Of a stretch of 64,000 nucleotides of DNA, positions 1 to 64,000 are shown piece by piece. The DNA is from Octopus sinensis. Taxonomy: Eukaryota. Position numbers and translations under genes: made by a program. The notes under the pieces are model-generated. The model saw only the letters and a list, made by a program, of their open reading frames with translations. It had not been told where the DNA came from and ran no database searches. Location: positions 178,932,001 to 178,996,000 of the forward strand of contig NC_042998.1 in NCBI RefSeq assembly GCF_006345805.1, written 5' to 3'. The stretch's first letter is position 1, and each line of letters starts with the position of its first letter.

Positions 1-119
1 CATACTTCTCAACATCGTGATTCTTACCTGAGAGAGACAAGGTGGGGTTGTTAAGTGTATCAATAATGCTATATTCAAAAGCCTTAATAGAGTCTCACTC
101 CATTTGTTGGTTTGGTATA

Positions 120-500
120 TAGCAGTTGTCTTCTTGTGATCATGTCCTTGGAGACTGGTGTTGTTTTTTGTACTGACAATGTATTCCCAATTTAATCACC
201 AACATCAAGTAGAACTGGTTTACATTATCATCAGTAGCAGTTCCAGCTGCCTTCATAACCTAAACACCACTAGCTAACACATTGCTGTCACTTGATTGGC
301 TGGTCATTCTTTTTAGTGTATTTGAGGAAGACCTCTCTTTGTTGTGTTGCTCTCATCCATCAACCTCTTTTAATAGCACTTCTGTGCTTCTTTCAGCACC
401 ACTAAGAGTAAATCTCCCATTATATTTCTGTATACTCTTCTCCCGATTTTTTCTTGCCTACTGCCTTGCAATCCATAATAACTATTTGAATAAATATTTG
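120..500 (-). mobile_element. Highly degenerate LINE (EN-RT linker) remnant
   Basis: Minus-strand translation with stops resembles the linker preceding the RT domain; weak similarity only. Confidence 0.35.
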
Positions 501-539
501 GCAAAGGTGGAAACAGGCTTGTCACTCAAATAAATGCTA

Positions 540-2190
540 CAGGAAGCTAAAGAACCCTTCACATGGTCAGAGATTTAGGGACATCCTCATCAAGAAATTT
601 TGATGAGAAGGAGGAGGAGCTTCAGACATCGGACATAGAAGGTAGCAAAAGTTAGAATCAAAGAGTAAATGTAGCAATGACCAAAGTTATAGTAAGCAGA
701 AAGGCGAACTCAGCACAACACCCCCTCGGGCAGGTGGCCCTGCTCGATCTGTAGGAAAGGTGTAGGTAGAAACTCCATAAGATGCACCCAATGTAAGCTA
801 TGGACGCATAAGAGGTGCAGCAACATCAAAGGGAAATTAACTGATAAGATAGCTTTCATGTACGGCAGATGCACAGGGACAATAGACACCACAGACACTC
901 AGAAAACAGATTCCATCACACTCCAGGGGGAGAAACTAGAAGTAGTTGATAGTTTCCGCTACCTGGGTGACCAAGTTAGTAGTGGAGGTGGATGCTCAGA
1001 GAGTGTCACCACTAGAATACGAATAGCCTGGACAAAGTTCAGAAAGCTCCTACCCCTACTGGCGACAAAGGGTCTCTCGCTCAGAGTGAAAGGTATATTG
1101 TATGATGCATGTGTGTGAACTGCCATGCTTCACGGTAGTGAAACATGGGCTGTGACTGCAGAGGACATGCGTAGACTTGAAAGAAATGAAGCTAGCATGA
1201 TCCGCTGGATGTGTAATGTCAGTGTGCACGCACGACAGAGTGTAAGCACCCTGAGAGAAATGCTGGACATAAGAAGCATCAGATGTGGTGTGCAAGAGCG
1301 ACGCTTGCGATGGTATGGTCATGTACTGCGGATGGATGAGGAGAGATGTGTGAAGAAGTGCCACTCCCAAACAGTTGAAGGTATCAGGGGGAGAGGTAGA
1401 CCCAGGAAGACATGGGATGAGGTAGTCAAGCATGACCTCAGATCGTTGGGCCTCACTGAGGCAATGGTGAAGGACCGAGATCTCTGGAGATATGCTGTGA
1501 CTGCAAAGACCCGGGCTGCTTCCTGCACCAGTCCCACATAGCCCCTGCCCATTCAAAGTACTCTGGATTCCAGAACATCCCGCTGTGCTTGAGGAGACCT
1601 GTTGAGTCAAGTACATGAACATGAACATCGAAATAAATATCAATGGAAATAGTAGTTGTGATACCTGTGCTGGTGGCACATAAAAAGCACCATCCGAATG
1701 TGACCGTTGCCAGCCCCGCCTCGACTGGCTTCTGTGCCGGTAGCACATAAAAAGCACCATCCGAACGTGTCCGATGCCAGCGCCGCCCCGACTGGCTTCT
1801 GTGTTGGTGGCACATAAAAAGCACCGTCCGAACATGGCTGATGCCAGCGCTGCCTCAACTGGCTCCAGTACCGGTGGCACATAAAAAGCACCATCCGAAC
1901 GTGACCATTGCCAGCGCCGCCTTGGCTGGCTTCCGTGCCGGTGGCACGTTAAAAGCTCCAACCGATCGTGGCCGATGCCGGCCCCCCCCCCCCTGGCACC
2001 TGTGCAGGTGGCACGCAAAAAGCACCCACTACACTCGCGGAGTGGTTGGCGTTAGGAAGGGCATCCAGCTGTAGAAACACTGCCAGATCAGACTGGAGCC
2101 TGGTGCAGCCCCTGGCTTCTCAGACCCCGGTCAAACCGTCCAACCCGTGCTAGCGCGGAAAACGGACGTTAAACGATGATGATGATGATG
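540..2190 (+). mobile_element. 5'-truncated RTE-clade LINE: RT C-terminus plus 3' UTR and (GAT)n tail
   Basis: ORFs 858-1118 and 1125-1541 (LEVVDSFRYLGD, MLHGSETW, RLRWYGHVLRM, GRPRKTW) are typical RTE RT-thumb motifs; followed by a 67-bp tandem array and a conserved 3' end. Confidence 0.9.
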
Positions 2191-5100
2191 AAGATATAAT
2201 ACTCGATGATTGGTATAAAAGTATTATTGTCAACTGCATGATCTATATCTTCCTATATTACCTGTTTGAGTGACTAGCCTGTTCCCACCTTCAACAAATA
2301 TTTTAACCCATTAGCATTTAATCCTGCCATATCCAGCCCAAATATTCTCTGTTTTATGTTCAAACTGGCCAGATCCTGCCTTTCACATCTACCCTACAAT
2401 CTCATTTTGAAAATATACAATCACATCATTGAGATCTCTGTGCTACAAGGTGACAAATGATTAGTTGAAAACGATATGAATAAACATTACATTTAATAGA
2501 GTAATCCGAATGCCAAGAGGTTAAGCATCTCAACAGTTATGCCAAATAGATCAGCCCTATCAAGGACCTTCAGAATATCCATTTCATTGAAGGATGACCA
2601 CGGCACTGTGAGGATCCTATTTCAGTGGGGATAGGTTGGAAAATCCATTTCAGCTAATACCCGTTCACAACTTACTTTCCCATCTCTAATAATAATCCGT
2701 CTCATTTGCCCACCATAGCAAACCTTAGGATTATATCACCAAATAGTTTTTCTTTCTTAGAGTATAATATTGAATATTAAAATATCTTTCTAAACTATTC
2801 CTCAATTAAATGATGTTCATTTTTGTTGCTTTATTGATATTCATAAAAGTTGCACGAGTTTAATTAAAATTTTCATGTTTAAACTTATATCATTAAAAAG
2901 AGAGTAAATATACATTGATATGTGTGTGTGTGGCGTACTTGATATGTGATTGTTGTAAACAAGCATCTTTATCATACAAGTGATGTTGTTCATTTCCTAT
3001 CCTCCATGAAGATGTGTCCAGCCATAAGGAAATTTGACCTTGCTTGGAAATAGGTGAGGGATGGTACCAGGAGGGGCATCCAACCAGAGGAAATCCAATT
3101 AATTCATGCCAAACAAGTATGAAAAATTAGATGTTAGATAATTAATACACTTGTGCCAGTGACACGTAAAAAGCACTGTCCGAACGTGGCAGATGCCAGC
3201 ACCGCCTGATTGGCATCCGTGTTGGTGACACGTAAAAGCACCAACCGATCGTGGCTGTTTGCTAGCCTGCTCTGGCCCCTGTGCCAGTGGCACGTAAAAA
3301 ACACCCGCTACACTCATGGAGTGGTTGGCATTAGGAAGGGCATCCAGCTGTAGAAACTGCCAAATCAGACTAGAGCCTGGTGCAGCCTTCATGGCTTACC
3401 AGACCCCAGTCGAACCGTCCAGCTCATGCTAGCATGGAAAATGGACGTTAAATGATGATGATATGAAATTGTTTATCAAAACATTTTGAAGATCAAATTT
3501 GAGAGGCTTCTTTACTCAACATAATTTCTGGACTTCTCATGCAAGGTTCTCTACAGATTCAAATTTCTTACTGGATTTTCTTGGCAGCAGAGTAAATTTT
3601 CCAAACTATATGTGATTCTAGATTGAGAGCATGACTGTGTGGTTGAGAAGTTTACTTCCTTAACCTGTGGTTTCAGGTTCATTCCCACATTGTGACACCT
3701 TGAGCAGGTGTCCTCTGCTATAGCCCGGTGAGTAGTAGAGAAAAACTGAAAGAAGCCTATTGTTATCATTTAATATTCCTGTTCCATTCTGGTATAGATT
3801 AGATGATTTGACAGGATCAAGAACTGCATTGTACTTGAATGTCTGCTTTAGATGGCTGGATGCCCTTCCTTACATCATGTACTGGGTGCTGATTTTTAAG
3901 ACACCATATATTGTACATATGTATATGTTTGTTTGTGCCTCCATGTCTTGACATGATACTTGTAAATGTATGTCACTGTCATACAAGCAGTGTTATCTGT
4001 TTCCACGAGTGTGATCATTGACAGAGCGGCTAACAGGCTTCCGTGCCACTTAAAAGGCACCATTCGAGCGTAATCATTACCAGCGTCGCCTTACTGGCAC
4101 TCGAGCCACGTGCTAGTAGGGTGTTAAGCGCATCATCCGAGCATGATCGTTGCCAGAGCGGTTATCTGGCCTCCGTGACGGTGGCACGTAAAAGACACCA
4201 TTTTAGCGTCATCGTTACCAGCATCGCCTTACTGGCACCTGTGCCGGTGGCATGTGTAAAAGATTCGAGCGAGGTCATTGCCAGTACCGCCTGACTGGCC
4301 CCGTGCTGGTGTCACGTAAAAGCACCCACTACACTCTCGGAGTGGTTGGCGTTAGGAAGGGCATCCAGCTGTAGAAACTCTGCCAGATCAAGATTGAAGC
4401 CTGGTGCGGCCATCCAGTTCGCCAGCCCTCAGTCAATCGTCCAACCCATGCTAGCATGGAAAGCGGACGTTAAACGACGATGATGATGATGATGACGACT
4501 TACCCATAAATACGTGTTTGGTCATGGGGAAACATTACATTGCTAAGAAACAAGTGAGGGCTGGTCATTGCAAAATCATCTATCTCAAAGAATTTTTCAA
4601 CCCATGCAAGCATGGATAATTGGATGTTAAAATTTAAAATACCCAGAGTTGTAGATTTATCATTGTTTTATATTTTTGTTTATCCAAAATTAAGATAAAA
4701 ACTCCTGTTTGCTTTCTAAAAGAAAACATTTTTTTACGCTTATAAAGAGCAATGTTGTTATATTATTGTGAGAGATGGGAATGAAAAGGATATTGAAAGC
4801 TGGAGAGAAATAAGTTGAGCATTGAATATGTAATGTCAGTATGCGTGAATGACAATAAATGTGAGCTAAGAAAGAAAATGGTCTTAACTCGAATCAATGA
4901 TAGTGTGAAAGAAAAGGATGATATTTAAGTGAAGATGAACCAAACAACCAAAGTAGAAGAAGCCTGCAGAACAAACTTCTTCATAATTTGTTTTATGAGA
5001 AAAATATTGTAAATTATTTTCAATTCGACTATTTTGTTATTGTAACATTGCAATTGGAGCAGTATCATACTATAAAGCATTCCTATTCAATAATGGTGAA

Positions 5101-6517
5101 TAAAACATTTTCAGCCTGTTCCCTCTTTTTTGTTTGTTATATTTTGGTTCTGATTATTCTTGTGCATCTTAAATCAGTTCCTCCAAATAAATATTAAAAG
5201 ATAACTGTACATAAACTTTAAAAAACTAACACAAAAATCAGTAATATTACACTTTCTTGTGTTAATCATGAGCTCATCAGCATTTTACGTTTTTTCATGT
5301 TGGCATAGGTTGGTCAGTTTGTCATAGTTTGGCTCTTTATTGGGAGTCACTGTTTCTATAAACTGATGCTTGTCTTATTTGGCTTGATGCCCCTCTTATC
5401 ACCAATCACTTTACAGAGTCTACTGGGTGCATTTTCTCATGGTACCAACACTAGAGAGTTTAACTAAAAGGGTCTAAGAATTCTGCTCATTTGGTAACAT
5501 ATTTTCTTGTATATTATCCCTACCCTATAAATTCTGTGCATTCAATCAAAATGTGTAATTAAGTCTAAATTTATAACCCAACACTGCATGTGTAGGATGG
5601 TTATACAGCAGTTAAAAAAAACAAACCTGTTATCATGTAACCAGTTTAAAATGGGTGGAATTCAAAAGGTCAGATTGACTAAATAAAGTTTATTTGTATA
5701 GTTAGTGTTAACATAATAGAAATAATTACACAGTAAGGAAAAGTTTGTTAATGATTAGATGCAAGTGTAGCTATGTGGTTCAATAACAAAAGGTAACTAA
5801 AAAGTACATTTTGATAAAAAAAAAAAAAATTGGAATCTAGATAAATTTTGTAGCCAGTGTAGACTTTACTTGCTTTCTTCTAGTAAAAGTTACACAATCC
5901 AAACTAATTAATAAACAGCTTCCTTTACTGTAGTGCAGAAGACATCTAATGTGCTTAATCCATAAGCTGAACATATGCTGTCATAATGGGTCTGGCAAAA
6001 AAAAATGTTGAAGTCCTGCAAGTGTGGAAAAGTTAACATTAAAAACGATATTGATGATATATATTTTTACAAAAGTATGTCCCATAACTATTAGAAAAGA
6101 CTAGTTAAAGAAAACAAACACTAATGGAAATTTCTCAAAATAATTTATTAAAAGGTTAGTTTACTTCAACTACCTGAATCTGTTGGTGTTACTCTCGGAG
6201 ACGGGATGAAAGTAGTGAAGTGCATCAGTTTTATATGCATAGAGTATGTCTTTAAATGTAATAAAAATACTCAATACAAGTAGAGTATATTCATTTAAAG
6301 CAGATATTTCATTCTTTCATTAATTTCAAGTCCTTGCTCAAATAAATGTAGGGAAACTTAGCCATAGTTCAGCTTCAGATGAAAACATATACATATACAC
6401 ATAAGTGATATAGTTAATGTAAGTTTTTGTTTCCAAAGGGTAAAAAAGCTGGATCACTGTATCTTTTGAGTTAAAGAGCAAAATATATAATAAATTTGAT
6501 CCATTAAAATATATTAT

Positions 6518-6881
6518 CTATGGGAAAAACAAGGGCTTTTTGACATCAAATTTTGTAGTGCTTCTATCTTGATATATTTCATAAGGATCATCTGGAAAAT
6601 ATCTTTTCTTCAGCCAGTGACGAGAAACCATTCTCTCTAATTTCTTAGATTGAGTCTTGTTGCAAAAAACTGTTTCTTGGAGCCTGAAAACACGTCTACT
6701 ATTTTTAGCCCAACGTTTATTACTTCGACCAGATCTTGCTCTAATCCAAAGTCCAGATCTCAAGCGATAAAATCGACTTACTACAGCTGAACTAGATTTT
6801 GGTCTTCCTTTTTTATAGCTACAAACTATTTTATTTCGAACGCTTGTGACATTAGGTGTCTGCGGAGCACTCAGTAGTTTT
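6518..6881 (-). CDS. MRPL35: MRPL35 coding exon 3 (L35 domain, stop)
   Basis: Acceptor ttttatcttcttcCAG|; contains the ORF-track peptide 6518..6763, extended upstream in frame; ends with TAG. Confidence 0.95.
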
Positions 6882-9376
6882 CTGGAAGAAGATAAAAAAG
6901 ATGATGAATGGATATTTAAAAATATAGGTCTCTTACTTACATTTTTAAAAATTGTTTTCCTGAAGGAAATAATAGTTTCTTATGACAATACAACAAAGTT
7001 TGTTTTCTTGTTATAGGCAAGAATAGTATCAATTTAAATATATTTACTATAAGTATTTGCGAACACCAAAAGCTGAAAAGTGAAAGTAACCTTGGAGCAA
7101 TTTGAACTGAGAGAATGTGTCACTGAATTAGTTACAAAACCGCCATTCTTATGAATCATCATTTAATGTTTGTTTTCCATTCTGGCATGGATTGGATGGT
7201 TCGACAGGAGCCAGCCAGGTGAAGAGCTGCCCAGGTTCTATGTCTGTTTTGGCATGGTTTCTACAGCTAGGTGCTCTTCATAACACCAACTACTTTACAC
7301 AGTGTACTGGGTGCTTTTATGCAGTACCAGCAGAGGTGTATTTACGTGGAACCAGCACCCATGAGTCGCAAGATTAGGATCACTCAGCTGAAGAGGGACG
7401 CAAGGCTCAAGCCTGTATTCAAGGCAACCACACTTTTATTTAGCTTTATGTGTTTTCTCAAGCACAGCAAACCACCAGGAATCTTGGTCCCCTATCATTC
7501 CCTGTGAATCCCAAAGTCAGTAGATCCTTTCTCACCACTTCATTCCACACCTGCCTGGGTCTACTCCTTCCACATGTTCCCTCTACAGTCAGAGACTGGT
7601 ACCTTTTGATGCAACTGTCTTCATTCATATGCATTACATGGCCATACCAGTAGTCTTCTTTCTTGCACACTACACTAAATCACTTACATTATGTCGTATA
7701 TGCACACTGATATTACCCAACCAGTGGAGCATACTGGCTTCATTTCTTTCAAGCCTTCTCATATCCCCAATAGTCACAACCTATGTCTTACTGCCATGTA
7801 GCATAACTGTTTGTAGAACTGTGTTTCACTCTGAGGGAGAGGCCCTTCGTTATTAGCAGATATCATAGCGCTCTGAACTTTGCCCAGCCTATTCTTATTC
7901 TAGCAGCTAAGCTTTCAAACAACATCCCCCACTACTAACTTGGTCACCTATGTAATGGAAACTGTCTACTGCTTCTATGGATCCCCACTTGATATTTGAA
8001 TGAGTCTATTTTTTATTCATTCTTGGTGTTTAATGCACTTGTACATCTCTTAGTCTTCCAGTAATTCTGCTGCACCTCGTATGTATCCACAGCTTGCACC
8101 AAGTACACCGTATGGAGTGTCTCCCAACACCTTTTCAATATATCGAGCAGGGCCATCTCCCTGAAAGGATCTGTGATTTGTCTGGTTCAATGTAATCCAG
8201 TCAGAATTATTCATCACCTAGGCAAGGTCATGGCTGTGTGTTTAAGAAGTTTGCTTCATAACCACGATTTCAGGTTCAGTCCCACTGTGTGACACCTTGT
8301 GAAAGTGTCTTCTAGTAGAGTGTCCAAATCCTTATGAGTGAATAATTTGGAATGCAGAAATGGAAAAAAAAATCCTGGTGTATATGTGCGTTGAAAATCT
8401 AGTTGCTAGAATACAAATTAGCTGGAGAAAGTTTAGAGAATTTTTACCTCTGTTGGTAACAAAAGGCTTCTATCTCAGAAGGAAAAGCAGATTGTATGAT
8501 GCTTGTGAATTAACATGACTGTTAAAATTGGGCTATGAATGCAGAGAATATGCAAAGACTTGAAAGAAATGAGACATGTATGCTCTGATGGATGTGCGAT
8601 GTCAGTGTGCATATAAGACTAAGTACAAATGTATTTGGAGAAAAATTAGGTATAAGAGACACTGGATATGGTGTGCAGGAGAGAAGATTGAGCTGGTAAG
8701 TGGATAGATAAGGGCAGCTGTATAAAGAAGTGCTGATAGCTAAACATGGAAGGAACATGTGGAAGAGGTAGACCTAGGAAAATGTGGAATGAACTGGTGA
8801 AGACTGACGTCACAATGTTGAACCTCTAAGAGAAGAGGACAGAGATGAATGGCGTTACAGAGAAGATCCATCCATCTCAGCAAAATTGAGGCTCTTTCAA
8901 GCATTCCTCCACAATTCATCTATTTTCTTCACTTTCTGCTAGTGAACTGATATCTTCTGAGTTCAACTCATTCCTTATCTCTAATCATCTGTCACACTAT
9001 TTTCATTTAGTGCAATTCCTATTCTGTCTCATATTCATATTGTACCTGGATCCCAAATCTCTTTCTTCTCTCTTTCTCCCCCTCACTTTCCAGGTGGACA
9101 AGTCACATATTTACCTCTTCAGCAAGTCACCTGCTCCTCTCCCTCTATCATAATTTCTTTCCCCAGTCTATACCTTGTCCACCCTGCAGGGTGGTTGGTG
9201 TTCAGAAGAGCATCCAGCTGTAGAAACCATGTCAAAGCAGACATAGAGCCTGGCAGAGACCCCTGGCTCATCTGTTCTTGTCGAACTGTCCAACCCATGT
9301 CAGCATGGAAAAAGGAATGTTAAGTGATGATGATACACACACAAACAAAACGTGTGTGTGTGTGTGTGTACATATA

Positions 9377-9422
<46 letters not shown>

Positions 9423-12400
9423 TATACATATATACATACATGGAGTTTGTTGAGGCAGGTCTTCTATGCCCAGATGCCCTCCCTGTTGCAAAAGTTCACC
9501 AGTTTACGAGTAAGGTGATATTTCTCCATGGTCAGGCTATGGTTCCATGGGATGTTGGAAACAAAGAACACAGTTTCTATGACAATATTTTTTGTATGTG
9601 TTAGAAAACAAAGACTCGCAAATGAGAAATGTTTGCCATGTGCAAATGTTTCCTATCTGCATGGCTGTGTAGTTTAAAAGCATCCTTTGCAACCACATAA
9701 TGGACAGTATCTTGGATGTTTTCAACTAAAGCCCCATTCTGACCAATGCCTTGTGAGTGAAGAGAAATGGAAACTATATGGAAGTCTGTTGTACATATAT
9801 GAAATTTTTTGTGTCTTTGCGCTTGTCTCTTACCACCACTTAAAAACCAGTGTTGGTTTGTTTACATCAACATAACTAAGTGGTCTGAGAAAAGAGACTT
9901 TTAAAATAAGGACCAGATTTTAAAATAGCTACTCGAGCCAATTTGACTGAACCCTTCAAGGAGGTACCCCAGCATGGCTGCAATCTGATGAGTGAAACAA
10001 GTAAAAGATAACACCTTAACCATATATATAAGCAATAAAAACAACTGAAGTTGATTTAGTACATCAAAAAGTATGTAAACCATGAAAATAATTGGAATTC
10101 ATTCTAATTCCTTAAACCATTTATCTGTTGAACCATTCAGCTGTGTCAAAGCAACCTCTTATTTTTTATTTATTAATCAAAATGGCCCTGCTTCACAAAA
10201 TAATCCCCCCAAAAAACTACAGATGCAATATAAACATTTAGAGATATGACATACTTACTGATTTAATCCATTGCAGCCTATATATCTGTGGATTTGTGTT
10301 GGTTGGCAGACAGAGACAAATGATCTGAGAGGCATAAGTGATTTTTGGTTGTTGAATCGATGCAAAAGTAGTGGTTTTGATGACACAGAAGAAATTATGC
10401 TTGGTAAAGATGCAGGTGAATACACAGATTTTGCCACATATTGAGTAGCAGCAGATAAAACTAAAAATAAAAAAAAAAGTAATGATTAAAAATAAAATAT
10501 ATTTAATGCAAATAGCATATTGTTTAGTAGATAACTTGTAAGTCATGACAATCCGGCAATTACAAATATTTTGTTCATAGTGATAAAGTCTTTTGCATGT
10601 CACCTCATTTTTTGTGTAAAAATATTCGAGCGAGGTCATTGCCAGTACCGCCTGACTGGCCCCCGTGCTGGTGGCACGTAAAAAGCACCCACTACACTCT
10701 CGGAGTGGTTGGCGTTAGGAAGGGCATCCATCTGTAGAAACTCTGCCAGATCGAGATTGGAGCCTGGTGCAGCCATCTGGTTTACCAGCCCTCAGTCAAA
10801 ATCGTCCAACCCATGCTAGCATGGAAAGCGAACGTTAAACGATGATGATGAACAATGATCCAATTTCAGAATTCCAATTGTTGCCTATATATATTTAGAT
10901 TATTAGTGCTGATATTTGGGTATCATCTTTATCTCATTGGGCAAAATGCTTAGCAGCATTTTATCTTTCCTTATGTTCTGAGTTCAAATTCCACCAAGGT
11001 CGGGTTTGCCTTTCATTCTTTTGGGGTTAATAAAATAAGTACCAGTTGAGACCATGGAATTGATGTAATCAACTTACTCCCTCCCTGAAACTGCTGGCCT
11101 TGTGCTAAAATTTGATACTGATATTTGGATGTTATCTGCAAGAAAGTCTTACTGAGAGGAGGTAATTACTTCAGGAAAGACATTTATTTATAAGACAAAT
11201 ATCATGAGTGATAACACATGTTACTCTGCATAGTACAAGGGTAACTGTTGATTTACCCATAACATTCTGCCACTTAACTAAGTGTCCCTCTATACTAATT
11301 TTGTATTGCTGATTCTGTAGTGCTTACAGTGGCCAAAACTTTTGCAGATATCAAAACCTATTTACATCTATGCCGACTTTCATCCAAAGTTTTATTTGTT
11401 AGTTCTTATAATGCTGTTAAATGTTGAGATTCACACAAATGTCAGCTGCTAGTTATTACTAACAGGCAAAAACCAAACAAAGACGGTTTTGAACTGAGAA
11501 TTGTGAGACACCAGTCTAGATCCAAGAAAGTATTAAGTCCTGCATTTTACTATCACGTGCATCATGGCTGTGTGGTTAAGAAGTTTGCTTTGCAACCATG
11601 TGCTTTTGGGTTTTCCTTTAGTGCACTTCCTATTCTGTCTCATATTAACATTGTATCAGGACCCCATATCTCTTTCTCCCCCTCACTTTTCAGGTGGACA
11701 AGTTATATATTTACCTCTTCAGTGACACCCTGGGGCAAATGTATTCTTGGTCAACATGGTCTCCCAATCTACTAGAAATAGCATCCAAATCTCCCCGAAC
11801 AATATTTAACCATTTTAAAAAGTGACGCAGAAGGTACGCTATGTCTGCAAAACAAGGAATGTATATATCATAATCATCATTTAACGTCCATTGTCCATGC
11901 TGGCATGGGTTGGACAGTCTGAGATAGAGCTAGCATGCTGCACCAGATGCCAGTCTGATTTGGCATGGTTTTCTATGGCTGGATGCCCTTCCTAATGCCA
12001 ACCACTCTGAGAGTGTAATGGTTGCTTTTATGTGCCACCAGCACGTGCGCAATTTGCCTAACACAGGGGTGTGTTTACATGCCACTGGCATCTGCCATGA
12101 CTGAGATTTTGCTTGATGGGTCTTCTTCTCAAGCACAACAATGCCAAAGGTATCGTTTCCCATTCAAACTGCTTCAGCCTTTGGAGTGTCATCCTCGCTG
12201 TATGTGGCCAAACATTATCCTGATGGAAGAATACCTTTCATCTTGAAACCAAAGAAAGTTGTTTTTCTTCTAGCACTGACTTAAGCTGCTCACAGTAGAT
12301 TTCCTTTATTATCGTATGGTTTGGGTTTAAAAGTTGAAAGAGGACTAAGCCTTTCATGTCACACCAAACCTTATGTAGGTGAAGACCTTCTTTAGCCTGG

Positions 12401-13611
12401 GGTGCCAGTGTTTCTCCTTTCCCTACCCACTGTCTTTGGCACTTGACATTTTTATAGAGAACCCATTTCTCGTCACCTATCACTATTCAGTCCAAAAAGG
12501 TTCATTCGTGAGAAGAGCAAAGATTCACTCACTGCGTGAGATTAGACATGAAAAGTTTGTGAGGAACCCATTGACTCAATTTGCTGACTTTTCCAATGGC
12601 ACACAGGTGTCGATGAATGATTGAATGACCAAATCCAAACTTCTCTGCTACTTCCTCAGCAGTTACGATGGGATCTTGTTCCAGCAGGGTTTGCAGGACG
12701 TGCTCGTCGAGCCCTACAGATCTTCTGGGAAGAGGCTCGTCGTCTAGGCTGTAGTTTCCGACTCGGAATTTCTGGAACCACCCTTGACACTGGCTTAAGC
12801 TTATGATCCGATCCCCATATACTGCGTTAATGTTCCTCGTACTTTCCGTTGCCTTTATTGAACTCATAAAGCAAAATATGCTCCTTTGTCACTTCCATTA
12901 TAGCGTTAAAAAAAACAAAAAAAAAAAACTGATAAAATCGAACTGCACTCTTCTAAACTTACCCTAAAAATAAGTCCAAGGTAAAATTACTACCTGCTTT
13001 TATAGCAAGTTGATGCAGGTAGTTTATCCTGTCCCCCTCCAACTTTTAGTTCAAGCAATTGAAAAAAGACGTATTATTTATGAGATGACCCAACATATAA
13101 AAGACAGGTACATCAGGCTAGATTACCACTGAGCACAGCCAGCTTGGGATTTAAAGAACATAGGGATGAAACAAGGACGTTTAAATAGCTTGTTTTGTGC
13201 TATATAAATTTTAGAAACATTCTACCTTTGAGTCACAACAAAACTGTGATCTATAGTTTATGCTTCGTGATTTTATTTCACATTCTTATTGAACTTCAGG
13301 AATTACTACTGTTGTGTAAACCTAAAAGAACAGACATAACCAACGAAGCTGCTTTGTATATGTGTGTAATAGCAACTATTTACTACACTGTTAACTTTGA
13401 TCTTTATATAATGACATCTAGCATAATTGCATTAACGAACTGGTTGATTGCAATACATATTTAGAGTGTCGACAGTATAAAAAGCATTGTTCGTACTCTA
13501 TCGTATCAGTCTGTTTGAGTGACAACAATTTAAAACAGAAATAAGAAATGTCCACCAAAAGAATTCCCAATAAAAAGACTCACCTTTGATGCCCTGCCGT
13601 AGACAAGCCAT
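6518..13611 (-). CDS. MRPL35: Mitochondrial ribosomal protein L35 (bL35m), 3 coding exons: 13611-13584, 10460-10259, 6881-6518; 594 nt, 197 aa
   Basis: The spliced ORF reads MACLRQGIKVLSAATQYVAKS...VRNKIVCSYKKGRPKSSSAVVSRFYRLRSGLWIRARSGRSNKRWAK...VFCNKTQSKKLERMVSRHWLKKRYFPDDPYEIYQDR. The FCNKTQSK and DDPY motifs and the basic core match metazoan MRPL35. Both introns are GT-AG with matching phases (1, 2). Confidence 0.95.
7400..8200 (-). mobile_element. Degenerate RTE LINE fragment (RT C-terminus)
   Basis: ORF 7458..7670 (WYGHVMHMNEDSCIKR...RPRQVWNEVV) is homologous to 1125-1541. Confidence 0.85.
8370..8870 (+). mobile_element. Degenerate RTE LINE fragment, inverted relative to 7400-8200
   Basis: Same RT C-terminal sequence family (gaaagaaatga, gtagacctaggaa). 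Confidence 0.75.
10259..10460 (-). CDS. MRPL35: MRPL35 coding exon 2 (presequence-like region)
   Basis: Acceptor ttttattttTAG|, donor CA|GTAAGT; S/L/R-rich, acid-poor peptide; phases 1 and 2 fit the flanking exons. Confidence 0.9.
12150..13096 (-). mobile_element. Decayed mariner transposon (3' end lost) in MRPL35 intron 1
   Basis: ORF 12529..12867 has an HTH and WVPHKL; ORF 12238..12483 has GDEKWVLYKN; HQDNVWPH near 12200; one TIR-like end near 13065-13096. Confidence 0.88.
13584..13611 (-). CDS. MRPL35: MRPL35 coding exon 1 (MACLRQGIK + G)
   Basis: ATG at 13611-13609; donor AAAG|GTGAGT; phase 1 matches the exon 2 acceptor. Confidence 0.85.
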
Positions 13612-13708
13612 TGCAATAACGTGCTTCTGAGCAGGTTCAAGGAGAACAACTCCCGACTTCCGGTTTTCTATCCATGTCGCTTCCTGTCGGTGGCTTGTTA
13701 GCAGCGCA
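13612..13708. promoter_or_regulatory. Putative compact bidirectional promoter / 5' UTR region shared by MRPL35 and IMMT
   Basis: 97 bp between divergent ATGs; locally GC/CpG-richer than the flanks; ACTTCCGG (13656-13663) and GCTTCCTGT (13679-13687) are ETS-type motifs. TSSs cannot be located from sequence. Confidence 0.7.
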
Positions 13709-13747
13709 ATGTGGAAATCAAGTCGGGGTGTTTCAGCAAGATTAAGG
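13709..13747 (+). CDS. IMMT: IMMT exon 1 (MWKSSRGVSARLR)
   Basis: ATG-initiated R/S-rich presequence start; donor AGG|GTAGGA in phase 0, as exon 2 requires (exon 2 has no ATG). Confidence 0.8.
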
Positions 13748-16700
13748 GTAGGAATTTCCACTGAACTTTCATTTTAAAGGAATTATTATTGATTCCCAAA
13801 TACATTTACAATACTACATACTTTGTCATTCTACGCTATCTCTTCATTTACTTTACTTTTCCCTTCACGTAATTCGACCTTCATACCCTCATTCCTTATC
13901 ACCTTTCTGTGATCTTTCTTCATTGTAATATATTTTTATGTACTTTAACTATCTTTGCTTGCAATATTATTAAAAATTTAGATTAATTCAGACCTGAGCT
14001 CTTTTTAAAAAAAATTTCCTTTTTTGGCAGCAGTTAATTAAATAAATTATTAATTGACTTTTACTTTCTGACTATACTATTTTAGTCAATCGACTATATT
14101 TGTAATGATTACTTCGATAACAAATTATTTAGTTGCTATTCAAGAAAATCTTTGACATTTTACAGAACTTTAACTCATATAAAATAAATGTTAAGACTAT
14201 ATAAAACTATTTTCATTTTAACTTTGAAAATAGAATACAAGTTCACCGACCAATTGTTGCAAGGTGAAGCTTATGGGTAATAGATTTTGCCCCGTTTTAT
14301 TAACGAAAAAAAAATGTTATAAAATCACATTAAGAACAAGACACGTTTATAAAAACAAAATTATAAAATATAAATATAAGTTTTTATATTCAACTGTTAC
14401 AATTTTATATTCACCGACTCCCCCCAAAATCATACGTTTGTAAAAGCATGATGTTAAATATTTAAAAGCATGATGTTAAATATATTAACCATTTAATAAA
14501 TAAATTCCATTAAAAATATTTAATAAATAGATCCCGTTAAAAATAAATCTATATAAAGGACATCAACCCTTGTCTCTTGCATGGCAAAATTCCCTTTCCT
14601 TGTTTGGTCTATGACAACTGTGATTATTTATTTATTTCCAATACATTAATGGGCTGTCTTCGGTAAGCATTTGCATATTTGTACTCTTACTCGTGGTATC
14701 CAAGATATATATTCCTTCCTCCCACCCCGAAATGTTTTGGTTTCGTTAATAGTCCTGCTGGTATATGTAGTGAAAACCAAAGACCGCCTAATAATGAGAT
14801 TATGGTAAGGGGCTCACGTGTACTTTTAAAGGCTGTAGATTTGGTTGGTGTTTTTAGTAGGTCGATCGCGTTTTCCTGGTTGTTTTCTGGAAATGAATTT
14901 ATATAATCCGGTGATTGAATTGACCTTAGTATTTTACTAGTATGAATTCATGACATTCCTGATATGATGTACTACTAGTTGTTAGAAACCACGCCTAAGA
15001 TAATAGTTTCTAACATAGGCACAGAGCCAAAAGTATATTGAGAGGAGGGTGTTAGTCGTTTAACTCGAACCCGTTATTTGAGTGGTACTTCCCTTTATTT
15101 CCCCTGGAAAGATGAAAGGCTAAGTTGACCTTGGCAAAGTTTGAACTCAGAACGTAAATAGCCAAAACAACTACCACCAAGCATTTTGTCTAAAGCTCTT
15201 ACGGCTTTGTCTATTCTCCACAAACCTTATAATGTCCCAAATTAGGACATACCGTTTAACATACTGAAGTACAAAATTGAAATATTGTTTGATATAACAA
15301 GGCGTTTTCACCTCTCTGTATCAGTCGTCATCGTTTAACGTCCGTCTTCCATGCTGGCATGGGTTGGACAGTTTTACAGGGGCTGGGCAAGCAGGAACCT
15401 GCACCAGACTTCTGTGCCTGTTTTGACACGGTTTTTATAGCTGGATACCCTTCGTAACACCAACCCACCCAGCAGAGTGGACAGAGTTCTTTTTACATGG
15501 TGCAAGCAGTAAAATGCCATCTCTGTTTATAGACTGGCTAGTAAAAGTGTAAGATTTATCAGTTTTGGCATTATTGTTTAAGCCATATCATGTCAAGACC
15601 AGGTTGCCCTGTTTCAGTAGTTTAACCATTTAGCATTTCAATTACTCTGTCAAATGTAATGCTTAAATATTCACATAGTTTTGGATTAATCATGCATTAT
15701 CTCATTAGTTTCATGATTTCTATGATGTGATTGTTTATTTTTAGAATGACATTTTGAGTAGGTATAAGAGGCTGGATCTGGCCAGCATGAACATAAAATG
15801 AGTAGAATATTGGGGCCCAATATGACTGGTTAAATGCTGGAGGGTTATTTTAATTATAGATTCTTATCCCACATCGGAAAAGGAGATTGTTGGCACAAGG
15901 AAATGATTTAAAATAGAATACAAATGGGTGAAATTTCTTTTATAAAACCTCTTGAGGACAAGATAAACAAAAGCATATCTCTACTGTAAGCTATAGTTGT
16001 TCCCTAAAGTTGGTAGTTACTCTGGATTTCATAATATTAAATGGTTGATTGATATATATCTCTCTGATTAGGATCTTAGATGCTGAAATATAGATTTGTA
16101 ACCATTTAAACTAAGGCATTTTGAATGAAGTGTCTTCTGCAGTGAATACGAAATCCTTATCCATGACTGTTTTGTCTCAGATGTACCAGTATTGATAACA
16201 AAAATTAGAATCCGAGGAAGAAAAAAAAAAGCACCAGTAAAAAAAAAAACAATTTTGTAAAATTAGTTTGCATGCTGTGAAATAAAGTGAGTTTATGGCC
16301 CAATGAAGGCCATAAAAGTTTGCTTATAGTCACAAAGTTATAATTTTTTTGCCATAGTCAGCAGCATAGCATTTATTCTAAGTGGCTTTGTTCAGAGACA
16401 GAGGTTTTTAAGTATTGATATTTTTTTATTTCAGTATGTCTTAATTGTGTTGTTGCTGTTGCTTGGTTATTAAAATCTGCAAGAACAGTGATAGGAATGC
16501 GTCTTCAGTTGTACAGGGCTCGTCCAGCAAAGACTGCATCGGAATAAGATCTTTTACTTGTTTCAGTCGTAGGACTGTGGCCTTGTGGGTCATAAACTCA
16601 AAGAGTTTAGTTGAACAAATTGATCCCAGTCCTTATTTTTTAAGTCTGGTACCTATTCTTTTGTCTTTTTTGCGTAACTGCTAAGTTAGAGGTATGTAAA

Positions 16701-19700
16701 CAAACCAACGCCGCTTGTCAAGCATTGGTGGGTGAGTGGCAAGCACACACACACACATACATGTATGAAGATCATATAGTTATATATTTTTCATCATCAT
16801 CATCATCACTATTTAACGTCCGCTTTCCATGGTAGCATGGGTTGGACGATTTTGACTGAGGGCTGGTGAACCAGATGGCTGCACCAGGATCCAATCTTGA
16901 TTTGGGATAGTTTCTACAACTGGATGCCCTTCCTAACGCCAACCACTCCGAGAGTGTAGTGGGTGCTTTTTACATGCCACCAGCACATGGGGCAGTCAAG
17001 CGGTACTGGCAACGACCTAGCTCGAATCCTTTTACTCATGCCCCCAGCACAGGTGCCAGTAAGGCGACATCTACCAAATTCACTCACTAAGTCCAGGACT
17101 ATAATAGAAGATAATTGCCCAGGGTGCTGTATAGTGGGACTGAACCTGAAACCATGCCGTCATCTATATATCTTTAGAATATTGAGAATTTTTGACTTAC
17201 AAACCTTTTCTGCATTGGTATGTCATGAAAGTTTGGAGAATCTTATATGTTTTTGTTACATGGACAAGTTTCGTATTTCTGTTTCATAACTTAAAACCAT
17301 GAGCACTTGTTTTTGTAAATTTTTGAATTTGATACAGTTTAACTTCTGGCCTTTGTAGGAATAACTGCATCTATTTATTAGCATGCTTTTTTCTGCTAGA
17401 AACACAGAAAAAAAATGCTAATTTTTCAAAAATGTTTATACCTTTCATTGTCCATTTGAAATTCAATTTTTTATCAGTTTCTTCATCTGTTTGTATTTCA
17501 TATAACGTTTGTAGTATTCATTACTTAGCCAAATCTTTCATCTTATAGTAGGAAGTCTCTTTTATTTTTGTGTTATTTAAATTTCAGCGCTGTTGTGTTG
17601 CTAAGTACCAGCAGGCCTTAATACACTCAAGAAGAAAGCTGTCAACACAAGCTCCAGGTTCTGGATCCGCTTTGAAGTGAGTTCAGATTTCATCCTTTAA
17701 AATGGAATATTTTCAAATCAGTCATAATATAGTAATTATGTGCTGTATATTGAACTGTAATTAGTTTGAATATTTAAGTAGTTTTCTTCACAACCATATA
17801 GTTGGTAGAAACAAAATCTATGGCAGCCTGTGTGTGTGTGTGTTTTTGCATCTGTGTTGAAGAGAATAATGTTATAGCTTGCAACTAAACTACTCTCAGC
17901 TATATTTCTCTGTTAAGTAATAAATATATGAATAACATACTATAAATATTAGAGTAAATTCATTCAAGACTCATAAAGCATCAATCTTTTCCTTTTAATT
18001 CCATGTGTTTGATGTCTCACTTCACTACCATCTATTAATTTTATTCTGTCTTATTCTTTAAACTTTAGATATTTAAATCTTTCTGAAACTTCTTCCTCAC
18101 GTACACTTCTAACTTTTGACTTGTAATAATTCAGTCTGATTATCAACCACCACCTGTGCTGGTGGCACGTAAAAAGCACCCACTACACTCACGGAGTGGT
18201 TGGTGTTAGGAAGGGCATCCGGCTGTAGAAACACTGCCAGATCAGACTGGAGACTGGTGCAGCCTCCTGGCTTCCCAGACCCCGGTCAAACCGTCCGTTA
18301 AACGATGATGATGATTAACTTTACTCATTTGCCATATATTCTAGTCTTTGACCAACCAGGTGAAGCCTCAGAAAATAATTTATCAATAGATGACAAATTC
18401 TGGCATGGTTAACTTTGTATATATTTGAAGGCCAACTTCTAATCAATCCGTCCTAGCTGAGATGTTTGTAAAACGCTGTAACTTCAAGTTATATTATTTT
18501 TTATTTATTTATCTACCAAAATTACTGTGCCATTTATTGTTAATTTTACATGAAGTTTCAGAGGTTTAAATTACTTTTTAAATAAAACCCTATCATTTTG
18601 CTTACCATAACACTTGTTTTTATTTCTTTTTACAGACTTGGTAAATGGATCTTAGGGACTGGCTTAACAGGTTTCACTGGTGTCGTTGGTTATGCTTGGT
18701 ATGATCCTTCGGTGAAGAATGCTATTGAACAAAACATTCCCTATTCCAAAGAGGCCTTGAAACCAATCTTTGATGTGTTGCCTGAAAAAGTTACTCTTCC
18801 TACACTGCCTCCCCATATAAAGCAGTAGTGTGTATACTTATTGTTTCTTCTCCATTCTTTATTTTTTTGTTTATTAAATCTTTGTTTTTAATTAGTGTTA
18901 TGTAATTGAGTACTGCATTGTTATTTTTGAATTGTGGTGAAACTATCAACTAAAATTTATGTTAAAAAATGTTCATAATTTCTGTAAATGTAATAAAAAT
19001 TTGGTAATATTTGTTCACTTGTTTGTTGTTGTTGTTAGCTTGAGCTCTAGAGCAGTAATTCAACTAATTTATATCTACTGGCAACGAAAAGAAAAAATGT
19101 CTCATAAAAATGCTATTTAACTCTAGAGTCATTAGAATTGATGAGATGTAAATTTCTCTTAAGATAGGACGTCAATGTCTTTCAGATTTTCAAAATTGAT
19201 GGGTGAACTAAGTGCCCTGTCCAGTACTATCAATATATATTTTATTATGGTTACAGCTTTGTTCATCTTCATATCTGAATTTTTTAGTTTGCCATGGTCA
19301 ACAACAGAAGAACCGGCACCACAAGAAGCCCCAAAACCTGTGAAAAAGGTAAGGGTTTACTTATATTATTTTGTTTTTGTTTATCATTTTGCAGGCACCC
19401 TTAAAGTATCAAGAATGCAACATCTAGCTGTAGATAGCTCTTGAATTACAGTATTTACAAAATAAAGTGTTTCTTGTCCTGTTATTTTCAGAAGTGTTTA
19501 GTTAACTGCAAAGCAATTATGTATTCAGTGCTTTGGATCATTGTTTAGTGTCAAATCAGGTTTCTTTTTCTTTTTATGAGTAACCCTCTACAGCTTCCAA
19601 AAGCCAGTGTCAAATTATTGCTGTCAAATTAAGCTGATGTTTTGTTACCATCTTTGGTAGAGTTAATAACAGATACTTCAAGAACTCTCAGTTGTCACCA

Positions 19701-20502
19701 TGAGAAATATTTTTATTTGTATCATCATTATTTAATGTCCATTTTTCCATGCTTGAGTGAATCAGACAGAATTTGTTGAGGCAGGTTTTTGGTGGTTGGT
19801 TGCCCTTCCTGTCACCAACTCTCACTTGTTTCCAAGCAAGGTGATATTTTCCCATAGCTACACATGTTTTTCACAGAAGACTGGAAATGAATAACCTTGC
19901 TTGTATGATAGTCATGCTCATTTACAACCCTCATGTGATATCTAGTCATGGGTACCCACAAACACATACACACATGGTTTCTTTCAGTTTCCATCTACCA
20001 AATCCACTCACAGGCTTTTCTATAATAGAAGACACTTGCTCAAGGTGCTGTGCAGTGGGATTCTTCTCAACCACACAGCTGTCATTGTGTATAGTGCCTA
20101 AACAAACTGAAAATTTTAATAGGTTCATTGAGAACTGAAATGTTGTCTAAGCCTAAATCTTCAAAGACATATAATTGAACAGTGTTTATTATAATCTCTC
20201 ATCCACACTTTTAATAATAGTAAAATGTCATCTGATACTTTAAACATTACCCTTCTTAAGGAATTAAACATTTCATTAGATAACTTGTTTACAGCTCAGA
20301 ATATACTTTTACTTGTTTCAGTCATTTGACTCTGGCCATGATGGAGCACCGCATTTAGTCAAGCAAGTCGACCCCAGGACTTATTTGTAAGCCTGGTACT
20401 TATTCTGTCGGTCTCTTTTGCCGAACCACAATGTTATGGGGACGTAAACACACCAGCATCGGTTGTCAAGCGATGTTGGGGGACATACACACACACATAT
20501 AC

Positions 20503-20558
<56 letters not shown>

Positions 20559-20572
20559 ATATTTATCATAAG

Positions 20573-20604
<32 letters not shown>

Positions 20605-23600
20605 GACGGGCTTCTTTCAGTTTCCGTGTACCAAATCCACTCACAAGGCTTTGGTTGGCCCGAGGCTATAGTAGAAAACACTTGCCCAAGGTGCCACGCA
20701 GTGGGACTGAACCTGGAACCATGTGGTTCGTAAGCAAGCTACTTACCACACAGCCACTCCTACACCTATGTTCAGAACTTTTGCAGAATCACACCAATTC
20801 ATGTTTCCAAATATTTAGAATGGTTTTGGCTGGCTGTGTGGTAAGAAGCTTACTTCTCAGCCACATGTTTCTGTGTCCAGTTCCACTGCATGGCACTTTG
20901 GGCAAGTCATCATCATCATCATCATCCTTCTACTATAACCCTGGTCTGAACATAGTCTTGTGAGTGGATTTGGTAGATGGTAAATTGAAGTAAGCTCATC
21001 ATATATATATGTGTGTGTATGTGTGCATCTCTTTGTATATGTCCCCGTAACTTAGTGGTTTGGCAAACGAGATTGTTAGAATAATTACCAGGCTTTAAAA
21101 AAAAAAGTACTGGGGTCTATTTGACTGAAAAACCCTTCAAGGCAGTGCCCCAGTATGGCCACAGTTCGATGATTGAAACAAGTAAAAGATAAATGTTGAA
21201 GCAGCTCTCCTGCAAAAATAACTGCTTTATATTTATTTATTCATTTAAAGTTCAGTGGAATATATGTTGGTTTTGAACTAGAGGCATTTTTTTCCCCTTC
21301 AGGTCCCTAAATTACCTGATCCTGAAGAAATAAAGAGAAAAGGTAAGTGCATTGATTTATTGATCTTAAGTAACCAATATGTTTAGCAATAGTTTGGAAC
21401 ATTTGGTAGAGCAACTGACAAAGTACCACGTAGTATTTAGTTATGTCTTATTATCTGAGTTCAAATACTGGCAGTTGGCTAACTGTTGTATTCCCAAAAG
21501 GCTGACAATGATTAATCATCATCATCATCATTTAACATCCTTTTTCCATGTTGGCACTTGTTAGATGGTTTGACTTGAGCTGGTAAGCTGGAGAGCCGTA
21601 CCAGGGTCCAGTCCTCTATTTTAGCTTGGTTTCTACAGGTGGGTGCCCTTCCTAATGCCAACCACTCTACACAGTGTACTGGGTGTCTTTTACATGCCAC
21701 CAGCAAGGAGGCCCTTTTATGTGTCACCAGCACTAGCTAAAAGACAGTTTACTTGTAAGCTCCGTGTATTGCTGAAGTATACCTTGGAGGACTTGAAGTC
21801 TTGTGGCTTGACTTAAGAATTCAGGCAAGAATGGGCAAGAATTAGTGCTTTAGCTGACCCTCCCCACATCATCATCATCGTTTAACGTTCGCTTTCCATG
21901 CTAGCATTGGTTGGACGATTTTGACTGAGGGCTGGCAAACTAGATGGCTCCATCAGGCTCCAATCTTGATTTGGCAGAGTTTCTACAGCTGGATGCCCTT
22001 CCTAACGCCATAATATTATTTAATATCTATTAATATTAACAATGAAACTAAATATTATTAGAATAGTAAAGATGTTAATCATTGATATATATTTATCAGT
22101 GTTGTATTCTCATGACTTTCAGAAGCTGCCGAGAAAAAGTTAGCAATGGCTAAAAAGGCCGAAGAAGAAAAGAGATTAGAAGCTGAAAAACTATCAAAGA
22201 AGAAGAAGACAGAGGCAGAAAAACACGAAGAAAAAACTTTGGAAACTGCCAGACAGAAAGCTGAAGTGGAACGTCAGTTGAAGGAGAAACAAGCTGTAGA
22301 GGCTGCAGAAAATGAAGGTACAGTTATTTTTCTCTTCCATATTTTTTTTCCCCGTAGCCGAATTGTTAACAATTACCAGAAACACATAACTATACGACCA
22401 AGGGACATAACTCATGCTATCTACGCTAAAAGCTTAGTGTCTCAGTACATGGTAGAATGAGATAAACCAACCCAATGTATTATAATACATATGCAGTGAT
22501 CGGAACTCAGTCATCATCATCATTTAACGTCCGCTTTCCATGCTAGCATGGGTTGGACGGTTCAACTTGGGTCTGTGAAGCTGGAAGGCTGCATCAGGCC
22601 CAGTCTGATCTGGCAGTGTTTCTACGGCTGGATGCCCTTCCTAACGCCAACCACTCCGTGAGTGTAGTGGGTGCTTTTTACGTGCCACCCGCACAGGAGC
22701 CAGACGGAGCTGGCAAACAGCCACGGACGGATGGTGCTTTTTATGTGCCACCGGCACGGGGGCCAGGCAAGGCTGGCAACGGCCATGATCAGATGGTGCT
22801 TTTTACGTGCCACCGGCACGGGGGCCAGGTGATTATTTTAATTTGATCAGTAATTAATTTACCAAATATTTTCTAGCACTTTAGATAAATTTATTTTACT
22901 GTATCCTTGGGTTGATTAATAAATGTGCGTGCGTGTGTGTGTTTATTTGTGTGTATGGGGGTGTGTGTGGTTCCATAACTACAGATCTGTAAAATAAGTA
23001 TGGGACTTGAATAAGTTCTAGGGTCGATAAGATTGACTAAAACGTTTGAAAGCAGTGCCTCCAGATGTTTGCAGCCTAATAACTAATACCAGTAAAAGAA
23101 TAGATACATACACTTGTATATACATAAACATAAATACATGTACATTAGGTATATACTGTGAATATACACTCCATGTACATACTAGACTTCCCCATCCATG
23201 ATACTGCTTGTATTACTGACAATAATTTACAGCTATCACATGATGTAAAGACAAGGTGACACAAACATATGCATACTCACACACGTACCGTAAATCCTCG
23301 AGTATAATCTGCATTTTTCCCCCAAAATTTAAAGGTCAAAATCCTTAATGCGGTTAACGAGGTTAAAAATGAAAAATATTTTCTAAGCAATGTCCGAGTC
23401 TCTATTTGCTGTCCGGCAATGTTTATTCAGATGCATTTTGTGAAGTCAGGCAGGAAAATACCTTAAGCTAAGCCTGAAAGCAATGAAGTCATAAAAGAAA
23501 CATCCATAACTTGCAGTAAGCAACATTTATTAAACGTTATTACTATTATTTCTTTATTTTCTGCAAACAAAATGCACAAAAAAGCTACACGTTTGCATTA

Positions 23601-25838
23601 TGTTATATATACAATAATAATAAAGGACATTACCGTGTACATTTTTACAAACCAAGGATGTAAAAATGACTTGACTCAAGTTAGAGAAGGTGTGTGTATT
23701 ATACACAAGGTTTAGGTTTTTCAGAGCTACAGCCCCCTAAAGATCCCCTGCGTATTATACTCAAGGATTTACGGTATATACATGTATACATGCTTATGTA
23801 CTGGTGCCATGTAAAAAGCACCTGCGCTGGTGCCTTGTAAAAAGCACCCACTACACTCTGTAAAGTAGTTGGTGTTAGGAAGGGCATCCAACTGTAGAAA
23901 CTAGCCAAAACAGACAATTGGTGCCTGGTGCAGCGGTCTGGCTTGCCAGCTTCTGTCAAAATGTCCAACCCATGTCATTATAGAAGGCAGATGTTAAATG
24001 ATGTTGATCATCATATTCATAGTCGTTTAACGTTCCTTTTCCATGCTCGCATGTGTTGGATGGTTTGACTGAGGACTAGCAAGCCGGGAGGCTGCACCAG
24101 TCTCCAATATGATTTGGCAAGGTTTCTACACATTGATGCCCTTCCTAACACCAACCACTTGGAGAATGTAGTGGGTGCTTTCTATGTGCCACCGGTATGG
24201 GTGCCAGTCAGGCGGCACTGGCACCAGTCACGCTTGAATGGTCTTTTTACATGCTACCGGCATGGGATACTTCTTTCAGTTTCTGCCTACCAAATCCACT
24301 TACTAGGCTTTGGTAAGTTTGGAGCTTTGGTAGAAGACACTTGTGCAATATATATGGATATATACACATGCATACAGCCATATGCACACACACACACACA
24401 CACACACATGTAAGAGAGAACATGATGGAAGTCTGCTTATATCTGACAGACTAATGTCCTACATTTTAGAAAAGTTACAGTAGACGGGTGTATCTCTGTG
24501 TAAATGTTTGAAATATTTGACATTTTTTATTGTATACTCTCTACTCTATTTTAATATTTTTAGTCTATAATTGCTTATATTTTCATCATTATTTTTGGTT
24601 AACATTTGGCCAACCAAAGTCTTGTGAGTGGATTTGGTAGATGGAAGTTGATGATTGTTTGTGTTTCCCTGTTTTGATAGCAGTTGTGAATGTGTGTCAC
24701 TGTTATACAAGCTGTATTTATTTTCAGTATTCTGCACAACATGTCTAGACATGGGGGAAATATTACCTTGCTTAGGAACAGGTGTGGGTTGGCAACAGGA
24801 AGGGCATCTGGCTATAGAAAATTTGTGTAGGCATGGGAAAATGAACACTAAAATGAATTTTTATTCTTTTACTTGTTTCAGTCATTTGACTGTGGCCATG
24901 CTGGAGCACTGCTTTTAGTCGAACAACATGACTCCAGGACTCATTCTTTGTAAGCCTAGGTCTCTTTTGCCAAACCACTAAGTTATGGGGACATGAACAC
25001 ACCAACATCGGTTGTCACGTGATGTTGGGGGAACAACATAGACACATAGGGGTTGATAAAATCAGTACTATTTGGGTACCCCCTCCCCTGAAATTACTGG
25101 CCTTATGCCAAAATTTGAAATCATTATTATTGTTATTATTCAAATTGATAACAGGGCAGCAAGCTGGCAGAATCATTAGCATGCGGGGCAAATGCTTAGC
25201 GATATTTTGTCTGTCACGATGTTCTGAGTTCAAATTCCTCTGAGGTCAACTTTGCTTTTCATTCTTTTGGGATCAATTAAACAAGTATCTATTACGCATT
25301 TAGGTTTGGTGTAATCGACTTAACCCCTTCCCCCAAATTTGAACCCTTGTGCTTCCAGTAGAAAGAATTATTAAGGTTGGTATCTGTGTCTCAGGTAGTA
25401 GAATACAGCACTAAGTACATTACTGTATTTGTTTTAATCTCCCTTAATCTCTATATGATCTCATGTCAAATCATCATAATCTACTTTTTCATGCTTGCAT
25501 GGGTCAGGTGGAGTTTATTGAAATAGATTTTCTATGGCTGAATGCCCTTCCTGTCATCAACCCTAATATCTTCCCATGGCCTGACATGTTTTTACAGAAT
25601 ATGGAAAATGAACGACATCCATTTACATATATATATATATATATATATATACGTGCAGGTGGCACGTAAAAAGCACCTACTACACTCACGGAGTGGTTGG
25701 CGTTAGGAAGGGCATCCAGCTGTAGAAACATTGCCAGATAAGACTGGAGCCTGGTGCAGCCTTCTGGCTTCCCAGATCCCCGGTCGAACCGTCCAACCCA
25801 TGCTAGCATGGAGAACGGACGTTAAACGATGATGATGA

Positions 25839-25876
<38 letters not shown>

Positions 25877-28800
25877 TCTGGATGGTATTAAATCCATTGT
25901 ATTCCTCTCCTTCAAATTCATGGTTTTGCACCACTGTAACAGCCTATCATTATATAATTCCATTTCTTTTTTTCCTCAGCTCTTGTACTCATAGTTACCA
26001 CGGCAATGAAGAATGCTAAGGAGGCAGCAGCCAGAGCAAATGAATCTATGGGAAAAAGAGTGGAAGCAGTAAAGCAACATGCCAAATTCCTCAAGAATGC
26101 AATGGAGGATGCTTCAGCAGTATGCTAACCAGTTTTTTATTTAAATTCTTCCAACTCATCATGTCTACCATTGGCTTTTTATTAATGCTTGTCACTTCTT
26201 CCATTAATTAGCTTTTCTCTTAATTTCATCTTTCTTGCTTTATTGTTTTTTTTTCTTTTAATTTCTTTCCATTTTTCTTTTTTACTTTTCTTTTGCTGTC
26301 TTTTCCTTCTTTCCTTTTTCTTTCCATACCATTTCCTTACTTATTCATGTTTTCTCCAATAATTTAAACTAAAATTATTCACATTAACTTCATGTTTAAT
26401 TATCTCAATCCCCCAGTCTTGTAAATATTAAAAAAGCACTGGTGATGTATACAGCTATGTAAAAACACTGGTGATGGTGCCAAGTAAGAAGCACCCAGTA
26501 AATATTCTGTAAAAACATATCAGGCCATGGGAAAATATTGTCTTGCTTGGAAACAGGTAAGGGTTGATGACACGAAGGGCATTCGGCCATAGAAAATCTA
26601 TCTCAATAAAATCCACTTGACCCATGCAAGCATGAAAAAATAGATGATGATTTGACATCAGAATATATAGAACTCAGTAAAGTGGTTGGCATTAGGGAGG
26701 GCATCCAGCCATAGTAAACATGCCAGAGCAAACACTGGTTTGGCCCCTGACCTTACCAGCTCCTGTCAAACCATCCAACCAATGCCAGCATGGGAAAATG
26801 GATGTTAAATGATGTGAATGATGGTTAGTTGTAAGTTACTTCTAATAAGATATTTGCAGTTATATTGAGTACATATTTTATAGTGTATTAATAATTAATT
26901 TTCTTTTTCTTTTTTTTTTTTTCAATTATTTAAGGTAGACTAGGAGATTTATGTCGGGGGTTGAATACATCTCCACCTACTCTCTTCATTTTGTAAGCTC
27001 TCACCTACATTTGAGTATCAATATTTTGGAATTCTAAGGCAGCGAGCTGGCAGAAACGTTAGTACACAGTGAAATGCTTAGCGGTATTTCGCCTATCTTT
27101 ACATTCTGAGTTCAAATTCTGCCAGGGTCGATTTTGCCTTTCATCCTTTCGTGCTCGATAAATTAAGTACCAGTTGCGTACTGAGGTCGATCTAATCGAC
27201 TGGCCCCCTCCCCAAACATTTTGGACCTCAATTCTGTAAGGTGGCAAGCTGGCAGAATTGTTAGCATACCAAGCAAAATGCCTAGCAGTATTTCATCCAA
27301 CTTCACATTCTGAGTTCAAATTCTGTGGAGGCTGACTTTGCTTTTCATCCTTTGGGGGAGGTGAGTCAATAAAATTAGTACCGGTTGAACACTGGGGTTG
27401 ATGTAATAGACTTACACCTGCCTCTGGAATTGCTGGCCTTGTGTTAAAATTTGAAATCAATATTTTGAAATTCTCTTAAAGTAGTATTATCTTCATCAGG
27501 TATAGCAATATCAATCGATTTAAATTGAATTTGAGTCACTATATTTCATTTCATTGTGCACCAAATTCTCAAGTCATATCTATAAAGTGTTCATACTGGA
27601 TTATGCCAGCATGGAAAACCATCGTTAAATGATGATGATTATTATTATTATTATTATGGCAGTATGACAGAAAATTGGAAAGTTACTTTATCAGCTTATT
27701 TTCATTTCTGGTTGTAGCTAGCTTAGTTGATTAATATCTAGGATGAATTTCAATATGTATCTCCTTCTTAAAAGTCCTTAATATATTTTATGGAAGCCAG
27801 TGCCGCCTCGACTGGCTTCCATAAAATACACCAATCCGACCGTGGCCGATGCCAGCCTCGCCTGGCACCAGTGCAGGTGGCACGTAAAAAGCACCCACTA
27901 CACTCACGGAGTGGTTGGCGTTAGGAAGGGCATCCAGCTGTAGAAACGTTGCCAGATAAGACCGGAGCCTGGTGCAGCCTTCTGGCTTCCCAGATCCCCG
28001 GTCGAACCGTCCAACCCATGCTAGCATGGAGAACGGACGTTAAACGATGATGATGATGATGATATTGGGAATAATGTGTGTTGAAAAAATATGAAAGAGG
28101 CTAAGCAGTTTAATTTTTGTACTATTTTTTTGCTTGTAAAGGTTTTGGAGAAAGACAGTCAGTGGCAAGCTGTAGCCAGTGCATATGAGATACGTCAAGC
28201 TGTCACAAATGAATGTGATAAGAAGGTGATGAATGCCAGGTAAATGTCATTGTTTTATGTTTCAAAACTTCTACAGTAGTCATGTTAGTGCAGAGGTAAG
28301 AGTGTTCAATCTAATGCATAAGTGTAATGAGCTCAAAATCTGTAGCTCTGTGGCTCAAATCATGCAAAAATTGACTTAACTTTTCCTCTTTCTTAGGTTC
28401 ATGTGATTACACACACACACACATGAGAGAGAGAAAGGCTTCTTTCAGTCTCCATCTACTAAATGTACTCACAAGGCAGTAAAGAATGCAAGAGAAATAC
28501 CTAGCCAAAGATAAACCTCTGTACCTGGCTTTTGTTGACACGGAGAAAACCTTTGACAGGGTCCCCCCTATCCCTTATCTGGTGGTCAATGTGGAAACTA
28601 GGTATAGATGAGTGGTTAGTGAGAGCTGTACAAGCCCTGTACAGGGATGCTGTCAATAAGGCGAGGCAGTGAAGAATGTTGTGAAGAGAAAAGGGAGGAG
28701 ATGCTGGGTCATCTGCTGAGGAGAGAATGACATAAGTTGTTGTTTGAAGTAACAGTTTGTGTGGATCATATGTTTGTGTACAAACTGTCAATATAGTCTC

Positions 28801-31800
28801 TGGTTAACGAACGAACAGTTAGATCTAGAAGTGAAATCACTTCAAAAGAATAAATCATGCTTCCATTCTTGATGGTTTGGTGGTAGGAAGCGTATATATC
28901 AACAGTGGTAAAACTCCAATTTGTGAGTTGTATGCAACTCTCAAAGCTGATATCTGCAGCTCCTGAGATTTACATCCTACCAGCTGGATTTTGAAGTATT
29001 AACTGAAAAAAAATGAAAATTCAGTAAGTCTTCAATATGCAGAGATAAATCAATTCAGCTTGGTCAATAAAACTATGTAAGAGTGTATTTTCTTGTTTTA
29101 AATATGATTTTACATATATGTGGCACATAAAAGAGCACCACCCGTGGCACATAAAAGGGCACCATTTGAGCGTGATCATTACCAATGTCGCTTCACTGGC
29201 ACGTGTAAAAAGATTCGAGTGAGGTTGTTGCCAGTGCCGTCTGACTGGCCCCCGTGCTGGTGGCATGTAAAAAGCACACACTACACTCTCAGAGTGGTTG
29301 GCGTTAGGAAGGGCATGGAAAGCAGATGTTAAACGATGATGTAACTTTTGAAATAAAATGAAACAAAAAAAAACATAGGCACAGGTGTGGCTGTTTGGTA
29401 AGAAGCTAGCTGGCAGAAACGTTAGCACGCCGGGCGAAATGCTTAGCAGTATTTCGTTTGCTGTTACGTTTTGAGTTCAAATTCCGCCGAGGTCGACTTT
29501 GCCTTTCATCCTTTCAGGGTCGATAAATTAAGTACCAGTTACGCACTGGGGTCGATGTAATCAACTTAATCCCTTTGTCTGTCCTTGTTTGTCCCCTCTA
29601 TGTTTAGCCCCTAGTGGGCAATAAAGAAATAAGAAGTTAGCTTCCCAACCACATGGTTCTGGCTTCAGTCCCACTGTGTGGCACCATAGGTAAGTGTTTT
29701 CTCCTTGGGCTGACCAAAGCCTTGTGACTGGATTTGGTAGATGGAAACTGAAAGAAGCCCTTTCATATATCTATGTGTGTGTGTGTCTGCTTGACCCCCA
29801 CCATCACTCAGGTCCCTATGACATAGCAGTTCGACAAAAGAGACTGATAGAAAAGGATCAAGCTTTAAAGGAAAAGAACTGGGGTTGACTCATTTGATTA
29901 AAAATTCTTCTAGGTGGTGCTCCAGAATGGTTGCAGTCTCACAACTGAAACAAGTTAATGATAAAAGATATATGTGACTAAATAACTGTGTTATCATTTC
30001 CAATACACAGCAGTGTCTTTAATAGAGAATTTTGACTGATGTCTTCTTGAATATTTTTCACTTTAAATTTCAGATTACAATTAGAAAAACTTCGTAAAAC
30101 ATTAGATGATGGTTTTGGTAACACTGCTACCAAACACAATGCACTATTGATTGATGGACAGGAGTTATTTAATAATATTTCACACAGCTTGAATATATCT
30201 TCAAGTGAGGTAAGATCCGCTTTCTTTTTTTCTATTCATTTCTCTTTTTCTGTCATCATCATCATCATACGTCTGTTTTCCATGCCGAAGTGGTTCCAAC
30301 AAAAAATTAAAACTGGCTCATAGTTTTGGTTCAATGGGAGTTTTCTTCTACACTACACAGATTGATCAGTCGTCAGGCATGTGGGAAACAGAACTGTGCA
30401 GTAGGAAAACAGATGTTTGTTTCTAATTTCTATTTTCTATGCTTGCATGGATTGGTTGGAAACCATTGAGGCAGATTTTCTATGGCTGGACGCCCTTGAC
30501 AAGAACCCTTACCTGTTTCCAAACACACATTTCCATACGTATATACATATACATCATGATGATATACATATATATATATACAATTGAAGTCGAAATCAAA
30601 TTCGATGACTGGCATCTGTGCTAATGGAGCGCTAAGAGAACCATATGAGTGAGATCGGGGCCAGAGCAACAAGCTGACCTCCGAGCTGATGGCACGTTAA
30701 AATTACTATTCGAGTGTGATCGTTACCTGCATTGCCTACTAGCACTTGTGCTGGTGGCACGTGAAAAAACATTCGAGCGAGGTCATTGCCGGTGCCGCTG
30801 GACTGGCTATTGTGCAGGTGGCACATAAAAAGCACCGTTTGAGCTTGGCCGTTGCCAGTACCGCCTGACTGGCCCTTGTACCAGTGGCACGTAAAAGCAT
30901 CCACTACACTCTCGGAATGGTTGGCGTTAGGAAGGGCATCCAGCTGTAGAAACTCTGCCTGATCAGATTGGAATCTGGTGCAGCCATCTGGTTCGCCAGA
31001 CCTCAGTCAAATTGTCCAACCCATGCTAGCATGGGAAACGGGCGTTAAACGACGATGATGATATATTTTTTTATTCATATATATATACACACACAGTGTG
31101 TGGGAGAGAATCATGATGTCATAGGAGAGAAATGTGTCTGCATGGATGATGGCTCACTTGCATTTAATGAAGCTGCTAAGAGAGAGGCTTGGAGACGCCA
31201 CTATGAAAGGTTGCTAAATGAAGAGAATGAATAGGTGAAAGAGAGTCTGCCAAATGTCGACCCAACAAAGGGACCAGCTATCTGAATTGACAGTATCTTG
31301 ATAGATAAAGCAATTAAAGGTATGAAGACAAGGAAAGCCCACAGTCCATCAAGAATCACCACAAAGATGCTTAAAATTTCTGGTGGTGTCGGCTATAGTC
31401 TAGTCACCTGAATGAGTCATACCCAATGACTAGTGTAGTAGCACCATAGTCAACTACTACAAAGGTAAAGGAGATGCATTAGATGCAAATACTTACAGAG
31501 GTATCAAGTTGTTGGATCAGGTAATGAAAGTCACGTAGAAGGTCATAGCTCAACTAATTAGAGAGAGAGTTAGTTTGGATGAGATGCAGTTTGGGTTTGT
31601 GCCAGGGAATACCACCACCGATGCTATATTTCTGGTAAGACAGCTGCAAGAGAAATACCTAGCCAAAGATAAACCTCTGTACCTGGCTTTTGTTGACATG
31701 GAGAAAACCTTTGACAGGGTCCCCCCGATCCCTTATCTGGTGGTCAATGCGGAAACTAGGGATAGATGAGTTGTTAGTGAGAGCTGTACAAGTCCTGTAC

Positions 31801-33493
31801 AGGGATGCTGTCAATAAAGTGAGGATTGGTAACAAGTATAGTGGAGAATTCTAAGTAGGGTTAGGGGTCTACTAAGGATCAGTCCTCAGCCGCCTCTTAT
31901 TCATCAGTGCTCCAGGCAATAATGGAGGAATTTAAGGCAGGATGCACCTGGGAGCTTCTCTATGCTGATAACCTTGCTCTAACAGCTGAGTCATTATCAG
32001 AACTAGAGAAGTTTCAGGTGTGGAAGCAAGGTCTAGAATCAAAGGGCCTTAGAGTCAATCTAGCAAAAACCAGTCTTAAGAAGTAGGAAGGCAGACAAAT
32101 CACAAATCCCTTCAGGTAGATGGCCCTGCTCAATCTGTAGTAAAGGCGTAGGTAGAAACTGAATAAGATGTACCCGGTGTAAGCTATGGACACATAAGAG
32201 GTGCAGCAATATCAAAGGAAGGCTAACTGGGAAGATAGTTTTTGTGTGGGGCAATAAACACTGAAAATGTGCAGAAAACAGCTTCTGTCACGTGCCAGGG
32301 GAAAAAACTATAAGTAGTTGATAGCTTCCGTTATCTAGATGACCAAGTCAGTAGCTGGGGAGGGTGTGCTGAAAGTGTAGCTGCTAGAATAAGAATAGCC
32401 TGGGAAAAGTTCAGAGAGCTCTTACCTCTGCTGGTGACAAAGTGCCTCTTGCTCAGAGTAAAAGGTAGAATGTATGATGCATGTTTACAAACAGCCATGC
32501 TACATGGCAGTGAAAAATGGGCCGTGACTGCTGAAGACATGCGTAAGCTCACAAGGAATGAAGCTAGTATGCTCTGCTGGATGTGTAATGTCAGTGTGCA
32601 TATATAACAGAGTGTTAGAGAAAAGTTGGACATAAACGTTAAATGTGGTGTGCAAGAGAGACAACTGTGCTGGTATGGTCATGTGTTAAGTATGGATGAG
32701 GACAGCTCTGTGAAGAAGTGTCACCTTAGCAGTAGAGGGAATCTGTGGAAGAGATAGACCCAGGAAGACCTGGGATGAGGTGGTGAACCACGACCTTTGA
32801 ACATTGGGCCTCACAGAGGTGATGGCGAGTGACTGAGACCTTTAGAGATATGCTGTGCTTGATAAGACCCGGCAATCCAAGTGAGAACATAACTGTGGCC
32901 TATGCCACAGCGTAACTGGCCCATTTAAGAGTACCCTTCAATCATTGAGCAATAAACTGTGCTTGCTGACTGGCACCCGTGCCGGTGGCATGTAAAAAGC
33001 ACCATTTGAGCATGGTCAATGCCATTACCACCTGACTGGCTCCCATGCTGGTGGCATGTAAAAAGCACCATTCGAGCCTGATCAACGCCAGTTCCAGCTG
33101 ACTGGCCCCGTGCCTGTGGCATGTAAAAAGGACTATTCGAGTGTGGTTGTTGCCAGTTCCGCATGACTGGCTCCCGTGCTAGTGGCATGTAAAAAGTACC
33201 ATTCAAGCAAGGTCGTTGCCAGTGCCGCCTGACTGGTTCCCGTGCCAGTGACATGTAAAAAGCACCGTTCAAGTGTGGTCAATGCCAGTACTGCTTAATA
33301 GGCCCTCATGCTGGTGGCACATAAAAAGCACCCACTACACTGTCAGAGTGGTTGGTGTTAGGAAGGCATCCAGCTGTAGAAACCATGCCAGATCAGATTG
33401 GAGCCTGGTACAGCCTTCTGGCTTGCCAGTCGTCAGTCAAATCATCCTACCCATGCCAGCATGGAAAACGGATGTTAAATGACAATGATGATG

Positions 33494-33534
<41 letters not shown>

Positions 33535-36500
33535 GTACACACACACATATATATATATGGATGATAGGTGGGCTTCTTTTAGTTTTTTCTACCACATCCA
33601 CTCACAAGGCTTAGGTCAGCCCAGGTTATAGTAGAAGATATTTGCACAAGGTGTCACACAATAGGATTGAACCTAGAACCAACTGGCTGGCAAGTAACCA
33701 CACAGCTACATCTATGCTCAGGTTTTCTTATATTTGAATTTATTTAGCAGTTACATCCCTAATTTTTTTTTTTTTCATTCATATCTGACAGGTATCTAGA
33801 GCAGAAAGTGAAGGCAAAATGGCTGAGAAGTATAAACATCTTGTGGATCAAAGCCGGGAGAAATTTCGAAGAGAGCTCGAAAGTATTGTGCCTAGTATAA
33901 AACTCGGTGATAGACAAAGTAAGTATCCACATCACATATTTCCATTTGGTAAGGCATATCTAAGTGATTAAGAAGTTCTCATGAGCTTACACATTTCATC
34001 CTACTGCTTGGCCTCTTGAGGCAAGTGTCTTATACCATAGCATTGGTACTGTGGTTGTACCAAGCCTTGTTAGTCAAATATAGTATAGTAAAACTGTAAG
34101 AAGGTGACAAATAAGAGGATCTTCTTTGTGACCCCACCACACACATACATGCTTTTTTGTATATGTGTGTGTGTGTGTGTGTATATGATCTTAAGATGCT
34201 GTTCCTTATGAAGGAGGTGACAAAGGACCGAGTTATCTAGTGCCTTGTTGTACTCAAGAAGACCCATCCACCACAGCAGAATTGGTATCATAAAACCACC
34301 TTAGTAATACTTACCTCTATCCCCTCTGCCCATCAACTTTCTCCCTCCTTGACAATATCATCCCCTAACACCTGTCATTTCCTCTATTGCCTGAGAGCAG
34401 AATAAGCACATACTACATTGCTTGGCTTTCTTGGTTACTCTTTCCTCTTCCTCCCCAGTTACCTCCCCCTACTGTCTCCAACATTCACATTCTTTCCGCA
34501 TTTTTTCTTCCCATTTTGTGCTGCTCTCCATCATCAACACCTTGCTTCCTGCTATCACCCTCAGTGCCCTCACATATATACTGTAACTCATCTATATCTC
34601 TCCATCATTTGCTACAGTCACCTACCTCATCCTGCCCATTTACCTAACCCAGTCCTCTATATCATCACATCTATTCTCACTATCCCAATGTCCCTCAAGG
34701 GCACATCCCAACACATCTTCGCTATCATCTCTCTCACTATCACTCTCTTTATCTTACTCTCCAACTCACTCTCCTTTGTTTTCCAACTGGAGTATCTATG
34801 CATCTACTCTACAGCAAGACACCCATATCTATCCCTTCTATACTTTAAATCTCTCAACTGGCACAAATCCACGTTCCCTCTATACCACTCCCACTTCTCC
34901 CACTCCCAGTTGAAGGGTTTTTGTGTTGCAAGGTACTTGATGACCCTGTTGGTGCTGGTGCAACATAAAAGGCAGTAGAGCTGTTGCCATGTAAAAGGTA
35001 TTAGTGCTGGTGCCATGTAAAAATTTCTGGTGATGGTACTGTATGAAAAACACTGACAATGGTGCTACATGAAAAGCACTGGTGCTGGTGCCACATAAAA
35101 AGCACCCAGTACATTCTGTAAAGTGGTTGGCATTGGGAAGGGCATCCAGCTGTGGAAACCATGCCAAAACAGAGAGTGGAACCTGGTGTTGCTCTCAGTC
35201 TTGCCAGCTCATGCCAAACTGTCCCATACCTATTTCTTTACTACCCACAAGGGGTCGAACACAGAGAGGACAGACAAACGGATTAAGTCGATTATATTGA
35301 CCCCAGTGCGTAACTGGTACTTATTTAATCGACCCCGAAAGGATGAAAGGCAAAGTCGACCTCAGCGGAATTTGAACTCAGAACTTAGTGGCAGACGAAA
35401 TACTGCTAAGCATTTTGCCCGGCGTGCTAACAATTCTGTCCCATACCAGTGAGAAAATGAATGTTAAATGATGATGATGATTACGTTATATATCATTGTC
35501 ATTATATTTTAATGTTCATTTTACATGCTGTTGGATGGTTTGACAGAGTCCAGCTGGTCTAAAGACTGCATTGTGTCCCAGTGTCTCCTTTGGCATGGTT
35601 TCTATAGTTGGACACCTTTCCTAATGTCAACCAATTTACTGAGTGTACTGAGCGCTTGCTGTGCCACTTGCAAAACTAAGATCTTCTAATGAGTAGGGCT
35701 ACATCAGAGTTAGTGGTAGCTTTAGGCTAGGAGATGGGAGTTCAAAATGTGAAAGAGAGTCAGAACAGAGGAGTTACATAGCTACCCACATAAAAGCGTG
35801 GGTTGGGAGTAGTTAGGGTGGTGCTGGAAAGAGAGATAAGCTAATGATGATGAAATATCAGAGTGGACCTTGAGGGTAGGTGTATAGAAGTGGATGCTAA
35901 CAGAAGACTGCAAGAATGTATGGGTAGTGAGGGATGGTTAGAGATGAGGAATGGGTGAGGGGGAAAATATAATGAAAGGGCGGCGAGCTGGCAGAGACGT
36001 TAGCACGCCGGGCAGTATTTCGTCTGTCGCTATGTTCTAAGTTCAAATTCCGCCGAGGTCGACTTTGCCTTTCATCCTTTCGGGGTCGATAAATAAAGTA
36101 CCAGTTTCGCACTGGGGTCGATGTAATCGACTTAATCCCTTTGTCTGTCCTTGTTTGTCCCCTCTAAGTTTAGCCCCTTGTGGGCAGTAAAGAAATAAAT
36201 ATAATGAAAATTAAGCATTGAGGGGAGGTAGGGAGGAGTAAGTGATGTGTTTAGAGATAGGGAATGGTTAAGGGGTGGATGGAGTGGAGGAGTGATTGAT
36301 GAAGGTGGCAGGGCAGTAAGCTAGTAATCCCAAATAACTCTTGATCACTTTACTACTTCATCTGGGTGCTGTTTTGAGTTGAAAACCTTCTCTATTGATT
36401 ACTTCTAGGTAAAAAGATGTCTGAAGAGGACCTAAACTCATTGATTGTTCATGCCCACACTCGCATTGATCAGTTACAGAAACAGCTTGCTAAACAGGTT

Positions 36501-39500
36501 GCCTTGGAGCAGGAAAGGTTCCAAGAAGCAGTGCGTGAACAACGGGCAGATGATGCCAAAAGAGCTGATGTAAAACTGAATGAAGAGTTAGACTTTGCGA
36601 AGAAACAATTTGAAATTGAAAAAGAAAAATTAGTAAGTATCCATTTAAATAAAAATAAGAAAAAAAAACTACTTGAATATTTCAGATTGGTTTAATATAA
36701 AGACTGACAATCATCATCATCATCATTTAATGTCTATTGTCCATTCTGACATGAGTTGGGCAGTTTGACCAGTGCTTGCAAGCTGCATCAGATTCCAGTC
36801 TGATTTGGCGTGGTTTCTATGACTAGACACCCTTCCTAATGCCAACCACTTTACAGAGTGTGCTGGGTGCTTTTATGTAGTACCACGTTTGGCATGTAAA
36901 AAGCACCATCCAACCGTGGCCGTTTGCCAGCCCCATCTGGCACGTAAAAAGCACCCACTACACTCACGGAGTGGTTGGCTTTAGGAAGGGCATCCAGCTG
37001 TAGAAACACTGACAGATCAGACTGGGCCTGGTACAGCCTTCTGGCTTCCCAGACCCCAGTTGAACCGTCCAACCCATGCTAGCATGGAAAGCGGATGCTA
37101 AATGATGATGATGATGATGATGAACATTTAATGTTTTAGAATGTTTTGGTCAGATATGGTTGCTTGAAACACTACCTTGTTTTATGTTCAAACTGGCCAT
37201 ATTCAGCTTCTCACACTTACACTACAATGTTATTCTAAAAAGAAACAATCACATCATTGAAATCTCAATGCTACAAGATAATGCATGAAGCTGGTATGCA
37301 TTGCTAGATATGCAATGTCATTGTGCATGTATGACAGAGTGTAAGCATCTTGAGAGAAAAGTTGGGCATAAGAGGCATCAGATGTGGTATGCAAGTGAGA
37401 TGACTGTGCTGGTATGGTCATGTGATGCATATGGACAGGGACAGATGATCTCTGACTGGAGGGAACCTGTGGTAGAGGTAGACCCAGGAAGACATGAAAT
37501 GAGGTGGTGAAGCATGACCATTGAACTTTGGGCCTCGCAGAGGCAATGACTAGTAATTGAAACCTTTGGCGACATGCTGTGGTTGAGAAGACCTGTCAAG
37601 CCGAGTGAAATCATAGTTGTGGGAGATGCTGGTGTCACGCAGATGACGCTCATGCCTGTGGCGTGTAATAGCATGTACTCTCAGAGTGGTTGGTGTTAGG
37701 AAGGGCATCCACATGTAGAAACCATGCCAAATCAGACTGGAGTCTGGTGTAGCCTTCCAGCCCTGGACAAGCCGTCCAACCCATTCCAACATGGACAATA
37801 GACATTAAATGATGATGAATGAGAATATATAAGCACTACATTTAACTGAGTAATCTGTTAAATGTAATGCTTTAACAGATTGCTCTAAAGTTAAAGGGTT
37901 AAAGCATATAACACTTTTTGTTTATCAACAAAATAGAAATGTATGCATGAGGATTTGAGGAGGATAAAATCATTAAAGATTTGGTCAAATACCATAAAAT
38001 TTCTCAAAAACAATCACATCTATGACACATTGAATCTGTAAGTTTGATGATCACATCGGGAATTTCCTTTTTTTTTTTTTTTTTTTTTTTTTTTGCTTTA
38101 TAAACTTGTAATTCGTTCAATTTCTTGGGTTTCTTTTGTTGAATTTTCATGTTTGCATATAGATGCAAGCATGGCTGTGTGGTTAAGAAGCTTGCTTCCA
38201 ACCATGTTGTCTTTGGTTCAGTTCCACTGTGAGACACGTTGGGCAAGACCATTTTATATATATCATCATCATCATCGTTGAATGTCCGTTTTCCATGCTA
38301 GCATGGGTTGGACGGTTTTGACTGAGGGCTGGCGAGTCAGATGGCTGCACCAAACTCCAGTCTGATCTTGCAGTGTTTCTACAGCTGGATGCCCTTCCTA
38401 ACGCCAACCACTCCGTGAGTGTAGTGGGTGCTTTTTACGGACCACTGGCACAAGGGCCAGAAGGGGCTGGCAAACGGCCATGATTGGTTGGTGCTTTTTA
38501 TGTGTCACTGACAAGGACGCCAGTCAGGCGGCGCTGGCATCAGCCACGTTCAGATGGTGCTTTTTTCGTGCCACCGGCATGGGTATCTTAACTACAATTT
38601 CCATTTGAATTTTATTTTGATGTTGGTGTTGACGTACTTGACTCAACAGGTCTCTTCAAGCACAGCATATGTATATATATGTGTGTACGCACACCTAAGT
38701 GATTGTTGGACTGCAGTGTGTTAGTCTTGCCTTTATGTAGTCTAACATTTATATAGGGTAACATTAATGCATCGCAGTCTGACAATGGCTTAGCTGACTG
38801 AAAATTTGAAGGCACTGTCAACAACTTGTTGAAGATCATCTGGCACAAGATCACCTCCTCTAATGCTCCCTCCTCTCTCAACGTATCTCTATCTTGCAAG
38901 TTATTTGGGGACCTTGCCAGTGCTGATGCCATGTAGCTAGCTGCTGCCAGACTGTCCAACTCGTGCTAGCATGGAAAGCAGATGTTAAATGATGATGATG
39001 ATGATGAAAAGTGTAGAGTAATTTATCAGATTAACTTTTATTATTTATTATAATGAACATAAAAACAAACATTGATGTATATGTGTGTGTGTTTGGGGGA
39101 ATACACTGCATCTTCAACTTAGAAGTGTAAACTATTAGTTTTATTTAGTAGTGTTGCTTATGGGGGAAAATAACCCATAAGGTTAAGTAGATTATTTTTT
39201 AGTGATAGACTTGGCCGATATATTAATCTGCACTACATATGTATTCAATCAGCGGTTCAATATATGCTTATTCTGAGGTTCGATTATTTAAAAAAAATTA
39301 CCTTATCCAATGTCAATAATTATAGGGGAATATAATCAAAAACATGACCACATACTTAATGCAGTATCTCTTGTCTACCATCAGTTATCAATTTTTTTTT
39401 TACTTACTGAGTCTGGAGGAAGGGACATTGCCAATGATCTTTATAATCATGAAACCAGTGAACTTGATGCCATTAATTGGTTATGTTAGTGCTATAGCTA

Positions 39501-41886
39501 CTGTTCATACAAACCTGTCTAATGATAACCATTACCTTATTTTCTTGCTATAAAAAATCTCAGGAGCTTGTTTGTGAGAAAGATTATGCCAAAACAGACA
39601 GCGAAGCCTGGTCAGCCCCTGTCAGACTGTCCAACCCATGCCAGTATGGAAGGCAGACGTTAAATGATGATATATATATATATTAGAAGAAATGAGGTAC
39701 TCAGAAATCCGGATGGTTTTATATTTACAGATATTTATTAGTATGTTACATGTTTTTATACATCATATATTACATATCATATATTAGCACTTTCATCCAT
39801 TCTAGTGGAGTCTTCAGATTGAAGTAACTTAGTTCAATTTGAAGACTCCACTAGAATGGACGAAAGCACTAATATATAATATGTGATATATGATGTATAA
39901 AAACATCATATATCTAACTTAGTTCAATTTGAAGACTCCACTAGAATGGACAAAAGCACTAATATATAATATGTGATATATGATGTATAAAAACATCATA
40001 TATCTAACTTAGTTCAATTTGAAGACTCCACTAGAATGGACAAAAGCACTAATATATAATATGTGATATATGATGTATAAAAACATTTAACATACTAATA
40101 AATATCTGTAAATATAAAACCATCCAGATTTCTGAGTACCTCATTTTTTCTTATATATATATATATATTTATTGTTGATGCCTTAAGAATTTATACACTT
40201 TCGAAAGAAAATAGCCTTATGTATGCTTAGAGATGTTCCAAAACAGAAATATATATATATATATTGCTCATCATGTGAGTTTTATGTAAAAATTTGACAA
40301 AAATTTGAAGTAAATTACATTTTTTTTTTTAGCTGATGAAAGCTGCAATTCAATTTGAAGAAGATTTACGATCACATCTAGCACGTCAAGCTGCAGCTCA
40401 TAGTTGTCACCTGAAGGATGCTCTCGAAGTACATGAGAAAGAACTTGAGACAGAGTTTGATAAGAGACTGAATATAAAGATTCTGGAAGAACGAGCTACC
40501 TTCCAGACAGAGATGTCTGGTTGGATTGGTCGGCTGAAAGGTATTGAAGCTGCAGTTGAAGGTAGGTCATTTTACCTTTTTGTTTAGTCATTCATCATCC
40601 TCATCATCATCATCGGTTAACGTCCGCTTTCCATGCTAGCATGGGTTGGACGATTTTGACTGAGGGCTGGCGAACCAGATGGTTGCACCAGTCTCCAATC
40701 TTGATTTGGCAGAGTTTCTACAGCTGGATGCCCTTCCTAACGCCAACCACTCCGAGAATGTAGTGGGTGCTTTTTACGTGCCACAGGCCAGTCAGGCAGT
40801 ACTGGCAACGACCTCGCTCGAATCCTTTTACATATGCTACCAGCATAGGTGTCTGTAAGGCGACTTTGGTAACGATCATGCTCGAATGGTGCCCTTTTAC
40901 GTGCCACTGGCATGGAAGCCAGTTGGCTGCTCTGGCAACGATCACACTCGGATGGGGCTCTTGGTACCCTACTAGCACGGGCACAAGTTCTAATTTCAGT
41001 AATTTTCTATTCTGTGTTAAAAAACATTGCTGGCTTTTCAAAAAGCTGAATTGGCATTTTTTCCTTTTTTTTTTTTTTGCTGATACACTTGATAAACCTT
41101 AAATGGCAGAAAACTGAAAATTTTCTCTCTCTTATAAATGTAAGAACATGTATACGTTGTATACATGTAAGAACATTAAAGTTGTTGTTAGTGTTGTTTT
41201 TCTTTCATAAGTTTATGAAGTTGTACTAAATTGTAAATTGCAATGTCTTTTTTTTTTTGTCTTTAGCCCGAGCAGAAACAGAGAAATTAGCTAAACAAGC
41301 TCAAGAGTTATGGCTGGCTTGTGTAGCTCTTAACGGCGTCATTCGACAGGGGCGTAAAAATATACTGTCTAATGAAAACCAATTGAAACCGTTGAAGAAA
41401 GAAATCAGAACAGTTACTGATGCTGGGCAGAACCATCCATTTGTGTCAACAATCTTAAACTCTATCCCTGCAGTGGCAATTGAACGTGGAGTTTGGACAG
41501 AGGATGCTCTGAAGGAGCGTTTTATTAAAGTGAAAAAAGTGTGTAAAAACGTGGCTATGATAGAAGCTCCAGGCTCATCATTGTTTAAGTATCTTCTCTC
41601 CTACTTACAGTCGTTTCTTATATTTGAGGCTGCATACATCAAGAAAGAGAAAGATCTAATAGATGTTGAAGAACTGACTACTTTTGCCATTTTGGCCAAT
41701 GCCGACCATTATCTCGAAAAAGGTGATATTGAGAGAGCTGTGCGCCTCATGAATCAATTACACGGCCAGTCCCGGTACGTAGCTTCCGACTGGCTCCAGG
41801 AAGCCAAACTGTTCCTCGAGACACGACAAGCTGCTGAAGCTCTTATTGCATTCGCAGCAGCCCGAGGACTAGGACAGTTATTTTAG
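13709..41886 (+). CDS. IMMT: MICOS complex subunit MIC60 (mitofilin), 13 coding exons, 2190 nt / 729 aa (728 aa if the upstream exon-3 donor is used)
   Basis: The spliced product has a presequence, a TM segment (WILGTGLTGFTGVVGYAWY-DP), coiled coils (SEEDLNSLIVHAHTRIDQL, LARQAAAH) and the C-terminal mitofilin domain (RGVWTEDALKERF...YLLSYLQSFL...GDIERAVRLMNQLHGQSRYVASDWLQEAK). All 12 introns are GT-AG and phase-consistent. Confidence 0.96.
17588..17676 (+). CDS. IMMT: IMMT exon 2 (RCCVAKYQQALIHSRRKLSTQAPGSGSAL)
   Basis: atttCAG| acceptor, AA|GTGAGT donor; RRKL-ST resembles an MPP cleavage context. Confidence 0.9.
18636..18827 (+). CDS. IMMT: IMMT exon 3 (TM segment); 3' end is 18827 or 18824
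   Basis: tttctttttaCAG| acceptor; GYAWYDPSVKNAIEQNIPYS matches the mitofilin post-TM motif; two in-frame GT donors 3 nt apart. Confidence 0.92.
19288..19348 (+). CDS. IMMT: IMMT exon 4 (LPWSTTEEPAPQEAPKPVKK)
   Basis: tttttTAG| acceptor, AAG|GTAAGG donor, phases 2/0. Confidence 0.88.
20295..20770 (-). mobile_element. tRNA/CORE-like composite SINE with an internal (TA)n/(TG)n microsatellite
   Basis: Head ggctgtgtggtaag...ggttcagtcccactgcgtggcaccttgggcaagtg, then the microsatellite, then a second module ending gactgaaacaagtaaaag. Copies lie near 20825 (+), 29635 (+), 47435 (+) and 55645 (-). Confidence 0.85.
21303..21342 (+). CDS. IMMT: IMMT exon 5 (VPKLPDPEEIKRK), 40 nt
   Basis: tttccccttCAG| acceptor, AAG|GTAAGT donor, phases 0/1. 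Confidence 0.88.
22123..22317 (+). CDS. IMMT: IMMT exon 6 (E/K-rich helix)
   Basis: ctttCAG| acceptor, AAG|GTACAG donor, phases 1/1; in frame with ORF 22146. Confidence 0.88.
23288..23774. mobile_element. Non-autonomous Tc1/mariner (pogo/Tc2-like) MITE, 487 bp
   Basis: TIRs ccgtaaatcctcgagtataat / attatactcaaggatttacgg, TA on both sides. Confidence 0.85.
25980..26119 (+). CDS. IMMT: IMMT exon 7 (ALVLIVTTAMKNAKE...AVKQHAKFLKNAMEDASA)
   Basis: ttttttcctCAG| acceptor, |GTATGC donor; aligns to the mitofilin AVNAHSNILKAAMD region. Confidence 0.92.
28142..28239 (+). CDS. IMMT: IMMT exon 8 (VLEKDSQWQAVASAYEIRQ...)
   Basis: AAG| acceptor, AG|GTAAAT donor; contains the conserved QW motif. Confidence 0.92.
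28497..28665 (+). mobile_element. Short RTE RT fragment
   Basis: Near copy of 31655-31815. Confidence 0.85.
29405..29635 (+). mobile_element. Same SINE family, nested in the head of another SINE
   Basis: Flanked by taagaagctagc / taagaagttagc; the host SINE resumes with ttcccaaccacatggttc. Confidence 0.85.
30074..30209 (+). CDS. IMMT: IMMT exon 9 (LQLEKLRKTLDD...SSSE)
   Basis: tttCAG| acceptor, GAG|GTAAGA donor, phases 2/0. Confidence 0.9.
31095..33492 (+). mobile_element. Long degenerate RTE LINE in IMMT intron 9 (RT plus 3' UTR array and tail)
   Basis: DEMQFGFVPG..TTDAIF..RQLQEKYLAKDKPLYLAFVDMEK (RT domains 2-3), many stops; 65-66 bp array at 32975-33330; (GAT)n/(TA)n end. Confidence 0.92.
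33792..33918 (+). CDS. IMMT: IMMT exon 10 (VSRAESEGKMAEKYKHLVDQSREKFRRELESIVP)
   Basis: gaCAG| acceptor, A|GTAAGT donor; matches the mitofilin AQSEAKVVSQYHELV...FKRELDSITP region. Confidence 0.94.
35978..36196 (+). mobile_element. tRNA-derived SINE, full-length, 13-bp TSD
   Basis: A/B-box-like head (ggcgagctggcagag...gttcaaattcc), cctttcatcctttcggggtcgat body, TSD aaatataatgaaa at 35965-35977 and 36197-36209. Family copies lie near 10930, 25165, 27045, 27237, 29405, 35225 (-) and 62650. Confidence 0.9.
36409..36632 (+). CDS. IMMT: IMMT exon 11
   Basis: cttcTAG| acceptor, |GTAAGT donor; encodes DLNSLIVHAHTRIDQL. Confidence 0.95.
37285..37815 (+). mobile_element. 5'-truncated RTE LINE 3' end
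   Basis: Same RT-tail and 3' UTR family as 1125-2190. Confidence 0.8.
39685..40151. mobile_element. Foldback (inverted-repeat) element with a triplicated 90-bp unit; Penelope-like pseudo-LTR remnant suspected
   Basis: The left arm (39685-39822) is the reverse complement of the right arm; the 90-bp unit starts at 39825, 39915 and 40005; flanked by (TA)n; carries hammerhead-like cores. Confidence 0.6.
40333..40561 (+). CDS. IMMT: IMMT exon 12
   Basis: (T)nAG| acceptor, AAG|GTAGGT donor; encodes RQAAAH and RLKGIEAAVE. Confidence 0.95.
41267..41886 (+). CDS. IMMT: IMMT exon 13 (mitofilin domain, stop)
   Basis: ttttgtcttTAG| acceptor; ORF 41257..41886; ends GLGQLF-TAG. Confidence 0.96.
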
Positions 41887-42029
41887 GTTTGTAACTGATT
41901 TCATACTTGATCAGCCCTTATTTAATACAGATCATTGATGAGGTCATCATAGTTATAACAGAGATATATAAAACAAAAAAAAAAAAAAACCAACCACTTG
42001 TGTGTATGTACGAGATACACTTATATAGT

Positions 42030-42109
42030 CACATGTGTGCTGCTTTATATATGCATATGTTGTGTGTGCATTCATACACACGTGTGCATATGTGTGTATA
42101 TATGTATGT

Positions 42110-42143
<34 letters not shown>

Positions 42144-42475
42144 ATATATGTATGTATATATATATATATATGTATGTATGTATATGTGTATATATATGTA
42201 TATATATATGTATGTATGTATATGTATGCATATATGTATGTATGTATATGTATGCATGTATGTATGTATATGTACGCATATATGTATGTATGCATATGTA
42301 TGCATATATATATGTATGTATGTATATGTATGCATATATATGTATATGTATGCATATATATATATATATGTATGCATATATATATATATGTATGTATATA
42401 TATTTATGTATGTATGTATGTATATGTATGTATATATATGTATGTATGTATGCATATGTGTGTGTGCATGTATGC
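42030..42475. repeat. Compound (TA)/(TG)/(TATG) microsatellite just 3' of the IMMT stop
   Basis: Direct inspection; it is the source of the spurious Y/I/M/V/C/H ORFs at 41907-42550. Confidence 0.97.
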
Positions 42476-44457
42476 ACACACTCTTACACTCCATTATATG
42501 ATGTTATTGTTTTTACATCTACTTTTTCCATGCTGACAGGGATTGACTGAGATTCCCTTGCAAACATGGAAAAAAAAGTGCATGTAATAACAATGATGAT
42601 GTTATATGTGAGTACAAACACACACACACATATGTATCATACAACTCAAACACAAATATGCTTTTCACTCTGTCAGGTGTGAAGTCTGAAGTTCAAACCT
42701 CAAATTCAACTTGCCTTTTTCTCCCTTGTGTTTGGGTGTAAATAAGAAATTAAAAACTTGTCTGTCTCTCTCTTTTGAGGCTATTTGAGGACTGCAGAAA
42801 GAGTTTCAATAATGTGTTATCAGTTATCAGAGAGTGTTTTAGTTAAAAAGAAATTTAAAAAATATTTGTTTCAAAAATATGAAATCATAGTTTAACAACA
42901 AATAATCTCAACACTTTTTTTTTTCTGATTTCATCTTATTTTTCAGTGACTTTGCACTATTCTAAACCAATGTCAAATTAGCTTTAGCTTCAGGAAATAA
43001 GAAATTATAAAGTATATTACAAATTCAAAATACTACAATTTTTTTTAACTCTGATACTTTTTCTTTAAATATCATTAAGTTTGAAACAGCAGATTGTCTT
43101 AGTTTTGTTACAGTAATGTTTCTCTGACAATTGCAATTATCACACAAGCCACCTTTCGCCATTTTTTCAACATTATGAAAACTTTTTAGCCAATTAGTTT
43201 TCTTGAAGTCCTTCTATATATATATACACATATATATATATGCCTCACAGTAAAACCTAAAAATTGGTGGATCCTCTAGTTTTTTTTCCCCTTTTTCTTC
43301 ATAAGAATATTATAAAGCATTCTTGAACTGGAAATAAATTATACATTTGCAAATAAAAACTGATTAGAAAAATTAATTTTTTTTTTCTTGCATTTGTAGA
43401 ATTTTTGAAAATTTGGCAATTAAAAATACAATTCACATATCGTTTATTTAAACAAAGTTTTTTTTAAAAATTTATTTTCATTTGTTGAGAAGTTATTTCC
43501 AATCAAAGCCTCATTTTTATGATAATGAGGGTTCTGAATGGTTTTGTTTTATACAGTGATGCTTTTTTTATGATTTTACATTAATGTTTTGATACTAGTG
43601 AGAATAGAACTGCTTTTATTAGCTGACGACTGTTATACCACTTACATTTAACCATAGTCTAGAAGTGGAACCTGTTATCAGCCAGGCATACTTATGCATG
43701 CAGAGTTACAGTCCTTGTTCAGAACTACAATAGAATATCTGAAATATGTCTTGAATTTTTCCCCATGTGATCTTTATAGTACCATCATGTATGCATGCAT
43801 CCATCAAAACATCTGTTCCATGTTGGTATGGAAGGTGTTGTATATTTAGATAGTTTCAAGATGATGATGATGATCAGTGTCTGCTTTGGCAGGGTTTCTA
43901 TAGCTGGATGCCCTTCTTAATGCCAACCTCACCAGAGTGTGAATTAGGGGCTTTATTTGTAGCACTAGCATTTATGGGGTCACCAAGCAACTTGCAAAAC
44001 AAGACACCCATGACAAATTGGAGGAAGATAGCTTTGTACCAGGTGTGGAGAGGCTAAAGTAGGAAAGGAGGACAGGAACAGGTGTCTTGTTATAGAAGAG
44101 ATACATGGGTATCCTAGCAGGAAAGAGAGAAAGGAGATGAGGTATCAGGGCATACCCTCAAAGTACAAGAGAGTCAAGAGGTACAAGGTACAAGGTCTAG
44201 AGAGAGAATGGGGAGAGAATTGAGAATCCTCATCATTTAATGTCTGTGTTCCATACTAGAATAGATTGGAATTGATTTGAAGAAATGTTGCGAAGCATTT
44301 GAGCTGGTGTGAGAAACATAACCTAGCAGGTGAGGAAATATGGGATCAAATGTAGGAATTAAAGGAAAAACATGCTAATGTTGCTTGTCCAAAAGTTTAT
44401 AGTGCCACAGTGAAGGCAATGGTGTTTTGGTGGCTTTAAAGACTTTGTTATAGTGTA

Positions 44458-45295
44458 CGAGGTGATATTAAAAAGTTCCTGGACTAGTTCTGTAGCATGC
44501 CAACAGATGGCAGCACACGGTTGCATGTGCATTGAGAGCTAGCTGTGATCTTCATGAGGCAGTGTGCTGAGTGACATCACTGTGTTTACTTCCTAAGGTG
44601 TGAAATTTGTGTTTCTGTGATCACGTGTATGCTGTAGCCTGCGATTTTTGTCATGGACAGGGTCAAAAAAAAAAAAAACAATGTGAAATTTTGCTCTAAT
44701 CTTGGGAAATCTGCTACAGAGACATTGAGCATGCTTTGGCAAGTTTACAGGGACGAGGCAATGGGTTCTACACGTTTCGAGTTGCATGGTTGCTTCAAAA
44801 ATGGAAGATGATGAGTGATCTGGATTACCTGCCATGAGGGTCACCCCTGGTAACATGGAAAAACTTCTTCACCATGTGCATGAAAATTGTTGCAGGACAA
44901 TCAAGTGTTTTGAAGTGTTTGAGGGAGGGCATTCGGCAAAAGCGATTGGATTCTTCACAATGACAATGCACCCTGTCACTAAGCTCTCTTCACTCATGAG
45001 TTTCTCACCAAAAACATATTTCTTCTGCACCCACCCTATTCACCAGATTTAGCACCTGCAGACTTCCATCTCTTTCCCGAGATGAAAGTGTAACTCAAAG
45101 GTTGTCGAGATCAAGAGTGAATCACAGAAGGTCCTCAACTTGCTTATGGAAAACAACTTCCAGGGTGGATTCCAAAAGTGGCAGAAATGCTGGGACCGGT
45201 GTATTGCTGCATACGGTTTCAAACAGGATAATGTTAAAACTTAAGTAATTAAGTGATTTTTTATTGAACATAGCTAGTCCGGGAACTTTTTGATC
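44458..45295 (+). mobile_element. Internally deleted mariner
   Basis: TA then TIR gatattaaaaagttcctggactag, with ctagtccgggaactttttgatc at the other end; encodes HNDNAPCH and HPPYSPDLAPADF. Confidence 0.88.
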
Positions 45296-45729
45296 TAGTG
45301 TATTTTACATCTTACTATGAGGATTTAAGCTTAGCTATTCAATTTAACAGTGTGCTGTATCACCCTCAATAATTATTAATTAATTGTTCTAATGGGTAAG
45401 GAGTTCCTATGTAGGTGCTAAGAGTAGCAGCCAAATCTTCCCACAAATCACATTTTGTTGTCTTGATAAAAAGATATATTGCATACGTGGTCCTGACTTT
45501 ACTGTACTTAGGCATTAAATGGGATGCTGACAGCTGCTATTGTGTCTATGGTTTTTTTCTTAACCAGTCTATGAATTTATATTGCCGTCAATGATTAGGA
45601 CGCAAAATTTTAGGATTTGCCCAACAAGAGAGAACACTTTGTTTTAGAAATCTATAACTTTGGTTTTATAACTCAAATGGTTGGACTGTAGCATGAGATA
45701 ATTAGGGTGTATGGGTTACCTTTGAGTGT

Positions 45730-46190
45730 TGTGATGATTATTCTGGAGAGAGTCTGTACACAAACGGTTGCTGAACAAATTGTGGTATACAGTTAGAATT
45801 CAAGAAAATCTTATGAAGAAAACAGAAGGGTTCAGGAGAATGATTTAGTGTTGGAGAAATCTTAATAGTCAAAAGACTCACTGGGGGGAGTTGGGGCCAA
45901 AAATCTACAAATAGCCTTACCATTTGTAGCTTTCTTGAAAGCTTTTGATTCTGTCCAATAAGATGAAATGGATCGAATTCTTTTTGCATATAGTGTACCT
46001 TGAAATAAGTAGTAGTAGTAGTAGTAGTAATGTTGCTCTACAAGAATACAGGAGCTGAAGTAGTATTAACTAATGGAGACACTGATTTCTTCAATATTAA
46101 TGCAAACATCTTGCAAAATGACATGCCTATACCATTCCTGTTTATCATTTTCCTGGCTTATAACCTCTGCACTTCAATTGTCAAAATTCA
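45730..46190 (+). mobile_element. Old RT fragment from a second LINE lineage
   Basis: Translates to FVAFLKAFDSV...ILFAYSVP and MLLYKNTGAEV..NGDTDFF...ILQND...PFLFII, a decayed KAFD/QGD RT signature distinct from the RTE copies above. Confidence 0.65.
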
Positions 46191-49100
46191 AGAACTGACT
46201 GGCATCCATTGCTAGTGGAGCACTAAGAAGAGTACCATATGAGTGAGATCGTTGCCCAAGCAACAAGCTGGCCTTCGTGCCGATGGCAAGTTAAAAACAC
46301 CATTCGAGTGTGATCGTTACCTGTATCGCCTTACTGGCACTTGTGCTGGGGGCTCGTGAAAAAATATTTGAGCGAGGTTGTTGCCAGTGCCACTGGACTG
46401 GCTCCTCTGCAGGTGGCACATAAAAAGCATCATTTGAGCGTGGCCGTTGCCAGTACCATCTAACTGGCACGTAAAAAGCACCCACTACACTCTCAGAGTG
46501 GTTGGCATTAGGAAGGACATCCAGCTGTAGAAACTCTGCCAGATCAGATTGGAGTCTGGTTCGCCAGACCTCAGTCAGATCGTCCAACCCATGGAAAGTG
46601 GACGTTAAACGATGATGATCTCCACTTTACAAAATCCATTTCTACTCATCACATAACCACAATAATACGAGACATGTTTCTGATGCTGATCCTCACAGAC
46701 ACCTGCTCAAAAGCTATGACCTCACTGCTTAACCTTGAAAATGTTACAGAAGATATTGGTTTTTTTTTTTCCACTTCATGAGCTTATTGTAACCAAGTTT
46801 TACCAACATACATATTGCAATGTTAGTTTGCAATTTTCTATGGAAACATGTCCAGACAAAGGTAAATATTACCTTGCTTGGAAACAGGTGAGGGTTACAG
46901 ACAGGAACAACATATGGTTGTTGAAATTCTCCCTCAACGGTTCATGTTTAACCCATGCAAGAACACTGGAGAAGTATACACTAAAATGATAAACTGGCTC
47001 CTATGTTTAATGCCTTAAAAACTGAATTTATTTGCTTAAAATAAGGAGAGTTCAATAAATACAATGAAACAAAATCCTTTAAGGTCTGTAAACTCCTTCA
47101 TATTTTCAGAAAATAATACTGCATCTACAGAAAAGAATGTAGCAGTTTGTCTTGCAAAAACATTGGCTGTTGTGGATCTAGAATTAAACTAAGTCGATCA
47201 AGTGTTGGTTCTTGTTATTTGACAGCTTAGTGATATTGATGACAGAGCACGGTAGCTTGCAGTATTTTTTGAAGTGGTGCATGGAGGGCACAAAAGAAAT
47301 GTACTGCTCTTCATACAAAGGTCAAAATATTTGTACACTACGAACAGGAAGTTAAAGATTTATGAAAAAGGATAAACTATTGTTTACTTTATGTTAATGA
47401 TACTAGAACATAGGTACAAGCATGGCTGTGTGATTAAGAAATTTGCTTTATAGCCACATGATTTCAAGTTCAAGGTTAGTGTCATCTATAAATCCAGGCC
47501 AACTGATGACTTGTGACTGAATTTAATTGAGAGAAACCCTGCAGAGACCATCACACACACACACACACGTGTGTGTGTATACAGGTATGTATGTGCATGA
47601 TTGTGATTTTCAGTCACCTTGACAATTGGTTTGCTTACGTCCCCCTAAAATTAATGGTTTGTTAAAAAGAATCCAGTACTACCAGACTTTTAAAAATAAG
47701 TCTTGGGATCGATTTGATTGATTAAACTCTTCAAGGTGGTGCCTGGGCAAGGTTGCAGTCCAAAAGACTAAATAAATAAATTAGTAAAGAGCAGAACAAA
47801 AATATGAATAGCTCAGTTTTTCAAGATACTAGGGCATATTAAGTATTAATTCTCTAAGCCTTAAATTCATCATCATTGCTTTAATGTTCTTTTTCCATGC
47901 TTGCATGCATGAAATGGAATTTGTTGAAGTAGATTTTCTATGTGTGGATGGCCTTCGTTTTATCAACCTTTCAAGCAAGGTAATCTTTCCCTACGACTGG
48001 ACATGTTCTCACAGAAGACTGGTAACAAACAGCACCACTTGTATGACGGTGACACTCATTTACAAACAACACATAATGTCAATGAAGAAAACATGCAGTC
48101 ACATACATACATGCACATATCTTTTACTTGTTTCACTGCTGCCATGCTGGAGCATTGCCTTGAAGGGTTTTAGTCAAATAAATCATCCCCAATACTTATT
48201 TTTAAGTCTGGTACTTATTCCATCAGCCTTTTTTTACTGAACCACTAATTTAAAAGGATGTAAGGAAACCAACACCAGTTGTCAAGTAGAAGTGGTGGTT
48301 GGTGGGACAAAAGTGCACATACACGAACTTCCACTCAGTTTCCATTTATCAAATTCACTTGCAATCATTGGTTGACCTAGGGTTTTAGTAGGAGACAGTT
48401 GTCCAAGGTGCTATACTGTGGAACTGGATCTGAAACCACATGGTTACAAAGCAGATTTCTTAACCACACAGCCAGGCCTGCACCCCAACACAAACAGGCT
48501 TCTTTAAGTTATATCCACTCACAAGATCAACCCAAGACTCTACACAGTGGAACTGAACCTGAAACCATGTGGTTTGGAAATGAACTTCTTAACTATACAG
48601 CCATATCTTTACCTTATATTATATTTAAAAAAAACCCTCTGTGTATCCCACCCATATATTTATTACTGTGCATCAATGTGTTGCAGTGTATCATTTGAGA
48701 AACTCTGGTCTAATAACAATTGCTTGTACATCTGCTGGTGTATCTTTACAATTTGAGAAAAAGCAAATCTCCATTGAAACAAACTGAAGCAGATACAACT
48801 TAAAAAAAAAAAAATTATCAAAAGTTCACCATTTAAATGATTTTCATTTTATTATTTACAAACAAAATCTTGTTAAAATTCTTTATTGAAATTACACAGA
48901 ATAATACATTTATGAAAAAATACTGGTTAGTTATATTCATTTATTTAAACAAGACTTCCTCCATTAAATACTTGTAAAATTGATTTAATATGTTCCAAGC
49001 CCTAATCATAGGGATGTGATATTAATTATTGCTTTTTGAATAAAAACATGATTGTTTCTGAAATACAGTTTTTTGATATGTATATGTTCACCACTTAAAT

Positions 49101-49436
49101 GTGGACATTGCATTAGTACAAACATACACTGCCACTTGGTGTCTATCATTGAAAGGATTAATTAGGCCCAGACCACGTGATCTGGTAGTCTGAGCGGTGG
49201 AAGTAGCAGTGATTGTCTACAGCTGGTGATAGCTATGGTGTGCTTTTATGCATGATGTAACCATATGAGAGTTTCTTTTGGAAAATATTGCAGTATGCAA
49301 CATCCTCTTTTAAGTGGTGAATAACTTTTAGTATGAATACTGCTTCTATCACCCAATTTATTTTATGTGTGTGTATATAATATATATATATATATATATA
49401 ATTTATACATACATATATAATATATACATATGTATA

Positions 49437-49504
<68 letters not shown>

Positions 49505-49508
<4 letters not shown>

Positions 49509-49668
49509 TGATCACATGACAGAGCAGACCATCAGATGTTGCTACACATCGCTGGTCACAATGCGCTTCACATTGTTTTCGCTCAATAAACACTCACCCA
49601 GTCTGGGAATCGAAACCGCGATCCTACGACTGCAAGTTTGCTACCCTAACCACTGGGCCATTGCGCTC
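49505..49668 (-). mobile_element. tRNA-derived SINE with (TA)n tail
   Basis: Head ggcccagtggttaggg...ggtttcgattccc; tail merges into the 49440-49505 microsatellite. Confidence 0.8.
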
Positions 49669-49941
49669 ATATAAGTGATTTATACCAGTCTGTATAGTTT
49701 GAACATTTAGTGTACCTTGCACTTTACTTCAATAGAGAAATCTACTTCCAAGCCTTTGAACATTTTTTCAACCAATATATCCCTCTTCATTTGTTCTCTA
49801 CTTATTATTTCTTCACCCTTTCTCTTCCTATGGTCTGCACTTGATGTCAGATCTACTAGCGGTTATTTTAAAAATACTTAATAGCGTTCTGTTTATCATT
49901 TATGCAGTCATTAAAATTGTTATAATGTCTTGTTGAGAAAG

Positions 49942-50049
49942 GTTCTCTTTCTTTCCTGATGAGAAGATTACATTATTTTACACCTTTTATTCTTTTGGAA
50001 TAAAACCAATGTTGTCTTCGAAACATATGTCGAAAGTAAAAGAATTCGA
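49942..50049 (+). ncRNA. Type I hammerhead ribozyme (intact catalytic core; predicted cleavage after C50031)
   Basis: Stem I CTTTC(49951-55)/GAAAG(50032-36); CTGATGA 49956-62; stem II GAAGA(49963-67)/TCTTC(50015-19); GAAA 50020-23; stem III AC-ATAT-GT; GUC triplet 50029-31. Confidence 0.75.
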
Positions 50050-50065
50050 ATAACACCTGCGTTCA

Positions 50066-51045
50066 GGGTGTGGGTATACTTATTGCTGAAAAATGGGTAG
50101 ATAAGGTAATCAAGGTAGTCAGAGTATGTGACAGAATACTTAAGATTAGATTAGTGCTTCATCATGGGTTAGCAACCATTATCAGGGCTAAGTGGATGCC
50201 CAGAAGAAGACCAGCATGGAGGAGAAGGGTCTGGAAGCTTAAAGATCCTGCCAATGAACAGAGATTTAGAGACATATTACTCGAAACCTTTAACAAAATA
50301 GCAGGGGATATAATTTCACACAATGTAGAAGACAACTGGTGGTTTCTATGGGACAATCTATTGAGGGCCACAGACCAGATCTGTGGATGGTGCAAAGTCC
50401 CCTCTCGACCCAAAATAACATGGTAGTGGAACAATGTTGTTGACAGAGCTATAAGAGAAAAAAAACAGGCTTGGAAGGACTGGAAGAATGGTGGTAGCAG
50501 GGAATTGTATCAGATTGTCAGAAGGGAAGCTAGGAGGCAGGTTTATTTAGCCAGAGGAGAAGCAGATAAGAAAAAATTTGCCAATGTTCTGCACTGTGAG
50601 GATTAAAGACTTGAAGTATTTCGTGTTGCAAGACAGTGTATGAGAGAGAATCATGATGTTGTAGGAGAGAAATGTGTTCACATGGATGATGGTTCACTCG
50701 CACTAGACGAGGCTGCAAAGAAAGGGGTTTGGAGACACCACTATGAAAGGTTGCTGAATAAGGAAAATGAATGGGAGAAAGAAAGTCTGCCGAATGTCAA
50801 CCCAACAGAGGGACCTGCTATCCGAGTTGACAGTACCCTGGTAGATAAAGCAATTAAGAGTATGAAGACAGGGAAAGCCCTCGGCCCACCAGGAATCACT
50901 GCAGAGATGCTCAAAATATCTGGCAGTGTTGGCTATAGCCTAGTCACCCGTATAGAAAACCAGGTGATACACAAAGGAGTCATACCCAATGACTGGTGTA
51001 GCAGCACTATAGTCAACTGCTATAAAGGAAAAGGTGATATTTTGT
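50066..51045 (+). mobile_element. RTE LINE fragment (part of the APE domain, linker, RT start)
   Basis: GVGILIAEKWVDKV, MKTGKALGPPGITAEMLK, IPNDWCSSTIVNCYKGKGD; overlaps in sequence with 31095-31480. Confidence 0.9.
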
Positions 51046-51096
51046 GTATAGTTTATCCTTCTCTTACATTTTAATGTTCTAACTGAGATATATATA

Positions 51097-52331
51097 CAGG
51101 GGTTGGACAAAATAATGGAAACACCTAGCATCGTAGCATTTTGAAATATCTATAAAACCATGAAAAGCTTGTTTGGATGTATTATTAGTGTTGCTTATGT
51201 TTTCCTAAAATTGCTGTTTCTTTTCAGATATCATCAGAAAAATGTAATTAAAATTCATTAAAATGACAGATCTATCAGACTTTCAAAGAGGTCAAATTGT
51301 TGGTGCTTGTATAGAAGGTGCTAGTGTAACGAAAACAGTTGAAATATTTGGTGTATCAAGAAGTACTGCCTTGAAAGTAATGACAGCCTTTGAGAATGAG
51401 GGAAAAACCTCCTCGTCGAAACAAAACTCTGGTAGAAAACCAAAACTTTCAGATAGGGACCATCGGACTCTTACATGAAGTACAGCTCCCAAAATTACTG
51501 CAGAGCTTAATGACCACCTCGAGAACCCAGTTTCCACAAAAACTGTTCACTGGGAGCTGCACAAAGCTGGATTTCATGGGAGGGCTGCTATCAGAAAACC
51601 ACTACTTTCAAAAACAAACGTTGCAATGCTTTAGAGTGGAGTAAAGACCTACAGAATTGGTCTCTCGAGCAGTGGAAAAATGTTATTTTCTTGGATGAGT
51701 CATCCTTTTCTTTGTTTTTGATCACTGGCCGAGTATATGTGTGGAGACAGCCAAAAGAAGCATTTGACACAGACTGCCTTCTTCCAACTGTTAAACATGG
51801 AGGAGGATCTCTGATGATTGGTGAGGGGGGAGGGCTATATCTTGGAAATCTGCCGGCCCAATGGTTTCCCTTCATGGCAGAATTAATAGTCAAGACTATT
51901 TAAGCATTTATCTGATCAAATTCATCCTATGAATGCGGAACTGTTTCCGGAGAGAAATGCAATCATTCGGGATGATAATGCACCAATTCACACAGCTAAA
52001 GTTGTAATTGAATGGCACGAGGAACATTCTTGTAAAGTCGAACATCTTATCTGGCCACCACAGTCCCCAGATCTCAATACTATTGAAAATTTATGGTGCA
52101 TTTTAGAAAAACAAGTAAGGAGTCAATATCCTCCACCATCATTACCACAAGAACTGGAGACTGTTTTAGTTGAAGAAGGGACAAAAATTCATTTGGAAAC
52201 AATTCAAACTCTGTACGAGTCCATACCTCATGGAATTCAAGCTGTAATTATTGCCAAAGGCAGTCCTACCCCATATTAAAATAAATTTGTTTGAAATTTT
52301 AAGGTGTTTCTCATTATTTTGTCCATCTCCT
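51097..52331 (+). mobile_element. Near-full-length but frameshifted Tc1-family transposon with DD36E spacing
   Basis: About 30-bp TIRs (caggggttggacaaaataatggaaacacct / aggtgtttctcattattttgtccatctcct), 5' TA; DESSF, VKHGGGS, DDNAPIH...WPPQSPDLNTIENLW. Confidence 0.92.
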
Positions 52332-52393
52332 CCATGTCCCCCTACATGGCCTTGCTTTTTGCTTTTTGAGCCAAAAACTTAACTTAACTTAAC

Positions 52394-52435
<42 letters not shown>

Positions 52436-55370
52436 CATAATTATATTGAAAGAACAGATGCAAAGGAAGCATTCAATGCATGTAGCAAAATTATTTATTT
52501 ATTCAAAGCTGATATTTCTATCTGTCATTACTTAAGAGTTGTGTTGCTACGTGTGGTTCTTCATTGATTTCTGATGGCCAGAAACTCTGAGTAGCAACAG
52601 AGTGAATCATCAATTTCAAACTGACTAATCAAATTATTCAGTGAGTGAGTCATCAGATGCAAACAAATTTATCATACAGTTTATCATCATCATTGTCATC
52701 ATCATCACCACTATCATCCTCATCATTGTTGTCATAACAGTTTCACTTCAGTTTATTTTCATTTAATCATCACTGTAAATGCCTCCATCTTCATCAAAAT
52801 GTCATTCCTTCTTATTCCGGAGTATTTCATTTGTTGTCTCGAATATCTAATTCAAGAATTTTATCCAACTTGGGGTAAGCTTTCAAACTCTGAAAAAAAA
52901 ACAAAAGAACAAACAGAAATTTAGTACATAAGATGTGGATATATTGGGTGTTGCTGCATCTTTTCTTGGTTTTCAATTAATGTTAGGAAAGCACTCACAT
53001 CAGAACACAGCTAAGTTGAAATAAAAAAAAAATTTACACTAAACTGAAGGGTTACTCAATACTTTTAGCAGAATACATCATAATCATCATCATCATTGTT
53101 TAATGTCCGTTTTCCATGCTAGCATGGGCTGGACAGCTATTTGTTATTCTTTTACAAGGGTGCCCCAGCATGGCCACGGCTCGTGAGCTGAAACTAGATA
53201 AAATAAAAAAACAGTATTGACAGTAACTTTGAAGTTTCAACTTGTTTAGCTTTTGTCAGACAGTCTTGTTAAAGAATGATAAATTTGTACTCTACAAAAT
53301 GTATTGAACAATTCTTCAGGTTAATACAAAATTTATAGTTTCCCCCCTCTATCTTTGTCCACTCACTACATTCCCTCTCCCCCACCTCTTACTTTCCTTT
53401 TGCCATCTTGTGGACTTACCCACCCACCCTATCTAATCCTTGGCCCCGCTTATATACACTTCTCTGTAACTTGGGTGTCCCTCCACCCTTGTCCCTTATA
53501 AACCATATTCTCTTCCCCTCTCCCCTCCTACTAAATTATCCATGTATTTCTTTTACTGCAAAATGCCTATTTCTTTTCTACTCATACGCTCATCTGGCAC
53601 AAAGCCACTTTCATCAATACTTCTCCCCACCATCAGCTGAGGAGTCTTGTCTTGTAAACAATTTAGTGACCCCATTGCTGCTTGTCATGTAAGAAGCACT
53701 CAGTACACTGTAAAGACGTTGGCATTAGGAAGGGCATCCAGTTGCAGAACCATGCCAATGCAGACAGTAGAGCTTGGCATAACCTTCTAACTTGCCAGCT
53801 CCAGTTAACCTGTTCAACACATTCCACCTCAGAAAATGGACATTGAATGATAATGATGCTGGTGTTGATTGACATAAAAACAAACATTAATATAGGATAT
53901 GAATATATTGTGTTTTAACATAGGCCACTGGCAAAATGTTGTTAGGGAGGGTTAATTAAACCATTTCATCTTCATCATTTAATGTCCACTCTTCCATTCT
54001 TACAAGGGTTGGATGGAAATTAATGAGACAGATTTTCCCCTCCGAGGCACAAGTTCAGGAAAATGTCTATGGAAGACCAGCAGTTGCCCATACATACCAG
54101 TCTCTCCTCCTCTCCATGCCACCAATGTTATCCAAGGGAAAAGCAAAGGCTGATACATCTTGGTACCAGGGATGTCACATCTCATTTCTACAGCTGAGTG
54201 AACTGGAGCCATATGAAATAAAGTGTCTTGCTCAAGAACACAACACACAGCCCAGTCCAGGAATCAAGCTCACCACCTCATGACAGTGAGTCTGATGCTC
54301 TAAGCACTGGTATGCACAAATACATATACACACATGCATATACATACATATGTACATATATACATACACACACATGATGGACTTCAACACAGTTTCCATC
54401 TACCAAATCCACTCACAAGACTTTGATCAGCCTGGGGATATAACAAAAGACACTTGTCCAAAATGCTGTACAATGGGACTGAACTTGAAACCATGTATTT
54501 CCAAAGCAACCTTCTTTACCACACAGCCATGCCTGTGCTTGTACATCTTTTGTTGAGGTATATCAGTGAAAGATGTAAATATTAGTTAGAAATCTGAACA
54601 AAATGGTGCTTTTCAAACAAAGCCCTGTTGATTTTTGTTCTGCACTGAGTTCCACAGACACTCTTTTGTGACTATCATCATCAGAAATGCAGTGAGCCAG
54701 TGAACGGACCGTTGGAAACCTGTAATTGCTGAAACTATTTTTCACACGGAATAAAAGTGGCAAGGTGACATGTATTGAAGTTTTAATTGATCTGGTATTG
54801 ATCACAAAATGTCATTGTTGTGACATCTGTTGTATTTTATTCTTCAATTTCATTTTTATTGGTTTTTAGCTTTTAGACTGCAGTCATGCTGTGGCATTGC
54901 ATTCAAGGTCAATAATATTTGACCTGAATAGGCAGTAAGGTGGTAGAAGTGCTAAGGCATTAGGTAGACTATCTTACAGTATTTGTCCCTGATCTCTGTG
55001 CTCTGGTTCAAATCCTGTCTGAGGCTAACTTTGACTTACATCTTGTTTGGACTAGATAAATACAGTAGCAATACTGCGGTTGATTTCCTCCCTCTTTCTC
55101 TCCTTCTTCCCCCCAGGAAATCAACCTAGAGTAGTTTAGGTCCTACAAAGTTAAAAATGCCCGAAACATAGTATGATGGCACCACTAAAACTCCATCAGA
55201 AGCTAAAAGTACAAGAAAAGAAGAAAAGAAGCAACTGATTGTGATACTTATTTACAGTAGTATTTATTTTATTTATGATAATTTATTTATCATTATTGAC
55301 TGGTATTCACAAGGTATGTTTTCAATGCAACACCAGTTTTATACCAGTAAACATAGACATAGACTGACAC

Positions 55371-55584
55371 GTAATATTTACCTCCACTTGAAAGTGGATG
55401 TTGTGTTAGAACACAGAATACTGCGTTATTCACCACGAGAGAACCTCTCATATGGACTTTTGGTGCGTATAAGCATTCATGTTGATATGCACCACAAGTC
55501 CATATGAGAGGTTCTCTCATGGTAAATAATGCAGTATTCTGTGTTCTAACGCAACATCTACTTTTAAGTGGGGTTAAATATTAC
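55371..55584. repeat. About 100-bp-arm imperfect inverted repeat (hairpin/foldback MITE-like)
   Basis: 55371-55470 pairs with 55485-55584 around a 14-nt spacer; a related partial copy lies near 49262-49325. Confidence 0.85.
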
Positions 55585-56289
55585 CTTTTGGTATTATTAC
55601 TATTTCTGTTGTTATTAATTATAGACTAACATATATCGTCATCACCGTCATTATATCTTTATCTCTTACTTGTTTCAGTCATTGGACTGTGGCCATACGG
55701 GGGCACCACCCTGAAAGGTTTAGTTGAACAGATTGACCCCAGTATTAATTTTTTAGTTTGATACTTACTATCCTCTCTTTTGCTGAACTGCTAATTCAAG
55801 GGAAACATAAATAAACCAATCCCAATTGTCAAATAATGAAGGGGATAAACAACAAATATAAAGACTCACACACACATCTATCTAAACATATGATGGGCTT
55901 ACACACAGTTTCCACCTGCTAAATTCACCCACAAAGTATTGGTTGGCTCTCAGGCATAGCAGAAGACACTTGCCTAAGGTGCCACACAGTGGGACTGAAC
56001 CTGAAATCATGTGGTTTCAAAGCAAGCCTTTTACCCACATGATCATGCTTGCACCAGGCAGTCTTCTGTACATTTTCTATCAACCAAATTTCACCCAGAA
56101 AGTATGAGTTGGCCTGAGTCAGTAGTAAAAGACACTTGCCCAAGGTGCTGTGCAATGAACAGGATCCAATACCATTTAATTACAAAACAAACTGCTTGAC
56201 CAAGCAGCTATGCCTGTGCTTCAAGCACAAATGTGAGCATGTCACAATATCTACATTTATATTTACTAATATAAACCTAATATTGTGCA

Positions 56290-56333
<44 letters not shown>

Positions 56334-58628
56334 TATATATATATCATCAATCATCATCATCATCGTTTAACGTCTGTTTTTCATGCTAGCATGGGTTGGA
56401 CTGTTTGATTGGGGTCTGAGAAGCCAGGAGGCTGCACCAGGCTCCAGTCTGATCTGGCAGTGTTTCTACAGCTGGATGCCCTTCCTAATGCCAGCCACTC
56501 CATGAGTGTAGTGGGTGCTTTTGTACGTGCCACCGGCACAGGTGCCAGGGGAGGCTGGAAACGGCCACGATTGGTTGGTACTTTTTACATGTCACTGGCA
56601 CGGGTATCACAACTACAATTTCCATTTGATTTTTGTATATATATATACATGATCTTCATTCACCATCTGTTTTCCATGCTGGCATGGGTTGGACAGTTTA
56701 ACAGGAGCTATGCAGGCTCCAGTTCTCTCTTTTTGGTATGGTTTCTATAGCTTGATGTTCCTCCTAATGCCAACCACTTTACAGCATGTACTGGGTGCTT
56801 TTTTATGTGACACTGGCACTAGTGCTTTTCACATGACACCAGCATGGGATTAAGAATATATAAAGTATTTTAGAATGCAGAAAGCATTTTATATATGTGG
56901 CATGTAAAATGCATCACCTGAACGTGGCCAATGCCAGTGCCCCCTGTGTTGGTAGCATGTAAAAAGCACTATTCGACATAATCGATACTAGGCCCGCCTG
57001 ACTGGCTCCTGTGCTGGTGGCATGTAAAAAGCACCCACTACACTCTCGGAGTGGTTGGCATTAGGAAGGGCATTCAGCTGTAGAAACATTGCCAGATCAG
57101 ATCAGAGCTTTCCAGATCTCAGTCAAACCATCCAGCCCTCAGTCAAATTGTCCAACCCATACCAGGATGGAAAATGGATGGTAAACGATGATGATGATGA
57201 TGATGATATATATTGATAAACAAATTCAAACACACATACATAAGGTGTGTGTGTTGTTAGCTCATGGGTCAGCTGTGTTTTAGGCACAAGAGAATATATT
57301 CTCAATGCATCTGGTATTAAAACACCTGAAAGTAAGTCATAGGTCAATGAGACAACTCACATCAGGTCCCTTTTCTGCATTGGGAATATATTCTCTTACT
57401 CCTAAAAATGCAACTGGCCCGTAAACTAACAACATACCCATCTTGTGTACATGTGTTCGAATTTTTTTTACATACCTCAAGCTAATTCATATTTGAATAT
57501 ATATATATATTTTTTCATTCAATGGAGAAATAGTCAAATTTGTTATTTGTATACAAGGGCAGACTGAGACTATTAAGAGCCCTCGGGCATAACTATTTAC
57601 CAGATCCCTTAGCATTGATTTTAGTAGAGTTAACATATAGAGTGTGAGCCCCTCAGAGCTCTGGGCCCTCAGGCAGTGCCCAATTGACTGATGGCTCGGC
57701 CCATCTCTGTTTGTATGTCTAATACACAAAGAAAATATATCATCATTGTTTAGCATGGAAGGTGGATGTTAAATGAATATAATGATGTTCAACATGTGTC
57801 TCCTCACCGAAAAGGTAATTATTTTTCCACGCTTGCTGATATTGTTTTTGTGTCTCCTTTTGTCTCAAAGCTGTAGGGCGCCTGTGTCATCCATGATTTT
57901 AACCGTTACTGTCTTCAAAAAAGTTTTTTTCGTTTCATGTTCGTCTCTGTTGCGTTGCATTCTTTCCTTCTGGGGCTGGCCAATTCAGAGCGGATCTCAG
58001 AATTAAACAGCCGAAATCTGCGATGAGGAATCGGTTTCTGACTGAAGAACAAAGGCTTTGAATGACCCGTCTGTCTCTTATGTTCTTCCCTTCGTGTATT
58101 TCACGTTATTTATTTATGTAAAGGTTTATTATATATTCTTTGTGTATTAGACATACAAATGTCAAATTTCACTATTTCTCCATAGACTGAAAAAAACCTG
58201 ATAAACAACCCTAATTGATTTCCAAGCCTTATTAGGTTCTCATCAGAAGTGTCCACATTGTTTGACCAATCCCAGAGAAACAACTAGCCAATCAGTTTAT
58301 ACACACAACAGATCCACTGACTCTAGAGAACTGGGTTTACTAATTTGCATGCTATAAATATTTAACTGTATTTAATACTACTGACCTGTCAATCTATGTA
58401 GTAGACTCATAAACAGGGCAAATTTATCTATTCCGCAGTAGTTTTGTTTTTTTACAAGATTCCACTCACAAAGTTTTAATGTTTTACTGTTGCCTTAGAC
58501 ACACTAACACATTGTGAGTAATGTACAATGAATGGATTGAATTTGGAGCCCTCTGGTTGCAAGGCATACCACTTAACAAAACATAATACATAATTTGAAA
58601 TAAATTACACATGTACACACACTATCTG

Positions 58629-58683
<55 letters not shown>

Positions 58684-59554
58684 TCATCATCGTTTAACGT
58701 CCGTTAACCATGCTAGCATGGGTTGGATGATTCGACCAGGGTCTGGGACGCCAGGAGGCTGCACCAGGCTCGAGTCTGATCTGGCAGTGTTTCTACAGCT
58801 GGATGCCCTTCCTAATGCTAACCACTCCATGAATGAATTTATATATATAAATAAGAGGGAGAGAGAGAGAGAGAGAGAGAGAAAGAGATGTGTGTGTGTG
58901 TGTGTGCACATGTGTATAATACGCACATACACACAACGCAAAAACATATATATTTGTATCTATTGTAACCTGAGATATTAGATAGAAAACAGATATCAAA
59001 TGATGATGATGATGATGTAAGGAAAATGAAAAATTATTCTCTTAGGAAGCTTTTATTTCTGATTGAAAAATTATGAAATAACTTGTTATTGCCAATTTTG
59101 ATTGCCCCAAATTAGTCCTCGTCAAGTTCAACTTTGACATTCCAACCATAACCACCTTGCATCTTTCTGGGGTACTATACTCCAGGCTCCACCATTTAGT
59201 TTTTTTTTAAAGGTAGCAGGATGCAATTTAAGGAATATTTGGTTACTATATCTAGCAGATTGAATGACCTGGAAGAGGCACTGTCATTAGCTCATGCAAT
59301 TACTGGTAAATGTGTCAATGCACTTACCAGAAGATTATGACCCTTTTTTACTCTTTGTACTTCAGAAGACTCGTCAAACCAAGTGAAATCATAGTTGTGG
59401 CTGCTGCCGGTGTCACAAAATGGCACCTGTGCCACTGATATGTAGAAAGTACCTATTACACGCTTGGAGTGATTGGTGTTAGGAAGAGTATCCAGCCATA
59501 GAAACTATGCCAAACCAGACTGGAACATGGTACAGCTCTCCAGCTTACCAGTTT

Positions 59555-59855
59555 TTTTTTTGTTTTGTTCCTTCTCGAGCAATGCCTGGCTCATAAGGGC
59601 CGGTTTCCTTGGTGTATAGGTTCCCCACCTGGACGGGACACTGGTCCATCGCAGGTGAGCTGCAAGATGCTGGAGGAAAGAGTGAGAGAAAGTTGTGGCG
59701 AAAGAGTCAGCAGAAGTTTGCCATTATCTTCTGCTGGAGCTGTGTGGAACTTAAGGGTTTCACTCATAAACACACACATCGCCTGGTCTGAGATTCGAAC
59801 CCGTGATCCCTCGACCACGAGTCCGCTGCTCTAACCACTAGGCCATGTGCCTCCA
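59555..59855 (-). mobile_element. Young tRNA-derived SINE with A-tail and 14-bp TSD, inserted in an RTE 3' UTR copy
   Basis: Head ggcctagtggttagagc...ggttcgaatc; TSD cagcttaccagttt at 59541-59554 and 59856-59869. Confidence 0.9.
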
Positions 59856-61082
59856 CAGCTTACCAGTTTCAGTCAAACCGTCTAACCCATGCTAGCATGG
59901 AAAGCAGATGCTAAAATGATGATGATGGTTATTACATCTGTTCAATACCTCCCTCCATATTAACTAATCACTGCTCTGGCAAAAAAAAAAAGAAAAACCC
60001 CAACAAAAGCGAAAAACCCCAACAAAAGCGAAAAACCCCAGCATGTCTCAAGTAAGATTACATCCTCCATATAAATAATTAAATCTAAGATTATACAGAT
60101 GTCTATATGTGTGTTTCATTTAGACAAATGACTGTTAGAAGATGAAGCAGATGTTCTGCTACCCACGGTGACAAGATTAATTGGTGATTTGCCTTTATTA
60201 ATAAACTTATTTTATATTTTCTTTTTCTTTTTGTAACTTGTTTTCATGGCAGGATTAATTTTCATTCATTTTGTAAAATGATAATAAAGTAAAAATTAAT
60301 TTTCTGTCCAAAAAATTATTTTCTGATAATAAAGTAAAAATTAATTTTCTGTCCACTTTCAGTATAGCAATCTATTTCTATTTTAATCTCATAAAAGACA
60401 GTGGACAGTTGCCAAGGAGAAGAAAATTGGCTTCGGCTTACATTTCATGGAACAGGATGCTTTTCAGGAGGAGGGAACGGTGGTGGGTGGGGTGGGGGAC
60501 ATTAACTAGTCAATAAAATAAAATATGTATCTGTGATAGATTGAGATAAATTGTTGAGATCTATTATGGATTGAACTGATTCCTAGATGAAAGTCAAAGT
60601 AAATATTGACCACATAAGTTACATGTAGAAAATTCAAAATAAGTGGTCACATTTTCAAACAATAGTCTGAAGGTGAAGAATATATATGTTTGCTTCTGTA
60701 TCATTGTATGACAATGACCGAAGGATTCACCACTAAATTTTATAGACAAAACATCTAAATTGTTTTTTCTAAATTAAATTTTTCTGACATGAACAATTCC
60801 TCCTTGAGGTATTTAAGTAATCTACAAAGTTATATTTTCCTTCCATTAAATCTAAATTCTAAAAACAATTGTTCAGCTTTCCTTTTGTGACAAATAGTCT
60901 GTATTTATTATCTGAATTAAGCTACTAGCATAAGAATATGAGATTGTTATTTAAACTTACGACTAATTTAAAATGTTCACGAGATTAACAAAAAACAAAA
61001 ACAAAAACAAAAAAATAAATAAATAAAAAGAAAAGTAAAAAAGTAGACTGCAGCCATCTTTGAAAGTTGGTCTTAGCAATAT

Positions 61083-62570
61083 TTAAGCTTTTTGATATAA
61101 ATCACCTAAGGCCAACTCTGGTTCTGCAAAACAAAATATTTTGTTTTAAACTTTCAGACTGAAATTAGAAGCTTCTCTCTCCTGAATTTAAGTACAATAT
61201 GTTCAAAACACAAGTTTAATACTAAAAAAAGTTAGTTAATATATTAAATCTTACCAGAAATTTCATTATTAAGTGAAATTTTAACAGAAATATAAAAGCA
61301 ATGAATTTCGTTAGAAATAAGGTCATGTGAAGGTTAACATGTTTTTTTCTTATTATCAAAATACAAAATAAGGCAACAAGCTGATAGAATCTTTAACATA
61401 TCAAACCAAATGCTTAATGGCATTTTTCCGACTCATTATGTTCTGTGTTCCAGTTTCACCAAGGTTGACTTTACCTCCCAGCCGTTCATTGTTGAGGTAA
61501 ATGCATCACCTCTGCTTTAAAAATTGCTGGCCATGTGCCAAAATTAGAAAAAAGAATTTATTATGATATAAAAGGGACAGTGGAGTGATAGACAAGTTGT
61601 TTGTGGTATTTTGTTTTTCCTTGCCTATCATCCATCTGTAGTTGATATAATAGAATATTTTTCCACCACCTGAAGTATGTAGGCTTGTGCATGTGTCAGA
61701 AATCCTCAACAAAAACAAACACTGTGAAACAGTAATTATGTGAAGAGGGAGGGAATATTATTGAGTAAGTAGTTAAGAAAGATATGAATGTCACACAATC
61801 TCATTTCTTGTCAGCCTTAAATCTAACATATAACACCTATTCCTTCAACCACCATAACTAGAGCTGGGAACAGGCAAGATGTTATAAGAGTTAGAAATCT
61901 GGATTAGAGATCACACAAAAACGCAGCTTTAATTATTTCGAAGAGGAAGAGGAGAAGGAGAAAGAGGAAGAGGGGGAGGAAGAGGGAGAGGAAGAGGGAG
62001 AGGAAGAGGGAGAGGAAGAGGGGGAAGAGAAAGAGGAGAAGGAGGAAGAGAAAGAGGAAGAGGAAGAGGGGAGGAAGAGAAAGAGGAAGAGGAAGAGAAA
62101 GGGGGAGAGAAAGAGGAAGAGAAAGGGGGAGAGAAAGAGGAAGAGGAAGAGAAAGTAAAAGAGGAAGAGGGGGAAGAGGGGAGGAAGAGAAAGTAAAAGA
62201 GGGGGAGGAAGAGGGAGAGGAAGAGGGAGAGGAAGAGGGGGAAGAGAAAGAGGAGAAGGAGGAAGAGAAAGAGGAAAAGGAAGAGGGGAAGAAGGGGGAG
62301 GAAGAGAAAGTAAAAAAGGAAGAGGGGAGGAAGAGAAAGAGGAAAGGGGGAAGAAGAGAAAGAGAAAGTGAAAGAGGAAGAGGGGTGAGGAAGAGGAGGG
62401 AGGAAGAGGAGGAGGAAGAGGAGGAGGAAGAGGAAGAGGGGGAGGAGGAGAGTTAACATTATTAGATTATTCTCAGGCCAGCCTGCAAGGGAGACAACAT
62501 AGAACGTTTCTTGATGCTTACCTGTCGTCAGTGAAAAAATAGTCTTTGGACTAGCTTGTTGACCCTGTAG
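61083..62570 (-). CDS. Possible last two coding exons (62570-62522, 61123-61083) of an unidentified gene entering from the right edge
   Basis: tcttgactCAG|49 nt|GTAAGC joins in phase to ttttgttttgCAG|, giving LQGQQASPKTIFSLTT-E-PELALGDLYQKA*. No homology recognised. Confidence 0.35.
61940..62452. repeat. About 510-bp polypurine/polypyrimidine tract built from GAGGAA/GAAGAG-type units
   Basis: Almost exclusively G/A on the plus strand; source of the spurious ORF 61929..62579. Confidence 0.97.
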
Positions 62571-63479
62571 CTGAGTCAAGAAATGAGAGGAATTAATAAC
62601 TCACTTACAGAAGGTATTAAAATGCTTTCAATATTACTACTGACCACAAGGCAGTGAGTTGGCAGAACTGTTACCATGCCTGAAAAAATGTTTAATGGCA
62701 TTCCATCCATCTGAGTGTTTTGGGTTCAAATGCTACTGAGGTTGATTTTACCTTTCATCCTTTTGGGTTGATAAAATAAGAACCAGTTGAACACTGGGGT
62801 CGATGTAATCAACTTACCAGACTCACCTGAAATTGCTGGCTTTGTGCCAAAATTTGAAACTGATATTACTAATGACCATAGCAGAGTTAAATATAGTTAT
62901 TAGGAAAATATATTAAAGATCAACCACCCATATTCTCTAGCTGAGCAAGTAAGGGAGACAACTCTAAACACTTCTTGTTCATAGCTGTCATCAGTAGAAG
63001 TAAGCTTTTTACTGTTGACTGCTTTGTCCTGTAATAACTAGCTTGCTATAAGCCCAACATTTTCATGTTCAAATCAAACCAGGATAAAAAATAATAATAA
63101 TATCCACCATTCTTCATTTGTTAAAAAAACAAAAAAAAAAAATCCAAACTAGTCCCGAAAAATAATAAACCAGCCATATCTGCCCACTTTTAAATAAGCA
63201 AAGAAATGTTTATGGACTTACTTTTAATTTTATGAGGATAAATCTGTATTGCTGTTTAAACTTGCTGTTTTCACTATCACTGAAATAGTCTTGCATCTTT
63301 ACCTGAACATTAATGTTCTTCAAGTTGGGGCAGTTCTCTGTAAAAATGGGAGAATTTCAGAATTGATTTCAACTTGTACTGGATGATGATGTTTGTAGTG
63401 GTGGCGATGATGATAGTTATGATGATGCAAACATTGTTATACCAATGAGGATGATAATGGTGATGATAAGGGTGATCAT

Positions 63480-63808
63480 TCGGTCAGACACTGACCATGG
63501 GTTTGCACCTAGAGAGTTACCCTCTGAGGTACAAGTCTGGGCAAGGTTATTTTTATGGAAGACCAGCAGTTGCCCGTGCATACTGGCCTCCCCTCTCCAC
63601 GTCACCGATGTTGTTCAAGGGAAAGGCAAGGGCCGATACAGCTTGGCACCTGTGACGTCGCAACTCATTTCTACAGCTGAGTGAACTGGAGCAACGTAAA
63701 ATAAAGTGTCTTGCTCAAGAACACAACATGCAGCCCGGTCCGGGATTCGAGCTCACAACCTCATGATCGTAAGCTCGACGCTCTAACCACTGAGCCACGC
63801 GCCTTACA
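63480..63808 (-). mobile_element. tRNA-derived SINE (another family)
   Basis: Head ggcgcgtggctcagtggttagagc...gctcgaatcccgg, then gtgttcttgagcaagacac; a diverged copy lies at about 53990-54310 (-). Confidence 0.85.
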
Positions 63809-64000
63809 CATGGTGATCATTAATAAGGCCATTACTGAAATTGCATACCTGACCTTGTCATTCTGCCCCCTTACACAGACTTAACCTTCATCATTCAATT
63901 TTCTGAGATTCGTGCTGCTGTGATTAGATGGTCAGTTAAACCTTACTCTCTCCCCACCTTACCATCAAGTTATATCTACCAATTTATGAGAGTCCTGTTA

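What the first reader, a model, noticed from the sequence alone, without database searches (positions are those of the whole stretch)
13584..13747. MRPL35 and IMMT head-to-head with only 97 bp between start codons
Seen: the MRPL35 ATG is at 13611 (-) and the best IMMT ATG is at 13709 (+), in a genome region where introns span kilobases and are full of transposons; no repeat interrupts this interval. Established: human IMMT and MRPL35 are also divergent neighbours on 2p11.2, a few kb apart. Inference: this is an ancient bilaterian microsyntenic pair kept by a shared promoter that co-regulates cristae organisation and mitochondrial translation. The spacing is so tight that the 5' UTRs must be very short or overlap as sense/antisense.
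Basis: partly seen in the sequence, partly recalled or inferred. Interest (0 to 1): 0.7.

Follow-up and report, generated by a model that had tools for sequence, protein, structure and literature searches.

The report
Octopus IMMT–MRPL35 head-to-head gene pair
Two nuclear genes for mitochondrial proteins (MIC60/IMMT and ribosomal protein bL35m/MRPL35) start back-to-back only 97 bases apart in this octopus sequence; the pairing is old, being shared with other molluscs, an annelid and mammals, and the gap looks like an ordinary compact two-way promoter rather than a new kind of element.

Summary
The window is Octopus sinensis. MRPL35 starts at ATG 13611 (-), and its first coding exon is 13611..13584. 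IMMT/MIC60 starts at ATG 13709 (+), and its first coding exon is 13709..13747, spliced to 17588. The repeat-free spacer is 97 bp (13612-13708).

Both starts are backed by homologue N-termini, by frame-preserving conservation in Argonauta, and by independent annotations of four cephalopod genomes.

The head-to-head pairing is also found in:
- O. vulgaris and O. bimaculoides (97 bp)
- Argonauta (95 bp)
- Haliotis (322 bp)
- Solemya (about 8.3 kb)
- Capitella (under 3.4 kb)

Human and cattle have the same two neighbours according to published gene lists. The pairing was not found within 10 kb in a spider or a cyprinid fish.

The spacer is GC- and CpG-rich. It carries the only CCGGAAG (ETS/GABP-type) site in 64 kb, exactly at its midpoint, plus a second ETS-like site. 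Both are invariant across octopods. Haliotis likewise has its only CCGGAAG in the spacer.

The best reading is a compact, TATA-less, ETS-type bidirectional promoter inside an ancient microsyntenic pair. That is a new example of a well-known kind, like HSPD1-HSPE1. Start sites, co-regulation, and whether the shared promoter is what holds the pair together remain untested.

The parts
13584..13611 (-). MRPL35 (bL35m) coding exon 1. ATG at 13611 encodes MACLRQGIK plus 1 nt, followed by a GTGAGT donor at 13583.
   Evidence: Read. The model equals XP_029656059.1. O. vulgaris and O. bimaculoides have the same N-terminus, and Argonauta has a related one, MAC(F)R.
10259..10460 (-). MRPL35 coding exon 2.
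   Evidence: tblastn with O. vulgaris bL35m gives 96% identity. AG/GT boundaries were found.
6518..6881 (-). MRPL35 coding exon 3 with the L35 domain and the stop codon.
   Evidence: tblastn at 97% identity. Pfam PF01632 matches at E = 1.9e-10.
13612..13708 (.). 97-bp spacer between the two start codons. It is the candidate bidirectional core promoter: GC 0.515 and CpG observed/expected 0.93, against 0.383 and 0.37 for the whole window. It has no TATA box and no repeat.
   Evidence: Identity between O. sinensis and Argonauta is 78% here, against 50-68% in the flanking intron ends.
13656..13664 (-). Canonical ETS/GABP-type site ACCGGAAGT. Its TTCC core (13658-13661) spans the spacer midpoint at 13660.
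   Evidence: CCGGAAG occurs only once in the 64-kb window. It is invariant in four cephalopods. It is also the only copy in each of loci L001, L002, L009 and Haliotis L003, and always lies in the spacer.
13678..13687 (-). Second ETS-like site ACAGGAAGCG, 23 bp from the first and in the same orientation.
   Evidence: It is unique in the window, with 0.03 copies expected by chance. It sits inside a 31-nt block that is invariant across the four cephalopods except for one position. Haliotis also has a second GGAA site, ACAGGAAGT, 20 bp from its CCGGAAGT.
13626..13645 (-). Conserved pyrimidine block TCTCCTTGAA (13645..13636) and an initiator-like CTCA(G/C)A (13631..13626). This is a possible MRPL35 start site about 17 nt before the ATG.
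   Evidence: The columns are invariant in alignment A3. The initiator assignment is inference only.
13674..13745 (+). Out-of-frame upstream ATG with a 23-codon uORF that overlaps the IMMT start. Its context is weak (T at -3).
   Evidence: It is present in the three Octopus species but absent in Argonauta.
13709..13747 (+). IMMT/MIC60 coding exon 1 (39 nt, MWKSSRGVSARLR, phase 0), followed by a GTAGGA donor at 13748.
   Evidence: Mollusc and annelid MIC60 all begin MW[KR][AS].. in a short first coding exon: 39 nt in Capitella, and 42 nt in Haliotis and Solemya. Argonauta differs by one synonymous change. The annotated CDS starts at this ATG in O. vulgaris, O. bimaculoides and Argonauta.
17588..17676 (+). 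IMMT coding exon 2 (89 nt), with a tttcag acceptor and a GTGAGT donor.
   Evidence: It is conserved without indels, with the same boundaries and an open frame, in O. vulgaris, O. bimaculoides and Argonauta.
18636..41886 (+). Rest of the IMMT coding region. Exon 3 starts at 18636 and the last exon is 41267-41886 including the stop codon. The exon 3/4 junction is unresolved.
   Evidence: tblastn with Haliotis and Solemya MIC60. Splice search. Pfam PF09731 matches at E = 4e-109.

Best explanation
Shown:
- The window (Octopus sinensis) carries MRPL35 (bL35m, minus strand) and IMMT/MIC60 (plus strand) head to head, with start codons 97 bp apart.
- Both first coding exons are genuine.
- The arrangement is inherited. 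It is present in other octopods at 95-97 bp, in a gastropod at 322 bp, in a bivalve and an annelid at kilobase spacing, and in mammals as direct neighbours.

Inferred mechanism:
- The 97-bp spacer is a compact, TATA-less, CpG-rich bidirectional promoter.
- An ETS-family factor of the GABP/NRF-2 type binds the central ACCGGAAGT site and the neighbouring ACAGGAAGCG site and recruits the transcription machinery in both directions.
- This gives MRPL35 a 5' UTR of roughly 15-45 nt and IMMT one of roughly 20-45 nt, or transcripts that overlap slightly at their 5' ends.
- Both housekeeping mitochondrial genes would then respond to the same input.

Why the pair persists: a breakpoint in such a short shared control region would damage at least one essential gene, which would help preserve the pair in lineages where the spacing is tight. 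In lineages with kilobase spacing, the pairing may persist mostly by inertia.
For: Gene models:
- Searches give the exons. One search shows an exact match of the MRPL35 model to XP_029656059.1. One search gives the Pfam matches.
- The family-wide MW[KR][AS] start appears.
- Exon 2 is conserved with frame and splice sites intact in Argonauta.
- No other upstream ATG exon fits. The six mechanical candidates all lie in repeats.

Synteny:
- O. vulgaris 97 bp; O. bimaculoides 97 bp; Argonauta 86 bp to the annotated ATG and 95 bp to the homologous ATG.
- Haliotis 322 bp; Solemya 8256 bp; Capitella head to head.
- Human order IMMT / MIR4779 / MRPL35 and the same neighbours in cattle.

Promoter:
- The spacer has GC 0.515 and CpG observed/expected 0.93, against 0.383 and 0.37 for the window.
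- The single CCGGAAG in 64 kb lies at the exact midpoint. About 1.5 copies are expected in 64 kb, so about 0.002 in 97 bp.
- The second site is unique, with 0.03 expected.
- Both sites are invariant in four cephalopods. Spacer identity to Argonauta (78%) exceeds that of the flanking intron ends.
- Haliotis independently has its only CCGGAAG in 31 kb inside its spacer, next to a second GGAA site. Solemya has CCGGAAATGGAAG about 50 bp upstream of its IMMT ATG.

Precedent: GABP binds more than 80% of human divergent promoters, and adding a consensus site confers bidirectional activity (PMC2077898). Conserved 5'-5' pairs with short spacers are a recognised class of microsynteny, for example HSPD1-HSPE1 (PMC3514665).
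Against: - No transcription start sites, RNA-seq or expression data were available, so sharing of the promoter and co-regulation are inferred from sequence only.
- ETS motif matches are not binding data.
- The pair stays adjacent at about 8.3 kb in Solemya and about 4 kb in human (from memory). It is not found within 10 kb in Nephila or in the fish Culter alburnus. A shared core promoter is therefore neither necessary for adjacency nor impossible to lose.
- The cephalopods compared are related, so part of the spacer conservation reflects shared ancestry.
- The O. bimaculoides RefSeq model that reads through the spacer hints that transcripts may overlap rather than start inside the 97 bp.
Confidence: 0.7

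Rival explanations
1. There are two separate core promoters that merely abut. Each gene has its own elements packed into the short gap. The adjacency survived by neutral inertia, because a tiny intergenic target is rarely hit by rearrangements, and not because of selection on shared regulation.
For: - Adjacency persists with kilobase spacing in Solemya, possibly in Capitella, and in human (order, spacing from memory).
- It has been lost within 10 kb in a spider and a cyprinid fish.
- In Haliotis both ETS sites sit 50-75 bp from the IMMT ATG and about 250 bp from the MRPL35 ATG, which has its own YY1-like GCCATCTT at the start codon.
Against: - In octopods a 97-bp spacer leaves no room for two independent promoters without shared elements.
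- The strongest motif is exactly central, and the spacing has been held at 95-97 bp across Octopus and Argonauta.
- Adjacency of the same two genes in the same orientation in distant phyla is very unlikely by chance.
Confidence: 0.2
2. The 5' ends overlap. One or both genes start beyond the partner's start codon, so the first exons are transcribed on both strands as a sense/antisense pair and the 97 bp is transcribed rather than being a pure promoter.
For: - The current O. bimaculoides RefSeq model XP_014773688.2 (282 aa) enters from an acceptor in IMMT intron 1 and reads in frame through antisense IMMT exon 1 and the spacer into MRPL35.
- The minus-strand frame is open from 13773 to 13612.
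- The first 113 nt of IMMT intron 1 are fairly conserved between O. sinensis and Argonauta, at 68% identity.
Against: - That model starts in an exon antisense to the last IMMT exon 21 kb away, which looks like a prediction artefact or a minor antisense RNA.
- The earlier O. bimaculoides version and the O. sinensis, O. vulgaris and Argonauta models use the short form.
- An open frame of 54 codons in 50% GC sequence is not unusual; I estimate a chance of about 0.08.
Confidence: 0.1

Closest known systems
HSPD1-HSPE1 (HSP60/HSP10) head-to-head pair with a bidirectional promoter
   Same: Both are pairs of nuclear genes for mitochondrial housekeeping proteins in 5'-5' orientation. Both have a very short spacer and are conserved across animal phyla with occasional lineage losses. 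The comparison rests on the description in PMC3514665.
   Different: The HSPD1-HSPE1 products form one functional complex, and that pair extends to unicellular holozoans and fungi. MIC60 and bL35m act in different machines (cristae junctions and the mitoribosome). Here the pairing is shown only for lophotrochozoans and mammals. The spacing is under 1 kb only in cephalopods and Haliotis among the species examined.
GABP/ETS-driven bidirectional promoters of vertebrates (Collins et al. 2007, PMC2077898)
   Same: Both have a CpG-rich, TATA-less short divergent spacer with a strict consensus CCGGAAGT site. Here there are two GGAA sites 23 bp apart, centrally placed.
   Different: Binding and bidirectional activity are demonstrated in human cells. 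In the octopus only the motif, its position and its conservation are shown. The identity of the ETS factor in molluscs is unknown.
Conserved ancestral microsyntenic pairs (CAMPs; Irimia et al. 2012, PMC3514665)
   Same: Non-paralogous neighbours are retained across phyla. The 5'-5' orientation and the short intergenic distance fit the paper's 'coregulation' class.
   Different: I could not check whether IMMT-MRPL35 is in their list, because no supplement is held. No bystander or developmental enhancer logic is involved here.

Membership tests
Bidirectional (divergent) promoter gene pair | Two genes on opposite strands in head-to-head orientation | tested here: met
   MRPL35 is on the minus strand and IMMT on the plus strand, with first coding exons facing away from each other.
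Bidirectional (divergent) promoter gene pair | Transcription start sites less than 1 kb apart | not testable with these tools
   The start codons are 97 bp apart, which makes this very likely. No CAGE, 5'RACE or transcript data could be reached. Non-coding upstream exons are not excluded.
Bidirectional (divergent) promoter gene pair | CpG-rich, TATA-less spacer | tested here: met
   GC is 0.515 and CpG observed/expected is 0.93, against 0.383 and 0.37 for the window. There is no TATAAA in the spacer.
Bidirectional (divergent) promoter gene pair | Shared cis elements that drive both directions, and co-expression of the two genes | not testable with these tools
   This needs reporter assays and expression data. 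Only the central, conserved ETS motifs were shown.
GABP/ETS-type promoter | Consensus CCGGAAGT site or sites in the core promoter, conserved in relatives | tested here: met
   The site at 13656-13664 is the only copy in 64 kb. It is invariant in four cephalopods. Haliotis independently has its only copy in the spacer.
GABP/ETS-type promoter | Occupancy by an ETS factor | not testable with these tools
   No ChIP or binding data exist for the octopus.
Conserved ancestral microsyntenic pair | Orthologues adjacent in several phyla on both sides of the protostome-deuterostome split | tested here: met
   Molluscs in three classes and an annelid show it. Human and cattle neighbours come from published gene lists. 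It was not found within 10 kb in Nephila or Culter.
Conserved ancestral microsyntenic pair | Orientation conserved | tested here: inconclusive
   The orientation is 5'-5' in all seven lophotrochozoan genomes. The human orientation (IMMT minus, MRPL35 plus) is from my memory and not from a tool.
MIC60 / Mitofilin (PF09731) | Full-length match to the Mitofilin profile above the curated threshold | tested here: met
   366.6 bits against a cut-off of 27.4, covering profile positions 6-613 of 614. Identity to mollusc MIC60 is 55-59% in the C-terminal part.
bL35m / Ribosomal_L35p (PF01632) | L35 domain above the curated threshold, with mitochondrial orthologues | tested here: met
   41.5 bits against a cut-off of 28.9. 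The protein is identical to the O. sinensis protein named 39S ribosomal protein L35, mitochondrial.

The most novel reading that the evidence does not exclude
The 97-bp octopod spacer is a minimal bidirectional promoter centred on an ETS site, and this shared control region is the actual constraint that has held IMMT and MRPL35 together since at least the bilaterian ancestor. If so, the GABP/NRF-2-style coupling of mitochondrial biogenesis genes through divergent promoters predates vertebrates, and this spacer would be a natural sub-100-bp model for studying it.
Probability: 0.3. Interest if true: 0.45.

Novelty: new member of a known kind. Interest (0 to 1): 0.3.

Why it matters
If the inference holds, this is one of the shortest natural two-way promoters linking two mitochondrial housekeeping genes, with its key motif conserved from cephalopods to a gastropod. 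It would add an example outside vertebrates to the rule that ETS/GABP-type sites organise divergent promoters. It would also add another mitochondrial pair to the small set of deeply conserved 5'-5' neighbours such as HSPD1-HSPE1. In practice it gives a clean anchor for annotating both genes in cephalopod genomes, where short first exons are easily missed. It does not change current understanding of promoters or synteny.

Tried and rejected
1. Full-length IMMT model. My best 703-aa and 702-aa models are not in the protein collection. The exon 3/4 junction is ambiguous. The frame that gives PAPQEAPKPVKK, which resembles Haliotis, is phase-incompatible with exon 5. As a result I could not retrieve octopus transcript contigs to see 5' UTRs.

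2. Look-ups that returned nothing or nothing useful:
- Spider P0024, fish P0036 and bivalve P0053 returned nothing.
- Zebrafish P0043 returned only transcript contigs.

3. Capitella MRPL35 exon 1 could not be placed, because of assembly gaps and many mechanical candidates. Only an upper bound on the spacing is given.

4. Literature:
- No paper in the library holds MRPL35, IMMT and 'bidirectional' together.
- Two broader searches that paired the gene names with synteny terms listed no paper holding both gene names.
- The Irimia 2012 supplement is not held.
- The Davila-Lopez 2010 text and its seven supplements have no match for either gene name. They also have none for HSPD1, so they probably use other identifiers and the result is uninformative.

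5. A metagenome scan with an MRPL35 profile gave six short loci, none with mitofilin in the flank. This is uninformative.

6. The sigma-70 promoter/terminator scan is irrelevant to a eukaryote and was ignored.

7. Rfam found no RNA family anywhere in the window.

8. tblastx of the fish PTCD3 region against the window gave no hit, so there is no evidence that the vertebrate PTCD3-IMMT neighbourhood is present here.

9. Only six mechanical ATG...GT candidates are in phase, all lie in repeat copies, and none has the family N-terminus.
Full report
**What is in the sequence**

Reading 13200-14100 shows two short coding first exons facing away from each other.
- On the minus strand, ATG at 13611, then GCTTGTCTACGGCAGGGCATCAAAG, then a GTGAGT donor. 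The coding exon is 13611..13584 and encodes MACLRQGIK.
- On the plus strand, ATG at 13709, 39 nt encoding MWKSSRGVSARLR, then a GTAGGA donor at 13748.

**Gene identity and species**

The long minus-strand ORF at 6521-6979 found bL35m of Octopus vulgaris (97% identity) and Argonauta hians. Their N-termini are MACLRQGIK... and MSAMACFRFGFR....

A splice search gave one consistent three-exon model: 13611..13584, 10460..10259, 6881..6518. Its 197-aa product is identical to XP_029656059.1, '39S ribosomal protein L35, mitochondrial [Octopus sinensis]'. The window is therefore O. sinensis, and my model equals the RefSeq one. It matches Pfam Ribosomal_L35p above threshold.

On the plus strand, tblastn with Haliotis and Solemya MIC60 lays out exons from 18649 to 41886. 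A draft 12-exon model matches Pfam Mitofilin at 4e-109.

**Is 13709 the true IMMT start?**

Several lines agree.
1. Mollusc MIC60 proteins begin MWKASS (Haliotis), MWKATSS (Solemya) and MFKSSTS (Patella). Capitella begins MWRASLSS.
2. The first coding exon has nearly the same size everywhere: 39 nt in octopods and Capitella, and 42 nt in Haliotis and Solemya. Each is followed by a GT donor.
3. Exon 2 (17588-17676: tttcag acceptor, 89 nt, GTGAGT donor) continues the frame from exon 1 in phase 0 and joins exon 3 at 18636 to give ...SALK-LGKWILGTGLTGFTGVVGYAWYDP, the conserved transmembrane/GYAWYD region.
4. In Argonauta, exon 2 is present with identical boundaries, no indels and an open frame despite 20% nucleotide divergence. 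Its exon 1 differs by one synonymous change.
5. The annotated CDS of the mitofilin gene starts at this very ATG in O. vulgaris, O. bimaculoides and Argonauta. I checked the coordinates against alignment A3.
6. Only six other ATG...GT segments in intron 1 could splice in phase to exon 2. All lie in repeat copies and none resembles the family N-terminus.

Both N-termini have the look of mitochondrial presequences. IMMT has 10 K/R and no D/E in its first 43 residues. MRPL35 has 7 K/R and no D/E in its first 57.

Direct RNA evidence was not obtainable.

**Surroundings**

The spacer and the two first exons contain no sequence repeated elsewhere in the window (none between 12048 and 15082) and no tandem repeat.
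- MRPL35 intron 1 (3.1 kb) holds Mos1/mariner remnants (HTH_48 and Transposase_1, 12241-12888) and SINE-like copies present up to 38 times in the window.
- IMMT intron 1 (3.8 kb) is similarly loaded.
- No Rfam family is present anywhere in the window.

**Conservation of the pairing**

I used the contig look-up, which reports CDS coordinates. Distances are between start codons.

| Species | Distance |
|---|---|
| O. vulgaris | 97 bp |
| O. bimaculoides | 97 bp |
| Argonauta hians | 86 bp to the annotated ATG; 95 bp to the ATG homologous to the Octopus one |
| Haliotis asinina | 322 bp |
| Solemya velum | 8256 bp |
| Capitella teleta | Head to head; MRPL35 main exon at L005 4999..4502, IMMT ATG at 8374. 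MRPL35 first exon unresolved because of assembly gaps, so under about 3.4 kb |

All seven are 5'-5'.

For mammals, a published table of the human 2p11.2 interval lists PTCD3 / SNORD94 / IMMT / MIR4779 / MRPL35 / REEP1 in order (PMC10742694). A cattle interval lists REEP1, MRPL35, IMMT, PTCD3 (PMC12075139). That the human genes are divergent and about 4 kb apart is my recollection, not a tool result.

Two negative results:
- In the spider Nephila pilipes, no gene is called and no bL35m similarity is found within 10 kb upstream of mitofilin.
- In the cyprinid Culter alburnus, the upstream neighbour is a RING-finger gene. The downstream, convergent neighbour is PTCD3, as in human.

Chance adjacency of the same two genes in the same orientation in molluscs, an annelid and mammals is very unlikely. 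Inheritance from the protostome-deuterostome ancestor, with later losses, is the parsimonious reading. Older origins (cnidarians, sponges) were not tested.

**The spacer as a promoter**

Composition stands out. GC is 0.515 and CpG observed/expected is 0.93 in the spacer, against 0.383 and 0.37 for the whole window and about 0.30 GC in the flanks. There is no TATA box.

On the MRPL35-sense strand the spacer reads:

TGCGCTGCTAACAAGCCACCG**ACAGGAAGCG**ACATGGATAGAAA**ACCGGAAGT**CGGGAGTTGT**TCTCCTTGAA**CCTG**CTCAGA**AGCACGTTATTGCA-ATG

Motif evidence:
- CCGGAAG, the core of the ETS class I/GABP consensus, occurs once in 64 kb, at 13657-13663. Its TTCC core spans 13660, the exact midpoint of the spacer.
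- With about 1.5 copies expected in 64 kb, the chance of one falling in a given 97 bp is about 0.002.
- A second ETS-like site, CAGGAAGCG, is also unique, with 0.03 expected. It lies 23 bp away in the same orientation.

Conservation in the four-cephalopod alignment:
- A 31-nt block next to the IMMT ATG, which includes the second site, is invariant across the four species except for one position.
- The AACCGGAAG site, TCTCCTTGAA and an initiator-like CTCA are invariant.
- A 12-nt patch between the two sites, and the 4 nt after the first site, are free to vary.
- Identity between O. sinensis and Argonauta is 78% in the spacer, 50-68% in the adjacent intron ends, and 64% in MRPL35 exon 1.

Independent support from other molluscs:
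- The only CCGGAAG in the 31-kb Haliotis locus lies in its 322-bp spacer, 72 bp before the IMMT ATG. An inverted ACAGGAAGT lies 20 bp away.
- Solemya has CCGGAAATGGAAG about 50 bp before its IMMT ATG.
- Each of the three other cephalopod loci also has its single CCGGAAG in the spacer.

In human cells, GABP occupies most divergent promoters, and inserting a consensus site confers activity in the second direction (PMC2077898). This is the closest mechanistic precedent.

**Consequences for the 5' UTRs**

If the start sites lie outside the ETS pair, as is usual, then:
- MRPL35 would start between about 13655 and 13612. The conserved CTCA at 13628 would give a 17-nt leader.
- IMMT would start between about 13665 and 13708.

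An out-of-frame ATG at 13674 opens a 23-codon uORF that ends at 13745. It has a poor context (T at -3) and is absent in Argonauta. It is therefore either upstream of the start site or tolerated by leaky scanning. Both main ATGs have G at -3.

**A complication**

The current O. bimaculoides RefSeq protein for this gene (XP_014773688.2, 282 aa) is 5'-extended.
- It begins in an exon antisense to the last IMMT exon.
- It splices about 21 kb to an acceptor in IMMT intron 1.
- It then reads in frame through antisense IMMT exon 1 and the spacer into MRPL35.

The corresponding minus-strand frame is also open in the window, from 13773 to 13612. This may be an antisense transcript or a prediction artefact. 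It keeps alive the possibility that the 5' ends overlap.

**Comparison with what is known**

Conserved 5'-5' neighbours with short spacers and co-expression are a described class. The mitochondrial chaperonin pair HSPD1-HSPE1 is the textbook case, and it too has been lost in some lineages (PMC3514665).

IMMT-MRPL35 fits that class. It differs in three ways:
- Its products work in different complexes.
- The spacing is under 1 kb only in cephalopods and Haliotis among the species examined.
- The depth of conservation has been shown only for lophotrochozoans and mammals.

I found no paper in the library that describes this pair. The supplementary lists that might contain it were not available or not searchable by gene name.

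**Verdict**

The regulatory part is plausible and gains motif-level support, but it is untested. In particular, the claim that the shared promoter is what keeps the genes together is weakened by the lineages with kilobase spacing and by the two losses. This is a tidy new example of a known kind of arrangement, not a new kind of system.

Noticed in passing
L009 10001-10102 and 31341-31522 (O. bimaculoides); window equivalent 13612-13773 (-): RefSeq model XP_014773688.2 (282 aa) for O. bimaculoides MRPL35 starts in an exon antisense to the last IMMT exon. It splices about 21 kb into IMMT intron 1 and reads in frame through antisense IMMT exon 1 and the spacer. The same minus-strand frame is open in the window. 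It could be an antisense transcript or a prediction artefact.
   Followed up: partly
window 13674-13745 (+): An out-of-frame upstream ATG with a 23-codon uORF overlaps the IMMT start codon. It is present in the three Octopus species and absent in Argonauta, and its context is weak.
   Followed up: partly
window 18780-19350 and 22123 (+): The IMMT exon 3/4 junction is ambiguous. The frame that encodes PAPQEAPKPVKK, similar to Haliotis PAPQSAPKPAPK, cannot join exon 5 in phase. The only phase-consistent model uses a weak donor at 18790 and the other frame. My 702-aa and 703-aa models are not in the protein collection. An unseen small exon or alternative splicing is possible.
   Followed up: partly
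window 12241-12888 (-): Remnants of a Mos1/mariner transposase (HTH_48 and Transposase_1), broken into separate ORFs, lie inside MRPL35 intron 1, about 700 bp from exon 1.
   Followed up: yes
window 10613-10859, 11858-12047, 15319-15500, 16549-17156 and many others: A short interspersed repeat is present in up to 38 copies in the 64-kb window. Its translations recur as ...LDALPNANHS.... It fills the introns of both genes but stops well short of the promoter.
   Followed up: partly
window 31539-31766 (+), 696-1538 (+), 51248-52276 (+): There is a weak, sub-threshold reverse-transcriptase match (RVT_1) at 31539-31766 in an IMMT intron. At 696-1115, near the 5' end of the window, there are only weak PHD/C1 zinc-finger matches. 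A Tc1-like DDE_3 transposase remnant lies downstream of IMMT.
   Followed up: partly
window 61900-62450: A long purine-rich, low-complexity stretch is open in several frames as E/K/R/G repeats (GC skew 0.55). It is probably a simple repeat rather than a gene.
   Followed up: no
L010 (Culter alburnus) 1071-6955, 10001-24357, 26671-34357: The cyprinid fish keeps the IMMT-PTCD3 tail-to-tail neighbourhood seen in human but has a RING-finger gene where MRPL35 would be. No PTCD3 similarity was found in the octopus window downstream of IMMT.
   Followed up: partly
L003 9668-9680 (Haliotis asinina): The Haliotis MRPL35 start codon sits inside a YY1-like motif (GCGGCCATCTTG, that is CAAGATGGCCGC on the coding strand). 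In vertebrates this arrangement is associated with very short 5' UTRs. The octopus equivalent (GCAATGGCT) is only a partial match.
   Followed up: no
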